Shown one piece after another: positions 1 to 64,000 of a stretch of DNA of 64,000 nucleotides; positions within the stretch are counted from its first letter, which is position 1; each line of letters begins with the position of its first letter. The notes beneath the pieces were generated by a model that saw nothing but the letters and a program-made list of their open reading frames with translations, was not told the origin of the DNA and did not search any database. Source of the stretch: Eubacteriales bacterium (lineage in GTDB: Bacteria; Bacillota; Clostridia; Oscillospirales; CAG-272); the NCBI GenBank assembly GCA_045540115.1, contig JAZQGR010000041.1, positions 36,638 to 100,637 of the forward strand, written 5' to 3'. The position numbers were made by a program, and so were the translations under genes.

Positions 1-1608
1 TGCCTTTTCAAACTTAGCGTATATTTTTTCCTTATCGACGTTTTTCATCAGATAATGTCCGCAGTCGGGAATCTCGACCTGTCCGTCAAGGATATCTTCA
101 AGCTCCGTAAAGATCTCAGATACTGTTTCCCCACCCTTTCCGTAAAGGCGACAAAGTGATGAAATACTGTCCCCAAGCGACATTTCGGTGTCATAGCCTG
201 TGCGCGCGAAGGTATAGAAATTAAGGAGATGATTCCAAATATTGAAGCATTCAATCTGCGTGCCTGAGCCGGAAATATCTGTTTTTACAAAGTTTTTCCA
301 GATAGCCTGAAGCTCATCAGCCATCGGAATCCATCTTTGACGGAGAGAATAGATGCCCATATAGTAGTCATAATAAACAACCTCAGCTCCTGCACGATGC
401 CATTTAAGAAGGTTTTGTTCAAAGTGAGTACCATTTAAGCAGCTTCCGTCGGGCTTACCTGTTCGCCGCAAACCGTCTGTTGCCCACGTTGATTCGTCTA
501 TCATGATCGACGGCTCAAGCTTGATACCGTCGGGGCATTCCCAAAGATCAACGTATATCAGCAGATCAAACTTTACATCAGGGTGTCTTTCCTTCACCAT
601 CTTTGCAATTTCGTTCACGAAATATGTGTAATTTTCGATCTTGCTGTACTTACTGCACTCTGAACAGGTACACTGATCGTAGATGCCGTCATTAGGCCAC
701 ATTGCAAGAATGTCGACAGCGGGATTAAGATCAAGCCAATGGTCAATGTTTTTTGCGACTTCCTTTATTGCATCGGAATTGCGGCTGCAATAAACCCACT
801 GCCCCCAAGGACCATCATTCAGAAAGTGTGTTCCGTCCTTTTGAAGCTTGAAAAACTCCGGATGCGTTTCATAATACTTATCTGGAAAATATTTGTTTCC
901 GTAAGCGGGAAGGAAGAGACGCGACGATTCGTGATGACCGACGGTAAGACCAAGACCACGACGCTCAATCTCATACAGCAGCTCAGTATCCTTGAAGTGA
1001 TCGTAAATACTCGACCACGTAAGGATGCGATTGTATCTGTTTTTGACAAGCCAGTCGAAAAACGGGATATTGAGCTCCTTATCAGGATCACCTGCCGCGT
1101 CGGCGTATTGAATTATCGCGGTACGGTAGGGACGGTCGGCACAGCTCTTAACATAGTTAATACCGTCGAGATCAAGCTCTTCGCGTTCAGGCACTATTTC
1201 ACCTGCATCAACCTCGGGACTCGAAAACGCGGCAAGAGCACAACCACAGAAGCGCTCAAGGAACTCATATACGCCGTAAACGGTTCCGCGTTCCTTTTCA
1301 CCCGCATTTCCACTCGAGCCCGTAATCACCACAGTATCATCATCGAAGCTTCTTATCATCATTCCCTCGGGACCGGGCACCTCTTTCTTGAAATCCTCTG
1401 CGCTTATATATTCGGCGCAGACGTGATTTCTTTCGGGGCAGCCGATAATAAAGCGGGAAACGAATCCGTCGTTTTCGTCCGTGATCCTCACGCTTGCATA
1501 CAGCATAAGTTCAAGATACTTTTTCAGTTCAAGCGCGGCAAAGCTTTCGCGCGGCGTTGCAGGCTTCGGTATTATTATGTCAATCGGGGAATGTTTGACC
1601 AGCCTCAT
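1..1608 (-). CDS. Putative glycoside hydrolase-like protein (DUF4838/GH20-like), C-terminus runs off the window start
   Basis: Hand translation of the minus strand from the ATG at 1606-1608 (RBS AAAAGGAGCAATCT) gives MRLVKHSPIDIIIPKP... and stays open to position 1. It is not in the ORF track because it reaches the window edge. It sits next to nagB/nagA. The plus-strand 597-aa ORF at 739..2532 is antisense to it. Confidence 0.45.
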   Translation of the reverse strand, partial: MRLVKHSPIDIIIPKPATPRESFAALELKKYLELMLYASVRITDENDGFVSRFIIGCPERNHVCAEYISAEDFKKEVPGPEGMMIRSFDDDTVVITGSSGNAGEKERGTVYGVYEFLERFCGCALAAFSSPEVDAGEIVPEREELDLDGINYVKSCADRPYRTAIIQYADAAGDPDKELNIPFFDWLVKNRYNRILTWSSIYDHFKDTELLYEIERRGLGLTVGHHESSRLFLPAYGNKYFPDKYYETHPEFFKLQKDGTHFLNDGPWGQWVYCSRNSDAIKEVAKNIDHWLDLNPAVDILAMWPNDGIYDQCTCSECSKYSKIENYTYFVNEIAKMVKERHPDVKFDLLIYVDLWECPDGIKLEPSIMIDESTWATDGLRRTGKPDGSCLNGTHFEQNLLKWHRAGAEVVYYDYYMGIYSLRQRWIPMADELQAIWKNFVKTDISGSGTQIECFNIWNHLLNFYTFARTGYDTEMSLGDSISSLCRLYGKGGETVSEIFTELEDILDGQVEIPDCGHYLMKNVDKEKIYAKFEKA

Positions 1609-1623
1609 AGATTGCTCCTTTTA

Positions 1624-2373
1624 TCAAAGGAATTTGTTCTTGATCTCCTCGCTCAGAAGTGCAGCAGAGTCGAGATCGCAATAAAGCGTGCAGTTACTAT
1701 GCTCCTTAAGAAGCGTAGCGGGAACCTCAGGGGTAAGCTCACGCGTAAGCGTATTATAGACCGCCTCAGCCTTTACGCTATAAGGAACGACGGAGATTAT
1801 CGTCTTGCACTTCATGATCTGCGGGCAGGTCATACTGATCGCCTGCTTGTAGGTTTCTTCAACGCTCTTGAACCAACCTTCGCCTACCTGCTGATTAAGG
1901 CAACGCTCGTCAAGGGTAACTACCTTATACGCACGCGTATCATTGAAAACCGCAGGAGGATCGTTGAAGGCGATATGTCCGTTCTCACCAATGCCTATCA
2001 TACCGAGATCGATCGGCTTCTCGTTTACAAGTGCAGTAAGCTCCGAGATCGTCTCCTCGGGAGCTCTTTTGCCTTCTATAAGATGAACCTTACCCGGCTT
2101 TACAACGTTTACGAATCTGTCGAGAAGATATTTCTTAAAGGATGCGGGGTGATCCTCGCTGATTCCAACGTATTCATCAAGATGGAACATTTCAACCTTG
2201 CTCCAATCGATATCCGCCATCACAAATTCGTTAAAGAACGGGAACTGCGACGAGCCGGTCGAAAGGAGTATGCGTGCATATCCCTGCTTCTCGATCGCAT
2301 CATTTACAACTGCGGCTGCCTGCTTTGCGGCAAGCGCACCCATTTCTGCGGTTTCTTTGATTATAAGCTTCAT
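1624..2373 (-). CDS. nagB: Glucosamine-6-phosphate deaminase
   Basis: The 249-aa product has the NagB signature (LSTGSS, MFHLDEYVG, IGIGENGHIAFNDP). Its start overlaps the nagA stop in an ATGA, suggesting translational coupling. Confidence 0.9.
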   Translation of the reverse strand: MKLIIKETAEMGALAAKQAAAVVNDAIEKQGYARILLSTGSSQFPFFNEFVMADIDWSKVEMFHLDEYVGISEDHPASFKKYLLDRFVNVVKPGKVHLIEGKRAPEETISELTALVNEKPIDLGMIGIGENGHIAFNDPPAVFNDTRAYKVVTLDERCLNQQVGEGWFKSVEETYKQAISMTCPQIMKCKTIISVVPYSVKAEAVYNTLTRELTPEVPATLLKEHSNCTLYCDLDSAALLSEEIKNKFL

Positions 2374-3530
2374 ATTTCGTTTCCTCCGAAAATTATTTTA
2401 TTAACGTTAAGATCACGGTCAAGGATCAACATATCTGCCCGCTTCCCTTCCGCAATCTCTCCTCTGTCTGTAAAGCCCATTGCTCTCGACGGAGTCAGTG
2501 AAGCCATTTTGGAGAGCGCTACAAGATCGTAGCCGATTGCCTCCGCCATGGTTCTATACAATCGGTCAGCAGTTGCCGTGCTTCCCGCAAACGCCTTTCT
2601 GTCGGGCATTTTTGCGACGCCGTCCTCGATTATTATTGGATCCTTATCGGCGCGGCTGATACCCGTTGTTATCGAGCCGTCAGGCATTCCCGCGCCACGA
2701 GATGCGTCGGTGACAAGGCAGACCTTGTCAGCTCCCTTACATTTATATATCAGCTTCAGAAGTTCGAGCGGCAGGTGTCTGCCGTCGGCAATCACCTCGG
2801 CATAAAGCTCGTCGAAATAAAGTCCTGCTTCAACAGCTCCCGCAACTCGGAAGGCGTTAACACGCTCTGTGAGCTTCATTCCCGAGTAGAGATGCGTCAT
2901 AACGGTATAGCCGTTTTTGACAGCATCCTCGATCTCGGTAAATGTCGCATCGGTATGCGCGACTGACGCTATTACGCCAAGCTCCTTACAGGCTCTGCCG
3001 AACTCCATTCCGCCGTCAAGCTCAGGTGCGACACCAACGCGCAAGATCTGAGGGTATTTCGCCTTCAGCGCGCGTATTTCATCGGCACACGGATTCTTCA
3101 TACAAGACACCGCCTGCGCCCCGCTCTGCTCGGGGCTGAGCCACGGTCCCTCCATAAACACGCCGACAATCGTCGGGTTTTCCACGGTTTTCATATACTC
3201 GCCGCAGGTCTTTATCATCGTGATAGTTTCCTCGTCATCAGAGGTACAAGTCGTTGCGACAAGCGTTGTCGTTCCATGTGAGAGGTGAAAATTCGCAATC
3301 GCCTTGAAGTCGTTAACGTCACCGCCCATAAAGGACTTGCCTATTGCACAATGACAATGAATATCGACGAATCCGGGGATCAGATAACCGCCTTTTGCGT
3401 CGATAACCTTATCGGCATCAGCTGTGCATTCTCCAACGGCTGAAATAACTCCGTCCTCAAAAACACAGGTGCCGTTTTTTATAATTCGGTCACAAAGAAC
3501 TATATTTGCATTGATAATCGCTGTTTTCAT
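2370..3530 (-). CDS. nagA: N-acetylglucosamine-6-phosphate deacetylase
   Basis: The 386-aa product has amidohydrolase/NagA motifs (GFVDIHCHCAIG, metal-binding His/Asp) and lies in an operon with nagB. Confidence 0.88.
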   Translation of the reverse strand: MKTAIINANIVLCDRIIKNGTCVFEDGVISAVGECTADADKVIDAKGGYLIPGFVDIHCHCAIGKSFMGGDVNDFKAIANFHLSHGTTTLVATTCTSDDEETITMIKTCGEYMKTVENPTIVGVFMEGPWLSPEQSGAQAVSCMKNPCADEIRALKAKYPQILRVGVAPELDGGMEFGRACKELGVIASVAHTDATFTEIEDAVKNGYTVMTHLYSGMKLTERVNAFRVAGAVEAGLYFDELYAEVIADGRHLPLELLKLIYKCKGADKVCLVTDASRGAGMPDGSITTGISRADKDPIIIEDGVAKMPDRKAFAGSTATADRLYRTMAEAIGYDLVALSKMASLTPSRAMGFTDRGEIAEGKRADMLILDRDLNVNKIIFGGNEI

Positions 3531-3636
3531 AGCACTACTCCTATTTTGCTAATTCAATTTTATCAAATAGAACTGTACGATTCAATATAAAATTGTCCTT
3601 TTTTCAAAAACATTACATAAATCGTACCGCAATCAA

Positions 3637-3665
3637 TTGACACAGTAATGCATAGCTGTTATAAT
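3637..3665 (+). promoter_or_regulatory. Sigma-70-like promoter (TTGACA-17-TATAAT) upstream of the AraC-family gene
   Basis: TTGACA at 3637-3642, a 17-nt spacer, TATAAT at 3660-3665; about 28 nt upstream of the GGAGG RBS of the 3693 start. Confidence 0.45.
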
Positions 3666-3692
3666 AAAAGCAGTAACGTTTTCGGAGGAAAT

Positions 3693-4481
3693 ATGAGCTT
3701 TGCGGAAATTGATCTACGGCAGCGTGATTACGAATGGTCGATGTCTGAGCTTCAGAGCCACAAGCATTTCGAGATCTACTGTCTGACGAGTGGAGAGAGA
3801 AAATACTTTTACGAGGATAGAATTTATAACATAGCAGCGCCGACCGTATGCATCATACCGCCCTTTGCCCTTCACAAGACGGAGGGCGGAGCTTTCAGGC
3901 GCTTTACCCTGAACGTTTCAGCCGACGTGCTGAACGACAGCGAGCTGTCGTATTTATACGAGCTTGGGAAACGCGGTGTATACATGCTCGACAGTCAAGA
4001 GGCTGCGTTGTTCCTTGCCTTACTTGACGAATCAGCCGATCTTTCCCGCGACACACCGAGCGGCGAGCGTCTGGCTCCGCATTTCATACACGTTCTCCTT
4101 TCGCTTCTCTCGCGCCTCGAGCTTATTCCGTACGATACGATCGACGAGCAAACGGGAGTCAACGATGAGACGCCTGCCATGAGGGCGGTCAGCTATATAA
4201 ACCGTCATTTCAATGAGAATTTCACGCTGAATGAGCTTTGCGAGAGCATCTTTACGTCAAAGAACTCATTATGCGCAGATTTTCGTGCGCTTATGAACTG
4301 CTCCGTTATGGAATACAGAACCTTCATACGGATTAGCAAAGCTAAGGAGCTGTTGTCATCAACGAGTATGCGTCTGACCGAAATTGCGTCGGAATGCGGT
4401 TTTTCATCTGCGAATTATTTCGGTCTGATATTCAAAAAAGAGGTCGGAATATCCCCGTCAAACTACCGAAAGGTAAAATAA
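3693..4481 (+). CDS. AraC-family transcriptional regulator (N-terminal cupin sensor, C-terminal HTH)
   Basis: An ATG at 3693 preceded by GGAGGAAAT. The C-terminus carries the AraC HTH (ASECGFSSANYFGLIFKKEVGISPSNYR). The track's earlier start at 3648 has no RBS and overlaps the promoter. Confidence 0.8.
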   Translation: MSFAEIDLRQRDYEWSMSELQSHKHFEIYCLTSGERKYFYEDRIYNIAAPTVCIIPPFALHKTEGGAFRRFTLNVSADVLNDSELSYLYELGKRGVYMLDSQEAALFLALLDESADLSRDTPSGERLAPHFIHVLLSLLSRLELIPYDTIDEQTGVNDETPAMRAVSYINRHFNENFTLNELCESIFTSKNSLCADFRALMNCSVMEYRTFIRISKAKELLSSTSMRLTEIASECGFSSANYFGLIFKKEVGISPSNYRKVK

Positions 4482-4510
4482 AAAGCACGCTTCGTATGAA
4501 GCGTGCTTTT
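4482..4510. terminator. Bidirectional intrinsic terminator hairpin
   Basis: AAAGCACGCTTCGTATGAAGCGTGCTTT is a perfect stem flanked by A/T runs, between convergent genes. Confidence 0.6.
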
Positions 4511-4524
4511 ACATTTACTTTTTG

Positions 4525-4638
4525 TTATTCTCCTACGCCGGGAAGATCTACAAGATCGCCACCAAGAGAGATCGTAATTACATCCTCGTTATCAAAGATG
4601 ATCGTCTCGCACTCAGGAGTAGTGAATTTCTCGTTCAT
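4525..4638 (-). CDS. Small acidic 37-aa peptide (MNEKFTTPECETIIFDNEDVITISLGGDLVDLPGVGE), last gene of the secreted-protein operon
   Basis: Hand-translated. ATG at 4636-4638 (revcomp), 18 nt downstream of the lipoprotein stop, with an AAAGGA RBS; stop at 4525-4527. Below the ORF-track length cutoff. Confidence 0.3.
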   Translation of the reverse strand: MNEKFTTPECETIIFDNEDVITISLGGDLVDLPGVGE

Positions 4639-4656
4639 ATTCTTCGTCCTTTCGTA

Positions 4657-5049
4657 TTAGAAGGTTATACCGGGCAGATTAACGCTGCCGTCCTCGTTCG
4701 TTTCAAAGCCGCCTTCCGTTGTCGTTTCGGGAACGGTGGTTTCGGCTTCGGTCGTCGTTTCCGAGGTCGTTGTTTCAACCGTAGTTTGAGCTTCGGTCGT
4801 CGTCTCGATCTTGGTCTCCGACGTCGTATATGTTACCGTCGTATCGGTCGGTCTCGGTGCTTCCGTTGTCGATCCATCCGTCGTGTCCGATGAGGGAGGC
4901 TCGGTTGAATTTCCATCGGTAGTATCGGGAACCGTTGTGTCCGATATCGTGGTAGTTTCCGTCGTTACTTCCTTTTTGCCGTCGTCGTTACACGCGATAA
5001 CGGTCGTCATAAGAAGCGCCGACAAAAGAAATAGAGCAATTATTCTCAC
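4657..5049 (-). CDS. Thr-rich low-complexity lipoprotein
   Basis: Signal peptide plus lipobox (LLMTTVIAC) followed by T/E/D-rich repeats. The GTG start overlaps the upstream gene's stop (GTGA). Confidence 0.65.
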   Translation of the reverse strand: MRIIALFLLSALLMTTVIACNDDGKKEVTTETTTISDTTVPDTTDGNSTEPPSSDTTDGSTTEAPRPTDTTVTYTTSETKIETTTEAQTTVETTTSETTTEAETTVPETTTEGGFETNEDGSVNLPGITF

Positions 5050-7307
5050 TGCTGAGCTACGGTTGCGGCGACGTATGCTTCAACAGCTACACCGTAGTTG
5101 TAGGTCGCAGCAGCCATGTTCTGATATTCGTTGCCGATATCGTAAAGAGCCTTGAGGTATTCGTTGAAGGTGAATGTCGCGGTTGCGGTATTGCCTTCAG
5201 CGTTGGTAACGGTAAGAACGATCTCATCGTTGAAGTTTGCGGGACGGAGGTTCTCGATAACGAGCTTGCCGTCGGTTACGATAGCCGCGAGATCATCGCC
5301 CTTTGAAGCGTACTTGCCTGCGAGGGAGATCGTGTAAGAAAGGTTCTCGGTAGCGTTTACTGCAATACCGATGTTTGCATAGTCGTTAAGAACTGCATCG
5401 AGGGTAAGATTGCCGCCGAAAAGGTTGATGTCGTCATCGTAGGTAGGAGCATCAACGCCGCTGAAATCGGGAGCGGATACAATTTCGCCGTTTGCAGCCT
5501 GTCCGTATGCGGTAATTGCATCGAGAAGAAGCATAAGAGCTTCGTCGTCAGCGTACTGTTCTCTTGCCTTAGCAATGTAGTTTTCAACTCTTACGTCCTC
5601 GTTGATGTCGCAGTAAGAAACCTTGATGTTTCTGTCGATATCACCGGGGGTAAGAGTAATGGAGTAATAATTTGTTCCTGCGATAGGATCGAGCTGAGTG
5701 CCGAGAGCGTCGGTAAAGATTACCTTTGCGTCGGGGTTATTTGCGATCCATTCGGCATTGATAGTGAGCTTAACTCTGATGGTTATGCCCTTGTTAAGGG
5801 TAAGACCGAAGCCTTCGAACTTAGGAAGAATGGTAACCCAGCCGTTCTTGATCTGTGCTTTTCCGCCGTACTGACCGACGTTACCGTAAACCTGAACTCT
5901 GTCGCCAACCTTGAACTGATTTGCCATCTCATCGAAACGGTTTTCGCCTGTAGCATCATAAGTACCGTAAACGGTAAATTCGTTGCCGTCCTTGTCAACC
6001 AAGGTAACGTTGCCATAAGTAGTATTGGTAATTTCCTTAACAAAGCCGATAAAGTAGTATTTACCTTCGGTGTAGCTATCGTGTCCCTGAGCAATACCGA
6101 GCTTGGTTATAGTAAGGTAATCAAGAATTGAATCTGCCGCAGGAATAGTTACGTCGCGTTCCTCGCCACAGATGTCGCAGGATGCATCGAACTCGTTAGC
6201 ATAGGTGTGCTCGCAGTCCGCAGCTTCAACGTAGATCCAAGAATCTTTCATTTGAGCTTTAACGCCATCATACGTACCGATAACGCCGTATAGAGTAATT
6301 GTATCGCCAACTACGGGCTTGTCAGCAAGAGCATCATAACGGTTAGCCTTATCCCAGCTATAAACACCGTATACATAGAACTCTGTTCCGTTTTCATCTT
6401 TGATATAGATATTACCGTACGTGTCATTATCGACCTTAGTAATCTCACCGGTCACATAATATTTATCGGTAGTATAAGTGTTATTATCATGAGCCAAACC
6501 GAGCTTGTTCGCAACCTCAATGGTAATTGTACTATCTGCTTCAGGAAGAGTTACAGCACGAACAGCAGAACAGCTGTTGCAGCTTGCATCAAACTCGTTG
6601 GTGTACTCATGCTCAAGTGCATCACGAGTACCCGTGGTACAGTTGTTACACTCTGTATCTTCGCAATTGTCATATATATGTCCGGGAGCGGTACGTTCCT
6701 CATTGCAGAGGTTACAGGTTGTATCTTCGCAGCTATCGTAAGTATGTTCACACGCGCCTGCCGCCTCGAAATATACTGTGATGCTCTGGACAAATGCTCT
6801 ATCATTAGTGGTGATAGTTACAGTCTTAGTAGCGGCAAACTCAAAGGTCTTTGTTCCCCAAGTGCCACTGTTAGGAGCGACTACTGCAGAGCATTCGTTA
6901 ACCTTGATTGTATCAGTCTTGCCATCGCCCCAAGCGTAGCAAACAATGTCAACTTTGACAACGTTGGTGTCGAACGTGAGCGCGAGAACGCCGTCTCCTC
7001 CGCTCTTACCGAACTTAAGAAATCCTGCAGTACTAGACCATTTTCCTCCAGAGCCGTTACCGTCGTAAATGTTGGTAGCGGTAGCTGCAGTAACATGGCT
7101 AGTGCCAGTAGGTCCGCACTTGTTAAGTGTAGATACTAAAGTTGAGCCACTATTTAGCTTAGAACCCTTGCCTGTTAAGGAAGTAAAGCTGTAGGTAACA
7201 GATGTCTCAGCCGCCTTTGTGCTGATTGCGATGGCAGGAATCATGGAAAGCACCATGATCGTGCCGAGGAGAAGTGCTGTCAATTTCTTGAAAAAACTGT
7301 TTTTCAT
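5046..7307 (-). CDS. Large secreted protein with Cys/His-rich repeats and two tandem OB-fold-like domains (candidate extracellular nucleic-acid-binding protein)
   Basis: N-terminal signal peptide (MKNSFFKKLTALLLGTIMVLSMIPAIA). Duplicated ~75-aa module (YYVTGEITKVDNDTYGNIYIKDENGTEFYVYGVYS...DTITLYGVIGTYDGVKAQMKDSWIY and KYYFIGFVKEITNTTYGNVTLVDKDGNEFTVYGTY...GQYGGKAQIKNGWV) resembling the OB folds of extracellular nucleases. CEHTY...C..C repeats. Start chosen at MKNSFF with a GGAG RBS. Confidence 0.7.
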   Translation of the reverse strand: MKNSFFKKLTALLLGTIMVLSMIPAIAISTKAAETSVTYSFTSLTGKGSKLNSGSTLVSTLNKCGPTGTSHVTAATATNIYDGNGSGGKWSSTAGFLKFGKSGGDGVLALTFDTNVVKVDIVCYAWGDGKTDTIKVNECSAVVAPNSGTWGTKTFEFAATKTVTITTNDRAFVQSITVYFEAAGACEHTYDSCEDTTCNLCNEERTAPGHIYDNCEDTECNNCTTGTRDALEHEYTNEFDASCNSCSAVRAVTLPEADSTITIEVANKLGLAHDNNTYTTDKYYVTGEITKVDNDTYGNIYIKDENGTEFYVYGVYSWDKANRYDALADKPVVGDTITLYGVIGTYDGVKAQMKDSWIYVEAADCEHTYANEFDASCDICGEERDVTIPAADSILDYLTITKLGIAQGHDSYTEGKYYFIGFVKEITNTTYGNVTLVDKDGNEFTVYGTYDATGENRFDEMANQFKVGDRVQVYGNVGQYGGKAQIKNGWVTILPKFEGFGLTLNKGITIRVKLTINAEWIANNPDAKVIFTDALGTQLDPIAGTNYYSITLTPGDIDRNIKVSYCDINEDVRVENYIAKAREQYADDEALMLLLDAITAYGQAANGEIVSAPDFSGVDAPTYDDDINLFGGNLTLDAVLNDYANIGIAVNATENLSYTISLAGKYASKGDDLAAIVTDGKLVIENLRPANFNDEIVLTVTNAEGNTATATFTFNEYLKALYDIGNEYQNMAAATYNYGVAVEAYVAATVAQQ

Positions 7308-7442
7308 TGCCAATACTCCACTTTCTTTTTTCTTTGATTTTCGTCGATTATCGACGTATATAAATAGTTATCCTAATTGTATCACTTCTGTCGCTTTTTG
7401 TCAACATATTTATATAATAATATAATATTTATTTGCCTTATT

Positions 7443-7471
7443 CTTGACAAGCCTCGAAAAGTGTGTTATAT
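7443..7471 (+). promoter_or_regulatory. Sigma-70-like promoter (TTGACA-17-TATATT)
   Basis: TTGACAAGCCTCGAAAAGTGTGTTATATT lies about 35 nt upstream of the AAGGAGA RBS of the 7506 gene. Confidence 0.5.
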
Positions 7472-7505
7472 TCGTCTTAAATCAAGGCAAAAGGAGACCA
7501 TAATT

Positions 7506-8159
7506 ATGCCTATTAAAGTCGGTTTACAGTATATTGATATCTGGAAGGAATCGATGGAGGAAGCTATCTGCGAGTACGAAAAGGAGCCCATCAAAAAGGG
7601 ACAGATCGTATTCTACGGTCCGTCGTACTATACCCGCTGGTCGACAAAGTGGGGCAATAAGCCCTTATGTGAATCGGTTCTCGGAAAAAGCGGTGCGCAA
7701 TGCTGCATCAACCGCGGATTCGGCTCGAGCTGCCCTGAGCATCAGCTTTACTACTACCCTCGCATGATCCGTCCCCTTGAGCCGAAGGCTCTCGTTTACG
7801 GAAGCTTCGGAAATTCCGAGTCGTTCGGATACACGCTTGAGGAGGCTTGGGAGCTTGCTCAGAGAGTTATCGTTTACACCCTTACAGACTTTCCCGAGGC
7901 TGAGGTCTATATAGTCAGCGCCAAGAGAAGCCGCGATATTACCGAGAAGCGTATAGAACAATGCCGCGAGTACAATTCTTGGCTTAAGGAATTTGCAGAA
8001 AAAACGCCGAGATGCCATTATCTCGACGTGTTCGACTATGAGCCTATGACCGGAAACGATATCTATATCGAGGACGGTATTCACTTTAACGAAAAGGGCT
8101 ACAAGGCGTTCGAAGCTTTCTTCAACGAAGCCCTCAAGGAAGAGCTCGCAAAATACTGA
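7506..8159 (+). CDS. SGNH/GDSL-like hydrolase (putative esterase)
   Basis: ATG at 7506 with an AAGGAGACC RBS. C-terminal block V motif DGIHFNEKGY; candidate nucleophile in FYGPSYY. The track's 7377 start lies in the promoter region. Confidence 0.5.
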   Translation: MPIKVGLQYIDIWKESMEEAICEYEKEPIKKGQIVFYGPSYYTRWSTKWGNKPLCESVLGKSGAQCCINRGFGSSCPEHQLYYYPRMIRPLEPKALVYGSFGNSESFGYTLEEAWELAQRVIVYTLTDFPEAEVYIVSAKRSRDITEKRIEQCREYNSWLKEFAEKTPRCHYLDVFDYEPMTGNDIYIEDGIHFNEKGYKAFEAFFNEALKEELAKY

Positions 8160-8167
8160 TATTGAGA

Positions 8168-8203
8168 CAAAAATTCCTCCGCAGATGCGGAGGAATTTTT
8201 TTA
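8168..8203. terminator. Bidirectional intrinsic terminator
   Basis: AAAAATTCCTCCGCAGATGCGGAGGAATTTTTTT is a perfect 10-bp stem with A and T runs on both sides. Confidence 0.7.
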
Positions 8204-8204
8204 G

Positions 8205-9352
8205 TTATTCAAGTGTGATAAAGCAGGGATCTGCGCCGTTAAGCGTTACGGTGTATTCACCGTTATCCGAAGCAAGCTCGGTGGTGTTATCTGCTGTGTA
8301 AAGCGTTACCTTGCCGTTTGCCTTGATCTTAAGGGTGTATTCCGATGTGGAATCATATTCGTAGGGAGAAACGAAAATAGCTTCCTTTTCGCCGTTAACA
8401 AACTTACCGATAAGTGCTTCCTTCGAAACGTTTACACTCTCGAATGCGCCGTGAGCGGCTTCGGTAGCCTTTACGGTATCTGCCCAGCTGTACTTGATGT
8501 ATTCCTTCGAGAGAGCGATCATCTTGTGATTGATCTTCTTCATCTTTTCGTACTGCTCGGTCTTGTTTCCGTCGGCATCAAGCACGTTATGGTTCCACCA
8601 GCCCTTGGAATAGCAAGCCCACGATACTGCGCCCGCACCATGTGCCATTGCGCTGAACGCCTGGAAAGCAAGCTCGTCCTCGGTAACGTAATGCTCGGGA
8701 TCGAGGGAGTTTACCTGTCCGATATAGAAAAGCTTCTTGCCGTTGTCGCGGCAGTAGATCGCAGCAGTTCTGATGTCGGAGATAAGACGCTCGGGGCTTG
8801 AGGTAAGGTAGTAGTGGTCGAAGCTGAGGTACGGAAGGTCGATATTCTTTGCATAAGCATCAACATATTCCTGATAGGTCGGAACGCCGAGCTCCTTTAC
8901 GGTCTGCTCGGGACTGTTTGATGCGAGCATAGCGTAAGAAGGATAAATATTGAGATAGGGGAACTTGCTCGGAGCGAGCTCCTTCATGAGGTTAAGCATC
9001 TGTCCGTAATAGGGGAAATCAAGGCTCGACGGCTCGTCGCCTGCATCAAAACCAACTACTGCGGGATGATCGACGAACGCATTTATGCCGTTTATATACG
9101 CTTCTCTCTTATTCTTTTCGCACATGGTTCCGGCATTATCACCGTGACCGCCGAACCAGCCGGGTACGATGCCCGATACAACTGCGGACACGCCGTATTT
9201 ATGGAAAAGATCGAGCATCTCTCTGTCGTTATCGATGCAGAACACTACGTCGATTCCGCTTTCGCTGAGATCCTTTACGCCCTCTTCGGTTCTTGCGTTT
9301 TTCTGAAAATAGTAGGTTCCGATGTGGAATTTCTCAAAAAAGCTTTTCATAA
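8205..9352 (-). CDS. Putative glycoside-hydrolase-like TIM-barrel protein (family not assigned)
   Basis: Start at MKSFFEKF with an AAGGAGAA RBS; the track's longer start has no RBS. No signal peptide. Call is weak and by family resemblance only. Confidence 0.4.
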
Positions 9353-9467
9353 TATTCTCCTTTATTCGCGCGCTGCGCTGTTCTGCCGTTATTATAACAT
9401 CTAAAAACGGTTTAGGCAAGGATTTAATGAAAAAAAGTGCCGAAAAAAAATATCGGCACCTTTTTAT

Positions 9468-10430
9468 TTATTTGATTTTGATTTTTATATCGCCCGTATC
9501 AGTCGTGATCTCGCATTTACCGCCCTTTGTCGTTTTCGGCACATCGATATCGCCCGTGTCGGTCCTTGCGATGAATATCTTTTCGGAAAGGAGAGTGCCT
9601 TTGACGTCTCCCGTATCGGTCTTTATGTATATTTCTTCCGCATCGCAGGAGTCAAGCCTGACATCTCCCGTGTCGGTCTTGATGCTGTATTTCTCCGACG
9701 CAATTACGCTTTTCAGCACTACGTCGCCCGTATCGCCGTTTATTGTCAGATTCTTACAGTTAACGCTTGTAAAGACCGCATCGCCCGTTGACATCTTTGC
9801 CTTGAGATCTCCAATGCACAATACCTTAGAAAGCTTGATGTTTCCCGTCGAGGTCGTTATATTGATACTGCCCGCAGTTATATCATCCAAGCGAACGTTG
9901 CCCGTCGTCGCCTTGATCTTAAGTTCTCCGTTTGCAGAGGCGTAGCATTTTACGTCACCCGTCGAGACCTTGACCAAAACGTCTTTAAAGGTAATACCGC
10001 TTGATATCTTCACGTCGCTCGTGTCTGACTCAATATTAAGTGACGCATACGCTTCTTCGGGAAGATAAACGGTAATCCTTGGCTGCTTGAAGTTGATCCC
10101 CATAAACGCCATCCATCGGAAGCCGCCCTTACGCTTGATCGTAAGAGTACCGTCAACGATCTCAACCGTATGATTGTCATCCTCGATCAGATATGTCTCC
10201 ACCTTGATCTTTCCGTCGGAGGATTTCGATATGACTATATCTGCGGTATTCGATATGACCGATACATTTTCGACGCTTTCGTCAAAAACGTAGCTGTTGC
10301 TTTCGTATTTTACAGTTGTCAGCTTCGTGAAGTCCCATCCGTGAGCCGCCATTGCGGAGGTAAAGATAATGCCTCCGAGCAGAATGAGTGCCGTCGCAAC
10401 TATCAAAGAAAGCTTCATTTTCTTATTCAT
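9468..10430 (-). CDS. DUF4097-family putative adhesin / beta-helical cell-envelope protein
   Basis: N-terminal TM segment, then many T(D/S)TGD(V/I) repeats (TDTGDVRLD, TDTGDVKG, TDTGDIDV...) typical of DUF4097. Third gene of the PadR triad. Confidence 0.8.
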   Translation of the reverse strand: MNKKMKLSLIVATALILLGGIIFTSAMAAHGWDFTKLTTVKYESNSYVFDESVENVSVISNTADIVISKSSDGKIKVETYLIEDDNHTVEIVDGTLTIKRKGGFRWMAFMGINFKQPRITVYLPEEAYASLNIESDTSDVKISSGITFKDVLVKVSTGDVKCYASANGELKIKATTGNVRLDDITAGSINITTSTGNIKLSKVLCIGDLKAKMSTGDAVFTSVNCKNLTINGDTGDVVLKSVIASEKYSIKTDTGDVRLDSCDAEEIYIKTDTGDVKGTLLSEKIFIARTDTGDIDVPKTTKGGKCEITTDTGDIKIKIK

Positions 10431-11038
10431 TACGCCACCTCCATTTTAGAGAAAAGACCAATAAAACGCTTAAAGATCCACACGGTAAGCCTTATCATAA
10501 GCTTTGACAGCTTAAGACATCCGTAGAATGCAAATACGGTAAGTCCCGCACAAACAAGCGAAAAGCCGCTGATCGCGATTCCTGTTATTACCTGAGCGGA
10601 GAACATCTGAACCATCCCAAGCACAAGCAAATAAGGAGAAGTAACGGCAAGCGCGACGAAACACGCCCAGAGCGATATCATTATCGCCCACGCAGATATG
10701 TAAAGAGAAAGTCCGACGACAAATGCCGCACAAACAAGCGGAACCCAAACGGGTATGCCCAGTATCAGGAGCGCTATTTCCCAACCCGCGAGCTTTCTTT
10801 TCTGCTTCAGCTCGGGCTTATGCTCCGTTTCCGCCTTCATCTGCGCCGATTCCGACATTATTCCCTTCGCAATCTCATCGATATCGCCTATCGCCGCGAC
10901 CGCTTCCTCCTCGGTCAGTCCCTCCTCCATTCGGTCGTCAATCATTTCACTGTAAAAAACCAATCGCTCCTCGATCTCGCTTTCGGGAAGCCCGGAAAGC
11001 TTTTTATCGAGCGCAAGCATAAACTGTATCTTTGTCAT
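10430..11038 (-). CDS. DUF1700-family membrane protein
   Basis: Soluble N-terminus (LSGLPESEIEERLVFYSEMIDD) followed by several TM helices, in the canonical position between PadR and DUF4097. Confidence 0.7.
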   Translation of the reverse strand: MTKIQFMLALDKKLSGLPESEIEERLVFYSEMIDDRMEEGLTEEEAVAAIGDIDEIAKGIMSESAQMKAETEHKPELKQKRKLAGWEIALLILGIPVWVPLVCAAFVVGLSLYISAWAIMISLWACFVALAVTSPYLLVLGMVQMFSAQVITGIAISGFSLVCAGLTVFAFYGCLKLSKLMIRLTVWIFKRFIGLFSKMEVA

Positions 11039-11042
11039 CGCG

Positions 11043-11351
11043 TCATTCCTCCTTCGCTACGAAATTATAAATCGAAACCATTTCTTTCCATTCGGTTTTA
11101 AATTCTTCAATTCTCTTTCGCCCGTTATCAGTTATCCTGTAATACTTTCGCAGACGCCCTCCGTGCTCTGCCGACCATACCGTCAGCATATTCGCACCCT
11201 CAAGGCGCTTCAGGATCGTATAAAGAGTAGATTCCGAAAGCTCGATATAAGGCTTCATATCCTTTATTATCTTGTATCCGTATGAATCCTCGTTCTTTAT
11301 AGCCGCAAGCACGCATACGTCAAGCAATCCTCTTTTTAACTGAATATCCAT
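11043..11351 (-). CDS. PadR-family transcriptional regulator
   Basis: The 102-aa product has a winged-helix PadR signature (GYKIIKDM...STLYTILKRLE...RKYYRITDNGR). Confidence 0.85.
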   Translation of the reverse strand: MDIQLKRGLLDVCVLAAIKNEDSYGYKIIKDMKPYIELSESTLYTILKRLEGANMLTVWSAEHGGRLRKYYRITDNGRKRIEEFKTEWKEMVSIYNFVAKEE

Positions 11352-11424
11352 ATCATACCTCCCATTACATAATACATCATATCACGAGGTATCGTGCTTG
11401 TCAAGAGTTTTTCGAAAAAAATTA

Positions 11425-11453
11425 TTGCAGGATCGCGATTTTTGTATTATAAT
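11425..11453 (+). promoter_or_regulatory. Putative promoter (TTGCAG-17-TATAAT) for the methyltransferase gene
   Basis: Sequence match only; 30 nt upstream of the start. Confidence 0.35.
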
Positions 11454-11482
11454 GGTGAAGAAATCTTTTCAGGAGAACGAAC

Positions 11483-12928
11483 ATGAATCTGCCCGAAGCC
11501 TTCTGCGCGCGAATGAAAATGATGCTTGGCGATGAATACGATGCTTTTCTGTCATCCTATGACCGACCGAGCACTCCGTCTCTGCGCCTGAATCCTTTGA
11601 AAAAGAATAATATTTCACCGCGCGAGCTTTCGGAGATGCCCTGCATCGGCGACCGTGTTCCGTGGGCGGAGAACGGCTATTATTACGATACCGAGAGCGA
11701 AGCGCGCCCCGGTAAGCATCCGTATCACGAAAGCGGCGCTTACTATATTCAAGAGGCAAGCGCAATGCTCCCCGCTTCCCTTTTCCCGCCGTCCGAAAAC
11801 GACAAGGTTCTCGATCTCTGCGCCGCACCGGGAGGAAAAAGCACTCAGCTTGCGGCGGCATTGAACGGCAAAGGCTTGCTTGTATCAAACGAAATACATC
11901 CGCAAAGGGCGGCGATACTTTCTCAGAACGTTGAGAGAATTGGGATCGCAAATGCCGTAGTTACAAATCACGCACCAAGGGAGCTTGTACCGCATTTTCC
12001 ATGCTTTTTCGACAAGATCGTAGTTGATGCTCCCTGCTCGGGCGAGGGAATGTTCCGCAAGGAGGAGCAGGCGATTTCGATGTGGAGCCAAGAGAATATC
12101 GACCTCTGCGCCGAGCGGCAGAAGGAGATCCTTGAAGCCGCCGCAGAAATGCTGAAGCCCGACGGATATCTCACCTATTCGACCTGCACCTTCGCGCCCG
12201 ACGAAAACGAGGGCGTCATACTTCATTTTCTCCGCAAGCATCCCGAATTTGAGGTCGTTCTGCCGAAAAATCAAGCTGTGCTTGATTGCATAACAAATGG
12301 ACTTATCGACCGCGGCGATCCTTCTTGGGCAGACAGTGGCGAGAAATATGCCAATCAGATAAGAAACACTCTCCGCATCTTCCCGCATCATGCCGATGGT
12401 GAAGGACATTTTGCGGCGCTGCTTCACAAGTCGGAGAGCGCACCGACCTTTAGCGCAAAGGAGCGCAAAAACGATAAGAAAAAGCAAAAAGATAAGGGCG
12501 GACGCCCTCAAACGACTCCCGAGAGCGCATATAAGCTTTTTATTGATTTCATAAAGAAAATTACCGACGAGGAGCTGAGCGGTGTTCCCTGCCTTTTCGG
12601 TGAACAGCTCTATCTTTGCCCCGACGATCTGCCGTCACCGCGCGAAGGGCTTCGTACACTTCGCCACGGCTTGCATCTCGGAACGGTCATAAACGGCAAC
12701 CGCTTTGAGCCGTCGCACGCATTGGCGCTCGCGCTTGATCCGTCAAAGACAAAAAAGACCTTTTCGATCAGTCTCGACTCGGCTTTTTCTTATCTTCGCG
12801 GCGAGGTGCTTCCCTGCGAAGGCGAAAAGGGCTGGCATATTGTTACTCACGATTCCTTCCCTCTCGGCTGGGGAAAGGCAAGCGACGGAATGATGAAAAA
12901 CCATTACCCGAAGGGGTTAAGAAAGTAA
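11483..12928 (+). CDS. 16S rRNA m5C methyltransferase, RsmF/RsmB (NOL1/NOP2/Sun) family
   Basis: SAM-binding and catalytic motifs DLCAAPGGKS, VVDAPCSGEGMFRK, TYSTCT. Confidence 0.8.
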   Translation: MNLPEAFCARMKMMLGDEYDAFLSSYDRPSTPSLRLNPLKKNNISPRELSEMPCIGDRVPWAENGYYYDTESEARPGKHPYHESGAYYIQEASAMLPASLFPPSENDKVLDLCAAPGGKSTQLAAALNGKGLLVSNEIHPQRAAILSQNVERIGIANAVVTNHAPRELVPHFPCFFDKIVVDAPCSGEGMFRKEEQAISMWSQENIDLCAERQKEILEAAAEMLKPDGYLTYSTCTFAPDENEGVILHFLRKHPEFEVVLPKNQAVLDCITNGLIDRGDPSWADSGEKYANQIRNTLRIFPHHADGEGHFAALLHKSESAPTFSAKERKNDKKKQKDKGGRPQTTPESAYKLFIDFIKKITDEELSGVPCLFGEQLYLCPDDLPSPREGLRTLRHGLHLGTVINGNRFEPSHALALALDPSKTKKTFSISLDSAFSYLRGEVLPCEGEKGWHIVTHDSFPLGWGKASDGMMKNHYPKGLRK

Positions 12929-12960
12929 AAAAAGAACGCGGAAGATTCCGCGTTCTTTTC
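12929..12960 (+). terminator. Intrinsic terminator
   Basis: GAACGCGGAAGATTCCGCGTTC stem followed by TTTT, directly after the stop codon. Confidence 0.65.
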
Positions 12961-13019
12961 ATTTGTCAGATCCCAAACGATGCTATACATCGTTTGATCC
13001 TCGCTATGCTCGGATTTCG

Positions 13020-13135
13020 ACTGCGCCCCGCCGTGTCATTCTGAGCGAAACAAAGTGAAGCCGAACGGCATAGCCGCGCCGAGCGTAGCGAGGCGGAATC
13101 TCGGCGGGGCTTCGCTCAGGATGACGAGCGAAAGT
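13020..13135. repeat. GC-rich structured intergenic element (nested inverted repeats)
   Basis: GCCCCGCCG/CGGCGGGGC and TCATTCTGAGCGAA/TTCGCTCAGGATGA arms. Shares short motifs (GCATAGCCGCGC-like, CGATGCT) with the GC-rich elements at 29.7 and 32.9 kb. Confidence 0.4.
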
Positions 13136-13144
13136 TCTTGTTAA

Positions 13145-15826
13145 TTACTTATTTTTCTTAATGATGATCACAGTGATAACTGCGCCTATTGCCGCTACAG
13201 CGACTACGCCAATGATTATCGGGAGAACAATGTTATTATTCTTATCGTTATCCTTTTTCTCCGCGCCGTCGGTCGTATCGACAGGACCAGTCGCGTCGGG
13301 AACGGTCGTCTGGGTACCGTCGGTCGTTCCGTCCGGATCGGTCGTACCGTCAGGAGTCGTAGAGGTACCGGGAGTAGTTACAGGAGGCGTTGTGCCGTTG
13401 TCTGCGCCGCATCTCGTACACTTACCGTTGTCACCGAAATCGTGACCGAGCGAGCTTCCTTCGGTTGCCTGACACTTAGTGCAAGTCTTAGGAGTATCGC
13501 AGTCAGCAGGCGTCCAGTTGTGTCCGGTTGCCTTTATCGTCTGTCCCTTGTTTATGATCTCGTTACAAGAAGTACACTTAACGTTTCCCGTGTGTCCGTC
13601 AACGGTACAGGTAGGAGCCTTTGCGCCCTCGATCTTGGTGCTCGTATGACTGCAGGTCGGAGTGGAAGAACCCGAACCCGAGCCGTCTCCAGTGTAGACC
13701 GTGATGCTATATGCGCGGCACTGTTTAATTACGTTTGAATATGTAACAGAATCAACAGGAGAAGTAAATACAACGGTTATAATTCCGTTATTGTCAGTTG
13801 CAGTTGCACCCGCCGGAGGATTCAGCCATCCGGTCAAATATTTACTGTCTGTAATTCCTTCACAGTTTATCTCGAGCTTGGTTATGCCGGGATATTCAAT
13901 AATGACGTCAGAGCCTTGATAGAAGCGCGCGGGATTGCTGTAATCCTTGACGTCGCTTTGCGAGCTTGCTTTATTGTTTGTAACGGTTATACCGCTCTGC
14001 TTCCAAACCTGCTTTGACGTACTGTACTCAATAAGATTCGCCTTGTCAGTAAAGCTGATAATAACGGTCGTACCGCCCGAGTTTGTCGGTTCATCAGCGC
14101 CGCAGACGGTACACTTGTTATTGCTGTAATTATGCCCCAGCGCGCTTGTCTTATCACCCGTATAGGTGTCTCCGCATAGCGAGCAGGTATAGGTCGTGAA
14201 GCCGCCGCTTATGCAGTTAGGCTTGATCACAACGGAGGTGTACTTATGAGTACATGCAGGCGGAGGAGTAACGTCAGTGCTTCCACCCCCCGAGCTTCCC
14301 GTTCCGTCTGTTGTATAAAGACGTGCAATATAGTCGGTATCCTTAAGCTTAGTAGAGGTAAGAACGCTCATCGTAAAGTATGAGCCGTAAGTACCGATAT
14401 AGCTCGGCTCGCCGGAGATGTTGGTCGTAAGAGCGTTTTTCGCGCTGTCCCAAGTGTATACCGAGGACGCGGTAGTGCCAAACGTGAAGTTATAATGCTG
14501 CTTGCCGTCCGTACCTGTAGCAAGAACAAGGTTTATATACTGCTTCTTATTACTGCTATCCTTGAAATAGAGGTAATAGCCGCCCGTTGCGGTCTCGACA
14601 AACACGTCAACGCCCTTCGTCTGATCGCTGTCGGTTGCACCGTAGTAACCCGACATAGCACCCGTGAAGTAGTATTCCATCGCCGCCGCATCGGAATAGA
14701 AACCGAGCTTGTACGCCTTGCCGGTAGCAACCGAGGTAGCGTATGTCGGCTTTACTGCTTCCTTTGCTCCGCAGAGAGAGCAGGTGCCGGAAACGTAGTT
14801 ATGATTCTTTGCTTCTACGTAGTTTGTCTTGTAGCTGTAGGTACAGCCGGAGGTCTTACACTTGAAGAGCGTGTAGCCCTTCGTCGTGCAGGTTGCAGGT
14901 ACTGTAGTTCCTGCGTCAAAGTTATTATGGCTGCATTTTTTACTGCTTGCGCCCGAGGGAGTCGTCATATTTGAGGGAATCTCTTCGCCAAAGAGAAGGA
15001 ATCCAAGCTCAGGATAGTCAACGAAGACGTTACGGGTTCCCGTAATTGACTCAACCGAGTCGTTACGTCCAAGCTCCCAGGTATCAACAGGGTCAGCTTC
15101 CATCCACTCGAGCATAACGTCGAGACTTTCCATTACGCCGCTCTTGCCCCAAGCATAGTTACGGTTGCCCCAACGAACGTAAACGTAGAGGAAGATACGC
15201 GCAACGTCGCCGCGAAGGTCGTACTTATTGTTCGATTCGTTGTTAGGATTATAGTATCCGGCACTCTTTCCGTAAGCGGTGTTACCGCGCGAGCTGTTTT
15301 CACTCGTCGAGGTCGGGCGAAGCATCATAAGGTCGTTTTCATCGTTTCCGCCGAGGCCCTTACTGTTAGGCCAGGTGTGCTCGCGGTTCCAACCGCCGTT
15401 CCACGTAGGACCGATCTGATTTCCCGAATAGAAGGACGAGATCTTTCCGCCGCTTCCCTGACAGTCGGTATACTGGAAAAGACTCTTTGTTGCGTCGTAG
15501 CTCGTAATGTAGCTGTGCGCGCTCTTCATCATATCCTGCAGTGCCTTAAAGAGAGCACTGTTAGGCGCGTCGGAGGTACCCGTTCCGCCTGCGTACGTTG
15601 AAAGCACGTCGTAAGACGTGTACTTATCGTAGAACTTTTCGGCGTTCGGGGACATGAACGTCGCAACGGTCCCGCGCGTACCCCAGTTGTATATGTATTT
15701 ACCATTATCGGCATACTTGTAGGTTACTTCTGCGGCTTCTGCCTGCATACTGATAAAGGGAAGCGTCGATATACAGCAAACCAGTACCAGAATGACCGCT
15801 AATCCGCGTTTCAAGATATTGTTCAT
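13145..15826 (-). CDS. Membrane-anchored extracellular nuclease, Endonuclease I (EndA/NucM) family, with C-terminal Cys/His-rich repeats
   Basis: Signal peptide. Endonuclease I motifs (NREHTWPNS, NDLMMLRP, SRGNTAYG). Three CxH...C...C..CG...GH.[YW]...C..CGA repeats. C-terminal TM anchor (IVLPIIIGVVAVAAIGAVITVIIIKKNK). Start at MNNILK with a GAGGAG RBS. Confidence 0.75.
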   Translation of the reverse strand: MNNILKRGLAVILVLVCCISTLPFISMQAEAAEVTYKYADNGKYIYNWGTRGTVATFMSPNAEKFYDKYTSYDVLSTYAGGTGTSDAPNSALFKALQDMMKSAHSYITSYDATKSLFQYTDCQGSGGKISSFYSGNQIGPTWNGGWNREHTWPNSKGLGGNDENDLMMLRPTSTSENSSRGNTAYGKSAGYYNPNNESNNKYDLRGDVARIFLYVYVRWGNRNYAWGKSGVMESLDVMLEWMEADPVDTWELGRNDSVESITGTRNVFVDYPELGFLLFGEEIPSNMTTPSGASSKKCSHNNFDAGTTVPATCTTKGYTLFKCKTSGCTYSYKTNYVEAKNHNYVSGTCSLCGAKEAVKPTYATSVATGKAYKLGFYSDAAAMEYYFTGAMSGYYGATDSDQTKGVDVFVETATGGYYLYFKDSSNKKQYINLVLATGTDGKQHYNFTFGTTASSVYTWDSAKNALTTNISGEPSYIGTYGSYFTMSVLTSTKLKDTDYIARLYTTDGTGSSGGGSTDVTPPPACTHKYTSVVIKPNCISGGFTTYTCSLCGDTYTGDKTSALGHNYSNNKCTVCGADEPTNSGGTTVIISFTDKANLIEYSTSKQVWKQSGITVTNNKASSQSDVKDYSNPARFYQGSDVIIEYPGITKLEINCEGITDSKYLTGWLNPPAGATATDNNGIITVVFTSPVDSVTYSNVIKQCRAYSITVYTGDGSGSGSSTPTCSHTSTKIEGAKAPTCTVDGHTGNVKCTSCNEIINKGQTIKATGHNWTPADCDTPKTCTKCQATEGSSLGHDFGDNGKCTRCGADNGTTPPVTTPGTSTTPDGTTDPDGTTDGTQTTVPDATGPVDTTDGAEKKDNDKNNNIVLPIIIGVVAVAAIGAVITVIIIKKNK

Positions 15827-15945
15827 CTGAATTCTCCTCAATAGATATTTATCTTATATAGTTTACCCTATAACGCAGATAAAATCAAGAGCTTTTCAAA
15901 AACTTTGTCGTTTTGTCTGTTTTTTAGTATTTTTGTAAAATATAC

Positions 15946-15974
15946 TTGACATTTTATTTCGGGCATGCTATAAT
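15946..15974 (+). promoter_or_regulatory. Sigma-70-like promoter (TTGACA-17-TATAAT)
   Basis: Perfect consensus hexamers about 38 nt upstream of the XRE gene. Confidence 0.55.
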
Positions 15975-16012
15975 CAAAATGTAAAGCGCACTTTACTTTT
16001 GGAGGAATAATT

Positions 16013-16210
16013 TTGGATAACAGAATCAGAGAATTACGCAAAGACGGTAAGATCACGCAGGATGATCTCGCTAACGGAGTCGGTGTTACGCGCCAAACGA
16101 TAATATCGCTTGAAAACGGTAAATACAACGCGTCGCTTCAACTCGCGCATAAGATCTCTGCATATTTCGGACTTACCATCGAAGAAGTTTTTATTTTTGG
16201 GGAGGAATGA
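16013..16210 (+). CDS. XRE-family HTH transcriptional regulator
   Basis: The 65-aa product has the classic HTH_3 motif (ITQDDLANGVGVTRQTIISLENGKYNASLQLAHKIS). GGAGG RBS. Confidence 0.85.
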   Translation: MDNRIRELRKDGKITQDDLANGVGVTRQTIISLENGKYNASLQLAHKISAYFGLTIEEVFIFGEE

Positions 16211-16213
16211 TCA

Positions 16214-16630
16214 ATGGAATTCAAAAAGAAGCTAAAAATCAGACTTTGGGTCGCGATTTCTTATATTGTGCTTGGAATCGCAATGGTGACGGTTACAATC
16301 GTGAGTAAGACGGAAAATCAGTTTATATCTTCGTTCGGTCTTGCTCTTGCCGTTATGGGAATTGCACGCATAAGAAACTATTTTCTTATAACGAAAAACG
16401 AGGACACCTTAAGAAAACGGGAGATAGCAGAAACGGACGAAAGAAATGTATCTATTGTCAACAAGGCGAGAAGCGCCGCGTTTACGGTATATATTTTACT
16501 CGCAGGTATTTTCGTGATCGTTATGGGGCTTCTTGACAAGATCGAGCTCGCCTTATGGGTATCGTATTCGGTGTCTCTGCTTGTTCTGATCTATTGGGTA
16601 TGCTATATCGTATATCAAAAAAAGTCATAA
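16214..16630 (+). CDS. Small membrane protein co-transcribed with the XRE regulator
   Basis: 3-4 predicted TM helices, GGGAGG RBS, 3-nt gap after the XRE stop. Confidence 0.6.
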   Translation: MEFKKKLKIRLWVAISYIVLGIAMVTVTIVSKTENQFISSFGLALAVMGIARIRNYFLITKNEDTLRKREIAETDERNVSIVNKARSAAFTVYILLAGIFVIVMGLLDKIELALWVSYSVSLLVLIYWVCYIVYQKKS

Positions 16631-16633
16631 CAG

Positions 16634-16662
16634 AAAAACCGAGCCTCGGCTCGGTTTTTTGT
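16634..16662. terminator. Bidirectional intrinsic terminator
   Basis: AAAAACCGAGCCTCGGCTCGGTTTTTT. Confidence 0.7.
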
Positions 16663-16696
16663 TTGCAGAATATTCCATTTAACTTTGCAAAATAGT

Positions 16697-17539
16697 TTAT
16701 TCCTTTTCGCCTTGATTAAGTGTATAATTACGGTAATCGGAGGGGGACATTCCGATTCGCGAGCGGAAAAACTTGCTGAAATACAGACTGTCCTCAAAGC
16801 CAACCCTGCGCGATACGTCGGCGACCGACTCGTCGGTATTTTCAAGCAGAAAAAGCGCTGCGGAAAGCCGCTGTTGAAGAATATATTCTCTCGGCGAAAC
16901 GCCGATCTCCATTTTGAACTGATGTGCAAAACCCGAAACGCTCATTCCGCATTCCTCTGCGAGCTGTTCGTTCGTCACCTGCTCGGCGTAATCTACGGTA
17001 AGCTTTGCCCGTATCTTCTCTATTCGCGCATCGGTATTCTTCTTCGAGTTGCGGCGAAGCTGTATTAGTAGCGAGATAAGCAAGGCGCGGCAGGACATAC
17101 GAAATCCCTCACCCTGAAGCTGTAATTCCTTTATAAGCTCGGCGGATAACCTAGCAACGTCGCCTTCGGCGTTCAACGATATTATCGGTGAAGTGTCAAG
17201 GCACAGCTCGTTCAATATCTTCTCGGCATCGGTACCGCCGAAATGAACCCAGTATACCTCCGTTCGATCCTCTCTGCGGTAGATATATTCCTGAAGCTCG
17301 TGCGGTTTATATAAAACCGCGTTTCCCGATCTCACCGCATATTCATTGCCATCAAAAACAAAGCCGCCGACACCTCGCCTGATATATATCAGCTGATAGT
17401 CGGGAAGCCCCTGCGGACGGACGGTATGAGTCATATCACCGACGCTTTCGTCCATTATAAGATGACCTGCGGAAACGACCTCAAAATTTGTTCTTATAAC
17501 GTGCCTGTCGTCGTTTCCGATAAATGCAGAATTGTACAT
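16697..17539 (-). CDS. AraC-family transcriptional regulator (cupin + HTH)
   Basis: C-terminal AraC HTH (AEECGMSVSGFAHQFKMEIGVSPREY). Start at MYNS, which has a GAGGTGA RBS, preferred over the GTG-initiated track start. Confidence 0.75.
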   Translation of the reverse strand: MYNSAFIGNDDRHVIRTNFEVVSAGHLIMDESVGDMTHTVRPQGLPDYQLIYIRRGVGGFVFDGNEYAVRSGNAVLYKPHELQEYIYRREDRTEVYWVHFGGTDAEKILNELCLDTSPIISLNAEGDVARLSAELIKELQLQGEGFRMSCRALLISLLIQLRRNSKKNTDARIEKIRAKLTVDYAEQVTNEQLAEECGMSVSGFAHQFKMEIGVSPREYILQQRLSAALFLLENTDESVADVSRRVGFEDSLYFSKFFRSRIGMSPSDYRNYTLNQGEKE

Positions 17540-17587
17540 AGCTTTCACCTCAATGAAAGAATAACATATTTTTTAAGGAGAGTCAAT

Positions 17588-19294
17588 ATGAGATTTTTAG
17601 CAGGAGACGTTCATTATTTCCGAATCTACCCCGGCGGGCTCCGACGCCGCCTCGAATATATGAAGGCATTCGGCATAACGGTCCTTCAGACCTACGTTCC
17701 GTGGAACCTCCACGAGCCGCAGAAGGGTAAGTTTTGCTTCGACGGACTCGCTGACGTTGAGGGCTTTCTGAAGCTCGCTCAGGAAATGGGCTTCAAGGTG
17801 CTTTTCCGCCCATCCCCCTATATTTGCAGTGAGTGGGACTGCGGTGGTCTACCGTCGTGGCTCCTCAATGAAAAAATGAGTCTGCGCTCGAGCGATCCGC
17901 GCTTTATGAAGCACGTTGCCGATTATTACAAGGTTCTCTGCCCCATTTTCGTTCCGTATCTGTCAAGCAACGGCGGCCCCATAATCGCGACCGCGATCGA
18001 AAACGAATACGGCTCCTACGGAAGCGATGCCGAATATATGGATCAAATTATGCATCTCCTTATTGAAAACGGAGTTGACGGTCCCTTCTATACGACCGAC
18101 GGATATGGTGCAGAGCACATGCAGTACGGTCATATGCCTGACATCTGGGCGGGAGCAAACTATCGGGTTGAAAGTAAAACTGCAATTGAAGCTTTAAGAA
18201 AAGTACAGCCCGACAAGCCCGCGCTTATCGGCGAATATTGGTCGGGGCGCGCGATTCACAAGGGAGAGCCCTATTGCACACGCAATATTGATGACGTTGT
18301 ACACGGCTTTGTTGAAGCGCTTGAAAACGACGGTTATCTTACCTTCTATATGTTCGCGGGCGGCACGAACTTCGGCTTTATGAACGGCGCGAATATCGGT
18401 CGCACCTTCGGTGTTACCGACAGACCGATCAGATACATTCCTCATACAACGACTTATGAGGAGGACGCTCTTCTTAACGAGCAGGGGCTTCCGACTCCAA
18501 AATATTTTGCCTGCCGAAAGGCACTCTTTGATTTCCTCGGCGAGCCCGAGCCTCCAATGCCCGAGGTGCCGTACGAAACTCAGACACCGAATATTGAGCT
18601 TACCGAATGCGCTTCCTTTTGGGAACAGGTTGATTACGTCAAGGCAGCAAAAAGCACCGAACCTCTCACCATGGAGGAGCTCGGACAGGACTACGGCTAT
18701 ATTCTTTACCGAACGACGGTAACGGGAAGCGGAAAGAAAATGAAGCTTTGGATCCCCGGGCTCCGCGACCGCGCAGACGTCTTTCTTGATCGCAAATATC
18801 TCGGAACACTCATGCGCGAGCGTCCCGATGAGGTATATATCGAGCTGCCCGCAGGAGAAAAGGCGACGCTTGAGCTACTCGTCGAGAATATGGGACGAGT
18901 CAATTTCGGCGACGGCATAAGCGAGAAAAAGGGTATCGACGGAAGCGTGCTGCTCAGCTGGGGAATTCACCTTTACCACTGGGAAAATCTCCCTCTCAAT
19001 ATTGACCTCGAAAGAGCAAACGGCTTCACGCCTTCGGACGGTCCCGTTATTCTCAAGGGCTCCTTCAAGGCAGAGCCGGGCAAGGATACCTTCCTCGATA
19101 TGAGCGGAATGAACAAGGGATACGTTACCGTTAACGGCTTCAATCTCGGCAGATATTGGAACGTTGGTCCTCAGTACACCCTTTATATCCCCGGCGAGCT
19201 TCTTAAAGAGGAAAACGAGATCCGCATTTTCGAGCAATACGGCGCCGAAGTTTCCTTCACGCTCCCGACCGTTACCGATTCGATACTTAAATAA
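17588..19294 (+). CDS. GH35-family beta-galactosidase
   Basis: N-terminal GH35 signature (YFRIYPG...VPWNLHEPQKGKFCFDG...PSPYICSEWDCGGLPSWLL). ATG at 17588 with an AAGGAGAG RBS; the track's longer start is antisense to the AraC gene. Confidence 0.85.
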   Translation: MRFLAGDVHYFRIYPGGLRRRLEYMKAFGITVLQTYVPWNLHEPQKGKFCFDGLADVEGFLKLAQEMGFKVLFRPSPYICSEWDCGGLPSWLLNEKMSLRSSDPRFMKHVADYYKVLCPIFVPYLSSNGGPIIATAIENEYGSYGSDAEYMDQIMHLLIENGVDGPFYTTDGYGAEHMQYGHMPDIWAGANYRVESKTAIEALRKVQPDKPALIGEYWSGRAIHKGEPYCTRNIDDVVHGFVEALENDGYLTFYMFAGGTNFGFMNGANIGRTFGVTDRPIRYIPHTTTYEEDALLNEQGLPTPKYFACRKALFDFLGEPEPPMPEVPYETQTPNIELTECASFWEQVDYVKAAKSTEPLTMEELGQDYGYILYRTTVTGSGKKMKLWIPGLRDRADVFLDRKYLGTLMRERPDEVYIELPAGEKATLELLVENMGRVNFGDGISEKKGIDGSVLLSWGIHLYHWENLPLNIDLERANGFTPSDGPVILKGSFKAEPGKDTFLDMSGMNKGYVTVNGFNLGRYWNVGPQYTLYIPGELLKEENEIRIFEQYGAEVSFTLPTVTDSILK

Positions 19295-19348
19295 AACTCC
19301 TTTCACAATAAACAAAATATCCCCGACGGGCTTCCGTCGGGGATATTT

Positions 19349-20560
19349 TCAGTTTGTCAAAATGAAATTTTTCACTCTCGGGTGGAAGCAAAGGTAGATC
19401 ATCGGCAATAGCGATATTGTGCTTCCGATCGCGAAGACGATATACAGCGGGAAAAGGTCTCCAAGCACGCCGTAAAGGACGGTTGAAAGTGCCGAGCCGC
19501 CAACGCAGGCAGACTGAACGAAGCCGAGAATTGCTCCGCGGTTATCCTCGGGAAGCGCAAGCATAAGTGACGCGTTGAACACCGCGTTTCCCGCGCAGTT
19601 CATAAACGCTCCGAGGAAGCCGAATATGCACATAATAACGAAGCTTTCGGTCAAGAATGCCAGCACCATAAAGACAACCGAGGAGGTAAAGCTGATCGCC
19701 ATTACCCAGAATCTTGCCTTCGGCTTCAGCTTTATCGCTCCGAGAAGAACAACGCAGATAAGCGACGCTACCGTCGTTATCGACATAAGGTAGCCGTACA
19801 TATCGACCGAAAAACCCTTCTGCATACAAAACGGGAGCATAAGAGAATACGATCCCGCGGAAAGGAAATTGAGTATGATCGCGCAAGGAATGAATATCTT
19901 AAGACACGGCTCGGAAAAAATCGTCTTTACAGCCGATCCCATATCGTGCAAAACGCCCTTTGCCGTTACCGATTCACCTTGACGGAGCGTTTTCGGAACG
20001 CGTATAAAAAGCTCGCTGATCGCGGAATAGAGATTACTTAAGCCATTGATTATTACGATAAGCGGCACGCCGAAAAATGCTACCATTACACCGCTGAACG
20101 CCGTACCGACGGTATTTACAAGCGAGCTTGACGCGGAAAATACCGACTGACCGCGAACCATATCGTCACGCGGAATAATGTCGATAAGAAGCGTGTTCGC
20201 AGCAGGCGAATAAAAGACGCTTCCGAATGATGCGAGGAACGCAGCTGTAAGAACGCCCGCGATGCTCAGCTTATTCGTATAGGCAAAAATACCAACCGTT
20301 AACATAACCGCGCTCTGCATAAGGTCGAGCGAAACCATTACCCATTTGCGGTTCAGCTTGTCTACGATGCTTCCGCAGAACGGCGAGAGGAACATCGTAA
20401 CGAACATCGAGATCGCCGACATAACGCCCATAAGCGCGCTCGAGCCGGTCTTTTCATATACCCAATATCCGATAGCGACGCTATACATAAGGTCGCCGAG
20501 GGTACTGACCGTGCTACCCTGCAGAAGCAGTACGAAATCCTTGTTCCAAAGCTTTTTCAT
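19349..20560 (-). CDS. MFS transporter
   Basis: The 403-aa product has 12 predicted TM segments and MFS-like loops. Confidence 0.75.
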   Translation of the reverse strand: MKKLWNKDFVLLLQGSTVSTLGDLMYSVAIGYWVYEKTGSSALMGVMSAISMFVTMFLSPFCGSIVDKLNRKWVMVSLDLMQSAVMLTVGIFAYTNKLSIAGVLTAAFLASFGSVFYSPAANTLLIDIIPRDDMVRGQSVFSASSSLVNTVGTAFSGVMVAFFGVPLIVIINGLSNLYSAISELFIRVPKTLRQGESVTAKGVLHDMGSAVKTIFSEPCLKIFIPCAIILNFLSAGSYSLMLPFCMQKGFSVDMYGYLMSITTVASLICVVLLGAIKLKPKARFWVMAISFTSSVVFMVLAFLTESFVIMCIFGFLGAFMNCAGNAVFNASLMLALPEDNRGAILGFVQSACVGGSALSTVLYGVLGDLFPLYIVFAIGSTISLLPMIYLCFHPRVKNFILTN

Positions 20561-20666
20561 TAAAGAATCCGTCCCATGTTTTTCATTAACGCCATTATAA
20601 CATAAAGATCAAGCATCTTGTAGACCTTTTTATGACCTCTTGATGCTTGATCTTTACCTGTTAGAT

Positions 20667-21212
20667 TCAGAGTAAGCTTTCGTCGTAAATTGCGCGGATT
20701 CCGCCGATGAACTTCGGGCGGGTACGCGCGGCAACTACAAGCGCCTCTCCGATGTGATCGTTAGTCAGGCGCATAGGAACAGCAACCTTTTTTAGGTGCA
20801 TTCCGATAAGCGTAAGTCCTATATCAAGCCCCGCGTCTGCCTTAATTTCTTCGACAACTACGGGATCGGTAAATGACTTATACGCTTGAGTTGCCATTGA
20901 TCCGCCTGCCTTCGGCTGAGGAATGACGTTCACCGCTTCAAGGTTCGGCACCGCTTCCCTCTCGATTACAACAGCACGGTTAAGATGCTCACAGCACTGA
21001 AACGCAAGATATATTCCCTTTTCCTTTGCAGATTCGTAAAGCGCGGAAAAGACCTCCGCCGCCGCTTCGGGCGCGGAATTGGTTCCGATCCTCGAGCCGA
21101 GTATCTCGCTCGTCGAGCAACCGATTATCAGTATATTTCCCTTTTTTAGCGCCGCCTTCTCGATGATCTCATTCACCGTCAGACGCGCCTCATCGTATAG
21201 TGTTTTGCTCAC
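20667..21212 (-). CDS. DUF436 (TIGR01440) family protein
   Basis: The 181-aa product has conserved IGCSTSE and FQCCEHLNRA motifs. Confidence 0.6.
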   Translation of the reverse strand: MSKTLYDEARLTVNEIIEKAALKKGNILIIGCSTSEILGSRIGTNSAPEAAAEVFSALYESAKEKGIYLAFQCCEHLNRAVVIEREAVPNLEAVNVIPQPKAGGSMATQAYKSFTDPVVVEEIKADAGLDIGLTLIGMHLKKVAVPMRLTNDHIGEALVVAARTRPKFIGGIRAIYDESLL

Positions 21213-21214
21213 TG

Positions 21215-21628
21215 TTATATCTTCCCTCCAAGTGTTTTGAAGCGTGATTCCGACATCACGTTCACGAAGCTCTCGTCAAACTTATTCGCCGAGCGGAATA
21301 TGCCGTCGTCAAGACCTGTTATCACAGTCGGTTTACCCATAATTACGACGATCCTTACGTATTCCTTCGATGGCTTTACGTTTAATATATGTTCCTTTTT
21401 TATACCGTGAACTGCTCCACCTAAACCCATAGCAAGCATAGGAAGCTGTTCCCATTCTATGTAATTGTCAATGCAATTTATAATAGTGCGTTTGTTCGCG
21501 CGCTTTGCCGTAAAATAGACCTCGTAATTCTTGTCGCCGTCACTGAATCTTACAAGATTCATTTTATCAAACGGCGTTGGTACCGACTCGTTTTTTGCAT
21601 TTTTGAAAAGATCGTAGATTTTTGACAT
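21215..21628 (-). CDS. Hypothetical protein
   Basis: ORF with a weak RBS, 3-nt gap to the downstream DUF436 gene; no recognisable family. Confidence 0.4.
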   Translation of the reverse strand: MSKIYDLFKNAKNESVPTPFDKMNLVRFSDGDKNYEVYFTAKRANKRTIINCIDNYIEWEQLPMLAMGLGGAVHGIKKEHILNVKPSKEYVRIVVIMGKPTVITGLDDGIFRSANKFDESFVNVMSESRFKTLGGKI

Positions 21629-21811
21629 AATTGATTCTCTCTTTCGTTTTTCATACAATTAACTCAAGATTCCACAGATTCGCACAAATCCGTCTTTCAC
21701 AATAATTATAACATAACGCCGAACACTTTTCAATATATTTTCCCTCTTGATTTTTTAGTTATTGTTGCTATAATAATTAGTAGCGTTAGTCATCAATAAA
21801 GGAAAGAAAAC

Positions 21812-22324
21812 ATGGAATTTTACATAGCACAGGGAATCAGCGTACTCACATGTATCGTTGCGGTTATAAAGATGCAGTTCAAGGATATGAAAAAGATCCT
21901 TATCGGGCAGATCCTCACGAATCTGCTAACGGCGTTGACTTATCTCCTTCTCGGTGGTCTGTCCGGGGCAGGGATATGCATTATAGCGATCATTCAGACC
22001 TCCGTGATGTATCTTTATAACGTGAAAAGCGTTCCTCCTCACAAGTCCGTTATATTCGGCTTTATTGCCCTGTATATCGCTTGCTCCGCCTTCTATTTCA
22101 CCTCTTTTATCGATGTTATATCGGCAGTTGCCGCAATTTGCTATGCGTTCAGCGTCGCCCAGACAAAGCCTTCACTTTCGCGTCTTTGGTATCTTTTCAA
22201 TCCCCTTTGCTGGCTGATATACGATATCTTTACAAAGGCATACGGAAACTTCATTATGCACATTGTCATCTTTTTATCGACACTATTTGCGATCATTCGT
22301 AACGACATTAAGCGCAAAGCATAA
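21812..22324 (+). CDS. YgjV-like inner-membrane protein
   Basis: The 170-aa product has 5-6 TM helices. AAAGGAAAG RBS. Confidence 0.55.
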   Translation: MEFYIAQGISVLTCIVAVIKMQFKDMKKILIGQILTNLLTALTYLLLGGLSGAGICIIAIIQTSVMYLYNVKSVPPHKSVIFGFIALYIACSAFYFTSFIDVISAVAAICYAFSVAQTKPSLSRLWYLFNPLCWLIYDIFTKAYGNFIMHIVIFLSTLFAIIRNDIKRKA

Positions 22325-22325
22325 G

Positions 22326-22352
22326 AAAAGACACCCTCTCGGGTGTCTTTTT
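22326..22352. terminator. Intrinsic terminator (copy 1 of an identical 27-nt hairpin)
   Basis: AAAAGACACCCTCTCGGGTGTCTTTTT, identical to the hairpin at 25256. Confidence 0.7.
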
Positions 22353-22353
22353 A

Positions 22354-23718
22354 TTACCTTGCAACATCTCTTGCCACGTGAACGCCGCTTGCCGACGCAT
22401 GAGAAAGAGAATGTGTTATGCCGCTTCCGTCACCGATAATATAGAGTCCCGGATAGCAGGATTCGAGCTTGTCGTTAACCTCGACCTCCATGTTGTAGAA
22501 CTTGACCTCGACGCCGTAAAGAAGCGTATCGTCATTTGCCGTACCCGGCGCGACCTTGTCAAGCGCGTATATCATCTCTATGATGCCGTCAAGCAGACGC
22601 TTCGGCAGAACGAGGCTCAGGTCGCCCGGAGTCGCCTGAAGAGTCGGCGCAAAGAAGGAATCGCCCATTCGGTTCGGAGTTGAGCGCTGACCGCGGATAA
22701 GATCCCCGAAGCGCTGAACGATGACTCCGCCGCCGAGCATATTGCTTAAACGCGCGATAGATTCGCCGTAGCCGTTTGAATCCTTGAAGGGCTCGGAAAA
22801 GTGCTTGGCAACAAGTAGCGCAAAATTGGTGTTTTCGGTCTGAAGCGCGGGATCCTCGTAGCTATGACCGTTTACGGTAATTATTCCGTTTGTATTCTCG
22901 TTAACGACAGCGCCGCGGGGATTCATACAGAACGTGCGGACCTTGTCTCCGTACTGCTTCGTGCGGTAAACGATCTTGCTCTCGTACAGCTCGTCGGTCA
23001 GATGCGCAAACACCGCCGCAGGAAGCTCTACTCGGACACCGATATCGACGCGGTTTGATTTCGTCGGTATTTTCAGGTCGTTACATACATTTTCCATCCA
23101 CTTGCTTCCGATTCTGCCGACAGATACGATGCATTTTTCACATTCGCAAGCTGTGCCGTTATACTTTACAGCATAGCCGCCGTCGATGACCTCAATTGAA
23201 TCGACGGGTGTGTCGAAGAAGAAGTCGACCTTTTTTTCAAGATACGCGTAGAGATTTTCAAGAACAACGTAATTCTTATCGGTACCGAGGTGACGAACAG
23301 AGGCGTCAAGCAGATGCAGACCGTTCTGAATGCAAAGAGTCTTGAAGCGAGTGCCGGCGGTTGAGTACAGCTTTGTTCCCTCTCCGCCGTATTTCAGGTT
23401 GATCTCGTCAACGTAGTGCATAAGATCAAGCGCCTGCTTCTTGCCGATATACTCGTATAGCGTGCCGCCAAAATCGTTTGTTATATTGTATTTTCCGTCC
23501 GAGAAAGCTCCCGCACCGCCGAAGCCGCTCATTATTGAACAGCTCTTACATCCGATACAGGTCTTGATCTTCTCGCCGTCGATAGGACAATGGCGTTTAT
23601 TTAGCGCGTGTCCCGCTTCAAAAACGGCGACCTTTAATTCAGGTTTGAGCTGCATAAGCTCATACGCCGCAAAAATTCCGCCGGGGCCTGCGCCGATGAT
23701 TATAACGTCATATTTCAT
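22354..23718 (-). CDS. FAD-dependent oxidoreductase-like protein (COG2509-type)
   Basis: Start at MKYDVIIIGAGPGG (Rossmann GxGxxG) with a GGAGGAATTAAT RBS. The track's longer start adds a hydrophobic leader with no RBS. Confidence 0.7.
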   Translation of the reverse strand: MKYDVIIIGAGPGGIFAAYELMQLKPELKVAVFEAGHALNKRHCPIDGEKIKTCIGCKSCSIMSGFGGAGAFSDGKYNITNDFGGTLYEYIGKKQALDLMHYVDEINLKYGGEGTKLYSTAGTRFKTLCIQNGLHLLDASVRHLGTDKNYVVLENLYAYLEKKVDFFFDTPVDSIEVIDGGYAVKYNGTACECEKCIVSVGRIGSKWMENVCNDLKIPTKSNRVDIGVRVELPAAVFAHLTDELYESKIVYRTKQYGDKVRTFCMNPRGAVVNENTNGIITVNGHSYEDPALQTENTNFALLVAKHFSEPFKDSNGYGESIARLSNMLGGGVIVQRFGDLIRGQRSTPNRMGDSFFAPTLQATPGDLSLVLPKRLLDGIIEMIYALDKVAPGTANDDTLLYGVEVKFYNMEVEVNDKLESCYPGLYIIGDGSGITHSLSHASASGVHVARDVAR

Positions 23719-23881
23719 ATTAATTCCTCCATAAATCGCACTTATTGAATGCGCAACCGATATATTATACCATATTTTTTTTGAAAAGTAAAGAAAAGCG
23801 CAAAATATAATTATTATAAGTATTGAAATAAGATGGAAAATGGAGTAAAATAAGAGCAGATAACTAAGTGAGGTTTCCAAT

Positions 23882-25249
23882 ATGCTTTCATGTGACACTA
23901 TGCTTGTGAGCAGTGCTTGCTCGCGCTACGGCAAAAATATTCTCGCAAAAAACAGCGACCGCCCGACAGGCGAGCCTCAGCCTCTTTGCTTTTATCCCGG
24001 CAAGGAATATCCGGAGGGCGCAACTGTAAAGACGACCTACGTAACGCTTCCGCAGGTTCGCAAGACCTACTCGGTCGTTGGCTCAAGACCATATTGGATC
24101 TGGGGCTTCGAGATGGGATATAACGAGAATGGCGTTATCATCGGCAACGAGGCGGAGGACTCAAGAATGGAGCCCGAGGCTTCCGACGGTATGCTCGGCA
24201 TGGATCTTTTGCGTCTTGCCCTTGAACGCTCAGTAAATGCTCGCGAGGCGATAGAGGTCATAACCTCCCTGCTAAAAATCTACGGTCAAAAGGCAAATGC
24301 GAGCGCCCTCACACAGCGCACCTACGAAAACACCTTCAATATAGTCGACAAAGACGAGTGCTGGGTTCTCGAGACCGCAGGCCGCGAATGGGTCGCAAAG
24401 CAGATAAAGACAATGCGTGGAGTATCAAACTGCTACTCGATCGGGACAGATTTCGATATGCTTTCTGAAAACGCCGAAAGGATCGCAAGAGAAAAACGTT
24501 TCCTTTCTCCCGACGAGCCATTTGACTTCGCAAAGGCATATTCCGGCAGATCGATAAGACAGCCTCTCGGAGTGCCGAGATTCCGCCGTCTCAACAAGCT
24601 GCTTTCAGAAAACGAGATGCACGACTATTCCTCCCTTTCAGCCATTCTGCGCGACCATTTCGAGGGCGAGCTCATCGAACCGCGCTTCGGCGCGACCGCG
24701 GGCACGTTTTTGAGCATCTGTATGCACATGCGCGATTGGGGTGAAATCGAGACCTCCGCTTCCCTTCTGGCAAGATATGACGACACCGTCGGAATTATCG
24801 CGCGTTATGCGCCCGCTCAGCCCTGCCTTTCGGCTTATATTCCCGTGTATATGGTTGGCAAGCTTCCGGAAAGAATGCAGGCGGCAGAACGAAAATTTGA
24901 TGGTAGTTCCCTTTGGTGGCAGGTCAAGCTACTCAGCTTGCTCGTCGCCGTTGACGAAGATAGATTTGCTTCCGAGATAAGAGAGAAGCTAAGCGCTCTC
25001 GAAGCACAATTTGCCGATATGGCAGAAAAAGCCGAGCAGCAAGCTGCCGAGCTTATATTGAACGGCAAACGCGCGGAAGCAAACGAGCTTCTTTCCGCCG
25101 TGACAAACGAATGCACGGAGCTTCTTTACAGCCTCGCAAAAGCCGAAAACAAGCGACTTTCCGGCACGATCAAGGAAAAAGGCGGTCTCTACGGCAGACA
25201 AAAAGAGGTTATTGAGAAATACTTCGAATATGCGGATATTCAATTATAA
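23882..25249 (+). CDS. Ntn-hydrolase, peptidase C69 (dipeptidase)-like
   Basis: N-terminal MLSCDTMLVSS...AKNSDRP resembles the C69 nucleophile region (CTTILVG...ARNEDS). The length of 455 aa fits the family. Confidence 0.55.
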   Translation: MLSCDTMLVSSACSRYGKNILAKNSDRPTGEPQPLCFYPGKEYPEGATVKTTYVTLPQVRKTYSVVGSRPYWIWGFEMGYNENGVIIGNEAEDSRMEPEASDGMLGMDLLRLALERSVNAREAIEVITSLLKIYGQKANASALTQRTYENTFNIVDKDECWVLETAGREWVAKQIKTMRGVSNCYSIGTDFDMLSENAERIAREKRFLSPDEPFDFAKAYSGRSIRQPLGVPRFRRLNKLLSENEMHDYSSLSAILRDHFEGELIEPRFGATAGTFLSICMHMRDWGEIETSASLLARYDDTVGIIARYAPAQPCLSAYIPVYMVGKLPERMQAAERKFDGSSLWWQVKLLSLLVAVDEDRFASEIREKLSALEAQFADMAEKAEQQAAELILNGKRAEANELLSAVTNECTELLYSLAKAENKRLSGTIKEKGGLYGRQKEVIEKYFEYADIQL

Positions 25250-25255
25250 ATTGCA

Positions 25256-25286
25256 AAAAGACACCCTCTCGGGTGTCTTTTTTGGT
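25256..25286. terminator. Intrinsic terminator (copy 2 of the identical 27-nt hairpin)
   Basis: AAAAAGACACCCTCTCGGGTGTCTTTTTTGG. Confidence 0.7.
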
Positions 25287-25298
25287 GTTCAATAATCA

Positions 25299-26870
25299 TT
25301 ATCTCTTCCAGCAGTATCCCAAATTTGATGAGATAAGCCGTTTCGCGTTTTCGCTCGGATCGGTAACGTCAAGCTCGGTTCCGACCTTATCAGATATGAG
25401 TGAATAGTATCGCCAGCCCGCCGTGTTTTCAAATTCCACACTTGACAAAGCCATACTGTACATGAATGCATCAGTATCAATATAATTCACTTTTGCTGGG
25501 ATAACAACACTCTTTAGCGCTATACATTTACTGAATGCGTACGATCCTATGCTTGTAATATCACTCGGAAGAGCTATACTTTCAAGCGCAGAACAACCGC
25601 TAAACAGCCCATCCGAAATCACCTTAATGTTTTCGGGTATTTTCACAGATCTGAGTTTTGAGCAATTTTTGAATACATCATTACCCAATTCGGAAAGAGT
25701 GCTTGGAAGGGTTACATTTTCTAAGCTTGTGCAATGCATGAACACGCCCTCCTCAATGCTTACAACCTTCTCGGGAAGTCTAACGGACGTCAGCGCCTTG
25801 CATCCGAAGAATGCCATCTGTCCGATTCTTGTTACACCGTCGGGAATGTCAATGCTTTCAAGCTTTTCACAGAAAAAGAACATATTGCTTTCGATAACCG
25901 TCAAATCTTTCGGCAACTTTACGCTTTTAAGCTCAGAACAGCTTTGGAACAGGCTACCACCAATGCTTTTAACACTGTCCGGAATTACCATGCTCGTGAG
26001 CGACTTACATTCGGAAAAGGCGTGATTCTTGATAAAGACAGTGTTTTCGTTGATATCATAAGTTGTCTTCGATACGTCTTTCGGTCCCATAAGAAGAAGG
26101 TACGGATTGTCGGCGCTGCCTAAATAATATATACCCTTATACTCATTACAGCTGTCTTTGATAGCATCACACATGATAAACGCACCGTTTCCGAGCTCTG
26201 AAAGTCCGCTTGGAAGCGTTATGCTTTGGAGATTCAGGCAATAATAGAATGCTCGGTCTTTAATGGAAACGACGGTATCGGGGATCCTGATGCTGAAAAG
26301 ACCAATCGTGGAATAAAAAGCCTCTTCACCGATAGCCGTAACGATGTCTCCTTCAGGCGATGTCTCGGGAATAACTATATTTTCACTTGTGCAGCTTCCG
26401 ATTCCCGAAACGTAGCAGGTTCCGTCGCCGTTCGAGGTGAAGCTCAAGCCGACGCTCGCTACGGGCGCGCCGCAGATTACACACACATTATTTTTGTATT
26501 GATGACTTTTTGCCGGCAGCTTCGCGTTTGTGCGACTGATCTCTTCTCCGCAAAGCGAGCAGTAAACGACTTTTTCACAGCTGCCGCTTGTACTGCAGGT
26601 TGGCTCCGTTTTGTTTTCCTCGACCGCATCCGACGGAACGTGAATCCCGGATATCGGAATGACCTTCTGAGCGACGAGCACCTCTCCGCATTTGGCACAA
26701 TGACTACCTCTGGTAAGTCCGGTGCTTGTGCAGGTCGCCATCACGCGTTCGTCAGTTACGACCTTGTGCTTACATTCACTGTTTCTGCCTTTGCCGCAGG
26801 ACGAAAGTGTCAATAACGCCATCGCGACCGCAAGACATACAGCCACCGAAAACTTTTTGATATTCATTTT
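25299..26870 (-). CDS. Secreted lipoprotein with Cys/His-rich repeats and BspA-type leucine-rich repeats
   Basis: Lipobox (LTLSSC). Two to three C..H...C...C..CG repeats, then LRR_5-like repeats (IPDTVVSIKDRAFYYCLNLQSITLP...). Start at MNIKKF with an AAGGAGTT RBS. Confidence 0.75.
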   Translation of the reverse strand, partial: KMNIKKFSVAVCLAVAMALLTLSSCGKGRNSECKHKVVTDERVMATCTSTGLTRGSHCAKCGEVLVAQKVIPISGIHVPSDAVEENKTEPTCSTSGSCEKVVYCSLCGEEISRTNAKLPAKSHQYKNNVCVICGAPVASVGLSFTSNGDGTCYVSGIGSCTSENIVIPETSPEGDIVTAIGEEAFYSTIGLFSIRIPDTVVSIKDRAFYYCLNLQSITLPSGLSELGNGAFIMCDAIKDSCNEYKGIYYLGSADNPYLLLMGPKDVSKTTYDINENTVFIKNHAFSECKSLTSMVIPDSVKSIGGSLFQSCSELKSVKLPKDLTVIESNMFFFCEKLESIDIPDGVTRIGQMAFFGCKALTSVRLPEKVVSIEEGVFMHCTSLENVTLPSTLSELGNDVFKNCSKLRSVKIPENIKVISDGLFSGCSALESIALPSDITSIGSYAFSKCIALKSVVIPAKVNYIDTDAFMYSMALSSVEFENTAGWRYYSLISDKVGTELDVTDPSENAKRLISSNLGYCWKR

Positions 26871-26939
26871 AAACTCCTTCATATAAACAAGCTTCAAAAT
26901 TGCGTCCATATTTATGTTATATCATAAAACAAAGATAAT

Positions 26940-27764
26940 TCAGTATCGCTCTTCGCCCGTATTATTGCCGAGCTGATAGAAAGCAACGGCTGAAGCTGCG
27001 GCGACGTTCAGCGAATCAACTCCGTGATACATCGGTATTTTTACCGTATAATCACAGTCGGATATGGTCTTGTCGGAAAGCCCGTCGCCCTCATTTCCCA
27101 TAATGATGGCAAGCTTTTCTTCTGCCATCAACTCAGGATCGTTTATCGAAACAGAATCATCCTTCAGCGCCATAGCGACGGTCTTGAAGCCCAGCTCCTT
27201 GATCTCATCAAGTGTCTCATTCTCCAAAAATGTCCATTCGATCTGAAAGACTGTTCCCATGCTGACTCTTGCCGCGCGCCTGTATAAAGGGTCAGAGCAA
27301 CCCGGAGTAAGCAGCACCGCGTCCATTCCGAGTGCCGCCGCAGAACGGATTATTGCGCCGACATTCGTCGGATTCATGACCTTGTCGAGAACCACTATCC
27401 TGCTTTTGTTTTCGCAGATCTCCTTCACCTTAGGGAGCGGCTTTCTTCTCATTGCACACAGCATTCCTCTTGTGAGCTTAAAGCCCGTGAGCTGAGTCAG
27501 AACGTCAAATTCGGCGCAAAAAACGGGAACGCCGTTTATTCTTTCGAGAACGTTCTTTCCCTCGCCATCTATGTGTCTTTTTTCCATAACGCACGAGATA
27601 GGCTCGTACCCTGCGTCAAGTGCACGCTCGATGACCTTCGGGCTTTCCGCAATAAACATCCCCTTTTCGGGGAACTCTCTGTTGAGCAACTGAACCTCAC
27701 TCAAACGCGCATATACGTCAAGCTCGGGGGCAAGGAAATCTTTAATTTCTTTAACGTTGTTCAT
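26940..27764 (-). CDS. SpoU/TrmH-family RNA 2'-O-methyltransferase
   Basis: SPOUT motifs (VVLDKVMNPTNVGAIIRSAAALG, IIMGNEGDGLS, SLNVAAASAV). Confidence 0.8.
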   Translation of the reverse strand: MNNVKEIKDFLAPELDVYARLSEVQLLNREFPEKGMFIAESPKVIERALDAGYEPISCVMEKRHIDGEGKNVLERINGVPVFCAEFDVLTQLTGFKLTRGMLCAMRRKPLPKVKEICENKSRIVVLDKVMNPTNVGAIIRSAAALGMDAVLLTPGCSDPLYRRAARVSMGTVFQIEWTFLENETLDEIKELGFKTVAMALKDDSVSINDPELMAEEKLAIIMGNEGDGLSDKTISDCDYTVKIPMYHGVDSLNVAAASAVAFYQLGNNTGEERY

Positions 27765-27795
27765 ATATGTTAAGTTTTTTCACCGTCTTTAATGA

Positions 27796-28587
27796 TTATT
27801 TCGTTTTGAGCAGCTCCGCCTTCTTATATTCAACCTCGTCTGCCAGACGCCTTGCCGCAATCGAAGCGCGGCGGTAGAACTCGTCGGCGCCCATATCAAT
27901 ATAGGCTTGATTGCGTCGTGCCATCGTTTCAAGCATAAGCGATTTGCCGTAATTTGCCTTTGCAATTTCGGTCGTGACTCTGTCAAAATCAATGGTTCCG
28001 TCGTAGGGGATCATATGCTCATCCTCGTCGTGAACGCAGTGGTTATCGTGAACGTGAAGCGCCGCGAGTCTATCCGCAAAGAGTGGCATATACTGCCTAC
28101 CGTGGGTATACGCCTTTTCGTGTCCGACGTCCCAGCAAAAGCCCGCTTCCTTGTATCTCTCGAAAATGCAGGCAAGATTTCCGAGCATTGACAGGTTTTC
28201 GTAAGCTATCGTGACACCGCTTTCCTTTGCCGCCGCCATAAGCTCGGCAAATCGGGAAAATCCGAGATCTGTAACCTGCTTTTGCGCCATCGACATATGT
28301 ACGATAAGGGTATCAACCGCGTGTCTTTTACAAGCGTCAACCGCCAGAAGAAGCTCGTTCAGCATCTCTTCACCTTGAGGAGTATTGTCCCAGATATCGT
28401 TAATATGCGAAAAGGGCGCGTGATAATTTTCGACCTCAATACCGTATTGCTTGCTCAATTCCATCATTTCGTCAAGTTGCGGCGAATGCGCGGCGCAGAA
28501 GGTAGCATCGAAGCCGTGCTTCTTCAAAAGCTTGAATTGCTCCTCGATCGGACATTGGAAAGCGTTCATTTGAATTCCTATCTTCAT
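27796..28587 (-). CDS. Sugar phosphate isomerase/epimerase (xylose-isomerase-like TIM barrel)
   Basis: The 263-aa product matches the AP endonuclease 2 / xylose isomerase-like fold with conserved His/Glu/Asp positions. Confidence 0.65.
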   Translation of the reverse strand: MKIGIQMNAFQCPIEEQFKLLKKHGFDATFCAAHSPQLDEMMELSKQYGIEVENYHAPFSHINDIWDNTPQGEEMLNELLLAVDACKRHAVDTLIVHMSMAQKQVTDLGFSRFAELMAAAKESGVTIAYENLSMLGNLACIFERYKEAGFCWDVGHEKAYTHGRQYMPLFADRLAALHVHDNHCVHDEDEHMIPYDGTIDFDRVTTEIAKANYGKSLMLETMARRNQAYIDMGADEFYRRASIAARRLADEVEYKKAELLKTK

Positions 28588-28647
28588 CTTTTTTCCTCTT
28601 TCTCTTACAATAATTTTGTTAATTCATTATAGCGCTTTGCAGCAGTC

Positions 28648-29586
28648 TCAGACATGATCCCTCTTCATCTCGGCGCTGATTACTCCGTCATTTACGTTAA
28701 GCCTGCATACTCTTGCTGTGCGGGTGTCTTCATTCTCGCCCGTTGGCTCTGCACCGATATCGCGTCCGTGATAATAAGCGTAATACTTGCCGTCATGCTT
28801 TATGACGCTGTGGTGCCCCGTTCCCTCTTCAAAGGAATTATGGAAAATTACAGGATTGAAGCCGCCGTTCTTTTTGACCTTTGCAAATTCCACCTTGGCA
28901 AGATCCTGTTCTTTGCTTTTCGATACTGCATATCCGACGTGATAGCTTTGATCCTGATAGCAACCGCCACTATACATAAGATACTGGTATTCACCGTCCG
29001 CAAACCAAAACGGTCCCTCGATCGTATGCCACTTCAAGCCTTCCGTACAGTCGGGAGGAAACGTTTCCTCGTCAAGATCGGGAATCACCTTTTCGACAGG
29101 AGCATATGCAGGAGTATATGGATCTATCAGCCGATCAACGAAAATGCGTGTTCCGAGCCGTTCGCCATAATAATCAGGCACGTATTTGTTTTTGGCGTAG
29201 AAAAGAAACAGTCCTGCCTCGGTTTCAACAGCATGCGAATCGATAGAAAACTCCGAATAGAGCATTTTTTCGTTTTCAAACGGTCCAAGCGGAGAATCGG
29301 CTTCCGCCACGTGCATAAACTGACGGCACTCTCCGCGTTCAAAGGAAAGATACATGTAGTATTTGCCGCGATATTTTATTACCGACGGCGCCCAATAGTC
29401 CTTTGCACCGTCAAACCTCGCAGCGATTCCCGCGTAATGCCACTGTCCGAAAGGATCGTTGGCAGTATAAACAGGAACGCCCTCGACTCCGAAAGCATTT
29501 GAAGCGTATAAATAATACGTATCTCCGTCCTTGAACACAAAAGGATCGGCATGACTCTTATGCTCCGTATCAAATATGAGCTTCAT
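28648..29586 (-). CDS. GH43-like glycoside hydrolase (5-bladed beta-propeller)
   Basis: N-terminal ADPFVFKDGDTYYLYAS is typical of the GH43 catalytic-base region. Confidence 0.6.
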   Translation of the reverse strand: MKLIFDTEHKSHADPFVFKDGDTYYLYASNAFGVEGVPVYTANDPFGQWHYAGIAARFDGAKDYWAPSVIKYRGKYYMYLSFERGECRQFMHVAEADSPLGPFENEKMLYSEFSIDSHAVETEAGLFLFYAKNKYVPDYYGERLGTRIFVDRLIDPYTPAYAPVEKVIPDLDEETFPPDCTEGLKWHTIEGPFWFADGEYQYLMYSGGCYQDQSYHVGYAVSKSKEQDLAKVEFAKVKKNGGFNPVIFHNSFEEGTGHHSVIKHDGKYYAYYHGRDIGAEPTGENEDTRTARVCRLNVNDGVISAEMKRDHV

Positions 29587-29689
29587 ATTTGTTTCCCCCT
29601 TGAATAATTATTCGCGCATTATCATTGCTATTATAACACATAACGACAATACTTTCAACATAAACTTTGTATTAAATAATTCGCTACGT

Positions 29690-29900
29690 GACAACACGGA
29701 TTTACTTGACTACCGTGTTATCGCTTCGCGCCCCAACACTCGCATGCTCGCCCGATGCTCCGCCAAAGTCGGAACCGAAAAGGATGCATTTTCTCCAATA
29801 ATGTATCGGCTAATCGCCGATATGATGTTTTTATCCTACGCTCAAAATGATGTTGCTCGCTGCGCACTTTTCCGTGCTCGGCAAAAAACACATCAGCAAA
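29690..29900. repeat. GC-rich intergenic element sharing CTCGCCCGATGCTCCGCCAAAG with the element at 32.98 kb
   Basis: An exact 22-nt match (29746-29767 versus about 32987-33008), plus local inverted repeats, in a non-coding stretch. Confidence 0.4.
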
Positions 29901-29989
29901 AACAATAACTCGCTATTTGTCATTTTTCACAAAAACAAACCTTCTAAAACGGTAATCATGCCGAAAACGCAAAGATTACAAGATTGTTC

Positions 29990-30018
29990 TTGACAATCAC
30001 GTGACCGTGTGATATAAT
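29990..30018 (+). promoter_or_regulatory. Sigma-70-like promoter (TTGACA-17-TATAAT) with an embedded ATCAC...GTGAT inverted repeat (candidate operator)
   Basis: TTGACAATCACGTGACCGTGTGATATAAT lies about 33 nt upstream of the DUF1836 gene. Confidence 0.5.
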
Positions 30019-30051
30019 CAAATTACAGCAAAGAAACACGGGGGGGACTAA

Positions 30052-30606
30052 ATGCTGATAACATTTCCTGGAACCACCATCGAAGCACTTCATATCCAAA
30101 AGGGAGCTTCAAGAGTACTGTTTGACGGAATATTCGCAACAGGCGGAATAACACTTTCGCAAGTTTCGGTCATGACCGGGCTCGAGCCGTATATGATACA
30201 AAACTGGGTAAAGCGCGGCTTTGTCAGCTCTCCAAAAAACAGAATCTATTCGAAAGAACAGTTTGCGCGTATCGCGATTATTAACATGCTTCGTGAAGCG
30301 ATACAGATTGATCGTATATGCTCTCTTATTGAGGCTATCGTTGACGTTATCGACGATACGTGTGACAAGCTTAAGGGTGACGATGACCTATATCATCTTT
30401 ATGTGGATATGATAACCGACGGCAATATAAACATAAATAACGATAACTCGATAACCAAGGCGGCTGTACGAGCAACCGAGGAAATTACCGAGAAAGAGGC
30501 CAACGCCAAGCAACAGCTAATTAAGATACTCAAAATAATGACGTACGCCCACACAGCCTCACAGCTTAAGGCGTTAGGAAACGAAATATTTTCGACACTC
30601 AGCTAA
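30052..30606 (+). CDS. MerR-like HTH protein (DUF1836-like), first gene of the flotillin operon
   Basis: MerR-type HTH segment (ITLSQVSVMTGLEPYMIQNWVKRGFVSSP). Followed closely by the NfeD and flotillin genes. Confidence 0.5.
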   Translation: MLITFPGTTIEALHIQKGASRVLFDGIFATGGITLSQVSVMTGLEPYMIQNWVKRGFVSSPKNRIYSKEQFARIAIINMLREAIQIDRICSLIEAIVDVIDDTCDKLKGDDDLYHLYVDMITDGNININNDNSITKAAVRATEEITEKEANAKQQLIKILKIMTYAHTASQLKALGNEIFSTLS

Positions 30607-30637
30607 GACTTAGTTTTATATGAAAGGATAGATCGAT

Positions 30638-31279
30638 ATGTTTATTGAATGGTGGAACGGCCTCGGCATTATTTCGCAAATATTTTACTGTATCGCAATT
30701 CCATCAACGCTTGTACTGCTAATACAAACGATAATGATGCTTATAGGAGTCGGTGACGATGGCGACGGTATAGACAGTAGCGCAGATAGTGTAGGCGACG
30801 TGCCCGACGATACGCTTGACGGCGTGTTTGGCGAGGACGGCACAAGCGGAGAGATGGACTCATCCGGGCTCGAAGGATTGAGAATATTCACCTTACGTGG
30901 AATAATCGCGTTTTTGGTAGTGTTCGGTTGGGTAGGCGTTATTATGCAGGATGCGGAAATACATCTCGCTATCACGCTTTCAGTAGCGTTGATAAGCGGT
31001 TTTGCAATGATGGCAATTCTCGCTTTTCTTTTCAGATCGATACTGAAGCTGAGAAACAATGGAAACGTCGATAATCGAAACGCTATAGGAGTGTCCGGCA
31101 AGGTATACCTAACTATCCCTCCGTCAAGAAGTAGCGCCGGCAAGGTAGAAGTAATGCTCCAAGGAACATTCGTCGAAAGAAATGCAGTTACCGACGAAAC
31201 AGAGGCAATACCCACCGGCACGGAAATAGTTGTAATCGGAGTAAGCGGTCAGGCTGACCTTGTAGTTAAGAGAAAGTAA
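30638..31279 (+). CDS. NfeD-like (YuaF-type) membrane protein
   Basis: N-terminal TM helices, an acidic linker, and a C-terminal OB-fold beta domain; the usual partner of flotillin. Confidence 0.7.
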   Translation: MFIEWWNGLGIISQIFYCIAIPSTLVLLIQTIMMLIGVGDDGDGIDSSADSVGDVPDDTLDGVFGEDGTSGEMDSSGLEGLRIFTLRGIIAFLVVFGWVGVIMQDAEIHLAITLSVALISGFAMMAILAFLFRSILKLRNNGNVDNRNAIGVSGKVYLTIPPSRSSAGKVEVMLQGTFVERNAVTDETEAIPTGTEIVVIGVSGQADLVVKRK

Positions 31280-31306
31280 AAAATATATATATTAAGGAGA
31301 AGAAAT

Positions 31307-32695
31307 ATGATTATTTTTCTTGTGTGTGCTATCGTTTTGGTAGTTGTTTCCTTTATAGCATGGATATGCTCGAGGTACAAAAAGTGTCCTTCCGACAAAA
31401 TAATGGTAGTGTATGGTTCGATAGGCAAAAACAAGGACGGCACAAACCGCAGTGCAAAATGTATTCACGGTGGTGCTGAGTTTGTAATTCCTGTATTTCA
31501 GTCATACGCTTATCTGGACCTGACACCCATTTCCATTCAGGTCGATCTCAAAAACGCGCTCTCAAGGCAGAACATTCGTATCGACGTTCCCTCGAGATTT
31601 ACCGTAGGCATCTCCACGGAGCCCGGTGTTATGCAAAACGCTGCTGAGCGTCTCCTCGGGCTTCAGCTCTCCGAGATACAGGAGCTTTCCAAGGATATCA
31701 TTTTCGGTCAGCTTCGTCTTATCATTGCTACGATGGATATTGAGGAAATCAATACAGACCGTGACAAATTCCTTGCGGCAGTAAGCTCGAACGTTGAAAC
31801 CGAGCTTAAGAAGATAGGTCTGCGACTTATCAATGTAAACGTCACAGATATCAGTGATGAGTCGGGATATATCGCTGCGCTTGGTAAGGAAGCAGCGGCA
31901 AAAGCGATCAATGATGCTAAGAAGAGCGTAGCTGAGCAGGATAGAGAGGGTTCTATCGGTGAGGCGAACGCCAAGATGGAGCAAAGAATTAAGGTATCCG
32001 AAGCAGATGCCGTAGCTATTCAAGGTGAAAACGAGGCAAAGATGAGAGTAGCTATGTCCGAGGCAGCTCTTAAGGAAAAAGAGGCAGAAGCATTCAAAAT
32101 AGCTACCACCGCAGAAAAGATCCAGGCTGCGAAGGCACTAGAGGAATCCTATGCAGCAGAGGAAGCAGCAGAACAGGCAAGACGCTCCAAGGAGCAAGCA
32201 ACGCTTGAAGCGGACATAATCGTTCGCGCAGAGGCTAGAAAGAAAGAGCTTGAGCTTGCTGCTGAAGCAGAAGCTGAGCAGACACGCAGACGTGCTAAGG
32301 GCGAAGCAGACGCTATATATGCAAAGATGGAAGCTCAGGCACGAGGCGTTGAGGAGATACTAAAGAAACAAGCTGCGGGTTTTGCTGAGATAGTTAAGAG
32401 TGCGGGCGGAGATGCGGACGCAGCCCTTAAACTACTTATTGCTGACAAGCTCGAGGATCTTATGAAGGTACAAGTTGACGCTATCAAGAACATCAAGATC
32501 GACAAGGTTACAGTATGGGATGGCGGACAGAACGCCGACGGCAAGACCTCAACAGCAAACTTTATTTCAGGTATGATGAAATCCGTTCCCCCTCTTGACG
32601 AAGTGTTCACAATGGCAGGGATGCAGCTTCCTACGCTTCTCGGCAAAAAGATCGACGCGGACGAGAACACAATCACGGATGCAACTGAAGATTAA
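31307..32695 (+). CDS. Flotillin (SPFH/band-7 domain, FloT-like)
   Basis: N-terminal membrane hairpin, SPFH domain, and a long Ala/Glu-rich coiled-coil (EA repeats) typical of bacterial flotillins. Confidence 0.85.
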   Translation: MIIFLVCAIVLVVVSFIAWICSRYKKCPSDKIMVVYGSIGKNKDGTNRSAKCIHGGAEFVIPVFQSYAYLDLTPISIQVDLKNALSRQNIRIDVPSRFTVGISTEPGVMQNAAERLLGLQLSEIQELSKDIIFGQLRLIIATMDIEEINTDRDKFLAAVSSNVETELKKIGLRLINVNVTDISDESGYIAALGKEAAAKAINDAKKSVAEQDREGSIGEANAKMEQRIKVSEADAVAIQGENEAKMRVAMSEAALKEKEAEAFKIATTAEKIQAAKALEESYAAEEAAEQARRSKEQATLEADIIVRAEARKKELELAAEAEAEQTRRRAKGEADAIYAKMEAQARGVEEILKKQAAGFAEIVKSAGGDADAALKLLIADKLEDLMKVQVDAIKNIKIDKVTVWDGGQNADGKTSTANFISGMMKSVPPLDEVFTMAGMQLPTLLGKKIDADENTITDATED

Positions 32696-32704
32696 ATAAA
32701 TAAA

Positions 32705-32750
32705 TAAGGCGCCCGTCTCGAAATGAGACGAGCGCCTTTGCCTGTTTTTT
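32705..32750 (+). terminator. Intrinsic terminator of the flotillin operon
   Basis: AAGGCGCCCGTCTCGAAATGAGACGAGCGCCTT stem followed by a T-run. Confidence 0.65.
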
Positions 32751-33095
32751 CCGCTTTTTTCCGCTTCGCCCATGACTCCGGGTAGCTCTGAGTCAAATGA
32801 AGTTCAAGTCCTGCCCCACCGAAGGTGGAACCCAAAGACCCCCGATTGGGTTGTTTGACTCCTGACCTTACTCGGCAGTCGCATAGTCGCCGCGCGTCGC
32901 TCGCCTACTCGCTCCTTCGGCTCCTTGCTTTGTGCCGTCAACCGTTGCGAAAACGATTATCAATCGTTTTCGCTTAGATCGCAAGTTACTCGCCCGATGC
33001 TCCGCCAAAGGCGGAGGTCAGGAGGTTCAATCCCCTACCCTACGCCGAGGGCGCAACCAAAAGAGAAAAAACCACCCGACTGGGTGGTTTTTTCT
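32751..33095 (+). ncRNA. Candidate structured non-coding element (several nested hairpins) ending in an intrinsic terminator
   Basis: No credible ORF. Hairpins GAGTCAAA...TTTGACTC, CCACCGAAGGTGG, CCCAA...TTGGG, CTCCGCCAAAGGCGGAG. Terminator AAAAAACCACCCGACTGGGTGGTTTTTT at 33066-33095. Strand and function are unknown. Confidence 0.3.
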
Positions 33096-33169
33096 CTTTT
33101 GAGTAGAGGTGCCGAAAAAGATGCAGGACTTAAGTCCATTATCTTTCAAAACTAAAATATAAAAAACAT

Positions 33170-33345
33170 TTTCCCGAGGCAAAAGCTATCGAAATTATTC
33201 ATTATTCATTATTCATCCTTCATTCGAAAATCCGTTCCTTGCTTAATGAAGAATGAAAAATGAATGATGAATAGTGAAGAATACAAACGAAAATCCGTCC
33301 ACTTGCGTGAACGGATTTTCGTTTGGGATGCGGGCCCCAAAAAGA
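33170..33345. repeat. Heptamer (ATTCATT) tandem repeats forming a long imperfect hairpin, plus a perfect 14-bp-stem hairpin
   Basis: ATTCATTATTCATTATTCATCCTTCATT...AATGAAGAATGAAAAATGAATGATGAATAGTGAAG and AAACGAAAATCCGT...ACGGATTTTCGTTT, at the transition into the AT-rich island. Confidence 0.5.
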
Positions 33346-33515
33346 TACAACTGCAAATCAAATGTAAAACGACTAATCGTAAGCAAATACAAGGATTTTA
33401 GTCATCAAGGAATGCTTTTTTATTTTTCTCAGTATTGTTATACTATCTTTTCTGTCCGTTTCGCCGGTGCCAAAAAAGATATATTAGCTCTCTTTATATG
33501 GAGTTCGTAATTTTT

Positions 33516-33845
33516 CTGTATAATGTCTGTATCGTTCAGTTCAAGACTGCAAAAAACATATTGCTGAATACATGAAATTTTATAACGAAAAGCGACCTCA
33601 CCGCGCTAACAATTATAAAACGCCCAATCAAGCCAGAGGAGCTTTTCTGCCAAAGAAAAATGAACCACAGTGTATAAATCACACGGTTCAAAAGTCATTA
33701 CTGTTTTTGGGTTTGCAACCCATTTTTTGATTTTTTGTAAAAAGAATCTTCAATATACAAAAACGCAAAAATCCTGTATTTATCGATAAAAATTGGAGTC
33801 AGTCTCTCGCAGTCCAACAAAACCGTTCAGAACTTGACTCCTATT
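33516..33845 (+). mobile_element. IS3-family (rve/DDE) transposase C-terminal fragment plus right-end repeat (remnant A)
   Basis: Translation gives ...IAEYMKFYNEKRPHRANNYKTPNQ (the YNxxRxH...TPxQ motif of integrase-core transposases). Followed by an ~200-nt region homologous to 42540-42760 and 41320-41602, ending GAACTTGACTCCTATTCAA. Confidence 0.6.
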
Positions 33846-33929
33846 CAACGCAAAATATAGAATTTAACGAATAATAATCATTTGTTTTATATTTAAAGAA
33901 TATTTTATAATAAAACACACAAAAATAAA

Positions 33930-34175
33930 ATGGAATCGCAATTGAATGCGATTCCAAAAGGAGATATTGATTTGTATAAAAAAGGATACACAGCAGAACA
34001 GGAGTATATTGCATGCATAAATTATATATACGATAGTGAACCTGTTACATTCGAACAATTGTGGAGATTTATATCTTTATTTGAACTGACAAAATCTCAA
34101 AAAATAAATCTCATTAACGAAATATTAGATTCTACACTTGTCCTATGTAAAAACTGGACATTTTTTATGCGATAG
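33930..34175 (+). CDS. Hypothetical 81-aa protein (uncertain)
   Basis: ORF in an AT-rich region with a weak RBS; its 3' end overlaps the convergent 69-aa ORF. Confidence 0.25.
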   Translation: MESQLNAIPKGDIDLYKKGYTAEQEYIACINYIYDSEPVTFEQLWRFISLFELTKSQKINLINEILDSTLVLCKNWTFFMR

Positions 34176-34374
34176 CAAATGCTGACTGATAATAAACAGA
34201 CAAATCATCATTAACATCTGAGTACTCCACCAAACCCATGTTAAGAAGTTCGTCAAGAACATTTAAAATTGCTTCTTTATCTGTTATACCTTCTAATGCC
34301 AATTTATTAAATAAATCTGACATCAAAAACGGTTTTTCCATTTCTAAAATGGTTTTTTGAATTATCAAATCCAT
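34165..34374 (-). CDS. Hypothetical 69-aa protein downstream of the HD-domain gene
   Basis: Good GGAGGAATTAAAGT RBS; same strand as, and 77 nt downstream of, the HD gene. Confidence 0.45.
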   Translation of the reverse strand: MDLIIQKTILEMEKPFLMSDLFNKLALEGITDKEAILNVLDELLNMGLVEYSDVNDDLSVYYQSAFAIA

Positions 34375-34450
34375 ACTTTAATTCCTCCGTTAATTTTTGA
34401 TTATAACCGAGCCTCAACATTGTACCACATTATTTCACAAATGTCAATAA

Positions 34451-36451
34451 TTATTGATTAATTTTTTGCTCAATCTTAATCTTCTTTAGTTCTTCAATAA
34501 ATATCCTAAGAACTATGTTTTCAAGTTCTTCAAATTTTGGCTTTTGCGTTAAATCTTTTGAATTCAATGGCAAAAAATAAAGATGGAATGGAACATATGA
34601 TGCTTTTTGCTGATTCAACAATTCGTCACAAATCGACACCATTTCTACACTACGAGCCTTTTCGTCTTTATCCCAAAGATAAAGTGGAGAACCTATATTA
34701 TAGCATCCCAAAGAGAACTCACATGGTCTTATGATGCAATGTAATATATTGAGTTTTTTTCCTTCTTCAGTAGCTAAATAGTCATTTATTTGTTGTTCAA
34801 CACTTTGATAGAAAAAGCTTCTTTTATTTTTGCCGACACTGATAAAGGAGTTCGTCACTGTGTTAAACACGTACCCTGCATTGTAGCGTTTTTGATCTTT
34901 GATTTTTGCGGAAATGCGATCATACATACTTTTCATAGTGCTATTTTTAAAACACGCACTCTCATTCAACCACATTGTTTTAAAAGAACTATCAAAATTA
35001 ATAAAGTCAACATTTCGTTTGAAATAGGAATAATAGTGTTTTTTGGTCGAAATCAGTTCATCAAACATGTTCCACATATGATCACTAGAATTGTTGTTTT
35101 TATCTCTATAATGCTCTTGATATTTTTCAAAAAACGACACTTTTAAAAGAGTATCCATCCAGCTATCGTCAAGTTGAATAATTAAATAATCTATTAATCG
35201 ATTGTTCTTAGAAAGATAATCCACCAAGCACCAAATACTGTAAAGCTTCAGGGGTAATGGTTGTCCATTTTTTATGGTTGGAATATCCTCGTCATCCTTA
35301 ACTGATTTTAGTTCCTCAAAACCTATAAATGATAAAACCTCGGAAAATAAAATTTCATGCTTGTGAACTCGGTGATGAAAATTAATTTGGCTAAATATTT
35401 TCCATCTGCGTTCCAGAAGATCTTCAACGTCGGTTACATTTTTCAAGGCGGGGCAAAATAAAATTCTCTCCCTTATAGGTGATTGCTCCGGATTGTTTTG
35501 AATATCTGCAGGCAATTTTTGCGATATGATTTTAAAATTATTAAATAGCCTTTGATAGGAAATGATATCCTTTCGCGTCCCTGCGCAAAACGCATCTCTT
35601 GAACAATAGTCTAACCTATCAGAATCAAGTATGCCAGATACAATTCGATGCAGATCACTAAATAAATTGTTTTCCGAGGGAGTCGAAGTTAATATTTTGC
35701 CCACAAAGAAAAGCGTTGCAAGAACAAAAATGTTGTCTTGGGTTATGTTATTTGATAATTCTTCCGACAACTCAAGCTTAATTTGTTTCAACAATGCATT
35801 GCCTATTTCTTCATGCAACTCATTTTGACCTTCACAGTAAGGCTTCAATATTTTAATAAAATGCTTTTGAGCCTTGTTGGGATTCGGAATATCATTAACC
35901 TTGGAATATAATGATTTTGTAGCATGTTCAAATACATGACTATAAGGTAAATGCCCTGCATCATGTAACAAACCAGCAATTCTAATAGATTGAAATAAAA
36001 CGAAGTATGCAAAACTTTGTTCAGCCTTAATGTTTTGTGGAAAATGCGTACGATAAATTGCGCAATCCGGGACTTTAACACTTAAAACATTGTCATCGAA
36101 TTTATCCACAATATCATTACTTAGCATTTTTTCAGAAGAAACATCTATGTTTTTAAACCAGTTTTGGAGTTCTGCTTCTGCTTCTGATAATAAACGTGTA
36201 ATATTATATAAATTTGTTGTGTTGACCACGCTATTATAAAAAATTTCTCCTGATAAATACATAGTTCCAATACTATGTTCAAATCTTTTAACTTTATTTG
36301 AAGAGTATGTTAAATAAACCAATGAACTTTGTAAAATACGGTGCAAACGATTGAAGATAGGGGTGCTTATTATTGCACCTTCCAATCCACTATATGATAT
36401 TGTGTTGTGAATAATATCACTAATTTGTTGGGTTCTTTCCAATTGTATCAT
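34451..36451 (-). CDS. HD-domain phosphohydrolase (dNTP triphosphohydrolase/SAMHD1-like N-terminus) with a long C-terminal extension
   Basis: HD motifs RFEHSIGTMYLS and GLLHDAGHLPYSHVFEH. 666 aa, very AT-rich codon usage. Confidence 0.65.
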   Translation of the reverse strand: MIQLERTQQISDIIHNTISYSGLEGAIISTPIFNRLHRILQSSLVYLTYSSNKVKRFEHSIGTMYLSGEIFYNSVVNTTNLYNITRLLSEAEAELQNWFKNIDVSSEKMLSNDIVDKFDDNVLSVKVPDCAIYRTHFPQNIKAEQSFAYFVLFQSIRIAGLLHDAGHLPYSHVFEHATKSLYSKVNDIPNPNKAQKHFIKILKPYCEGQNELHEEIGNALLKQIKLELSEELSNNITQDNIFVLATLFFVGKILTSTPSENNLFSDLHRIVSGILDSDRLDYCSRDAFCAGTRKDIISYQRLFNNFKIISQKLPADIQNNPEQSPIRERILFCPALKNVTDVEDLLERRWKIFSQINFHHRVHKHEILFSEVLSFIGFEELKSVKDDEDIPTIKNGQPLPLKLYSIWCLVDYLSKNNRLIDYLIIQLDDSWMDTLLKVSFFEKYQEHYRDKNNNSSDHMWNMFDELISTKKHYYSYFKRNVDFINFDSSFKTMWLNESACFKNSTMKSMYDRISAKIKDQKRYNAGYVFNTVTNSFISVGKNKRSFFYQSVEQQINDYLATEEGKKLNILHCIIRPCEFSLGCYNIGSPLYLWDKDEKARSVEMVSICDELLNQQKASYVPFHLYFLPLNSKDLTQKPKFEELENIVLRIFIEELKKIKIEQKINQ

Positions 36452-36502
36452 GTTATAATGCCCCCTATCAGTAGTAAGAATATTATGCCATATGTTTGAA
36501 GT

Positions 36503-37005
36503 TTGTCAAGTTTTGTAAATTATTAATATCAACTGTATATAAGACACTGCGTGGCCGTTTTCATAATATAATTTTCAAAAGGAGGATTATATCATGAAAT
36601 CTAAATTCACTTATGAAGAAAAACGAGCGATCTTGGCTCTTTACATATCAAATTTCGAGTCTTGCACAAGCATTATTTGGGATGTTAGCATTTCTCAAAG
36701 CACCTTTTACACTTGGCGTTCTGCTTATCGTAAAGAACATGAAGAAGTCAACGTAAGGTGTTAAGCTTACGCAATTCAGATTTGCTTGAAGCAAAGGCGA
36801 GGCGTTTGGAAAGTATTATTGAAATCATCAGAAAAGCCAACGCAATCCCCCAGTGCTCCTCTAAAGCAAAAGCTCTATGTAGCCGAAAAGTTACCGGTTA
36901 ATATAGCGTTCATATGATTATGCTATTGCCTTGAACATTGCTCGTAGAACGTATCAGAATCATTTTCTGCGAAACGAACGATATAATGCGGGACTTGACT
37001 CCTAT
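36503..37005 (+). pseudogene. Degenerate IS3-family element left part (IRL-like end, frameshifted orfA, start of orfB), truncated
   Basis: Hand translation gives MKSKFTYEEKRAILALY...ISQSTFYTWRSAYRKEHEE (orfA HTH), then stop; LLEAKARRLESIIEIIRKA (leucine-zipper region), then stop; then NIARRTYQNHF (orfB N-terminal motif). Ends at the ACTTGACTCCTATT 15-mer. Confidence 0.55.
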
Positions 37006-37009
37006 TTAA

Positions 37010-37807
37010 TTATATATTGTTTACCAAAAAGTCAAAGCAATTATATTCTATCATTTTATGAAAGTTTTGTTGTATTTTTGTTATAAATTCAAACGCTTTT
37101 AAGTCAATATTATACGGATAAAGGGCACTCTTATATAACACAGTATTACGATCATTGGTGTCTAAATATGTTATACGATTAACGGGCGAAAACTTAGTGT
37201 AAAAAAACTCTACGCAGTTGATTTTTTCATAATTGCTTGAAAAAAATGGATAAAAAACATATCGATCGAAGCAGAAATAAGAACAATGTAGTACACGATT
37301 ATTTTTTAGTACATCTTTGATTACATTATAACCATTGGGGCGCAAATGAATATTGTTATTAATTCTCTGAATTTGTAAATCTGATTTATTGATGGCAACG
37401 ACATCATCGGAAATAAATGTGAAGGAATTATTAACTAAATAACAAGTTAATGTTGATTTCCCCCTAGATGTCGGAGACAAAAAAACATATGCCTTATCCT
37501 TTTTTTGAACAGCAGAAGCATGAAACAAAAAATAATCAGGTATCATTATTGAACTTTCATATATGTATTTATTCAAATAATCGACCGGGTCCCTGACAGT
37601 TAGCTCCAAACCATCAACACACACTTTTGATTGAAAACCGTTCAGAACATCAATATGGATATTGTGTGTTGCCTGCGCAACATTTGTTGCATACTCTCCA
37701 TAGGCAATTTCTAACCATTCGTACAAGTGTCTGCTGTTTGTTGTAATACTATATGATGTTGTATGAAATGGTTTTTGGATGGTTAATTTCATTATAATCA
37801 CTTCCAT
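37010..37807 (-). CDS. HPr-kinase-like P-loop protein (HprK C-terminal-domain family), RiPP cluster 1
   Basis: Walker A SPTSRGKSTLT. Comparable in size and motif to the HprK-like kinases at 47096 and 61671. Confidence 0.65.
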   Translation of the reverse strand: MEVIIMKLTIQKPFHTTSYSITTNSRHLYEWLEIAYGEYATNVAQATHNIHIDVLNGFQSKVCVDGLELTVRDPVDYLNKYIYESSIMIPDYFLFHASAVQKKDKAYVFLSPTSRGKSTLTCYLVNNSFTFISDDVVAINKSDLQIQRINNNIHLRPNGYNVIKDVLKNNRVLHCSYFCFDRYVFYPFFSSNYEKINCVEFFYTKFSPVNRITYLDTNDRNTVLYKSALYPYNIDLKAFEFITKIQQNFHKMIEYNCFDFLVNNI

Positions 37808-39348
37808 ACAGATTTGATTTGATCATAGGTAAGGCCGTAACGCTTGGCAATATCTTGAGCATAGCTCTTACCGTCGCTCTTTTCGCGATACACCTTATAG
37901 GTTCGCCTATCGTGATAAATTCCAACTTTCAGATAATCAATAACAGAACGCGAATTTGCTTGCGCATTATACCTTTCCGTTACTTCAACCACCTCGTGAA
38001 GATGAGTTGAAAAGATGCCACGGCATCCTATATCCGTTACACCGCGAATGAAATCGCAAGCTATATATGTTGCTTCATAGGCATTCGTTGATGAAAGCGT
38101 TTCATCCAAAAGTAACATACTATGGGGAGAAAGCTTTTCTACGATTGCCGACAATCTATGACATTCTTCTTCGAGACGACCCATACCATTTCCGCTTTCG
38201 CCGACACTTTTCGGAAAATGGGTATATAAGCCGAGAACCGGACTTATTGAAGCGCTCTCGGCAGGAACCAACCATCCTAATTGAGCAAACACTTGTATGA
38301 TACCAACGCATCGTAAGAAAACAGATTTACCCCCTTGATTAGGTCCGGTCAAAATATAGAATTGTCCTTTTTCATCAAAAGAAAAGTCGTTCTTTACGAT
38401 TTTAGCAGCACCAACCTGCAGTGCAGTGACCGGATTGTAAGCATTTTTTACCGAAAAAACTTTTTCACCCGTTGGGTGAATTATCGGCTTACAAAGAGGC
38501 AGTCGAAGCTCTGTCAAGAAGCGGTGAATTTTTACGCTTTCTGTAAGGAAAATCAAAACGGGTAATGCTTCCAGCAGTTCTTTACACGAATTAGAAAGAA
38601 ATGCGTCAACCGTTGGCTGCCACTGTGATAGGTTCTTTTTAAACCATTTATTAAGTGCCGTATAGATTGTATCATTCATTAAAGATGACTCATGACGATT
38701 CAAAACTTTCGGTGTCGTAAGAGGAGCCATAGAATGAAGGGCGTTAGCATCTTGAACCGATAACAAGCGCTCAATAAGCGTTTTGCTGACGATCGGCGTT
38801 GTGTTGATGGACAGAATCCCGCCGTCTTTGAGTGACAGGTCTTCATTGAAGTTGAACCCAAGAGAAATACTTCTAATTGAGCCGATCTTTTTCAGAAGCT
38901 CTTTAGTTCCCTCTCTGAGCTTCCGATACTCATCTGATTCAGCCATCTGCACAACTTCAGAATAAAAAGCTCTGATAGAATCCGAGGTTGCATTATTAAA
39001 GTGTTCGCTGTTCTGCGTGATCGTGTCAATGCAATGAAAATATATTTCTAGCTGTTTTACAGAATACAGATGTGTCTCTGCAGCATAATGCGCTTCCCGT
39101 ATATTGACCATGTTTTTAATATACCGCAAATCATCAATAACCGAAAGAAGGACAGCATGTAGCTCAGGAATCGATACAAGGTCATTAATGACATGATTGC
39201 GTTCGCGAATTACTACCTCATCTGTAGAAATATACTCAACCAGGTTTAAATCCTTGGAGTACAAGAGATTATTTAATCCCAGATCTGATATCAGTTCGCC
39301 GGCATGATCGAAAGATTCGTCACATTTTTTGATAATAGAATCAAACAT
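37798..39348 (-). CDS. MutS-family ATPase (MutS2-like: core/clamp plus domain V, no mismatch-binding domain)
   Basis: ILTGPNQGGKSVFLRCVG (Walker A), LLLDETLSSTNAYEA (Walker B), STHLHE (MutS ABC signature). Confidence 0.7.
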   Translation of the reverse strand: MFDSIIKKCDESFDHAGELISDLGLNNLLYSKDLNLVEYISTDEVVIRERNHVINDLVSIPELHAVLLSVIDDLRYIKNMVNIREAHYAAETHLYSVKQLEIYFHCIDTITQNSEHFNNATSDSIRAFYSEVVQMAESDEYRKLREGTKELLKKIGSIRSISLGFNFNEDLSLKDGGILSINTTPIVSKTLIERLLSVQDANALHSMAPLTTPKVLNRHESSLMNDTIYTALNKWFKKNLSQWQPTVDAFLSNSCKELLEALPVLIFLTESVKIHRFLTELRLPLCKPIIHPTGEKVFSVKNAYNPVTALQVGAAKIVKNDFSFDEKGQFYILTGPNQGGKSVFLRCVGIIQVFAQLGWLVPAESASISPVLGLYTHFPKSVGESGNGMGRLEEECHRLSAIVEKLSPHSMLLLDETLSSTNAYEATYIACDFIRGVTDIGCRGIFSTHLHEVVEVTERYNAQANSRSVIDYLKVGIYHDRRTYKVYREKSDGKSYAQDIAKRYGLTYDQIKSVWK

Positions 39349-39379
39349 AAATCTACTTTCTTACATTAACGACAACATT

Positions 39380-39670
39380 TTATTGCCGTGAAATCAAGAT
39401 GTTATTATCAACCATCTCATTAATACACATTTTCATGTCTTGACAGATTTCCTCCAATTCATCGGGGTTCTCTGTATCAAATTCAAAGTAATTTCTCATA
39501 AAGGAGAGCAATTCAATGTCATAAGAGCACTCTTTAAAATAATCGAAAATCCTTGATGATGTTTTGTTTAGAATAATGACTTTTTCATGCTTTTCCAAAA
39601 AAACGATATACTCATCTTCCACATTTTCAATTGAGAGTTCATTATTAACCATCAAATGCTTATATTTCAT
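39380..39670 (-). CDS. PqqD-like RiPP recognition element (RRE) protein
   Basis: MKYKHLMVNNELSIENVEDEYIVFLEKHEKVIILNKTSSRIFDYF...LEEICQDMKMCINEMVDNNIL has a PqqD-like pattern. Start taken at MKYKH, 28 nt after the rSAM stop. Confidence 0.55.
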   Translation of the reverse strand: MKYKHLMVNNELSIENVEDEYIVFLEKHEKVIILNKTSSRIFDYFKECSYDIELLSFMRNYFEFDTENPDELEEICQDMKMCINEMVDNNILISRQ

Positions 39671-39698
39671 ATGTATTCCTTTCATTGATTCTTTTTTC

Positions 39699-41003
39699 CT
39701 ATTGTTCTGCAATTTCATAAACAAGGTATTCTGGGCTCTCTTTAACAAGCTTTAAGTATTTGTTATTATATTTTGTGTCGTTAATCAATTTTTCATAGTA
39801 CTGCTTCCAATACAGTCGCTTACATTCACATTGTTGGGCAAACATTTGCGGTGCTTCTTTGGCTCTTAACGGGCATCCACCTCCGCAGTGAATAAATGCA
39901 ATGCAGTTTTTGCATATCTGGTAATAGTCAGAATAATGTTGAGACGAAATGTTATCACATACATCGAAAAACTCTAACTGCTCGTTCTGTATATTACCCA
40001 AGACAATATTAGAATTATGATCATCTAAACAGTTCAATATTCGACCGCTTGCATCAAGCCAGGGGTTATTGCCATACGCCGCCCCACAATTATCACAACT
40101 TATGAACTGCTTAAAATATGACGATCTAAAATTTATAGGCAACTTGTGTAAATAAACATGTTCTTCCAATCTTACATATTCTTTTACAAAGTTATTATAC
40201 GAACTAGCATGCTTTTTCGCCCTTCCCTCGGGCATTACTGGCTCGATATCCCAAGAGCGAAGATTGGGGAACTCCGTGCTTATATAGTTTGCCATTTTTG
40301 TGAGCAATCCATAATCATCCGGCCAAATTGTTGTTCTAATTGAAAAGTTGAATTTTATTGAGTCCAAATATTTGAGTGTTTTATATACAAATTCATGGGT
40401 ATCATAACAACTTGAACTGCAACGATTTTTATTTTGTGTTTCGGGATTTCCATCATATGATACCATTATGGAATCAAAGTTCGATTCTAAAAATACGACT
40501 TGATTTGTATTCAAAACCCCGTTAGTGGTTATTCCTAAAAAAACAGGAATTCCATGTCGAGCAAAAACTTCTCGAATATATTCTACCGATTCAGTAAGTA
40601 ACGCCCAATTATAGGTCGGCTCTCCCCCTCCCGCAAAATATATTTTGGGAGTATTATAGAGTAAATGCATCTTTTTTCTGATTATTGCATTTTTCACGAA
40701 CCAGTTAACAAATGTTTTCACTTGGGAGAAAGACAATTCGTCTCCTTGCGTTTTGGAGTCAAATGAACAATAATTACAGGAAAGATTGCACCTATTTGTT
40801 AGGCTGATTCCAACTGATAAAGGCATTTTCAGTTTAATGTTATAGGGATCATTATTGTAGGTAATATGGCCAAAGTGAGCTGAGCAATTCTTTGGATCAC
40901 ATTCAACTTTTATTGGGATTAGAGAGGTGACATCAGTTTTTTTTACATATACTCTGTTGTTCAAACCATCAATCAAAACTTTGGCATCGGAATAAGGCAA
41001 CAT
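39699..41003 (-). CDS. Radical SAM / SPASM-domain peptide maturase
   Basis: CxxxCxxC (LTNRCNLSCNYCSF), glycine-rich FAGGGEPT, C-terminal SPASM Cys cluster (CDNCGAAYG...CKNCIAFIHCGGGCPLRA). GGAGG RBS. Confidence 0.8.
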   Translation of the reverse strand: MLPYSDAKVLIDGLNNRVYVKKTDVTSLIPIKVECDPKNCSAHFGHITYNNDPYNIKLKMPLSVGISLTNRCNLSCNYCSFDSKTQGDELSFSQVKTFVNWFVKNAIIRKKMHLLYNTPKIYFAGGGEPTYNWALLTESVEYIREVFARHGIPVFLGITTNGVLNTNQVVFLESNFDSIMVSYDGNPETQNKNRCSSSCYDTHEFVYKTLKYLDSIKFNFSIRTTIWPDDYGLLTKMANYISTEFPNLRSWDIEPVMPEGRAKKHASSYNNFVKEYVRLEEHVYLHKLPINFRSSYFKQFISCDNCGAAYGNNPWLDASGRILNCLDDHNSNIVLGNIQNEQLEFFDVCDNISSQHYSDYYQICKNCIAFIHCGGGCPLRAKEAPQMFAQQCECKRLYWKQYYEKLINDTKYNNKYLKLVKESPEYLVYEIAEQ

Positions 41004-41048
41004 ATAATCCTCCTTTTTACTATTACAGTTAGCATGCGCTAATATAAA

Positions 41049-41231
41049 TTAGATGTTTTGAGCTACATTAGCAACGCAACCGGCCGCCGGTCCGCTCATA
41101 CATACTCCTCCCGAGGTGCATCCCGGGAATTCGAGTGAGCGACAGTCGCCAGATCGCGCTAGTGCCTTGATATCGTTAAGCGCCTTTGAATCAATAACGG
41201 TTATTTGATGCTTTTCATATTTTGTTTTCAT
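41049..41231 (-). CDS. Cys-rich RiPP precursor peptide 1 (60 aa)
   Basis: MKTKYEKHQITVIDSKALNDIKALARSGDCRSLEFPGCTSGGVCMSGPAAGCVANVAQNI. GGAGGAATATT RBS. Four Cys in the C-terminal core; directly upstream of the rSAM gene. Confidence 0.65.
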   Translation of the reverse strand: MKTKYEKHQITVIDSKALNDIKALARSGDCRSLEFPGCTSGGVCMSGPAAGCVANVAQNI

Positions 41232-41319
41232 AATATTCCTCCATTTTGCGCACGCTAACTGTATTTAGCACAAACACTGTCTATTCACTTTGATAATACC
41301 ACTTAATTGAATAAATGTC

Positions 41320-41602
41320 AATATTAACTTGTAAAATCCCCGAAATTATTTTGTTTTTCGATTTATTTCGAATTAAGTTTATTGAATTTGATGAAATATG
41401 CGAAAGAACGATTTCCTAAAACGGTTATTAAAAATCAAAATCTCCAATGGAAGATCCGCGTCTATCATTGGAGACTATTATGTAGTAGCGATAATCCAAT
41501 CCGAAAACTAAAGAATGCCGACGTTTCAGTGAATGGGGACCAACGAAATAGTCAATATTTACAAAAAAATAAGTCAAGCCTCAAAGTCTGTTTAGAACTT
41601 GA
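41320..41602 (+). repeat. Third copy of the IS3-family right-end region (no transposase body), ending TAGAACTTGACTCCTATTCAA
   Basis: Homology to 33620-33845 and 42540-42760 (for example GTTTTTCGATTTATTTCGAATT versus GGTTTTTCGTTTGGAACTCGATTTTTGAATT). The terminal 22 nt are nearly identical to remnant A. Confidence 0.45.
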
Positions 41603-42760
41603 CTCCTATTCAAAAGATGAAGAAATAAATTACAAAAAGCGATATGAAATACTAAAAAATACCAAGCCTTCCTCAAGGCACAACGAGAGAAAAAGTAATA
41701 TTTATCAATATGCACATCGAAGAATACTCACTCGACAATATGTGTGAGGTGTTAGATATTTCGAAGAGAACGTATTACAAGTATCGTGCAGCAGAAGATA
41801 AAGACTACTACGACTACCTTTTGATCAAAGAAATGTTTGATGAATCAAAAGGCACGTACGGTTATAGTAGGATTTGTGATGGCTTATTGGTTAAATATGG
41901 TGTAATATTTAACCACAAAAAGACAGCAAGAATCATGAAAAAGTATGGTTTAAAGCCGGAGTATATTAAACGCATCAGACCAAACTACTCAGCTAAAAGG
42001 CAAGAAGAAAACGTTAAACCGAATTTGCTCAAAAAGAACTTTAATGTTAGTGAACCCAATCGGGTGTGGGTTACAGATATTACGTATCTGATCTTTGGCA
42101 ACAAACGAGCTTATCTATCTACTATTCTTGACCTTTATGATAGAAAAATCGTTGCGTATCAGATCTCGAAACGCAACGACATTAAATTAGTTATTGATAC
42201 ATTGAATCAAGCTATTGCTAAAACGAAGGATGCATCAAGCCTTATCATTCACAGTGATCAAGGCTTTCAATATACATCCTTCGAGTACAAAGCCGTATGC
42301 GAATCTAATGGGATACAAATTTCCATGAGTCGAAAAGGCACTCCGATCGACGATTCCCCCATTGAGAGTTTCCATAGCATACTGAAAAAAGAAACTTTGT
42401 ATAACAATTATATCACATCTTTCGATGAATATCTACTGCTTGTTGAGGATTGTTTGAATTTCATAATACTTCAAAAGCAAAAAACAGGAAGAGATGAGTT
42501 CTCTTCCTGCCTTTGTCGTGGTTTTCTATTCTTGTGAACTAAATAGGGTTCACTTCACTTTTCTACCAAAGAAAAAAACCGTAGTGTCTAAATCGCGCGG
42601 CTCAAAAGTCGTTACTGGTTTTTCGTTTGGAACTCGATTTTTGAATTTTTACAAAAACGATTTTAAATGGGCGAAAATATAAAAAGCCTGAATGTATCGA
42701 TAAGAAATAGCAGTCATTTTCTCACAGTCCAATAAAGCTGTTGAGAGCTTTGCCCATATT
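41603..42760 (+). mobile_element. IS3-family element right part: orfA C-terminal fragment, orfB (integrase core, 41710..42537, C-terminus degenerate) and IRR
   Basis: orfB has the DDE/rve core (VWVTDITYL...HSDQGFQYTS...). The region upstream is in a different frame with stops, so it is frameshifted and probably a pseudogene. The 3' region is homologous to remnant A. Confidence 0.65.
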
Positions 42761-43062
42761 CGATATCCGTGATATCACGATACAAAAAATATAATTTTTT
42801 TCGTATAAATTTGATGAATTTTCAAATAATATCATTTTATATATTGAAAAAATGCAAAATGTGTGATATAATAAAATAAAAAAGTGAAAAAACACAAAAA
42901 TTATGAAGATATTTAACGGAAGATTATTGCGACGAAGCGTTAGATTGTACAATTTTTAAGCAATCGAATTGGTAGTTAGAAATATAATTATTGAATTTGT
43001 ATTAATTTTGAATCATTTGTCAAGCTGTTATTTAGTGAAAATACGTTTATGGGAGAATTATT

Positions 43063-44856
43063 ATGAAATCAGTAATAAAAGCCAATAAAGAAAATTTAAA
43101 ATACCTTTTTCGACATTTCTGGCCGCTTATTATTGTAGAATTGTTGTTTGCAATTACAAGTGGAGTTTCAGGAGCGATATCTTCATTCATGTCAAAAACA
43201 TTTATAAATAGTATAATTAATGACAAAAGCTTAAAAGTTGCAATGAATGTTGTTGTTGCGGTTGCGATTTTTGTGCTATTTAAAAATATAATTCAAAGTA
43301 TTGTTAAAGTTTATTCAAACTATGTGTTTTCTAAAGTAAGAGTGTTTTCAAAAACTATTTTTTTAGGATATACGAAACAACTAAATTTATCTTTTTTTGA
43401 TATACCAGAAAACAATAATTGTTTGTCACGTGCAGACCAATATTCCAATGTTGGCACAGAACAATTTATTTCATATGTTTTTTCAGTATTCGCCAATATA
43501 ATCGGGTGTATAAGTATATTGTTGATAATGTCCGATTTTGAGTGGTGGATTGTGTTTTTTTTACTGGTGTTGATGTCTTATAAATTAATAATTGAAAATT
43601 TTCTTTCAAAAAGAAATTTTAAATTTAAAAAGGAACGAGTTATACGCGAGCGACGGATCGGTTATTTTTCAAATTCATTCAAGAGTGCTTCGATATTAAC
43701 AGATTTGCATATATACGATGGCATTGATTTTTTTAAGCATCTATTTGAAAAACATTCGGAGGAAAATATCAATTTACAGACCAAACACAATTTTAAAACT
43801 GAATTGTTGTTTGCTTCAACCTACTTAACTGTTTTTATACAGAATATTGTTTTGTACTTGTATGTAGGTACTGCATTGCTGAATGGGTCCATAAATATTG
43901 GAGAATTTACGATGTTTTTTTCTGCTATCGGCTATTTAAATGCGTTACTGCTTAATTTTAAAAATTCCATATCAACACTATATCCAATTATCTTGGAATC
44001 TCAAAATTATTTAGATCTGATCAACATCGATTCAAAATATAAATATAATATACAAAAGTCGGGTCGAGTAAAGGTTGATAACATTAAGACAATCGAATTT
44101 AAACATATCTATTTTAGGTATCCGAAAAGGACTAACTTTGTTCTGAGCGACGTATCGTTTACTATAAATATGGGGGAGACAATATCTCTTGTAGGGATAA
44201 ATGGATGCGGCAAAACAACAATAATTAAATTATTGCTTAGGTTATATGAACCTACGGACGGACAAATCCTAATTAATGGTATCTCAATAGAAGAAATTGA
44301 TATCGAGAATTATTGGAAATTATGTAGCACTGTTTTTCAAGATTATTGTATTTATCCGATATCTGCATTTGAAAATATATCTTTGAATTGTGTTACCAAA
44401 AGCAACGCTGAATATGTCGCGGATTTAATGAAAAAAGTAGATATTGCGTATAGGTTTGATAAAGAACAAATGGGCATTTTCACTCCTCTTTCAAGAGATT
44501 TTGATGAAAATGGTACGGTTCTTTCAGGCGGCGAAAAACAAAAAATTGCTTTTGCAAGAGCAAGTTATAAGCCTCATTCTATACTGATATTAGACGAGCC
44601 GTCCAGTGCTTTGGATGCGCGAGCAGAGCAGGCATTATTTGATTATGTTGATTGTACTAAAAGCCACAATAAAATTGTAATTTTTGTTTCACACAGACTA
44701 TCAACATCAACCACTGCAGATAAAATTATATATATTGAGAATGGATGTGTATCCTGTTGTGGTTCCCATGACTACATGATGAACAATTGTAGTTCATATA
44801 AAGAGCTGTTTGAAATTCAATCTTCTAAATACGAGCAAACAAGTGTAAATAAATGA
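43063..44856 (+). CDS. ABC exporter, fused permease and ATPase (no C39 peptidase domain), RiPP cluster 2
   Basis: Six TM helices, then Walker A GINGCGKTT, signature LSGGEKQKIAFARA, Walker B ILILDEPSSALD. Confidence 0.8.
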   Translation: MKSVIKANKENLKYLFRHFWPLIIVELLFAITSGVSGAISSFMSKTFINSIINDKSLKVAMNVVVAVAIFVLFKNIIQSIVKVYSNYVFSKVRVFSKTIFLGYTKQLNLSFFDIPENNNCLSRADQYSNVGTEQFISYVFSVFANIIGCISILLIMSDFEWWIVFFLLVLMSYKLIIENFLSKRNFKFKKERVIRERRIGYFSNSFKSASILTDLHIYDGIDFFKHLFEKHSEENINLQTKHNFKTELLFASTYLTVFIQNIVLYLYVGTALLNGSINIGEFTMFFSAIGYLNALLLNFKNSISTLYPIILESQNYLDLINIDSKYKYNIQKSGRVKVDNIKTIEFKHIYFRYPKRTNFVLSDVSFTINMGETISLVGINGCGKTTIIKLLLRLYEPTDGQILINGISIEEIDIENYWKLCSTVFQDYCIYPISAFENISLNCVTKSNAEYVADLMKKVDIAYRFDKEQMGIFTPLSRDFDENGTVLSGGEKQKIAFARASYKPHSILILDEPSSALDARAEQALFDYVDCTKSHNKIVIFVSHRLSTSTTADKIIYIENGCVSCCGSHDYMMNNCSSYKELFEIQSSKYEQTSVNK

Positions 44857-45947
44857 TCTATGATACTATGAGGTGTAACATGTACGAAACAATTACTGCA
44901 AAGACTGTGTTAATAGAAATAACTAATACGTGCAATATGAGATGTACACATTGCTATAATAGATTCGATAGAGAATTACATCCCAAGCCATGCTATATGA
45001 CTTTGGAAAATGTAAAGCATATTATCGAAAAATGTATTTTATATAAATTAAATAAATTGTATATTTCTGGGGGTGAACCATTGTGTCATCCGGATATAAC
45101 TAGAATTATTGATTTGTGTGGTAATTATCCAGATATATATTTTACAATTACTACCAATGGGCTATTGCTTACCGAAGAAATCATCAATCAAATAGAACAA
45201 CATACCAATATATGTGTTCAAATCAGTGTCGATGGATTGTCTAAAGAAGTATATGAAGCGCAAAGGGGAATAGGTACATTTGAAAAATTTATATCTGTAT
45301 TGGATCTACTAATTTCCTCTAAAATCAAATATTTAACCGCACGAACTTGTGTAACAAAGCTAAATTACCGGGAAGTAAAATACATATATGAATTTTTGCT
45401 GAATCATAATATTATGCCTTCTTTTTTATTCGTAAATCAAATGGGAAATGCAGCCGAAAACTGGGATATATTATCCCTAAGTATGGCAAATCAGTTAAAA
45501 GTTCTTAATGATATCAATGTATTAAACAAAAAATATTCACAAACTATTACTCCGCCGGAACCAGTATCAACTTGCAATTTTACTGAAAATGTTGAAGTTA
45601 AATCTATGTTGATTAAATATGACGGAAATGTAGCCCCGTGTCAATATTTTTATTCAGAAAACATAGGTAATATTTTTGAAAAGGATGTTTCTGAAATACT
45701 TAATTATGAAAATTTAAAAAGCTATTATGAGTTAGCAAGATACAGAAAAGAGGTTCTTGAGTCAAGCAACACGTGTTCTAATTGTAGAATAAAAAGGATT
45801 TGTTCATATGGTTGCATAGGGCTTGCAAAAATTTGTGGGGATACTTTGGGAATGGATGGTCAGTGTTCTTATCGAACACACGTTGTGTCAATGTATTCGA
45901 ACGGAATAATTCCTATGCCGGGCAAAGATGTGGAGGATTTATTGTAA
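44853..45947 (+). CDS. Radical SAM / SPASM-domain peptide maturase
   Basis: ITNTCNMRCTHCYN (CxxxCxxC), ISGGEPL, C-terminal CSNCRIKRICSYGCIGLAKICGDTLGMDGQC. ATGA overlap with the ABC gene stop. Confidence 0.8.
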   Translation: MIYDTMRCNMYETITAKTVLIEITNTCNMRCTHCYNRFDRELHPKPCYMTLENVKHIIEKCILYKLNKLYISGGEPLCHPDITRIIDLCGNYPDIYFTITTNGLLLTEEIINQIEQHTNICVQISVDGLSKEVYEAQRGIGTFEKFISVLDLLISSKIKYLTARTCVTKLNYREVKYIYEFLLNHNIMPSFLFVNQMGNAAENWDILSLSMANQLKVLNDINVLNKKYSQTITPPEPVSTCNFTENVEVKSMLIKYDGNVAPCQYFYSENIGNIFEKDVSEILNYENLKSYYELARYRKEVLESSNTCSNCRIKRICSYGCIGLAKICGDTLGMDGQCSYRTHVVSMYSNGIIPMPGKDVEDLL

Positions 45948-46504
45948 TGAAAAAAATTTTTGCAAAATTCAAACAAGTAACGATCGCATGTGCAATATCT
46001 ATGATTATATATGTGTTAACTTATTGGATAACATCCGCTTTTATGAATGCGACATCCAAGCCGATGTATTTGCTTGCGTTAGGAATTTATTCGCTTATGT
46101 TCATGTGTGTATTAAATTTGATTTTGATTTATCGTGAATATATCAAAAACTCTGCTGGCGAAGAAAATGCAATACAAGATTTCAAAAATGGATATTGGGG
46201 ATTCAAAACAGATATAATCTTTTTATTTAGACGTGAATTATCCACTCTTATTACATTTGCATTAATAAATAGCACAAGTTGGATAATGATATCGATAGAT
46301 AAACTGATTTTTTCGAAAAGAACTATAACTGCGATTCTTTTGTTATATGCGCCGTTAAATATTGTAGGTATCACTTTGCCTACATGGGCTAATAGTATAT
46401 TGGGATATTTATTGGGAACCATTTTGTGTTTTGCGATATATCTTTTGGAGCTTGTGATCTTTCGCAAAAAATGGTATATACATTGGAATGAGACAAGGAG
46501 GTAA
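45948..46504 (+). CDS. Polytopic membrane protein (candidate immunity or export accessory)
   Basis: Start at MKKIFAKF; 4-5 TM helices; immediately precedes the precursor gene. Confidence 0.5.
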
Positions 46505-46506
46505 AA

Positions 46507-46767
46507 ATGTTTTATAAACCAAAATTGATAGAAATCTCTATTGAAGAACTTATCAACCATATTCGTATTAAAGCTGATTCTTATACTGGTCCGTCTTGTA
46601 CATGGTCATATGTTGAGGAATACGCATGTGGCGTTTGGGCCGATGGTAGTGATGGTGCCGGGGGCGGAGATTGGGGAAATATGTGTATTGAAATCGGTCC
46701 TTTATTTGGTTGCAATGAACATGAGGATTGGTATTGTAGCACACAAATAACGCCTATCGTTAGATAA
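46507..46767 (+). CDS. Cys-containing RiPP precursor peptide 2 (86 aa)
   Basis: Perfect AGGAGG RBS. Leader-like N-terminus (MFYKPKLIEISIEELINHIRIKADSY), then a core with five Cys and a Gly-rich stretch (GSDGAGGGDWGN). Confidence 0.55.
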   Translation: MFYKPKLIEISIEELINHIRIKADSYTGPSCTWSYVEEYACGVWADGSDGAGGGDWGNMCIEIGPLFGCNEHEDWYCSTQITPIVR

Positions 46768-46839
46768 AAAATTATTACAAGCTCCCTCGAATTAGATTTT
46801 AAAATTATAAGTTGGGTTACTTTAAGCAAGGAGAAATTC

Positions 46840-47103
46840 ATGAAATATATAATAAATCAAGACTTCGATAAGATAGATGATGAGAATAAGACTATTTTGT
46901 TCACAGGTACTGTTGAAAATGTGTACATACTAAACGAAATAGAGACACAGATTTGGAAATTGTTTGATCGCCCCTGCTTTATCACTGAAGCACATGAAAA
47001 GTTTGATACAGTTACTAGTCAAGTAAAGGTTAAGAAAGAAGATTTTTTTGATTTTGTTGAGCAATTAATTATTATGAGGATCTTAATTTTATCTAATGAT
47101 TAG
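46840..47103 (+). CDS. PqqD-like RRE protein
   Basis: ILNEIETQIWKLFDRPCFITEAHEKFD...EDFFDFVEQLI. AAGGAGAAATTC RBS. Confidence 0.55.
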   Translation: MKYIINQDFDKIDDENKTILFTGTVENVYILNEIETQIWKLFDRPCFITEAHEKFDTVTSQVKVKKEDFFDFVEQLIIMRILILSND

Positions 47104-47893
47104 GATATCTTTCCAATTCTCTAATTGTTCCTTTATTGTGGATTCTCCAGCTATTATTGAATCACATATATTTGAAAAGTTTCTTTTGTTTGCTGAATTT
47201 ATAAAAGCAATTGACCATGAAAGTCAAAGTATAGTGATTTGCGTAAACGAAAATGATATAAACATTTATAACAATAAAACAAGAAGAAATCACATCATTA
47301 GATGTGATTCTCATTACGATGTATTTAAAAAGATTATTAATTTGATACGCGAGAATACGATAGTCAACGGTGATGTTTGTGTATTACATGCGTCTTTTAT
47401 AAAAATGTTTAATAACGGTATTCTATTATTAGGGGAGAGTGGTGCTGGCAAGTCGACTTTATCAGCATATCTTCATCTGATGACAGGATGTGAATGTTAT
47501 ACAGATGATATAGCATTTATGAATTATAATACGAAGGTAACTCAAGGCGTGTCGCAATATATTAATTTGAGGTCGTCTTCACTGGATTTGTTACCCGCAA
47601 ACCATAATGCGGTTTATGATGATTTTATTGAACGATATAAAATCATCATAAACAATCGTTCTAAAGAAAAGGTGGATTATATCGTTATGTTGAATCGGCA
47701 AAACGATTCAGAGGTTGGAATAAAACCAATTGAAAACCCTATAAAAGTGTTGACACAAAATATGTATTTACCATATTCATTAAAGAATAATATTATTGCT
47801 GCCAATAAATTAGCAGCTCAAAGCAACGTATATGAAATGTGTTATTCAGATTTGTTTTCTGCATATAATCTTTTGAGCGAATTAGAAGGTTGA
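47096..47893 (+). CDS. HPr-kinase-like P-loop protein
   Basis: LLLGESGAGKSTLSAYL Walker A; overlaps the PqqD gene stop. Confidence 0.65.
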   Translation: MIRISFQFSNCSFIVDSPAIIESHIFEKFLLFAEFIKAIDHESQSIVICVNENDINIYNNKTRRNHIIRCDSHYDVFKKIINLIRENTIVNGDVCVLHASFIKMFNNGILLLGESGAGKSTLSAYLHLMTGCECYTDDIAFMNYNTKVTQGVSQYINLRSSSLDLLPANHNAVYDDFIERYKIIINNRSKEKVDYIVMLNRQNDSEVGIKPIENPIKVLTQNMYLPYSLKNNIIAANKLAAQSNVYEMCYSDLFSAYNLLSELEG

Positions 47894-48390
47894 TGCACAT
47901 GTTATTTTTATGGATGCTCTTGTTGATTATTATTGTATTTTAAAAATACCTTTATTTGATTATTAAGAGATTTCATCTTCTAAGAAAAATAGGTAAACTA
48001 ATCTTGAATTCTGCGCCAAAATCAATCAGCAAAGCAGATGACGCAACACTTACAGCGCTCTATAACAACGACGATTTAATTCCCGTTGTCAAAGTGTGTG
48101 GATTAAAATGGTTTGTTGAAAATGTTTTTGAGCAAGAGGAGAGATAAGATTGGTAATGAAATACATAAGGTAAATGTTAAATGCCCACAAGCAGAAAATT
48201 ATTTGCAAAATCTTCTTTTCTTTGTGCAGATCAAGGAATATAAGCTATTGATCAAATAAATGTTTTTATGACAAAAGAAAAAAAGAGTTATTGCGGTGTT
48301 GTGAATAACAACTCTTTTTACGCAACAAAACAATGTTTACAAATTGAATTAAAGTGGTAACTACGCTCTTTGTAATTCCACATATTTCCT

Positions 48391-48644
48391 CCTTAACCAT
48401 TGCGGAAAGGAGGTAATATTATGATAAAAACGCAACATTTTGGTTGAATGGTGCTGGAACACACAGCGAGGCTTTGGACTTAAGAATCGAAAAATCTGCT
48501 GAGCTTTGTGGAATGAGTTACAAAGGACTGGAAAAGATCAAGCTTTGCGATTCAAATCTAAAGTTGTCGAGTGTTTTGAATATTTCGGATGCTCTTGGTG
48601 TCAATCTTGAAGAACTCAATGCTTGTATTCCTGTTTTTAAGTAA
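48391..48644 (+). CDS. XRE-family HTH regulator, apparently frameshifted or TTG-initiated, with an RBS-sequestering hairpin
   Basis: LRIEKSAELCGMSYKGLEKIKLCDSNLKLSSVLNISDALGVNLEEL is a full HTH_3 domain. The AAGGAGG RBS (48411-17) serves the ATG at 48421, which opens an 8-codon frame (MIKTQHFG*) that is +1 relative to the HTH frame. CCTCCTT at 48391-97 can pair with the RBS. Confidence 0.4.
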
Positions 48645-48898
48645 ACGACTGTGGAACGGAGTCCTTAAGAAAGGGGGAGCTTCAAATAGAACACAAGTAC
48701 ATAGTTGTTTCGAGTGCGTACAAGAACTGAGATATCACAATAATTGGTTTCGAAATCATCGCTGTAGAAGAATATGACGGAGTTCCCACTTTTTAAATTC
48801 ATATCAAATCGTTCTTCGAACATCTAACTGTTTGAACGCTTATTTAAGTGATTTGATGATCGTTTAATACAAGACGTTTTTTCTTCTTCACAGATGGT

Positions 48899-50545
48899 CT
48901 ACACGTAATTGTTGTTCAGATTTTCATTGACTTTATATCCACCTCCGAATATTATATCAATCTTCCCGTCTTTGTAAACTTTGATGCACTCAACCATCTG
49001 TCTTACAATCGTGTCATCGTATACATCTCTATTCATCTCCCTTTGGCCGATCGTGTTTTGAATACTCTTTAAGCGCTCCGCATAGGATTCGTCTTTCGCT
49101 TCGCTTTCGCGGATTGTTTCAATTCTTCGTTTGAGCTGTTCTGTTTCATCTGAGATAGCCTTGAACTCATCCTCATGACTTTCGATGTCTTCTCCGTTCT
49201 GAACGCTCTCATTGACAAGGTAGATCATTCGTTTATTCAGTGCATCGATTCTTCGTTCTAGCAAGTCGATCTCGTCGGAGCCACCGTTAAGCCCTATCGC
49301 ATCGCCGATAGTCGCCTTCATAAGTGTGAGGTATGTTGCTCGGTCATCATCGTTGAATCGGTTTAACGCTCTGACGATTGCTTGTTTCAAAACACCTTCT
49401 TCTACAGTTGGTGAGTCGGTACAATACTTTGTGCCATAGTCAAGTCGACTGATGCATCGCCATACGATTTTCTTTTGACCATTTCTAGACCACGTCACTC
49501 GTTTGTATCGACTTCCGCATTCTCCGCATATCATCACATCAGTTAATGCGTATTTGGAATACTTTCCCGTGGCAGTTAAAGCATTCTTTGTAGATTTTGG
49601 TGCAAGCGCATTTCGTCTGCTCAGTTCTTCTTGGGTTCTATTGAACTTTTCTCGGCTGATGATAGCGGGGTGATTATTTTCTACGAGGTACATCGGAGCT
49701 TCACCCTCATTGATTTTGCGTTCTTTTGTAATACAGCTTACCGTGACGGTCTTCTGCAGAATACAGTCACCGCAGTATTTTTCATTTCGCAGAATGTTTT
49801 GTACCATTCTCTTGGTGAATTTAAACTCCTTGTTCGGGAAGGTTATATTTTCAGATTGCAATATTGAGGAGATGTCTCGCATTGGCATACCGGCAAGAAA
49901 CATATCAAAGATCCGCTCTACCACGGCTGCTTCCTCGGGAACTATTTCGGGTTCTCCGTCGGCTCCTTTTTTATATCCGAGCAGTTGGCTGTACCTGAAT
50001 GACACTTTTCCTTCTTCGAAGTTTTTTCGGAAGCTCCATGTTATGTTTTTACTCATACTTTCAGATTCCGACTGTGCGAAACCTGCGTATATGACAAGGT
50101 AGAGTTCACTATCGCTCTTGAGCGTATCGATGTTTTGTTCTTCGAAGTAAATTCCAATTCCTCTTGCTTTCAGCATTCTAACATATTCAAGGCATTCTAC
50201 GGTGTTTCGAGCGAAGCGTGATACCGACTTCGTGATGATGATGTCGATCTTACCCGCGAGGCAGTCTTTTATCATCTGCTTGAATTGAGGACGCTTATCT
50301 GCTCGTGTGCCTGAAATACCTTCATCGGCGTACAGACCTGCAAATTCCCATTCGGGATTTTTGGCAATCATTTCTGTGTACACTTTTTTCTGTGTTGTAT
50401 AAGAAGTGAGCTGCTCATCGCTGTCAGTGGACACTCGGCAGTAAGCTGCGACTCGTTTTTGATGGTGCTTTTCCTTGTCTACGATCAAGCTTTTCTTTGG
50501 TTCTATGATCGTTATTGTTTTCTTTGGGATTTTCCTAACATTCAA
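48899..50545 (-). CDS. Large serine recombinase (third of the tandem set)
   Basis: Resolvase catalytic N-domain (AAYCRVSTDSDEQLTSYTTQ...SVSRFARN), recombinase domain, zinc-ribbon (CGECGSRY...C) and coiled-coil. Confidence 0.85.
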   Translation of the reverse strand: MNVRKIPKKTITIIEPKKSLIVDKEKHHQKRVAAYCRVSTDSDEQLTSYTTQKKVYTEMIAKNPEWEFAGLYADEGISGTRADKRPQFKQMIKDCLAGKIDIIITKSVSRFARNTVECLEYVRMLKARGIGIYFEEQNIDTLKSDSELYLVIYAGFAQSESESMSKNITWSFRKNFEEGKVSFRYSQLLGYKKGADGEPEIVPEEAAVVERIFDMFLAGMPMRDISSILQSENITFPNKEFKFTKRMVQNILRNEKYCGDCILQKTVTVSCITKERKINEGEAPMYLVENNHPAIISREKFNRTQEELSRRNALAPKSTKNALTATGKYSKYALTDVMICGECGSRYKRVTWSRNGQKKIVWRCISRLDYGTKYCTDSPTVEEGVLKQAIVRALNRFNDDDRATYLTLMKATIGDAIGLNGGSDEIDLLERRIDALNKRMIYLVNESVQNGEDIESHEDEFKAISDETEQLKRRIETIRESEAKDESYAERLKSIQNTIGQREMNRDVYDDTIVRQMVECIKVYKDGKIDIIFGGGYKVNENLNNNYV

Positions 50546-51413
50546 GGCCGTATTCTCCTTCCTCTACATCGGTTTCTGTCTTAGTATGTAGCGTAACTTT
50601 TCCTGAACTGTCAAGGCTTACGTAGGCAATGAGATCCGAGAAGTATTCGCTGTTAAACGTGCTTTGAGGTTCCATTAGCATCGCTCTTTTCCTTGCGATT
50701 TGAGCGACAATCATTTGCTTGGCTTGAGTTTCCTTATAGAGCTGTGTTGCAATGTCTCCTGTGCGGGCAACTACATATTCCTCGCTCGGTCGCTCTCTGC
50801 TCAGTTCAGTAAGGATATCCGCTTGATACTTTTCTACTGTTGGGGAGTCTTGAAATTTGAGCTTAGGCTTGGGTAGCATAAATTCTGAATTTGCTATGAT
50901 CCGATTCATAATGATCGTTATCTTTTGAATCAGATCCGTGTCGCTGATTCGAGTTCTTCTTCCACATTCGTCGTTGGTGCAAATCCAGCTTTCTTTGATT
51001 CGATTCTTCGAGCATATGCGTCTGACCATCTGCGAACCGCAGGTTGCGCATTTTACTCGATTACGGAGAAGATTGAGTGCTTCGCATTCACGCTCTACAA
51101 CTCCGCGTTGTCTTGCAATCTTTGCGTTTACCGCTTCTTCATATGTCTCTTCATCGATTATCGGATCGTAATCATCAAATCCTGTGTATTTGGCATTGTC
51201 GATGATTCTTGCTATTCTCGCTTTATCCCACACAGATTTTTTCTCCGTATATGGTATACACCTTGCTGTCAGATCTTCAGCAATCTCTTTGAGCGAAGAT
51301 CCGTTGATGTAGTCATTAAAAATCTGTCTTATTACATCAGCTTCTGTGTGTTCGATTACAGTCCGTCCGTCTCGAATGGTGTATCCATATGGAATAAAGC
51401 GAGTCTTTTTCAT
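50535..51413 (-). CDS. Recombinase-domain protein lacking the resolvase catalytic domain (zinc-ribbon plus recombinase domain only)
   Basis: The 292-aa product has no S-nucleophile resolvase N-domain but has a recombinase-domain-like region and a Cys4 ribbon (CATCGSQMVRRIC...CTNDECG). Confidence 0.6.
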   Translation of the reverse strand: MKKTRFIPYGYTIRDGRTVIEHTEADVIRQIFNDYINGSSLKEIAEDLTARCIPYTEKKSVWDKARIARIIDNAKYTGFDDYDPIIDEETYEEAVNAKIARQRGVVERECEALNLLRNRVKCATCGSQMVRRICSKNRIKESWICTNDECGRRTRISDTDLIQKITIIMNRIIANSEFMLPKPKLKFQDSPTVEKYQADILTELSRERPSEEYVVARTGDIATQLYKETQAKQMIVAQIARKRAMLMEPQSTFNSEYFSDLIAYVSLDSSGKVTLHTKTETDVEEGEYGLEC

Positions 51414-51422
51414 TTTCTTCTC

Positions 51423-52967
51423 CTAAATCAGCTCTGTGAATTTCAGCCCACCGATGAGGGTTATAGTCATCTCATCTTTTTTATTGATTGTCATATCCAC
51501 CACAGTATCAAAGAACAGTTTTTCGTCGAACTCTTCAAGGGGTTCTTCGATTTCATCAAGCAAGGCTTGTAGTTTTTTTACTTCCGTCAACATATCGGTT
51601 ATTCTATTCTCGAAGCTGTCTTGGCGGTCAACCTTCAGCACGGACAGTTGATTTCGTAGTTCTCTTGCTTGTGCTTGATAAACATCTGATGTAAGGTATC
51701 CCTTCGAATGCAGTTGATCGAGCATCATGAGTTTCGAGTTTATCTCAGCTATACCTTGGCTGATTTCTCGTGCAGTCTGATTGTTCTTCTTATGTATCAA
51801 GCTTGCCATTTCGAGCTTGGATATTACTTGGCTGAGTATTCTTTCTTCGCCGAATCTAAGCTTGTTAATCATCGTAAGGAAGCCATCGTAGATTCGTTCT
51901 TCGCTGTAATAGAAGGAGTCGCAAGCAGTTCTGTCCTCGTTGTGTCTACTACAAAGCCATTTAATTTGTCCTGAGCGGACTTTTCTTCGGAAGAACGCTC
52001 CGCATTCAGCACACCGTATTTTGCTTGTGAGGGGGTAAACATTCAAGCCAACAGGCGCTTTGCTGTACTGGCTCTTTCGTTTATCAAGTAGGGCTTGGGC
52101 TTTCTCGAAGGTTTCTCGATCAATGAAGGCATCGTGAGTTCCGGATGCGTAATACATATCCTCGTCACCACGATTCTTCATTTGCTTGAATGGAACCGTT
52201 GTAGATCGGAAGGTCTTTTGATATTTACAATCCCCAACATATCGCTCATTTGAGAGCATATATGCAATCTTTGTCGATCTCCATTTTTCCTTTCCGTTTT
52301 TGGTAGGGATTTTTTTCTCGGTAAGTTCGCGTGCTATCTCGCTTGTAGAGCATCCCGACAGATACATCTGAAAAATCATTCGGACAATTTCTGCTTCGGG
52401 TTCGTATACTGAGAGTCTTTTATCTATCAGTCTAAAACCGTAGGGAGCGTTGCTATCGACGTAGTCACCGCTTTCCATACGCTTAGTTATCGACATTCTT
52501 ATGTGTTGCGAAATCGCTTGAGACTCTTCCTGGGCTATTGCCGAGAAAGTATTAAGAAGCATTTCGTCGCCGATTGATAAGGTGTTGATGCCCTCTTTTT
52601 CAAATATGACGCCGACACCTAAACTTTTCAGCTTTCTTACATATTCAAGCGATTCCTTAACATTTCGAGCGAATCTTGACATTGATTTCACTATTATCAG
52701 ATCAATCTCTCTTCGCTCGCACATTCTCATCATTCTTTGAAACTCGGGGCGGGTTTGGGATTGTGTTCCACTGATACCCTCATCAGCGAATATGTCGACA
52801 AGTTCCCACTCGGGTTTCTGTTTTATCATCTTCTGATATACGCGTATCTGCGTAGCATAGGATGATTTTTGGTCTGCATAGTTTGTGGAGACACGGCAAT
52901 AGGCTGCCACTCTCTTCTTTTGAATGCCTTGTTTGGTGATCGGTGAGATCAGCTTAACCTGTGCCAT
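51423..52967 (-). CDS. Large serine recombinase (first of the tandem set)
   Basis: AAYCRVSTNYADQKSSYATQ catalytic region, KSMSRFARN, zinc-ribbon, coiled-coil. Start at MAQVK with an AAAGGAG RBS. Confidence 0.85.
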   Translation of the reverse strand: MAQVKLISPITKQGIQKKRVAAYCRVSTNYADQKSSYATQIRVYQKMIKQKPEWELVDIFADEGISGTQSQTRPEFQRMMRMCERREIDLIIVKSMSRFARNVKESLEYVRKLKSLGVGVIFEKEGINTLSIGDEMLLNTFSAIAQEESQAISQHIRMSITKRMESGDYVDSNAPYGFRLIDKRLSVYEPEAEIVRMIFQMYLSGCSTSEIARELTEKKIPTKNGKEKWRSTKIAYMLSNERYVGDCKYQKTFRSTTVPFKQMKNRGDEDMYYASGTHDAFIDRETFEKAQALLDKRKSQYSKAPVGLNVYPLTSKIRCAECGAFFRRKVRSGQIKWLCSRHNEDRTACDSFYYSEERIYDGFLTMINKLRFGEERILSQVISKLEMASLIHKKNNQTAREISQGIAEINSKLMMLDQLHSKGYLTSDVYQAQARELRNQLSVLKVDRQDSFENRITDMLTEVKKLQALLDEIEEPLEEFDEKLFFDTVVDMTINKKDEMTITLIGGLKFTELI

Positions 52968-53125
52968 GAGTACTCCTTTCGTTAGCATAGTGATCGGTCA
53001 ATACAAATACTCTTTGATTTGACCTTATTCCAACACAATTATATTGAAGAAGCGTTGGAAGTCCAGCGAGAATCGCCATCAATTTCGATGTTTTTGAAAA
53101 ATTTCAAATACAGACATAACTTGCT

Positions 53126-53284
53126 TTATTCCACGACAACAATGTCTGCTCCGGTAAGGTTTTGATAGTACTTTTTAGCTCTTGCATATTCTTTCTGTGT
53201 TATTATGCCATCTGCAAGTAAGCTCCGCAGTACAGATACGATTCGAAGGAAATTGGCGGATTTAGTTTGTTTTTCTGCTATCAT
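53126..53284 (-). CDS. Small 52-aa protein upstream of the recombinases
   Basis: Hand-translated MIAEKQTKSANFLRIVSVLRSLLADGIITQKEYARAKKYYQNLTGADIVVVE, with a perfect GGAGGAAC RBS. Below the ORF-track cutoff. Confidence 0.4.
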   Translation of the reverse strand: MIAEKQTKSANFLRIVSVLRSLLADGIITQKEYARAKKYYQNLTGADIVVVE

Positions 53285-53331
53285 AGTTCCTCCTTTGGCG
53301 GGACTCTCTTACGAGAGCCCCGCACTCGTTT

Positions 53332-55572
53332 TTATTCAAAATAACTCTTGTCTTTAATTGCCTTGACGAATCTCTCCACTTCGTCAATGCTTTCGATCAC
53401 GGGATATTTGCGAAGTGTGTGCTTTACATTACCTGCATAGCTGCCATAGGTTGCTCTGCAATCCAAAATTGCAAGAATGCCTGTGTCCGTTTCACAACGC
53501 ACCAAACGTCCGACGCCTTGGCGAAGCTTTATCAGCATCTCGGGAACTGCATATTTATGGATGAATTCTTCCACGCTTGCACTATTTGCTTTTTTCTCGT
53601 TCATCGTTGCTGTGCGTAAGGGAAAAGGCAAACGAACAATAATCACGGAAGATAGGCAGTCGCCAACACAATCTACGCCCTCCCACATACTTCCTGATGC
53701 GAACAGAACTCCGTTCTTGCTCTTCTTGAACTCTGAAATAGCTGTTCTATCACTTTTTGTCATACGGATCACGTTGTATTTGCTAAGACGCTTTCTGGTC
53801 AGTTCATAAACCTTAGAGAGGAGCTTATATGAAGTAAAAAGGATTGCGGTGTGTCCGTTTGTAGCATTCACAAGGTCGACAATTCTGTCTGCTACAGCCT
53901 TGACATAGAAATCGTTATCATTGTCAGGAGCCGGAAGATCGCCGGGAAGATATAACCTCGTGTGATTTTTATAGTCAAAAGGGGATGGATTGGAGTATTC
54001 AATCATTTCATCATTGGCAATGCGATCCAATCCGTTTTCTTGCTTAAAAAAATCGAAGTTCACTCCATCGCTCATCGTTCCTGATGTGAATACGTGGCTG
54101 CGCTTCAGGCGCCATACATTCTTTCTCAAGGAATTACCGATATTTTTTGAGCAACAGCACAATGTAATCTCTCCGTTGTCTTCAGTTTCAAGCCATACGT
54201 TCAGATCGCTGTCCTCAATAAAACAGCGTAGGCAGTTGCGGATTCTGTTTCCGTTAACTTCGCTCATTCCTTTGATGTCCTTCTTGATCTCTTCAAGATC
54301 TGTAATGGCATCAAGTAACGCATCAATGAAGCTCTTGCACTCAATATCAAGGGTAATGATGTTATTCTCACCTGAGTCATCCTCGACGGGAATCATCGAG
54401 CGGAGTCTGAAAAACAGTTCTTTATTCAGTCTTTTTATTTCCGTTCTTATCTGACGGTACAACGGCAGCATTTCCGTGCTGATACAGTGCGTGCTTGTCC
54501 AGTTGAGATATTTTTTAATTGTTCCTTCGCTGAATCTTTCTCCGAACACCGACTGAGCAGCTTCCTTCAGTTTGTGGGCTTCATCGACAATGACAAAGGA
54601 GCTTTCGCGAAGTAACCCGCCTTGTCTTGCGGATGTTAAATAGAGGTTGTGGTTAGTAACCTGAAAATCAAGGGGGACGGATGCAGACATCGCATTTCTT
54701 GTAAATAACTTATACCTGCAGTTTGCTGAATGATTACATTCAGTGCAATGACCTTTGACACAGATCTTACTTTTGATGCGCCCCTGAATTGCGATCTTAT
54801 CGAGATCAAAGGCACGGTCTTCGAAGTGCGATTCATCAAAATAATAGAGGAGTTCGCCGTGTTTTTGAGGATTCGCTCTGAGTTTATTCACATAGTCATC
54901 AAATCGAAAAGGACAAAAGTAATGTTCTTTACCTTTTCGAAGCACCGCCGTTATCGGTCTTTTCGCAATATGGCTCTCCAGGAGTATTCGGGAAAGACGA
55001 GGAATCTCTTTATCAATTAATGCATTTTGCAACTCAATGCTTGATGTTGAGACAGTTACAGGCTCATTAGAACCTGTTTGCATTTTTGCGCAAAAACCGG
55101 CAACGAGATAAGCCAGACTTTTTCCGGTTCCAACCTCTGCTTCGCAGATAGCTGCTTTCTTATGAAGAAGTCCGTTATACATTTTCTTGCAGAGTTGAAT
55201 CTGCTCTTCTCTTACGGCAAAACCATGTTGGGGAAGCACTTCGCGGAATATCTTTTCAATAAGATCAACGGGCGGCTTTTGATATCCGTAAACAAAACGC
55301 TTATCGCCGTTGTACTTGATTGAATACAGAATCTGAGGAATCATTTCTTCGTATTCATAGGATGGAATTTCACCGTGTTTTGTAGAACAAATTTCAGAAG
55401 ATAATCCGGTTTTAATGTCCAATGCTATGTAAACGATTTCATTTCTCATCGGTGCATGATAAATAAGGTATCTGTTCTCAAAAGTAAAATCGTAAACGGC
55501 ATTGGGGTATGCCATTCGTTCGCTCATATAATAGTCTAGAGCGTCTTCGTTGTTTCTTGTAATTTCGTACAT
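53332..55572 (-). CDS. DinG/Rad3-like superfamily-2 helicase (DEAH box, Fe-S Cys cluster)
   Basis: Walker A AEVGTGKSLAYL, DEAH box VIVDEAHKL, Cys cluster CPF...C..C...C between the motifs. Start at MYEIT (GGAAAGGAAACC RBS) rather than the track's longer start. Confidence 0.75.
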   Translation of the reverse strand: MYEITRNNEDALDYYMSERMAYPNAVYDFTFENRYLIYHAPMRNEIVYIALDIKTGLSSEICSTKHGEIPSYEYEEMIPQILYSIKYNGDKRFVYGYQKPPVDLIEKIFREVLPQHGFAVREEQIQLCKKMYNGLLHKKAAICEAEVGTGKSLAYLVAGFCAKMQTGSNEPVTVSTSSIELQNALIDKEIPRLSRILLESHIAKRPITAVLRKGKEHYFCPFRFDDYVNKLRANPQKHGELLYYFDESHFEDRAFDLDKIAIQGRIKSKICVKGHCTECNHSANCRYKLFTRNAMSASVPLDFQVTNHNLYLTSARQGGLLRESSFVIVDEAHKLKEAAQSVFGERFSEGTIKKYLNWTSTHCISTEMLPLYRQIRTEIKRLNKELFFRLRSMIPVEDDSGENNIITLDIECKSFIDALLDAITDLEEIKKDIKGMSEVNGNRIRNCLRCFIEDSDLNVWLETEDNGEITLCCCSKNIGNSLRKNVWRLKRSHVFTSGTMSDGVNFDFFKQENGLDRIANDEMIEYSNPSPFDYKNHTRLYLPGDLPAPDNDNDFYVKAVADRIVDLVNATNGHTAILFTSYKLLSKVYELTRKRLSKYNVIRMTKSDRTAISEFKKSKNGVLFASGSMWEGVDCVGDCLSSVIIVRLPFPLRTATMNEKKANSASVEEFIHKYAVPEMLIKLRQGVGRLVRCETDTGILAILDCRATYGSYAGNVKHTLRKYPVIESIDEVERFVKAIKDKSYFE

Positions 55573-56133
55573 TTTGGTTTCCTTTCCGTTTGGCAGAAGA
55601 ATGGTATGCAGAAGAAGCAGTAACTTCTTCTGCACAGTAGTTCCGCTGCCAAACATAAAAAATCATGTTCAGAATTGGAGGATCATCGTATTTATTACAG
55701 CCCCCGACGATCCGCAAGGTGCTAAGAGGCTGTCAATTTTTCCTCTGCACAATTTGTAGGGGAGGTTCGGAGTACCTTGCAGCATGCATGTCATGACTTC
55801 TTTCATGACAACAAGGATCATATATGGCGTAGAGGCATTTTCAGCACGAGACGACCATATCACGCCCACCGGCGAGCCGCTGTTAACGGAAGTCTCATTA
55901 TTCACCACTCGGGGTTATGGCCTACGAAGCAATGCTGTTTACTGCTCCGCCCTCCCAAAGTTTATCGCTCGCTCCCGTAAGAGGTCCTGGCGCCTTTGTT
56001 TGGCGGCTTTCCTTTCGGCCCGAATGGGTTCTTCCTCGGAATCCCATCTATTCAATTGTCAAACGAGGCCACAATTTCTTTTTTGCCCCTCACTCTGTAT
56101 TCCACAATTATTTTCGATTTAACAACCAAAAGA

Positions 56134-56688
56134 TCAAAAAAATTTTTTAAGCTCATTCAGAATAGTACGTTTGCGTTTGTGTACCGCCTGTTGTGTTATC
56201 TTTAGCTGTGCTGCGTATTCGCTCTCCGTTAAAGGCTTGTCCTGCAAAAACAAAGCGCATATTAATGCGTATTCGTCCTCCGTAAGTGAGTTAAGTGCTC
56301 TGCGGAGTATTTCCAAATCAATCTGATGGAACACCTCTTCTTCAACATTAACATCCTCATCCGCAAGTGATTCTCCGGGGTATTCTTCATCTTCGCATTC
56401 CGCGCTACTCATAGATATTACGGCGTACGGATTTGCTTTGCTATTATCTGCTATGTACTGTTCACGGCGTTCATAGGTGCGAAACGCTTTCATATTATCG
56501 GTATGAACTTCTATGTTGATTTCATCCTCTTCGCCTTCGGCGTTAACAAGCTTCATGAAGCGGCGATCCCTACCTTGAGGCGACATCAAAAATTTGTATG
56601 CTGCTCTGCCTTCTAACTTTGCATATCTGCGGGATCCGTCCGCAGATGTATGTTTTCCGTTTTTATCTTCAATGTAATAAGTTTTCAT
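56134..56688 (-). CDS. Sigma-70 region-4 domain protein (typical of Clostridial integrative elements)
   Basis: C-terminal region-4 HTH (LTEDEYALICALFLQDKPLTESEYAAQLKITQQAVHKRKRTILNELKK). AAAGGAG RBS. Confidence 0.7.
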   Translation of the reverse strand: MKTYYIEDKNGKHTSADGSRRYAKLEGRAAYKFLMSPQGRDRRFMKLVNAEGEEDEINIEVHTDNMKAFRTYERREQYIADNSKANPYAVISMSSAECEDEEYPGESLADEDVNVEEEVFHQIDLEILRRALNSLTEDEYALICALFLQDKPLTESEYAAQLKITQQAVHKRKRTILNELKKFF

Positions 56689-56785
56689 TATTGTGATCTC
56701 CTTTCGATTTTTTGAATATGATTGGTTCTAATTCAAAAATCGGAGATCACGGATACTTAGCTACGTAGCAAAGCCAACTCATAAA

Positions 56786-56876
56786 CATAAAAAATCCTTT
56801 CTGCTTTTTAGACAGAAAGGATATAGCAAAAAAGGCATGACAACACAGCTTAAAAGCTGTTTGTCATGCCCTGCCG
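56786..56876 (-). terminator. Two tandem intrinsic terminators ending the cluster-3 operon
   Basis: On the minus strand: GGCATGACAAACAGCTTTTAAGCTGTGTTGTCATGCC followed by TTTTTTGC, and ATCCTTTCTGTCTAAAAAGCAGAAAGGAT followed by TTTTTTATG. Confidence 0.6.
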
Positions 56877-57069
56877 AACCAGAAACCATTCTCGACTTAC
56901 ACTGCGGTTCAAAGCTACCATCTAGTGGACAGATAATATGTGCGAATACGAGTAATAATATATAAAAGTTACTCGATTGTAGCTACTTATGCTTCGAAAA
57001 AATAAAATATTTTATAATATTATTCTAGATTTACAATATTCTCCACAAACTCAACAGTAATATTATTAA

Positions 57070-57366
57070 TTATTGTTGCCAAATAATTGGCTCCTTATTT
57101 TTCCCATTCATTGTTTGTGTAGTTGCTTCGATATCTTTCAAAACTTGTAAAATTTTGTTTGTCGTATTCATTTCACCAATCAACAGCTTAGAGTCTGGAA
57201 TTTCACATTCGAATTCATCCTCGACACCAACAATGATTTTAATGAAGGTAATAGAATCCATGCCAAGTTCAGATAGATCATCATCAAGCTTATCCTCGGT
57301 TACTTCTGCATTCTCGATGTTTGCGTTTAATATTTCTATGACTTTTCCAACAGTTATTTCTTTCAT
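57070..57366 (-). CDS. Acyl/peptidyl carrier protein-like (phosphopantetheine-attachment motif)
   Basis: LGMDSITFIKII matches the PP-binding DSL/GxDS motif. 98 aa, acidic. Confidence 0.6.
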   Translation of the reverse strand: MKEITVGKVIEILNANIENAEVTEDKLDDDLSELGMDSITFIKIIVGVEDEFECEIPDSKLLIGEMNTTNKILQVLKDIEATTQTMNGKNKEPIIWQQ

Positions 57367-58259
57367 TCAGATACTCCCATAAAAATACGCTTATTGATTG
57401 CAATTTTCTCATGATCTTTTTCGGTTAAATCGTCTTTTATCAAATCATAAAGATTACTTACTTCCAAGCGAGTATTGAAATCACATTTCCATTCTTTTCG
57501 TTCTTTAGCGCACAAACCGTAACAATTAAGTAAAGCTTCACCCTCTGGAGTTCTGAAAGCTTCTATGTATTGCTTAAGAATCTCATCATCAAACACCTGA
57601 CCGGTGTAATATAGAATATAGAACATGTAAGGAATGATCTCATATTCAGCACTCATTGCGTAAAGCTTGTCTAATGGAATTGTATCAAGATTGTTCTTTA
57701 GCAAATAATATACATCTTTGAACATATCATATTTGATACTCTTTCGAGTGGCAAGAAGGAAAATAGAGTTCATATCTTTGTAGTGGTGTAAAATGAGCTG
57801 AACCATTGCTTTTATCGGTGGCAATGTTTTAACCTTTACGCCGTAGATCGCCATTTCTATTGTGTCAGAAAGAAATTCTTCTATGTCAATTCGCTTGCCT
57901 TCGTATTCGCCCCAGAACAAGTCGAAATTTATATCGATAGTGATTTTTCCAAAATGTTCCGTTAATTTGCTCCAAGCAGAAGATTGATGTGACAGAATTA
58001 GTGTTAAGATTTGATTATACCGCCCCGTGGTTTCTTTGGCAAACCCGGAATGAATTAAATCGTTCTCGATATCTCTCATTTTTTTGCGAGCGATTAAAAA
58101 ATCTATATCAGAAGAACGACGTAGTCCTTCTTTACCATATATTAATTTAGTGAGCGGTTCACCCTTAATAATAGTATAACAAAGTAGATTCGTATTCAAT
58201 GTTTGATAAAAATACCTTGAAGCTATTTTGTATAATATAGAGTCTATTCCTGTACTCAT
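57363..58259 (-). CDS. Nucleotidyltransferase-fold protein (NTP_transf_5-like)
   Basis: GLRRSSDIDFLI fits the minimal nucleotidyltransferase hG[GS]...DhD motif. ATGA overlap with the ACP gene. Confidence 0.5.
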   Translation of the reverse strand: MSTGIDSILYKIASRYFYQTLNTNLLCYTIIKGEPLTKLIYGKEGLRRSSDIDFLIARKKMRDIENDLIHSGFAKETTGRYNQILTLILSHQSSAWSKLTEHFGKITIDINFDLFWGEYEGKRIDIEEFLSDTIEMAIYGVKVKTLPPIKAMVQLILHHYKDMNSIFLLATRKSIKYDMFKDVYYLLKNNLDTIPLDKLYAMSAEYEIIPYMFYILYYTGQVFDDEILKQYIEAFRTPEGEALLNCYGLCAKERKEWKCDFNTRLEVSNLYDLIKDDLTEKDHEKIAINKRIFMGVSE

Positions 58260-58272
58260 TTCAACCTACTTT

Positions 58273-60018
58273 TCACAAATCAACTTCCAACTGTTCAATT
58301 TGTGTATTATAAAGTTTCGCATATGCACCATTCATATGCATTAATTCCTTATGGGTTCCTTCCTCCACTATTTTTCCATTTTCCATATACAGAATCCTAT
58401 CAGCTTTGATGGCAGTAGAAAGTCTATGTGTAATAAAAATAGTAGTTTTGTTTCCAGAAACTTCGCATATTAGATCGTTTAACTCTTTTTCCGCTATAGG
58501 ATCAAGAGATGCATTGGCTTCATCAAAAATTAAAATATCACCTGTTTGGTAAAGCAGTCTTGCTATTCCTATCCGCTGCGTTTCGCCACCCGAAAAAACA
58601 AGACCTTCGTCATCATAATCTCTGTTAACTTGAGATTTTATACTGCATGAGTACTTATCCATATTAACCATTTGTAAAACGGAATTAATGTCTTTATCCA
58701 AATAGTTGTTGCTCATTGCAATGTTTTCGCCTAAAGGAATGGAATACAAGGATAAATTTTGAAAACAACACGCAAAACAGGCTCTTATCGAAGATACATT
58801 CATTACTTCATAAGGTACATCATCCATTAGTATTTCACCAGCAGTTGGCTCATAAAATCTTAGAAGCAACTTGAGTAAGGTGCTTTTTCCAGCACCATTG
58901 CGCCCTACGATAGCAACCTTTTCTCCTCTCTTTAGCTTGAAATTGATTTTTTTCAAAGTAAGATCTTTGTTTTGTGGATAAGAAAAATTTACATTTCTGA
59001 ATTCACAGATGTGGTTAAAATGTGCATGAATTCCGATGTGATAATTTTCCATTAAATCATTATCTAAAAAACTATAGATTTTATCAGCATACAATTTATG
59101 GGCTTTAAAATCTGTAATTGTTGAAACAACACTTTTTATACTATTTCTAAAGCTATTGCAAGCATTGAACATTGAAGCAAAAGATGCTATTGTATAGTAG
59201 CCAAATATTATCCTAATTCCTAAATAAAGCCACGTAACTAAAGTAAATAAAACAACGATTATTGATTGAATATTTTCTGCAAGCATGTTTTTTGAAGAAT
59301 ACTTTTTTATAAGAGCAATATTTCTATCTGTACAAGTACGCAATTGGTTCTTTAAGACATCACCGATCCCACTACATTTGGCATCATATATAAATGACTT
59401 GTCATACATAATTCTGCCGATATAACTTTCCTGACGATCCAAGGAAGCCTTCTGATTTCTATACTCATAATCATTTTTTACTTTTATTAATTGTGGAATC
59501 AAACCTATTACTGCACTAAAAACTGCAAAAACAATCAAATATGGGTCTGTGGTTACTATAAGTGCTATAACTGTTCCAATTGAAGCAAATAGACTCATGA
59601 TATTAACGCATGATTTCCAAATAGCAATACACCTAATATCAATATCTTGAGATGCTAACACAAAATGGTCGTAGAAATCAGGGTTGTCAAAGTTTCTTAC
59701 TTCGGATCGTTTTACAGCCTCAATAATATCTAGTTTAAATATCATTGATATTCTTTTTTCTCGTGTAGGCATGTATATGTGCGATGCATATCCATCCCAG
59801 ATTAGATTCACCAAATTAAGGATAAACATTGCCAACAAAATAAGTAGCGCCTTAATAACACTTTTATCATCAGCGATGCTTTCCAAAAATAATTGTAGAA
59901 AAAATATATCAATAAGTGGATTGATAATTCCAACAGGAATCGCAATTAAAGACACAAACATATACTGTTTGTCAATTTTCAATAATTGCTTGATCATCCT
60001 CAGAATAGAATTTTTCAT
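58273..60018 (-). CDS. ABC exporter, fused permease and ATPase, RiPP cluster 3
   Basis: TM domain, then Walker A GRNGAGKSTLL, signature FSGGETQRIGIARLL, Walker B ILIFDEANASLD. Confidence 0.8.
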   Translation of the reverse strand: MKNSILRMIKQLLKIDKQYMFVSLIAIPVGIINPLIDIFFLQLFLESIADDKSVIKALLILLAMFILNLVNLIWDGYASHIYMPTREKRISMIFKLDIIEAVKRSEVRNFDNPDFYDHFVLASQDIDIRCIAIWKSCVNIMSLFASIGTVIALIVTTDPYLIVFAVFSAVIGLIPQLIKVKNDYEYRNQKASLDRQESYIGRIMYDKSFIYDAKCSGIGDVLKNQLRTCTDRNIALIKKYSSKNMLAENIQSIIVVLFTLVTWLYLGIRIIFGYYTIASFASMFNACNSFRNSIKSVVSTITDFKAHKLYADKIYSFLDNDLMENYHIGIHAHFNHICEFRNVNFSYPQNKDLTLKKINFKLKRGEKVAIVGRNGAGKSTLLKLLLRFYEPTAGEILMDDVPYEVMNVSSIRACFACCFQNLSLYSIPLGENIAMSNNYLDKDINSVLQMVNMDKYSCSIKSQVNRDYDDEGLVFSGGETQRIGIARLLYQTGDILIFDEANASLDPIAEKELNDLICEVSGNKTTIFITHRLSTAIKADRILYMENGKIVEEGTHKELMHMNGAYAKLYNTQIEQLEVDL

Positions 60019-60019
60019 G

Positions 60020-60325
60020 CTATATCAATACCTTTGCAAGTATGTTTTCCTTTAAAAAGGGCGGATCTGGTAGTACTACATTGTCACCTTTTGTTATAAC
60101 CATATCAGTGTCCATTTCTATGATGCGGTGTGCAATAATCTTGTTGTCATCTTTATATAGCACAATGTCGCCCACACAATACTCATTACTACTGAGCTTT
60201 ATAGCAGACAAAATAGAGGCCTCGTTCAAAGCAGGTTGCATGCTATTACCATATAATTTAAAGGTGAATATCTTTCCGCTCGGCATCGACTTGATTATAT
60301 TATAAAACAAATCGGCTATTTTCAT
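60020..60325 (-). CDS. S24/S26-family serine peptidase (signal-peptidase-I/LexA-like), candidate leader peptidase
   Basis: YGNSMQPAL (Ser nucleophile box, compare GDSMxPTL) and GDIVLY; 101 aa; 2 nt from the ABC gene start. Confidence 0.55.
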   Translation of the reverse strand: MKIADLFYNIIKSMPSGKIFTFKLYGNSMQPALNEASILSAIKLSSNEYCVGDIVLYKDDNKIIAHRIIEMDTDMVITKGDNVVLPDPPFLKENILAKVLI

Positions 60326-61368
60326 TTGTTAACAACCATATCATCAAACATTTTTTTTATTGATTTAGCTTTTAAACAACATTGTTTTTGATCATATTCC
60401 TTTCGTGCTGGACAGTATTCACACAATAATTTTAAATTACAGGAATAGCATTCGGTATTCTCGTCAATTTTCTTTGAAATTCTATCTGCTATTTTTCCAC
60501 ACCAATCAATAGGCAGATCTTGGACATTCATCAATGTAATATCAGAAATGCAAGTTTTAATATTTCCCATCGGATCGCACGCTATGCCAACTTTTCCGGC
60601 TCTACATTGAAACTCATTATGTTTATACAAGGAGAGATTATTGTCCTCAACGATCTTGTACAACTTTTCTATATGATTAAAAAGGCCGTTTTTCATTTTA
60701 ATGAATTCAAGTAATTCATTCTCATCAAGTATTAATGAAGAATTATGCCCATTAAACTCCACATCATATCCATATCTGTAATCACAAGCCAACTCTTTTT
60801 TTACAAATTGTTCAATCATATCAATTTCCCGAAAATTGGTTTTCATTACTGGAGTTTTTAATGTGATAGGAATCCCTAACGCCTTTAATTTAATCACATT
60901 TTCTATCAGCAAATTGAAGGATCCTTTCAATTGCGTTATATACTCATGGGATTTCGAGTGGCTTCCATATATTGATGTTTCAATGCGATTAGGAGGGTGC
61001 TTTTTAAATTCATTCAAGTGCTTTTCGTTGAGAAGTAAGAGGTTAGAAAAGATTATGATTTTTGCTCCTTTATTCCAAAGATATGAATAAAGTTCGAGAA
61101 AATATGGAACCACCAACGGTTCTCCTCCCGATATGACAAAAAGAAATATGCCATTGGAAATAAAAATATCACAAGCACGCTTCCACTGCTCTAGACCTAG
61201 TTCATTTTCAACACATTCTTGATTAATATAACAATGTGTACATTTCAAATTGCATTTATAGGTTAATTCCAAATGGATGCTTAACGGTCGGTGTACCATA
61301 TTGAATATATCGTCATAGTTACCCCGAGCAAATTTTTCTACAACATGTATATTGTCTTCATTTCTCAT
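60322..61368 (-). CDS. Radical SAM / SPASM-domain peptide maturase
   Basis: LTYKCNLKCTHCYIN (CxxxCxxC), ISGGEPL, C-terminal Cys cluster (CYSCNLKLLCEYCPARKEYDQKQCC). Confidence 0.8.
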   Translation of the reverse strand: MRNEDNIHVVEKFARGNYDDIFNMVHRPLSIHLELTYKCNLKCTHCYINQECVENELGLEQWKRACDIFISNGIFLFVISGGEPLVVPYFLELYSYLWNKGAKIIIFSNLLLLNEKHLNEFKKHPPNRIETSIYGSHSKSHEYITQLKGSFNLLIENVIKLKALGIPITLKTPVMKTNFREIDMIEQFVKKELACDYRYGYDVEFNGHNSSLILDENELLEFIKMKNGLFNHIEKLYKIVEDNNLSLYKHNEFQCRAGKVGIACDPMGNIKTCISDITLMNVQDLPIDWCGKIADRISKKIDENTECYSCNLKLLCEYCPARKEYDQKQCCLKAKSIKKMFDDMVVNK

Positions 61369-61655
61369 TTCTGTTTTTCGATAACCTCATTTTCACGCAA
61401 AGATGATATTACATCATCGATATCATTTTTTATTTGCTCAAATGGAATTTGGAAATACTTTCTTTGAAATGATTCTTGAATATCCTCAATAGTAAAGCCT
61501 TGACGAATAAGTTGATATATTTCTATAGCTGAAGTGTTTAATACCAGTACGTTATTGTCATTTCTATTATTTGAAACAAGTGCGAGGTTAGTGTCATCCC
61601 CGTATTCAATTATACCAGATTTGATTTTGTATTTTGTCTTATCATTAGCACTCAT
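61365..61655 (-). CDS. PqqD-like RRE protein
   Basis: The 96-aa product is small and acidic (LVLNTSAIEIYQLIRQGFTIEDIQESFQRKY...DIDDVISSLRENEVI). It sits between the kinase and the rSAM gene, as in clusters 1 and 2. Confidence 0.5.
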   Translation of the reverse strand: MSANDKTKYKIKSGIIEYGDDTNLALVSNNRNDNNVLVLNTSAIEIYQLIRQGFTIEDIQESFQRKYFQIPFEQIKNDIDDVISSLRENEVIEKQK

Positions 61656-61670
61656 AATGCTTCCCCCTTT

Positions 61671-62510
61671 TTAATTAACTTCTTTATTAAGGTAATCAAC
61701 AATAGAACTGTCAGGTTTAAATTCTAGAATATAGCTTTGTACTTGACTAGAAAATTTTTGAGCGTTAAGTATAGTTTTTAACATTAATTTTTTATCCCAT
61801 ACAGGGTAATATATTTGTTTGGATAGCAAGGAAAACATTTCTTCAGATGAAATGCGATTAATATGGTTTAATTGATCTTTGCTATGACGCAAATAAATAA
61901 CGTTTTTTGCTGTAGAGGTTAAATTATTAATTGTGTTATTACTGCTTAGCCAATATCCAGCATTAATACTAGAATTTAAAGAGACAATTATTCTTTCATC
62001 ACTTAATATTAAAAAACCATTTTTTTGTAATATTGAACTTAATGTGCTTTTACCAGCTCCGCTTTGCCCAAAATATAGAAATGTTTTATTGAGATTAGAT
62101 GCGGCACCACCGTGCAAGACCAATTTGTTTTTTCTGGATAATATATCTGTCCATAGAAAGTCTTCCAAAGGAAGTGGCAGTTCAATCGGAATATGCGTAT
62201 CTTTATAATAAATTTGACATGTTTTTTTGGAAGGAATGTAATTTGCAATTATTCTGCTGTCAACTCCCAGTGTGATATAATACTCATTTTTGTGTTGATT
62301 CTTATAAACAAAAATATTATCATTAGAATACACTAAATTTGACCGTTCAACTTGTTCCCAACAAAAAAAAACATTTTCAGCGAGACTGATTCTCAAATCT
62401 ACGCATTGAGTATCGCAGGTAAATTCCTCCAGTAATGTTTCATGACCCAAAGTAATCGGATATACATATTGACATTTGACCGTTGAAATTTTAACGATTG
62501 TTGATTTCAA
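61671..62510 (-). CDS. HPr-kinase-like P-loop protein
   Basis: LYFGQSGAGKSTLSSIL Walker A. Confidence 0.65.
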   Translation of the reverse strand: MKSTIVKISTVKCQYVYPITLGHETLLEEFTCDTQCVDLRISLAENVFFCWEQVERSNLVYSNDNIFVYKNQHKNEYYITLGVDSRIIANYIPSKKTCQIYYKDTHIPIELPLPLEDFLWTDILSRKNKLVLHGGAASNLNKTFLYFGQSGAGKSTLSSILQKNGFLILSDERIIVSLNSSINAGYWLSSNNTINNLTSTAKNVIYLRHSKDQLNHINRISSEEMFSLLSKQIYYPVWDKKLMLKTILNAQKFSSQVQSYILEFKPDSSIVDYLNKEVN

Positions 62511-62594
62511 AAATATTTCATTCCTTTCTCAAAGTCAGTATAAAAAACGTGTGATCACTCTAACCGTAAAATAATAATCGAAAATTCAGGTTAT

Positions 62595-62647
62595 AGAGAC
62601 TGTATTGTATTTATAACCATATTATTTTAAAACACAATACAGTCTCT
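62595..62647 (-). terminator. Strong hairpin (14-bp perfect stem) between the precursor and biosynthetic genes; candidate attenuator or partial terminator
   Basis: AGAGACTGTATTGT...ACAATACAGTCTCT begins 8 nt downstream of the precursor stop on the minus strand and is followed by an A/T-rich tract. Confidence 0.45.
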
Positions 62648-62654
62648 CCCTCAT

Positions 62655-62792
62655 TTAGCTTTTACAAGGTTTTTGCGTAGTTTCGAGCTGATTGCTAGAA
62701 CAACCTTGCACGGATTGATTATTTCTACATGCTCCAATAGCACATAGTAAATCTTCCAGATTCATGATTGTAACTGTCGGTCGAATATACAT
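62655..62792 (-). CDS. Cys-rich RiPP precursor peptide 3 (45 aa; not in the ORF track)
   Basis: Hand-translated MYIRPTVTIMNLEDLLCAIGACRNNQSVQGCSSNQLETTQKPCKS, with a strong GGAAGGAGGTTAGAAC RBS and four Cys; directly upstream of the kinase/PqqD/rSAM operon. Confidence 0.6.
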   Translation of the reverse strand: MYIRPTVTIMNLEDLLCAIGACRNNQSVQGCSSNQLETTQKPCKS

Positions 62793-63662
62793 GTTCTAAC
62801 CTCCTTCCGTAATAGTAATTGATGGACATTTCTAGCGTCCATTTAAAATCATTCCAAAACTTCAAATTGCAAAGGAACTTGGCTTGAGTTTCGATAAAAA
62901 GCATAATTGCTTATACAAATAATATTACAATACAGTTAATATGAAACCCACTATAAATAAAAGCATAGGCTGCACCAAGACTGGCAATAAAAAGTTTCAA
63001 AAAAATCATTGACTTTTATATTTCCAAACATATCCGAGCATGAATAAATTGTTTTTCAGTACAGTCATTTTTCTCCCTTTTATTCAAATGAGTTTAATAA
63101 AAATTATCAATGTAAGCTGTTTCGTATTTATTATAACATGCGCTTCTGTATTTTGCAATATTTAAAATGATGGATATTGAAATTTCGTTAAATTTAGACA
63201 TATAAGTCTCGATTTTTTATAGTTTTCACATCATATTCTTTGTTAATTTGACGAAAATGCACTCTCCGGGCGTTTCATTTTGGGGCATAACTCTAATACT
63301 TAAGGATACGAACATATGCGCTTTAGATTTGCCTGTAGCCATACATCTGTTACTTGTTCCCCGTATACTAGTTTTGATATATGCCTTTGTCTGGGAGTGA
63401 GATAGCATGGGCACAGCAAATAACGAAACGAGGTCATAATATGAATAATCTCGTGGCGTTGCCACTCTCACTCAAAGCGATTCCCTATATGTTTCTCATC
63501 GAGCGTTCCTGGCCACGCGGCTCCTTCAGTCTGCTTCACAGACAGCTTCATCACGGAAAAAACCTTTGTCACAAAACGTTCTGCACTGGCTCTTATTTGC
63601 TTTCTTCTCGCCAGTAAACCTCTTTCCAACCGCACGAATATCGCGTGATTTTCGTTGCACAA

Positions 63663-63708
63663 TAAAAACAGATCGTAGCCGATCACCTCAGCTACGATCT
63701 GTTTTTAC
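63663..63708. terminator. Bidirectional intrinsic terminator
   Basis: AAAAACAGATCGTAGCCGATCACCTCAGCTACGATCTGTTTTT. Confidence 0.55.
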
Positions 63709-63842
63709 TTATAAAATTCCATTAACGCAGTACAAACAAGCTACATATACCGCCTTCCGACCAAGCAGCCGCTTTAATATACGAAGATATTTGCTCGGCC
63801 CTCAAGGTAGTACAACTAGGTCGTTTCCAACTTTTTTTCATA

Positions 63843-64000
63843 TTAAGCTCCTTTCTTATTTATAATTTTATTAAGTAAATTTATAATGTTTGCAATGTAT
63901 GTTCTATTCAAGCTATATAAAATAGTTTTGCCCTCATTGCGTGTTTTAACCAACCCCGCTTTTGTCATAATATTAATATGGTGATATGCTGTAGATCCGG
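63843..64000 (-). CDS. ArsR/SmtB-family transcriptional regulator, C-terminal part (N-terminus beyond the window end)
   Basis: Minus-strand translation gives ...AYHHINIMTKAGLVKTRNEGKTILYSLNRTYIANIINLLNKIINKKGA*, matching the ArsR recognition-helix/wing motif (VSHHLKxLxxAGLVxxRxEGRxxxYSL). Confidence 0.55.
   Translation of the reverse strand, partial: GSTAYHHINIMTKAGLVKTRNEGKTILYSLNRTYIANIINLLNKIINKKGA

Follow-up and report, generated by a model that had tools for sequence, protein, structure and literature searches.

Organisation of the locus

The window, a stretch of 64,000 nucleotides of DNA from a gut Clostridia bacterium, includes a low-GC mobile island carrying the gene cluster described here (cluster 2), with recombinase, integrase and MobL genes alongside. 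Six ORFs, all intact and on the + strand, lie between 43063 and 47893 (Table 1). The first-pass annotation had read these as a RiPP-like cluster, an assignment backed by profile matches for each of the radical SAM (rSAM)/SPASM, PqqD-like and HPr-kinase-like (HprK-like) products; the proposed boundaries do enclose the six ORFs, but the unit runs past 47893 into the remnant of a seventh gene. The promoter-like site upstream, the top match of the scan, comprises TTGAAA, a 17-nt spacer and a TG-extended TATAAT (11/12 positions), although it is a consensus match alone and the regional total of such sites is not above shuffled expectation. The suggestion that the cluster is an old paralogue of cluster 1 in the same window agrees with the similarity between them: among the HprK-like proteins similarity is confined to the surroundings of the P-loop (25-36% identity, E ~1e-5), and the rSAM enzymes are just 23-27% identical.

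Table 1. Features of the cluster, its flanks and the signal peptidase gene of cluster 3 (window coordinates)
Feature	Coordinates	Strand	Evidence
Promoter-like site, ~190 nt 5' of the ABC gene	42844..42872	+	Consensus scan
ABC exporter, 597 aa, permease fused to ATPase	43063..44856	+	ABC_tran 1.6e-29
Radical SAM/SPASM enzyme, 355 aa	44880..45947	+	Radical_SAM 5.6e-25, SPASM 4.9e-9
Membrane protein, 185 aa, four predicted TM segments	45947..46504	+	Hydropathy
Precursor peptide, 86 aa	46507..46767	+	AGGAGG, homologues, profile, dN/dS
PqqD-like protein, 87 aa, probable stand-alone RRE	46840..47103	+	Profile matches
HPr-kinase-like P-loop protein, 265 aa, probable peptide-tailoring kinase	47096..47893	+	HprK_rel_A 1.2e-10
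Seventh-gene remnant (pseudogene)	47899..48147	+	Family HMM 2.6e-21, blastn
SipW/archaeal-type signal peptidase I, cluster 3	60020..60325	-	TIGR02228 2.7e-15

Related loci

All close-relative loci whose contigs reach far enough to cover the six genes (L001-L008 and L016-L018) have them in the order seen here, and a three-gene core is present, in other gene orders, in the more distant L009-L015. A match to the precursor HMM occurs in every locus with an rSAM at least 41% identical, as do PqqD-like and HprK-like genes wherever the contig is long enough, that of L019 stopping within the precursor gene. Such a recurring gene set is more than a chance association. Relatives usually also carry genes for a SipW-type signal peptidase, an NTP_transf_5 protein, an ACP and FkbH, and agr-type quorum-sensing genes adjoin L009, which has two precursor copies, and L015. 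L011 and L012 have just the genes for the rSAM, PqqD-like, HprK-like and four-TM proteins and the precursor, and lie in chromosomal surroundings. In the distant clusters L020 and L022, with rSAM enzymes of 28-29% identity, the type of leader is kept while the Cys/Gly cores are short and different; RiPP precursors usually combine a conserved leader with a variable core in this way.

The precursor peptide

Five nucleotides separate the start of the 86 aa ORF from an AGGAGG at 46496-46501, and the ORF encodes five cysteines (Cys31, Cys41, Cys60, Cys69 and Cys77) and the Gly-rich stretch DGSDGAGGGDWG. Residues 1-25 (46507-46581; MFYKPKLIEISIEELINHIRIKADS), ending in A23-D24-S25, are predicted to be the leader. 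The predicted core of 61 residues (26-86, a small correction to the 'about 27-86' of the first-pass annotation) contains all five cysteines and the Gly-rich segment and ends in Arg. It is long for a radical-SAM-modified peptide, which counts against the interpretation preferred below.

The identification of this ORF as the precursor has held up: it is conserved in all homologous clusters examined, none of which has another small ORF in its place, it has ten full-length homologues of 64-88% identity, and it is under purifying selection (dN/dS 0.06-0.33). Across 22 family members S25, C60, P65, C69 and C77 are invariant; the A-x-S motif at the end of the leader is common to the family, with [A/G/S]-x-S falling in one alignment column, and a GPLxGC motif and five spaced cysteines are conserved over the whole core, as are the C-terminal motif ...P-I/V-x-R and a terminal Arg or Lys. 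The precursor profile matched just 16 clusters in a search of 1.84 billion representatives, and the peptide matched no PDB entry and no curated Pfam or NCBIfam family.

The radical SAM enzyme and its recognition protein

The rSAM enzyme scores above the Pfam cut-offs for both the Radical_SAM and SPASM domains. Its identity thus stands as first annotated, but the start at 44853 gives way to the ATG at 44880, most likely the true one because GAGGTG lies 5 nt upstream and the homologues are 355 aa long. Numbered from 44853, the cysteines of a complete CX3CX2C motif (C27, C31 and C34) are invariant, and so are seven SPASM cysteines (C241, C263, C308, C311, C317, C321 and C338). Among curated families the top match is ScmE (2.6e-28), with MftC at 2.6e-24. 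All such matches are far below cut-off, making the type of cross-link a guess. The nearest solved structure in a profile search is the sactisynthase SkfB (3.9e-26), and CteB (3.6e-16), StsB (8e-21) and PapB (2e-19) are matched as well; as the nearest solved relatives, SkfB and CteB, are thioether-forming, this counts in favour of cysteine cross-linking.

The protein begins directly at the radical-SAM core, with no fused N-terminal RRE domain. The 87 aa protein is, on sequence grounds, a probable stand-alone RiPP recognition element (RRE). Taken singly it is weakly PqqD-like (ScmD, 1.4e-3, its top match), but the family fares better: five of seven members match ScmD, one matches lasso_PqqD_Bac at 8.9e-5, and three of the seven match PF05402 weakly. 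A 13-sequence profile found full-length top matches in the PDB to the PqqD/RRE proteins 9x8z_B (a PqqD protein; 0.002), TbiB1 (0.0038) and TfuB1 (0.1), and hhalign aligned the protein with the PqqD portion of a protein in which S24 and PqqD are fused (E 6e-4).

The HPr-kinase-like protein

The 3' end of the PqqD-like gene overlaps the start of the HprK-like gene by 8 nt. The HprK-like product matches TIGR04352 HprK_rel_A over residues 94-263, and Hpr_kinase_C at 3.2e-5, both below the curated cut-offs; eight of nine family members match TIGR04352, and the best PDB match is the HPr(Ser) kinase 3tqf_A (0.0037). The predicted structures are of low confidence, with a pLDDT of 61 for the PqqD-like and 40 for the HprK-like protein. 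Conserved positions comprise H98, G118-K119-S120-T121 and an acidic pair at 137-138, in agreement with the His-Lys-Asp-Asp motif that has been reported in kinases of lasso-peptide clusters and is essential in PadeK and ThcoK (PMC9266682); this argues for a peptide kinase, and the protein is probably a peptide-tailoring enzyme of that kind.

No Ser or Thr is invariant in the core across the alignment of 22 precursors, leaving the kinase without an obvious acceptor. The protein might instead serve the PqqD-rSAM complex as a scaffold or chaperone dependent on ATP, or phosphorylate a non-peptide substrate feeding the FkbH, ACP and NTP_transf_5 module of relatives. In favour of this, besides the missing acceptor, many related loci have both FkbH and ACP, the donors of FkbH enzymes are phosphorylated forms of glycerate, and the HprK match covers the P-loop domain only. 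Nevertheless, the gene is retained, overlapping that for the PqqD-like protein, where FkbH, ACP and NTP_transf_5 are not nearby (cluster 2, L011/L012 and L022), and conservation extends to the His, the Lys and the acidic residues of catalysis. Furthermore, the characterised HprK homologues of RiPP clusters are solely true peptide kinases acting on the precursor (PMC9266682). We regard both of these alternatives as unlikely.

Export and leader removal

The ABC exporter aligns with positions 146-707 of 708 in the bacteriocin_ABC model and 158-709 of 710 in NHLM_micro_ABC1, meaning that the N-terminal C39 peptidase domain is missing, as had been noted along with the corollary that another protease must remove the leader. 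The exporter is syntenic in L001-L008 and L016-L018 (dN/dS 0.07-0.15). The 185 aa protein, the start of whose gene overlaps the rSAM stop (TAATG), shows peaks in its hydropathy profile near residues 10-33, 38-63, 126-145 and 148-174 and matches nothing in Pfam or NCBIfam; its gene is conserved in position in close relatives only (dN/dS 0.17-0.25), and it is a candidate immunity or export-accessory protein.

The candidate leader protease is a SipW/archaeal-type signal peptidase I; the A-x-S junction, invariant in the family, fits the -3/-1 rule of this enzyme. Such genes occur in most related clusters, directly 3' of the cassette in L005-L008, L009, L015 and L016-L018. In the window, the sole such gene of the island is that of cluster 3 (56.6 bits against a TIGR02228 cut-off of 51.85), whose product could possibly act in trans.

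The seventh-gene remnant and the downstream region

In close relatives the kinase gene is followed by a seventh gene, encoding a 184-189 aa single-TM protein. The remnant of this gene in the window retains the N-terminal 14 codons, then a TAA stop, and an ORF (47956-48147) that matches the family HMM; blastn against L016, L005 and L001 gives two homologous blocks, the ~325 bp that should lie between these being absent. The similarity to relatives stops near 48130, beyond which are three serine-recombinase ORFs, and the window copy has none of the signal peptidase, NTP_transf_5, ACP and FkbH genes that L005-L008 and L016-L018 carry 3' of the cassette. With an IS3 transposase 0.5 kb upstream as well, the window copy may make an incomplete product or none. 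By contrast, the six core ORFs have intact RBSs and coupled starts, are 64-92% identical to their relatives with largely synonymous substitutions, and are all under purifying selection (dN/dS 0.05-0.33); L011 and L012 indicate that a minimal core can persist alone, and the signal peptidase, NTP_transf_5 protein and ACP are available from cluster 3 on the same island. That the copy is decaying, non-functional cargo yielding no mature peptide in this host is accordingly a minority reading, to which we give little weight.

Comparison with known systems

The SynChlorMet (SCM) cassette, ScmC/ScmD/ScmE/ScmF (TIGR04249, TIGR04248, TIGR04250 and TIGR04251), is to our knowledge uncharacterised and without an identified precursor. 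It shares with cluster 2 the combination of rSAM/SPASM, PqqD-like and HprK-related P-loop proteins, the last matching ScmC at 0.088, with faint matches to PF27840 in relatives. However, the ScmE, ScmD and ScmC scores are far below cut-off (99 vs 400, 18.8 vs 100 and 12 vs 125 bits, respectively), there is one rSAM rather than two, and cluster 2 has a clear precursor as well as genes for an ABC exporter and a membrane protein.

Lasso-peptide clusters encoding PadeK, ThcoK, SyanK or PsmK likewise set an HPr-kinase-like protein with His-Lys-Asp-Asp beside a PqqD-family RRE, and psmN, encoding the NTP_transf-type partner PsmN, has a parallel in the NTP_transf_5 gene of relatives of cluster 2. Cluster 2 nevertheless has no lasso cyclase or B2 peptidase, its main modifying enzyme being the radical-SAM/SPASM protein. 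Its precursor ends in Arg, whereas known RiPP HprK-like kinases phosphorylate a conserved C-terminal Ser, a difference that counts against phosphorylation of the peptide.

Sactipeptide and ranthipeptide maturases (SkfB, CteB, PapB and StsB) similarly pair a SPASM-type rSAM with a Cys-rich precursor. They normally have a fused N-terminal RRE, which here is separate, as in PqqD/PqqE, and these systems include neither a kinase nor a signal-peptidase-type leader protease; the present matches fall far short of the equivalog cut-offs, and the core runs to about 61 residues.

The stand-alone PqqD-like protein, rSAM/SPASM enzyme and small peptide substrate recall PqqA/PqqD/PqqE and MftA/MftB/MftC, such that the precursor might yield, in place of a bacteriocin, a small molecule of cofactor-like or signalling function, cut out after rSAM modification from a handful of conserved residues such as the C-terminal ...P-I/V-x-R. 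That motif and the terminal Arg or Lys are conserved, the best full-length curated matches include MftC (model positions 15-331 of 339), the PqqE alignment spans residues 10-330, and the leader start F-Y-K-P-K-L-I-E-I resembles by eye that of PqqA, W-K-K-P-x-F-I-D-L. Yet the rSAM is far below the cut-offs for both PqqE and MftC (86 vs 265 bits for the latter), no redox-enzyme partners or cofactor-pathway genes are in the neighbourhood, and the long core, with its five cysteines and GPLxGC conserved throughout, appears to matter as a whole. Moreover, the exporter, the mobile-element genes and the agr-type genes of relatives form a bacteriocin-like context. We consider a cofactor-like product very unlikely.

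A model for the cluster

The likeliest explanation, in which we have reasonable though not full confidence, is that this is a RiPP biosynthetic operon whose product is most likely a secreted bacteriocin. The leader would be bound by the PqqD-like protein, presenting the core to the rSAM enzyme, itself without a recognition domain, which would cross-link the five cysteines, probably as thioether bridges. The HprK-like protein, translationally coupled to its PqqD-like neighbour, may then use ATP to phosphorylate a hydroxyl of the peptide. A soluble SipW-type signal peptidase, encoded within the cluster in relatives and here only in cluster 3, would cut the leader after Ala23-x-Ser25, and the ABC exporter would carry out the presumably antimicrobial product, with the four-TM protein providing self-protection or aiding export. 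A literature search found no paper in which an HPr kinase is paired with a peptide cluster of the radical-SAM kind, and the precursor family was not described in the sources searched. Cluster 2 is a real variant of the radical SAM RiPP clusters, new with respect to those sources, and one that fits no curated family cut-off.

Organization of the cluster 2 cassette

All six ORFs that the first-pass annotation had read at 43063-47893 on the plus strand were found (see table), in the stretch from around position 34 kb to 48 kb, where GC content is 30-38%, as against approximately 47% across the first 30 kb of the window. The same cassette is present, in syntenic order, in the close relatives L001-L008 and L016-L018, from human, pig and other gut assemblies, where genes for the ABC exporter and the radical-SAM enzyme are followed by those for proteins of 185-189, 85-86, 87-91 and 264-265 aa. 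The six-gene core of the window copy is complete, and the genes that lie downstream in relatives have been lost.

Location of features in the window and, where prefixed by a locus handle, in the fetched loci compared with it
Feature	Position	Strand	Remarks
666-aa ORF	34451-36451	-	start of low-GC island
Cluster 1	37010-41231	-	HprK-like, PqqD-like and rSAM genes
MutS domain V ATPase, 516 aa	37798-39348	-	cluster 1
Cluster 1 candidate precursor	41049-41231		
IS3-family transposase	41382-42537	+	rve 2.8e-27, HTH_21 2.2e-13
ABC exporter	43063-44856	+	ABC_tran 1.6e-29
Membrane protein, 185 aa	45947-46504	+	four hydrophobic segments
86-aa ORF (precursor)	46507-46767	+	AGGAGG at 46496-46501, 5-nt spacer; five Cys, Gly-rich stretch
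9-mer	46778-46786		precursor/PqqD-like spacer
PqqD-like protein, 87 aa	46840-47103	+	ScmD 1.4e-3, weak, below cut-off
HprK-like protein, 265 aa	47096-47893	+	HprK-related kinase A, Hpr_kinase_C
Remnant of 184-189-aa single-TM gene	47899-48147	+	early TAA stop, internal deletion
Three tandem serine-recombinase ORFs, DinG-like helicase, sigma-70 protein	48899-55656	-	
Cluster 3	57070-62510	-	HprK-like (279 aa), PqqD-like (96 aa), rSAM (348 aa)
SipW-type signal peptidase	60020-60325	-	cluster 3
45-aa ORF	62655-62792	-	just upstream of cluster 3
S24-PqqD fusion	L001 2472-3134	-	
PF05183 gene	L005 1996-4935		
PF05183 gene	L006 1996-4935		
PF05183 gene	L007 1680-4751		
agr-type module	L009 2807-5663		
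agr-type module	L015 3009-5853		
S24-NTP_transf_5 fusion	L023 5341-6891		

The first gene encodes an exporter whose membrane domain begins at the very N-terminus. Models of peptidase-containing bacteriocin exporters align to it only beyond their N-terminal part (TIGR01193, positions 146-707 of 708; NHLM_micro_ABC1, 158-709 of 710), and the protein therefore lacks a C39 domain, as had been proposed from the sequence. The 185-aa membrane protein matches no family in Pfam or NCBIfam, and the 4-TM proteins of three other loci (L009, L013 and L022) are regarded as its equivalents by topology and position only, since they go undetected by an HMM built from it.

A conserved family of precursor peptides

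The 86-aa ORF, which the first-pass annotation had put forward as the precursor, is conserved in every related locus, contrary to the lack of conservation which that annotation had named as refuting it. Ten full-length homologues were found in gut metagenomes, with 64-88% identity, and comparison with three relatives gave dN/dS values of 0.06-0.33, a range shared by the five genes for enzymes and transport (0.05-0.29). In the more distant loci L009-L015, chosen by an rSAM identity of 41-53%, matches to the HMM of the precursor family occur throughout, with HprK-like and PqqD-like genes present in each, arranged in differing order; L009 harbours two copies of the precursor gene. More distant still are L020 (Faecousia) and L022 (Eubacteriales), in which the rSAM is 28-29% identical and the PqqD-like/HprK-like pair is kept. 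These carry ORFs of 48-58 aa that share the leader type and have short, different Cys/Gly cores, a retained leader beside a differing core being the usual signature of RiPPs. The general features of a RiPP precursor are all found: the ORF lies beside modifying enzymes, its leader is conserved and its core contains modifiable residues. The family is a small one, with 16 matches to the precursor profile among 1.84 billion representative proteins, and it has no match in the PDB or in curated families.

An alignment of 22 precursor sequences contains five invariant residues (Ser25, Cys60, Pro65, Cys69 and Cys77) and four that are nearly so (Ala23, Cys31, Gly64 and Gly68), with no invariant Ser or Thr in the core. 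Residues 1-25 follow the pattern (W/Y)-x-(K)-P-x-L-I-x-I...E-E-L-I...K-A-D-S, and the [A/G/S]-x-S at the end of the leader falls in one alignment column. The C-terminus reads ...TPIVR here, with Arg or Lys in most family members.

Between the precursor and PqqD-like genes is a 9-mer, ACAAGCTCC, invariant in the window, L001, L005 and L016, with complementarity to the GGAG of the RBS that follows. By prediction, this spacer folds no better than shuffled sequence does; covariation support for the pairing is absent because both sides are invariant. A search for an attenuator hairpin 3' of the precursor gene found none (fold z-score +1.57).

The modifying enzymes

The radical-SAM enzyme is assigned a start at ATG 44880, rather than 44853, as its homologues are 355 aa long and GAGGTG lies 5 nt upstream. 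Both the radical-SAM domain (PF04055, 5.6e-25, 88.9 bits against a cut-off of 29.5) and the SPASM domain (PF13186, 4.9e-9, 36.8 bits against 21.5) are present, and across the family the CX3CX2C motif (C27-x3-C31-x2-C34) and seven SPASM cysteines (C241, C263, C308-x2-C311-x5-C317-x3-C321 and C338), all numbered from a start at 44853, are invariant. The family is compact, consisting of approximately 30 clusters at 39-88% identity, beyond which the next match falls to 33% identity and 104 bits. Among solved structures the nearest are SkfB (3.9e-26) and CteB (3.6e-16), both thioether-forming, while alignments to PqqE and SuiB span nearly the full length at around 1e-10. The enzyme nevertheless satisfies none of the curated sactisynthase or ranthipeptide-maturase models, even with SkfB as its closest solved structure: StsB scores 74 bits against a cut-off of 625, PapB 70 against 340, and RumMC is absent from the matches. 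The best curated matches, namely ScmE, a tungsten-enzyme maturase, NirJ1 and MftC, are all far below cut-off. No recognition domain is fused to the enzyme; a nearby gene instead encodes the PqqD-like protein as a polypeptide of its own, an arrangement of recognition protein and rSAM resembling that of PqqD and PqqE. Cluster 2 is not a PQQ or mycofactocin locus.

The 87-aa PqqD-like protein of the window has no Pfam match. Of seven family members, five match ScmD, three match PF05402 weakly and one matches lasso_PqqD_Bac, a Bacillus-type lasso PqqD model (8.9e-5). Full-length matches of a 13-sequence profile in the PDB are headed by 9x8z_B of the PqqD family (0.002), TbiB1 (0.0038) and TfuB1 (0.1). 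The PqqD family is characterized by a leader-binding winged helix, built of a three-stranded sheet and three helices; for the window protein, a single-sequence AlphaFold2 model had a pLDDT of 60.9, and its Foldseek matches were noise.

The stop of this gene overlaps the start of the kinase gene by 8 nt. Residues 94-263 of the HprK-like protein align to TIGR04352 at 1.2e-10, with 41 bits against a cut-off of 200, and Hpr_kinase_C is matched at 3.2e-5; the protein thus reads as a homologue of TIGR04352 and not as a member. TIGR04352 is matched by eight of nine HprK-like relatives. The best solved structure is the HPr(Ser) kinase 3tqf_A (0.0037), in an alignment covering the motif segment, and an AlphaFold2 model using an 11-sequence alignment had a pLDDT of 39.9. 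H98 and the P-loop K119 are invariant in the family, and D137-D138 corresponds to [D/E][D/E] across it, so that the protein has the His-Lys-Asp-Asp motif of PadeK/ThcoK-type kinases. In lasso-peptide kinases this motif is essential by mutagenesis, and the enzymes act on the precursor peptide rather than on the mature lasso (reviewed in PMC9266682). The putative substrate differs, the cluster 2 precursor lacking the C-terminal Ser of PadeK/ThcoK-type substrates. Ser25 was considered as phospho-acceptor and judged less likely in that role than as the -1 residue of a cleavage site, because a small residue is always found at -3 of its column.

Comparison with known systems

Among curated systems, SynChlorMet (ScmC/D/E/F) is closest to the cluster 2 trio; its definition has two rSAM/SPASM genes where cluster 2 has one. 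The cluster 2 proteins score far below the values set for that system: 99 against 400 bits for ScmE, 18.8 against 100 for ScmD and 12 against 125 for ScmC. We know of no substrate for the SCM cassette, and a literature search on 'SynChlorMet' found nothing. Literature searches for an HPr kinase together with radical SAM, with sactipeptides or ranthipeptides, or with PqqD yielded lasso-peptide work only, and nothing appeared on the combination seen in cluster 2. Cluster 2 is itself not a lasso system, as it lacks a cyclase, a B2 peptidase and a precursor with C-terminal Ser; the stretch 43063-48147 contains neither a lasso cyclase nor a lasso peptidase. Overall, the initial interpretation as a RiPP cluster is supported and the finding is real: cluster 2 is a variant of radical-SAM RiPP cluster whose precursor family is undescribed and whose HprK-like kinase is unusual.

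Downstream genes and leader removal

In all close relatives, a gene for a single-TM protein of 184-189 aa comes next after that for the kinase, and beyond it there are usually genes for a Peptidase_S24-type protein of 128-166 aa, NTP_transf_5, an acyl carrier protein and an FkbH-domain protein (5.4e-73). The window retains a remnant of the single-TM gene, in which 14 codons lead to the TAA and an ORF at 47956-48147 matches the family (2.6e-21), with approximately 325 bp deleted between the two; past about 48130 the window is no longer homologous to the related loci.

The S24 proteins of the relatives and of cluster 3 are archaeal/SipW-type signal peptidases I (56.6 bits against a cut-off of 51.85 in cluster 3; 7.2e-10 for the L005 copy), without a membrane anchor when inspected by eye. 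Signal peptidase I cleaves behind small residues at -3 and -1. The invariant A-x-S junction of the precursor fits this rule, and leader removal is therefore predicted after Ser25, putatively by an enzyme of the signal-peptidase type. The S24 domain is fused to NTP_transf_5 in L023 and to PqqD in L001, two fusions connecting the accessory genes with the pathway.

Clusters 1 and 3 and the surrounding island

The two further HprK-like/PqqD-like/rSAM loci of the window and cluster 2 are old paralogues, as the first-pass annotation had proposed for clusters 1 and 2: the kinases of the three clusters are 25-36% identical, in the P-loop region only, and the rSAMs 23-27%. Cluster 3 additionally encodes the SipW-type signal peptidase, an ABC exporter, NTP_transf_5 (3.3e-15) and an ACP; an action of these proteins in trans on the cluster 2 product is speculation. 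Just upstream of it is a 45-aa ORF, MYIRPTVTIMNLEDLLCAIGACRNN..., with the look of a precursor by eye. By eye, clusters 1 and 3 had seemed to share the cluster 2 leader type in their candidate precursors, but a leader-only HMM gave no support, its best E value being 2.8 at the cluster 3 candidate (62658-62795), with no match at that of cluster 1. A MutS domain V ATPase (PF00488, 7.4e-24; KamC-reactivase-like, 6.4e-24) lies between the HprK-like and PqqD-like genes of cluster 1, and is odd for a peptide-modification cluster.

The 666-aa ORF has an HD-like motif by eye (LLHDAGHLPYSH) and no Pfam or NCBIfam match. Clusters 1 and 2 are separated by an IS3 insertion, with a 121-aa ORF upstream of the transposase. 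Between clusters 2 and 3 is what looks like an inserted integrative element: the middle one of its three serine-recombinase ORFs lacks the Resolvase catalytic domain, and beyond them are a 774-aa DinG-like helicase (Helicase_C_2, 3.1e-32) and a protein of 184 aa that contains sigma-70 region 4.

Distribution of the family

Only one close locus was present among 185,579 species-representative genomes, in a Clostridia MAG from sheep colon (92% identity), and a metagenome scan found four loci. No relatives were detected in IMG/VR viral contigs, nor any similar DNA in plasmid and phage collections. Among the genes adjoining the cassettes of relatives are those for serine recombinases, tyrosine integrases, MobL and RepA/ParB, and the cassette is therefore regarded as mobile-element cargo. 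The family is thus a rare one, carried by mobile elements through human, pig and sheep gut communities. Just upstream of the cassettes of the close relatives L005-L007, on their mobile elements, is a gene of approximately 1000 codons whose product has an RNA-dependent RNA polymerase domain of eukaryotic type (PF05183). The distant clusters L009 and L015 are flanked by agr-type quorum-sensing modules, each comprised of a LytTR response regulator, a histidine kinase, AgrB and an AgrD-like ORF of 39-46 aa, an association consistent with density-regulated production of a bacteriocin.

Proposed pathway and implications

In the proposed pathway, the PqqD-like protein would bind the leader of the 86-aa precursor, following which the rSAM would cross-link core cysteines, most likely through thioethers, and the HprK-like kinase would phosphorylate a hydroxyl of the peptide. 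The leader would be removed after Ser25 and the product exported by the ABC transporter, with the 4-TM protein having an immunity or accessory role. We infer the type of cross-link, the position of phosphorylation, the cleavage site and any bioactivity. The main weaknesses of the scheme are that the core has no invariant Ser or Thr, that the C-terminal Ser of known kinase substrates is absent, and the low pLDDT of the two AlphaFold2 models (60.9 and 39.9).

Tentatively, and as a combination that seems rather unlikely to hold in every part, these loci may represent an undescribed class of RiPP in gut Clostridia. A Cys-rich peptide of around 60 residues would be cross-linked by a PqqE/ScmE-like rSAM and phosphorylated by an HPr-kinase-like enzyme recruited via the same stand-alone RRE; where the cluster has its full form, the phosphate would be further decorated via a module of NTP_transf_5 and glyceryl-ACP (FkbH), and a soluble signal-peptidase-I-type enzyme would remove the leader in the cytoplasm at the A-x-S site. 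If true, the HprK-related/ScmC-type proteins of SCM-like cassettes would thereby gain their first substrate and function.

Narrow-spectrum antimicrobials and new enzyme chemistry are currently being drawn from the radical-SAM RiPPs of gut anaerobes. Cluster 2 supplies a defined, conserved precursor for the trio of rSAM/SPASM enzyme, PqqD-like protein and HprK-related P-loop protein, and hence four genes would suffice for a direct test of what this HprK-related branch does. The cluster further points to a leader protease of unusual kind, namely a soluble SipW-type signal peptidase, and to a possible pathway of phosphate-linked decoration.

What the first reader, a model, noticed from the sequence alone, without database searches (positions are those of the whole stretch)
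57070..62792. RiPP-like cluster 3: hidden 45-aa Cys-rich precursor + HprK-like + PqqD-like + rSAM/SPASM + S24/S26 peptidase + ABC exporter + nucleotidyltransferase + carrier protein
A 45-aa ORF missing from the ORF track (62655..62792, minus strand; strong GGAAGGAGG RBS; four Cys) sits directly upstream of a nine-gene minus-strand operon that ends in two tandem intrinsic terminators at 56786..56876. A 14-bp-stem hairpin follows the precursor stop; this looks like the attenuator that commonly sets precursor-to-enzyme stoichiometry in RiPP operons. Besides the rSAM/PqqD/kinase core shared with clusters 1 and 2, this operon adds an S24/S26-type serine peptidase (a candidate leader peptidase), a minimal nucleotidyltransferase and an ACP-like protein with a phosphopantetheine-attachment motif. 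Those last two suggest nucleotidylation or carrier-dependent tailoring, which is unusual for rSAM RiPPs.
Basis: partly seen in the sequence, partly recalled or inferred. Interest (0 to 1): 0.85.

Follow-up and report, generated by a model that had tools for sequence, protein, structure and literature searches.

The report
Radical-SAM peptide operon with unusual tailoring
This is a real gene cluster for a small, cysteine-rich, enzymatically modified peptide in a gut Clostridia genome; its kinase, nucleotidyltransferase and carrier-protein genes recur in many gut metagenomes, and I found no paper describing that set.

Summary
The 45-aa ORF (62655..62792, minus), its GGAAGGAGG ribosome-binding site, the hairpin at 62595..62647 and the two terminators at 56786..56876 are all present. 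One correction: seven genes follow the precursor, not nine.

The small ORF is a genuine precursor. Three independent homologous loci carry it in the same position. It is 67-80% identical across them, while the enzymes are only 39-59% identical. In the core, 15 codons differ synonymously and 2 non-synonymously.

Domain calls are confirmed:
- an HprK-superfamily P-loop protein
- PqqD
- a radical SAM enzyme with a full 7-Cys SPASM motif
- a membrane-anchor-less SipW/Sec11-type signal peptidase
- an ABC exporter without a peptidase domain
- a PF14907 nucleotidyltransferase
- an ACP

The gene order precursor-kinase-PqqD and the Y-x-x-P-x-[VI] leader copy firmicute lasso-peptide clusters, but the lasso cyclase and protease are absent.

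The nucleotidyltransferase-ACP pair belongs to a conserved cassette that normally ends in an FkbH glyceryl-loading enzyme (43 of 48 loci). This window lacks FkbH. The cassette sits in at least 153 metagenome loci and on a Clostridium perfringens plasmid, nearly always beside radical SAM and HprK-like genes.

The chemistry is inferred, not shown. I judge it a new variant of radical-SAM RiPPs.

The parts
62800..62808 (-). Ribosome-binding site GGAAGGAGG, 7 nt upstream of the precursor ATG
   Evidence: Read directly from the sequence.
62655..62792 (-). Precursor peptide gene, 45 aa. The leader carries Y2-x-x-P5-x-V7. The core holds four invariant Cys (17, 22, 31, 43) and an invariant C-terminal Cys-Lys-Ser.
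   Evidence: conserved in 3 other loci. It is 80% identical to L001 against 39-59% for the enzymes. Core codons 17-45 show 15 synonymous and 2 non-synonymous differences. The exact protein is present in a public collection.
62595..62647 (-). Long hairpin 7 nt after the precursor stop, with no U-tract. Probably a partial transcription barrier or a 3' stabiliser of the precursor transcript.
   Evidence: z = -3.7. An equivalent hairpin with unrelated sequence occurs in L001, L010, L011 and the C. perfringens plasmid. No Rfam family matches.
61671..62510 (-). HprK-superfamily P-loop protein, 279 aa, TTG start. Candidate peptide kinase. Motif residues are H133, G-K154-S-T and D171-E172.
   Evidence: TIGR04352, E = 1.5e-7, below cutoff. 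Invariant residues. The Foldseek hits to PEPCK and HprK/P come from a low-confidence model. Relatives hit HprK_rel_A, HprK_rel_B, ScmC and hpr-ser.
61365..61655 (-). Stand-alone PqqD-like leader-recognition protein (RRE), 96 aa
   Evidence: PF05402, 37.6 bits, above the 23.4 cutoff.
60322..61368 (-). Radical SAM/SPASM peptide maturase, 348 aa, with a CX3CX2C motif, a 7-Cys C-terminal motif and no fused RRE
   Evidence: The AF2 model has pLDDT 82. Best folds are SkfB, SuiB, BlsE, PqqE and CteB.
60020..60325 (-). Short (101 aa) SipW/Sec11-type signal peptidase I homologue without a membrane anchor. Candidate leader peptidase. Catalytic positions are S28 (GNSM), H66 (AHR) and D81 (KGDN).
   Evidence: TIGR02228, 56.6 bits, above the 51.85 cutoff. 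Aligned to SEC11A/C catalytic motifs. Motifs conserved in L001 and the C. perfringens homologue.
58273..60018 (-). ABC exporter (fused permease and ATPase, 581 aa) lacking a C39 peptidase domain
   Evidence: The match to the NHLM_micro_ABC1 profile starts at profile position 138, after the peptidase region.
57363..58259 (-). PF14907 nucleotidyltransferase-fold protein, 298 aa, with metal-binding motif D51-I-D53
   Evidence: 56.8 bits against a 31.2 cutoff. It is 59% identical to L001, 49% to the C. perfringens plasmid protein, and 49-82% to 80 metagenome loci.
57070..57366 (-). Acyl-carrier protein, 98 aa, with the G-M-D-S phosphopantetheine-attachment serine
   Evidence: PF00550, 40.4 bits. 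The motif is conserved in homologues. In relatives it is followed by FkbH.
56786..56876 (-). Two tandem intrinsic terminators ending the operon
   Evidence: -42.6 kcal/mol, z = -7.0, and both hairpins are followed by T-runs.

Best explanation
This is an intact operon for a ribosomally made, post-translationally modified peptide (RiPP). It sits in a low-GC genomic island of a gut Oscillospirales-type Clostridia genome. The steps below are marked as shown or inferred.

Shown:
- The 45-aa ORF is the conserved, protein-coding first gene of the operon.
- It is followed by a structurally conserved hairpin.
- Seven tightly packed genes follow it.

Inferred:
1. The stand-alone PqqD protein binds the leader through its Y-x-x-P-x-[VI] motif. 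This is the same motif and spacing as the YxxPxL box of lasso-peptide leaders. PqqD then presents the peptide to the enzymes.
2. The radical SAM/SPASM enzyme cross-links the core. The most likely products are thioether bridges from some of the four invariant cysteines.
3. The HprK-like P-loop protein phosphorylates a serine of the precursor. The invariant C-terminal Ser45 is the best candidate, by analogy with the lasso kinases PadeK and PsmK.
4. The PF14907 nucleotidyltransferase-fold enzyme and the ACP add a further group. In most relatives FkbH loads this ACP with a glyceryl unit.
5. The anchor-less signal-peptidase-like enzyme removes the leader at the small-residue site A18-I19-G20.
6. 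The ABC transporter exports the product.
7. The hairpin keeps the precursor transcript in excess over the enzyme transcripts.

Because this copy lacks FkbH, its ACP-dependent step may depend on a gene elsewhere or may be inactive.
For: - Precursor is real. The same peptide occupies the same position in L001/L003, L010 and L011. It is 80% and 67% identical while the enzymes are 39-59% identical. Between the window and L001, 17 codons differ only synonymously and 9 non-synonymously; in the core the counts are 15 and 2.
- Hairpin. A hairpin follows the stop in all loci with unrelated sequences.
- Enzyme calls. The radical SAM model has pLDDT 82 and best matches the RiPP maturases SkfB, SuiB, PqqE and CteB.
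- Kinase. H133, K154 and D171-E172 are conserved. The position-172 residue is Asp in clusters A and B and in the C. perfringens kinase. This corresponds to the His-Lys-Asp-Asp motif of lasso kinases and to the PsmK D158/D159 metal site (PMC9266682, PMC6993621).
- Lasso-like front end. The order precursor-kinase-PqqD equals the A-K-B1 order of firmicute lasso clusters (PMC5067487). YxxPxL spans -17 to -12 in lasso leaders (PMC10368454).
- C-terminal Ser is invariant in this family (4 of 4) and in the C. perfringens family (3 of 3).
- Precedent for the transferase. PsmN, described as an uncharacterised nucleotidyltransferase, decorates phospho-Ser in pseudomycoidin (PMC6993621).
- Cassette. NT-ACP-FkbH is much better conserved (45-59%) than the radical SAM enzyme (23-27%) or the kinase (about 33% over roughly 90 residues) between this family and the C. 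perfringens plasmid cluster. Among loci with enough flanking sequence, it is linked to radical SAM genes in 28 of 31, HprK-like genes in 27 of 31 and ABC genes in 29 of 31.
- Peptidase. It passes the TIGR02228 cutoff and keeps the Ser/His/Asp motifs. Precursors across the superfamily have small-residue, AXA-like junctions before the first core Cys. The ABC exporter lacks a peptidase domain.
Against: - No chemistry is demonstrated.
- The radical SAM enzyme scores far below the cutoffs of every named maturase family, so a thioether product is only a guess from the Cys-rich core.
- The kinase assignment rests on a P-loop-centred match below all curated cutoffs and on a low-confidence model (pLDDT 52.6).
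- The idea that the nucleotidyltransferase cassette targets a C-terminal Ser fails as a general rule. Candidate precursors in other cassette-bearing loci end in C, I, Y, D, G, A, R or W.
- Clusters A and B in this window have HprK-like genes but no C-terminal Ser.
- FkbH, present in 43 of 48 relatives, is absent here, with no remnant.
- Only 13 of 31 related loci have a recognisable S26-like gene.
Confidence: 0.6

Rival explanations
1. Same RiPP operon, but the HprK-like protein does not phosphorylate Ser45. It either phosphorylates an internal Ser/Thr (for example S27, S32, S33, T38 or T39), or it acts as an ATP-dependent partner or scaffold of PqqD and the radical SAM enzyme, like ScmC in SynChlorMet cassettes. 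The NT-ACP(-FkbH) cassette then acts at another position, such as the new N-terminus or a side chain.
For: - The C-terminal residue varies among precursors of other cassette-bearing loci.
- Clusters A and B have the kinase-like gene but no C-terminal Ser.
- The lasso kinase BsfK phosphorylates an internal Ser3 (PMC10368454).
- Relatives of the kinase-like protein hit ScmC (25 of 44) as well as HprK_rel_A and HprK_rel_B.
- The nearest remote homologues of the radical SAM enzyme sit in ScmC-containing cassettes.
Against: - Ser45 and the preceding Cys-Lys are invariant in all four family members, although neighbouring positions vary.
- The catalytic His/Lys/Asp positions are retained, which argues against a purely structural role.
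Confidence: 0.25
2. The operon is a decaying or crippled copy. It was acquired on a low-GC island, has lost FkbH, and no longer makes the fully tailored product, or any product.
For: - FkbH is absent, whereas 43 of 48 relatives have it.
- The cluster lies in a 31-37% GC region of a 45-50% GC genome, next to serine recombinases and a transposase.
- L001 has a nucleotidyltransferase gene fragment upstream of its precursor, so rearrangement occurs in this family.
Against: - All eight ORFs are intact and tightly spaced or overlapping, with a strong ribosome-binding site and terminators.
- Five of 48 related loci also lack FkbH, so FkbH-less versions recur.
- The precursor is under clear purifying selection.
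Confidence: 0.12
3. The peptide is the precursor of an intracellular cofactor or signal, processed like PQQ or mycofactocin (short radical SAM/SPASM enzyme plus stand-alone PqqD plus peptidase), rather than an exported bioactive peptide.
For: - The architecture is a short radical SAM enzyme without a fused RRE plus a stand-alone PqqD.
- The mycofactocin and PqqE maturase models are among the hits.
- PqqE is among the best folds.
Against: - Scores are far below the family cutoffs (MftC 61 against 265; PqqE 61 against 381).
- A dedicated ABC exporter is conserved in 29 of 31 relatives.
- The whole 25-29-residue Cys-rich core is conserved, not just a terminal dipeptide.
Confidence: 0.04
4. The 45-aa ORF is a chance ORF, and the enzymes act on another substrate, for example the 39-aa ORF at 63722..63841.
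For: Small ORFs are frequent in AT-rich DNA. Another small Cys-containing ORF lies about 0.9 kb upstream.
Against: The ORF is conserved in position and sequence in three other loci and the changes are mostly synonymous. The 39-aa ORF has its own terminator, and in L001 the upstream region holds a different sequence, a nucleotidyltransferase gene fragment.
Confidence: 0.02

Closest known systems
Phosphorylated and phospho-glycosylated firmicute lasso peptides (paeninodin PadeA/K/B1; pseudomycoidin PsmA/K/N)
   Same: - Gene order precursor, then HprK-type kinase, then PqqD-like RRE.
- A Y-x-x-P-x-[LIV] leader motif with the same spacing.
- An invariant C-terminal Ser.
- A nucleotidyltransferase-fold gene next to the ABC exporter.
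- The His/Lys/Asp-Asp(Glu) kinase motif.
   Different: - No lasso cyclase (Asn-synthetase-like C) and no B2 cysteine protease. A radical SAM/SPASM enzyme and a signal-peptidase-like enzyme take their places.
- An ACP (and FkbH in relatives) accompanies the nucleotidyltransferase.
Radical-SAM thioether RiPPs (sactipeptides such as subtilosin/AlbA and SKF/SkfB; ranthipeptides such as CteB and PapB products)
   Same: - A Cys-rich core.
- A radical SAM enzyme with a 7-Cys SPASM domain.
- PqqD-type leader recognition.
- An ABC exporter.
- Best structural matches include SkfB and CteB.
   Different: - The maturase falls far below every family cutoff (AlbA 77 against 850; PapB 36 against 340).
- The RRE is a separate protein.
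- The kinase, nucleotidyltransferase, ACP and S26-type peptidase are not part of known sacti- or ranthipeptide clusters.
SynChlorMet (SCM) cassette ScmC-ScmD-ScmE/F (a computationally defined, uncharacterised system)
   Same: - The same triad: an HprK-related P-loop protein, a PqqD-like protein and radical SAM/SPASM enzyme(s).
- The nearest remote homologues of this radical SAM enzyme (about 27-31% identity) lie in ScmC-containing cassettes.
- Relatives of the kinase-like protein hit the ScmC model.
   Different: - The window proteins do not reach any SCM model cutoff. ScmD scores 15.5 against 100 and ScmE 54 against 400. ScmC did not appear among the hits for the window protein at E <= 0.1.
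- SCM cassettes are not described with the NT-ACP-FkbH cassette or an S26 peptidase.
FkbH/ACP glyceryl-loading systems of polyketide pathways (methoxymalonyl-ACP and tetronate biosynthesis); this comparison rests on my own knowledge of those pathways
   Same: Relatives of this operon encode an FkbH-domain protein directly after the ACP (TIGR01686, 238 and 218 bits, above the 146.65 cutoff).
   Different: - There is no polyketide synthase and the context is a RiPP operon.
- The window copy has the ACP but no FkbH.
- The acceptor of the presumed glyceryl unit is unknown.

Membership tests
Radical-SAM-dependent RiPP biosynthetic gene cluster | A short precursor gene (leader plus core) adjacent to the maturase and conserved with it | tested here: met
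   same position in 3 other loci; 67-80% identity; mostly synonymous change.
Radical-SAM-dependent RiPP biosynthetic gene cluster | A radical SAM enzyme with a CX3CX2C motif and a SPASM/twitch auxiliary-cluster domain | tested here: met
   PF04055, 64.6 bits. The 7-Cys motif aligns with SPASM-annotated homologues. The fold matches SkfB, SuiB, PqqE and CteB.
Radical-SAM-dependent RiPP biosynthetic gene cluster | A leader-recognition element (PqqD-like RRE) | tested here: met
   PF05402, 37.6 bits against a 23.4 cutoff.
Radical-SAM-dependent RiPP biosynthetic gene cluster | The peptide is actually modified by the enzyme | not testable with these tools
   Needs expression and mass spectrometry.
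Sactipeptide / ranthipeptide | The maturase belongs to a named thioether-forming family (AlbA, SkfB, CteB/SCIFF, PapB, RumMC) | tested here: not met
   AlbA 76.6 against 850, SkfB 47 against 300, PapB 35.8 against 340. None reaches its cutoff.
Sactipeptide / ranthipeptide | Cys sulfur to C-alpha/beta/gamma thioether links in the product | not testable with these tools
   Only the four invariant Cys in the core are seen.
Lasso peptide cluster with kinase/nucleotidyltransferase tailoring (paeninodin/pseudomycoidin type) | A lasso cyclase (Asn-synthetase-like C) and a B2 transglutaminase-like leader protease | tested here: not met
   All seven ORFs of the operon are assigned to other families. 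No such gene lies between 56.9 and 62.8 kb.
Lasso peptide cluster with kinase/nucleotidyltransferase tailoring (paeninodin/pseudomycoidin type) | An HprK-type kinase with a His-Lys-Asp-Asp motif | tested here: inconclusive
   H133, K154, D171 and E172 are conserved.
Lasso peptide cluster with kinase/nucleotidyltransferase tailoring (paeninodin/pseudomycoidin type) | A YxxPxL leader motif and a C-terminal Ser in the precursor | tested here: met
   Y2, P5 and V/I7 are invariant, and Ser45 is invariant in 4 of 4. The motif definition is from PMC10368454 and the C-terminal Ser from PMC9266682.
Signal peptidase I, archaeal/SipW/Sec11 type (S26B) | Profile score above the curated cutoff, with Ser (SM), His (HR) and Asp (GDN) motifs | tested here: met
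   TIGR02228, 56.6 against 51.85. Aligned to SEC11A/C motifs. Conserved in homologues.
Signal peptidase I, archaeal/SipW/Sec11 type (S26B) | An N-terminal membrane anchor placing the active site outside the membrane | tested here: not met
   The protein is 101 aa. Only 27 mixed-polarity residues precede Ser28, and the profile match starts at position 20 of 158. Judged by inspection; no TM predictor was run.
FkbH/ACP glyceryl-loading pair | An FkbH-domain protein encoded next to the ACP | tested here: not met
   Absent from the whole window, with no remnant. Present in L001, the C. perfringens plasmid and 43 of 48 metagenome loci.
SynChlorMet cassette | Proteins reach the ScmC/D/E/F model cutoffs | tested here: not met
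   ScmD 15.5 against 100 and ScmE 54.2 against 400. ScmC was not among the hits for the window kinase-like protein at E <= 0.1.
PQQ / mycofactocin-type cofactor pathway | The maturase reaches the PqqE or MftC cutoff | tested here: not met
   PqqE 60.8 against 381 and MftC 61.2 against 265.

The most novel reading that the evidence does not exclude
The operon represents an undescribed RiPP class that is common in gut Firmicutes. In it, a radical-SAM-cross-linked, Cys-rich peptide is further decorated by a portable cassette: an HprK-like kinase, a PF14907 transferase and an FkbH-loaded ACP. The cassette would attach a phosphate-linked or glycerate-derived group. That would be the first link between FkbH/ACP glyceryl chemistry and ribosomal peptides. 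It would also point to a native role for the PsmN-type 'nucleotidyltransferases' of lasso clusters. An anchor-less signal-peptidase I homologue would act as a cytoplasmic leader peptidase.
Probability: 0.3. Interest if true: 0.8.

Novelty: new variant of a known kind. Interest (0 to 1): 0.65.

Why it matters
Radical-SAM RiPPs from gut Clostridia are a current source of narrow-spectrum antibiotics and of new enzyme chemistry.

- **A recurring, apparently undescribed gene set.** It combines a radical SAM enzyme, PqqD, an HprK-like kinase, a soluble signal-peptidase homologue and an NT-ACP-FkbH cassette. I found no paper describing it in five full-text searches of the held library. It occurs in at least 153 metagenome loci and on a mobilizable plasmid of cultured Clostridium perfringens.
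- **Three testable questions follow.** What does the PF14907 'nucleotidyltransferase' of lasso and radical-SAM clusters really transfer? Do glyceryl-ACP units enter ribosomal peptides? Can a signal-peptidase fold serve as a cytoplasmic leader peptidase?
- **Evolutionary point.** The lasso-type front end (leader motif, kinase, RRE) can be combined with a completely different core-modifying enzyme.

Tried and rejected
1. **'The nucleotidyltransferase cassette goes with a C-terminal Ser.'** This looked good after the C. perfringens plasmid precursor (…CKITFLS) was found. I tested it on 80 metagenome loci. Motif-bearing candidate precursors end in S, C, I, Y, D, G, A, R or W. I rejected it as a general rule and kept it only as a family-specific lead.
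2. **Kinase structure.** The AF2 model from a 5-sequence alignment has pLDDT 52.6. Foldseek gives PEPCK first and then HprK/P. This is suggestive only.
3. **Profile search of the kinase alignment against PDB sequences.** Only P-loop-level hits came back; the HPr kinase match has E = 0.04.
4. **Searches for more family members.** These returned nothing: the kinase alignment against genome contigs, the precursor alignment against metagenome contigs and the operon DNA against plasmids. The 5.8-billion-protein search found only 3 precursors, 2 radical SAM enzymes above 50% identity and 3 kinases.
5. **A four-kinase alignment** was too divergent for pattern search.
6. **FkbH in the window.** No homologue and no remnant downstream of the ACP.
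7. **Rfam on the region.** Only chance miRNA-like hits to the hairpins.
8. **B. thuringiensis plasmid with a distant nucleotidyltransferase hit (H19).** The context was uninformative.
9. **Apparent ABC N-terminal fragments at 62911..63075.** No significant similarity to the ABC genes, so I make no claim.
10. **Exact-protein look-up of the window radical SAM enzyme** returned no contig. The source record itself could therefore not be inspected.

Full report
**1. The observation**

The minus strand at 62655..62792 encodes MYIRPTVTIMNLEDLLCAIGACRNNQSVQGCSSNQLETTQKPCKS, 45 aa with four Cys. GGAAGGAGG lies 7 nt upstream of the ATG.

Seven nucleotides after the stop codon a hairpin spans 62595..62647. 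It has 14 perfect pairs, extended to 18. The 160-nt region folds at -37.4 kcal/mol with z = -3.7, and none of 200 shuffles folds as well. No U-run follows the hairpin, so it is not a canonical intrinsic terminator.

Seven tightly spaced or overlapping ORFs follow, not nine. The operon ends in two strong hairpins, each with a T-run, inside 56786..56876. Together they fold at -42.6 kcal/mol with z = -7.0.

The exact 45-aa protein is already a called gene in a public NCBI record on a 118,525-bp contig.

**2. Domain content**

| Coordinates (-) | Assignment | Support |
|---|---|---|
| 61671..62510 | P-loop protein | Best hits HprK-related kinase A (E = 1.5e-7) and B, both far below cutoff |
| 61365..61655 | PqqD | 37.6 bits, cutoff 23.4 |
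| 60322..61368 | Radical SAM | 64.6 bits |
| 60020..60325 | Signal peptidase I, archaeal/SipW type | TIGR02228, 56.6 bits, cutoff 51.85 |
| 58273..60018 | ABC exporter | Match to the peptidase-containing bacteriocin exporter model starts only at profile position 138, so there is no C39 domain |
| 57363..58259 | PF14907 nucleotidyltransferase | 56.8 bits, cutoff 31.2 |
| 57070..57366 | PP-binding carrier protein | 40.4 bits, G-M-D-S serine |

- **Radical SAM enzyme.** It has CX3CX2C plus a complete seven-Cys C-terminal motif. That motif aligns with homologues that Pfam annotates as SPASM. An AlphaFold model (pLDDT 82) best matches the RiPP maturases SkfB, SuiB, PqqE and CteB, together with BlsE. 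It reaches no named family's cutoff.
- **Peptidase.** It aligns with the SEC11A/C catalytic motifs: SM with Ser28, HR with His66 and GDN with Asp81. These are conserved in homologues. At 101 aa, with only 27 mixed-polarity residues before Ser28, it lacks the usual membrane anchor. That judgement is by inspection.
- **Kinase-like protein.**
  - H133, G-K154-S-T and D171 are invariant across the three paralogues in this window and their relatives. Position 172 is E or D.
  - This matches the His-Lys-Asp-Asp motif reported for lasso-peptide kinases and the D158/D159 metal site of PsmK (PMC9266682, PMC6993621).
  - Its structure model is poor (pLDDT 52.6). Foldseek returns PEPCK first and then HprK/P.
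  - An exhaustive profile search finds 15,257 representative relatives at E <= 1e-3 but only 5 at E <= 1e-30.
  - A sample of 43 relatives, scanned together with the window protein, hits HprK_rel_B (40 of the 44 scanned), HprK_rel_A (31), ScmC (25) and true HPr kinase (11), all below cutoff.
  - So it is a divergent member of the HprK superfamily, in the part of that superfamily associated with peptide-modification systems.

**3. Is the small ORF real?**

The radical SAM enzyme has only one close relative among 5.8 billion protein clusters, at 59% identity. That relative lies in four metagenome contigs (L001-L004) with the same gene order: small ORF, kinase-like gene, PqqD, radical SAM, S26-like peptidase, ABC, nucleotidyltransferase, ACP.

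Two further kinase relatives at 44% identity lie on short contigs, L010 and L011, that also carry the peptide:

- L001: MYIEPIITVIKMEDLLCAIGACRNNESVQGCSSGQLETTQKPCKS
- L010: MYIKPVIVVMKIEDLLCAIGTCRNNQSVDGCSSDHIENTYKKCKS
- L011 (cut by the contig end): …SSGQLETTQRPCKS

Between the window and L001 the peptide is 80% identical, while the seven enzymes are 39-59% identical. Seventeen codons differ only synonymously and nine non-synonymously. In residues 17-45 the counts are 15 and 2. This is the signature of a translated gene under strong purifying selection, strongest in the core.

In every locus a long hairpin follows the stop codon, although the hairpin sequences are unrelated. So the structure is conserved and the sequence is not. 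This fits a role in transcript stability or partial termination.

A profile of the three peptides finds nothing else in the protein collection or in the metagenome contigs. This particular family is rare.

**4. A lasso-like front end**

The invariant leader residues Y2, P5 and V/I7 have the spacing of the YxxPxL box that spans positions -17 to -12 of lasso-peptide leaders (PMC10368454). The order precursor, kinase, PqqD equals the A-K-B1 order of firmicute lasso clusters, C-A-K-B1-B2-(N)-D (PMC5067487, PMC8498205).

In those systems the HprK-type kinase phosphorylates the C-terminal Ser of the precursor. In pseudomycoidin a nucleotidyltransferase-family protein, PsmN, then adds hexose to the phosphate (PMC9266682, PMC6993621). 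Here Ser45 is the last residue and is invariant.

The lasso cyclase and B2 protease are absent, so this is not a lasso cluster. A radical SAM enzyme and a signal-peptidase-like enzyme occupy those roles.

The two other clusters in the window have precursors at 41049..41231 (-) and 46507..46767 (+). They share the [YF]-x-x-[PH]-x-[ILV] leader, a PqqD-like gene and an HprK-like gene. They have neither a C-terminal Ser nor a nucleotidyltransferase.

**5. The nucleotidyltransferase and ACP belong to a larger conserved cassette**

In L001 the ACP is followed by a 515-aa FkbH-domain protein (TIGR01686, 238 bits, cutoff 146.65). FkbH enzymes load a glyceryl unit from 1,3-bisphosphoglycerate onto an ACP; that statement is established knowledge of polyketide pathways and was not tested here.

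A tblastn of the window nucleotidyltransferase against plasmids found a 49%-identical gene on a 56-kb mobilizable Clostridium perfringens plasmid, in 13 records. Its neighbourhood encodes, in order:

- a radical SAM enzyme
- a signal-peptidase-I-like protein
- a radical SAM::PqqD fusion
- a radical SAM/SPASM enzyme
- a small ORF, MSKKKYVKPTLKTVKVDKAVMVAASRSGMGNCKITFLS, with a YxxPxL leader and a C-terminal Ser, followed by a hairpin
- an HprK-like protein (Hpr_kinase_C, 34.5 bits, above the Pfam cutoff)
- two ABC genes
- a nucleotidyltransferase
- a VOC protein
- an ACP
- FkbH

Between that cluster and the cluster C family (window and L001):

| Protein | Identity |
|---|---|
| Nucleotidyltransferase | 45-49% |
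| ACP | 50-53% |
| FkbH | 39% |
| Radical SAM enzymes | 23-27% |
| Kinase-like proteins | about 33% over roughly 90 residues |

The cassette is therefore the best-conserved part.

A scan of metagenome contigs with the nucleotidyltransferase alignment returned 153 loci, of which 80 were fetched at 49-82% identity. Many are from human and animal gut.

| Loci considered | Gene found | Count |
|---|---|---|
| 31 with at least 8 kb upstream of the nucleotidyltransferase | Radical SAM | 28 |
| | HprK-like | 27 |
| | ABC exporter | 29 |
| | PqqD | 19 |
| | S26-like peptidase | 13 |
| 48 with at least 2.6 kb downstream | ACP | 45 |
| | FkbH | 43 |
| | VOC protein | 16 |

The window has no FkbH anywhere and no remnant after the ACP. 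That places it in a minority of FkbH-less versions, 5 of 48.

**6. A hypothesis tested and weakened**

The two families known at that point both had precursors ending in Ser. I therefore predicted that the cassette marks C-terminal-Ser peptides.

Candidate precursors with the leader motif in the metagenome loci end in S, C, I, Y, D, G, A, R or W. The rule is not general.

The lasso kinase BsfK targets an internal Ser (PMC10368454), so an internal site remains possible here as well.

The same set of peptides shows small-residue junctions just before the first core Cys: AAA, ASA, AHA, AGS, AAS, and AIG in the window. This is what a signal-peptidase-type enzyme prefers (small residues at -1 and -3). 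It supports that enzyme as the leader peptidase, cutting after Gly20, but only as an inference.

**7. Context**

A flotillin-like gene at 31307..32695 is 100% identical to one in a MAG labelled Eubacteriales. It is 90-94% identical to genes in Oscillospiraceae and Acutalibacteraceae gut MAGs.

The first 32 kb of the window have 45-50% GC. The three RiPP clusters have 31-37% GC and are interspersed with two serine recombinases and a transposase. This points to a horizontally acquired island.

**8. Verdict**

Shown:
- a conserved translated precursor
- a conserved hairpin
- the domain set
- membership of a widespread NT-ACP(-FkbH)-bearing group of radical-SAM clusters

Inferred:
- thioether-type cross-linking
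- serine phosphorylation, with Ser45 as the best candidate
- a further phosphate-linked or glycerate-derived decoration
- leader removal by the soluble signal-peptidase homologue
- ABC export

Five full-text searches found no paper describing this combination. This is absence from the held library, not proof of novelty. I rate it a new variant of a known kind (radical-SAM RiPPs), with interest 0.65.

Noticed in passing
window 63722..63841 (-), with terminator at about 63660..63700 and an HTH-like gene end at 63843..63968 (-): A 39-aa ORF, MKKSWKRPSCTTLRAEQISSYIKAAAWSEGGICSLFVLR. It has a good ribosome-binding site, a W-x-x-P leader-like start and two Cys, and its own strong terminator follows. 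It sits just after a small regulator-like gene that runs off the window. It could be another RiPP precursor or a signalling peptide. No Pfam or NCBIfam hit.
   Followed up: partly
window 37010..41231 (-) and 43063..47893 (+): Two further radical SAM + PqqD-like + HprK-like clusters.

- Cluster A has the precursor MKTKYEKHQITVIDSKALNDIKALARSGDCRSLEFPGCTSGGVCMSGPAAGCVANVAQNI (41049..41231) and a MutS/KamC-like ATPase (37798..39348).
- Cluster B has an 86-aa precursor (46507..46767), an ABC exporter and a membrane protein.

Both share the [YF]xx[PH]x[ILV] leader with cluster C. In metagenome locus L097, homologues of cluster B (72-90% identity) are followed by the NT-ACP-FkbH cassette.
   Followed up: partly
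window 32000..48000 and 56000..64000 versus 1..32000: GC content drops from 45-50% to 31-37% across the RiPP clusters. Two large serine recombinases (48899..52988), a DinG/YoaA-like helicase (53332..55656), a small sigma-70-like protein (56134..56688) and an IS3-type transposase (41382..42537) lie between the clusters. This looks like a horizontally acquired island.
   Followed up: partly
L001 94..306: Directly upstream of the L001 precursor lies a fragment encoding the C-terminal third of a nucleotidyltransferase. It is 69-77% identical to the cluster's own nucleotidyltransferase. This suggests a tandem or rearranged second cluster.
   Followed up: partly
L092 (C. perfringens plasmid NZ_CP148674.1) 15145..16131; also L001 8427..8999 and several metagenome loci: A conserved protein of about 330 aa and unknown function follows FkbH in several clusters. 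It has only a weak C39-like peptidase hit (E = 0.017). It may be a further cassette member.
   Followed up: no
window 34451..36451 (-): A 666-aa protein containing an HD-type motif (…LLHDAGHLPYSH…DSDRLDY…) sits at the edge of the low-GC region. It had no NCBIfam hit at E <= 1e-5. It may be a phosphohydrolase, possibly defence-related.
   Followed up: no
L094-L173 (metagenome loci): About 16 of 48 cassettes insert a VOC/glyoxalase-family gene (methylmalonyl-CoA-epimerase-like) between the nucleotidyltransferase and the ACP. This hints that the ACP-bound unit is further isomerised or processed.
   Followed up: no
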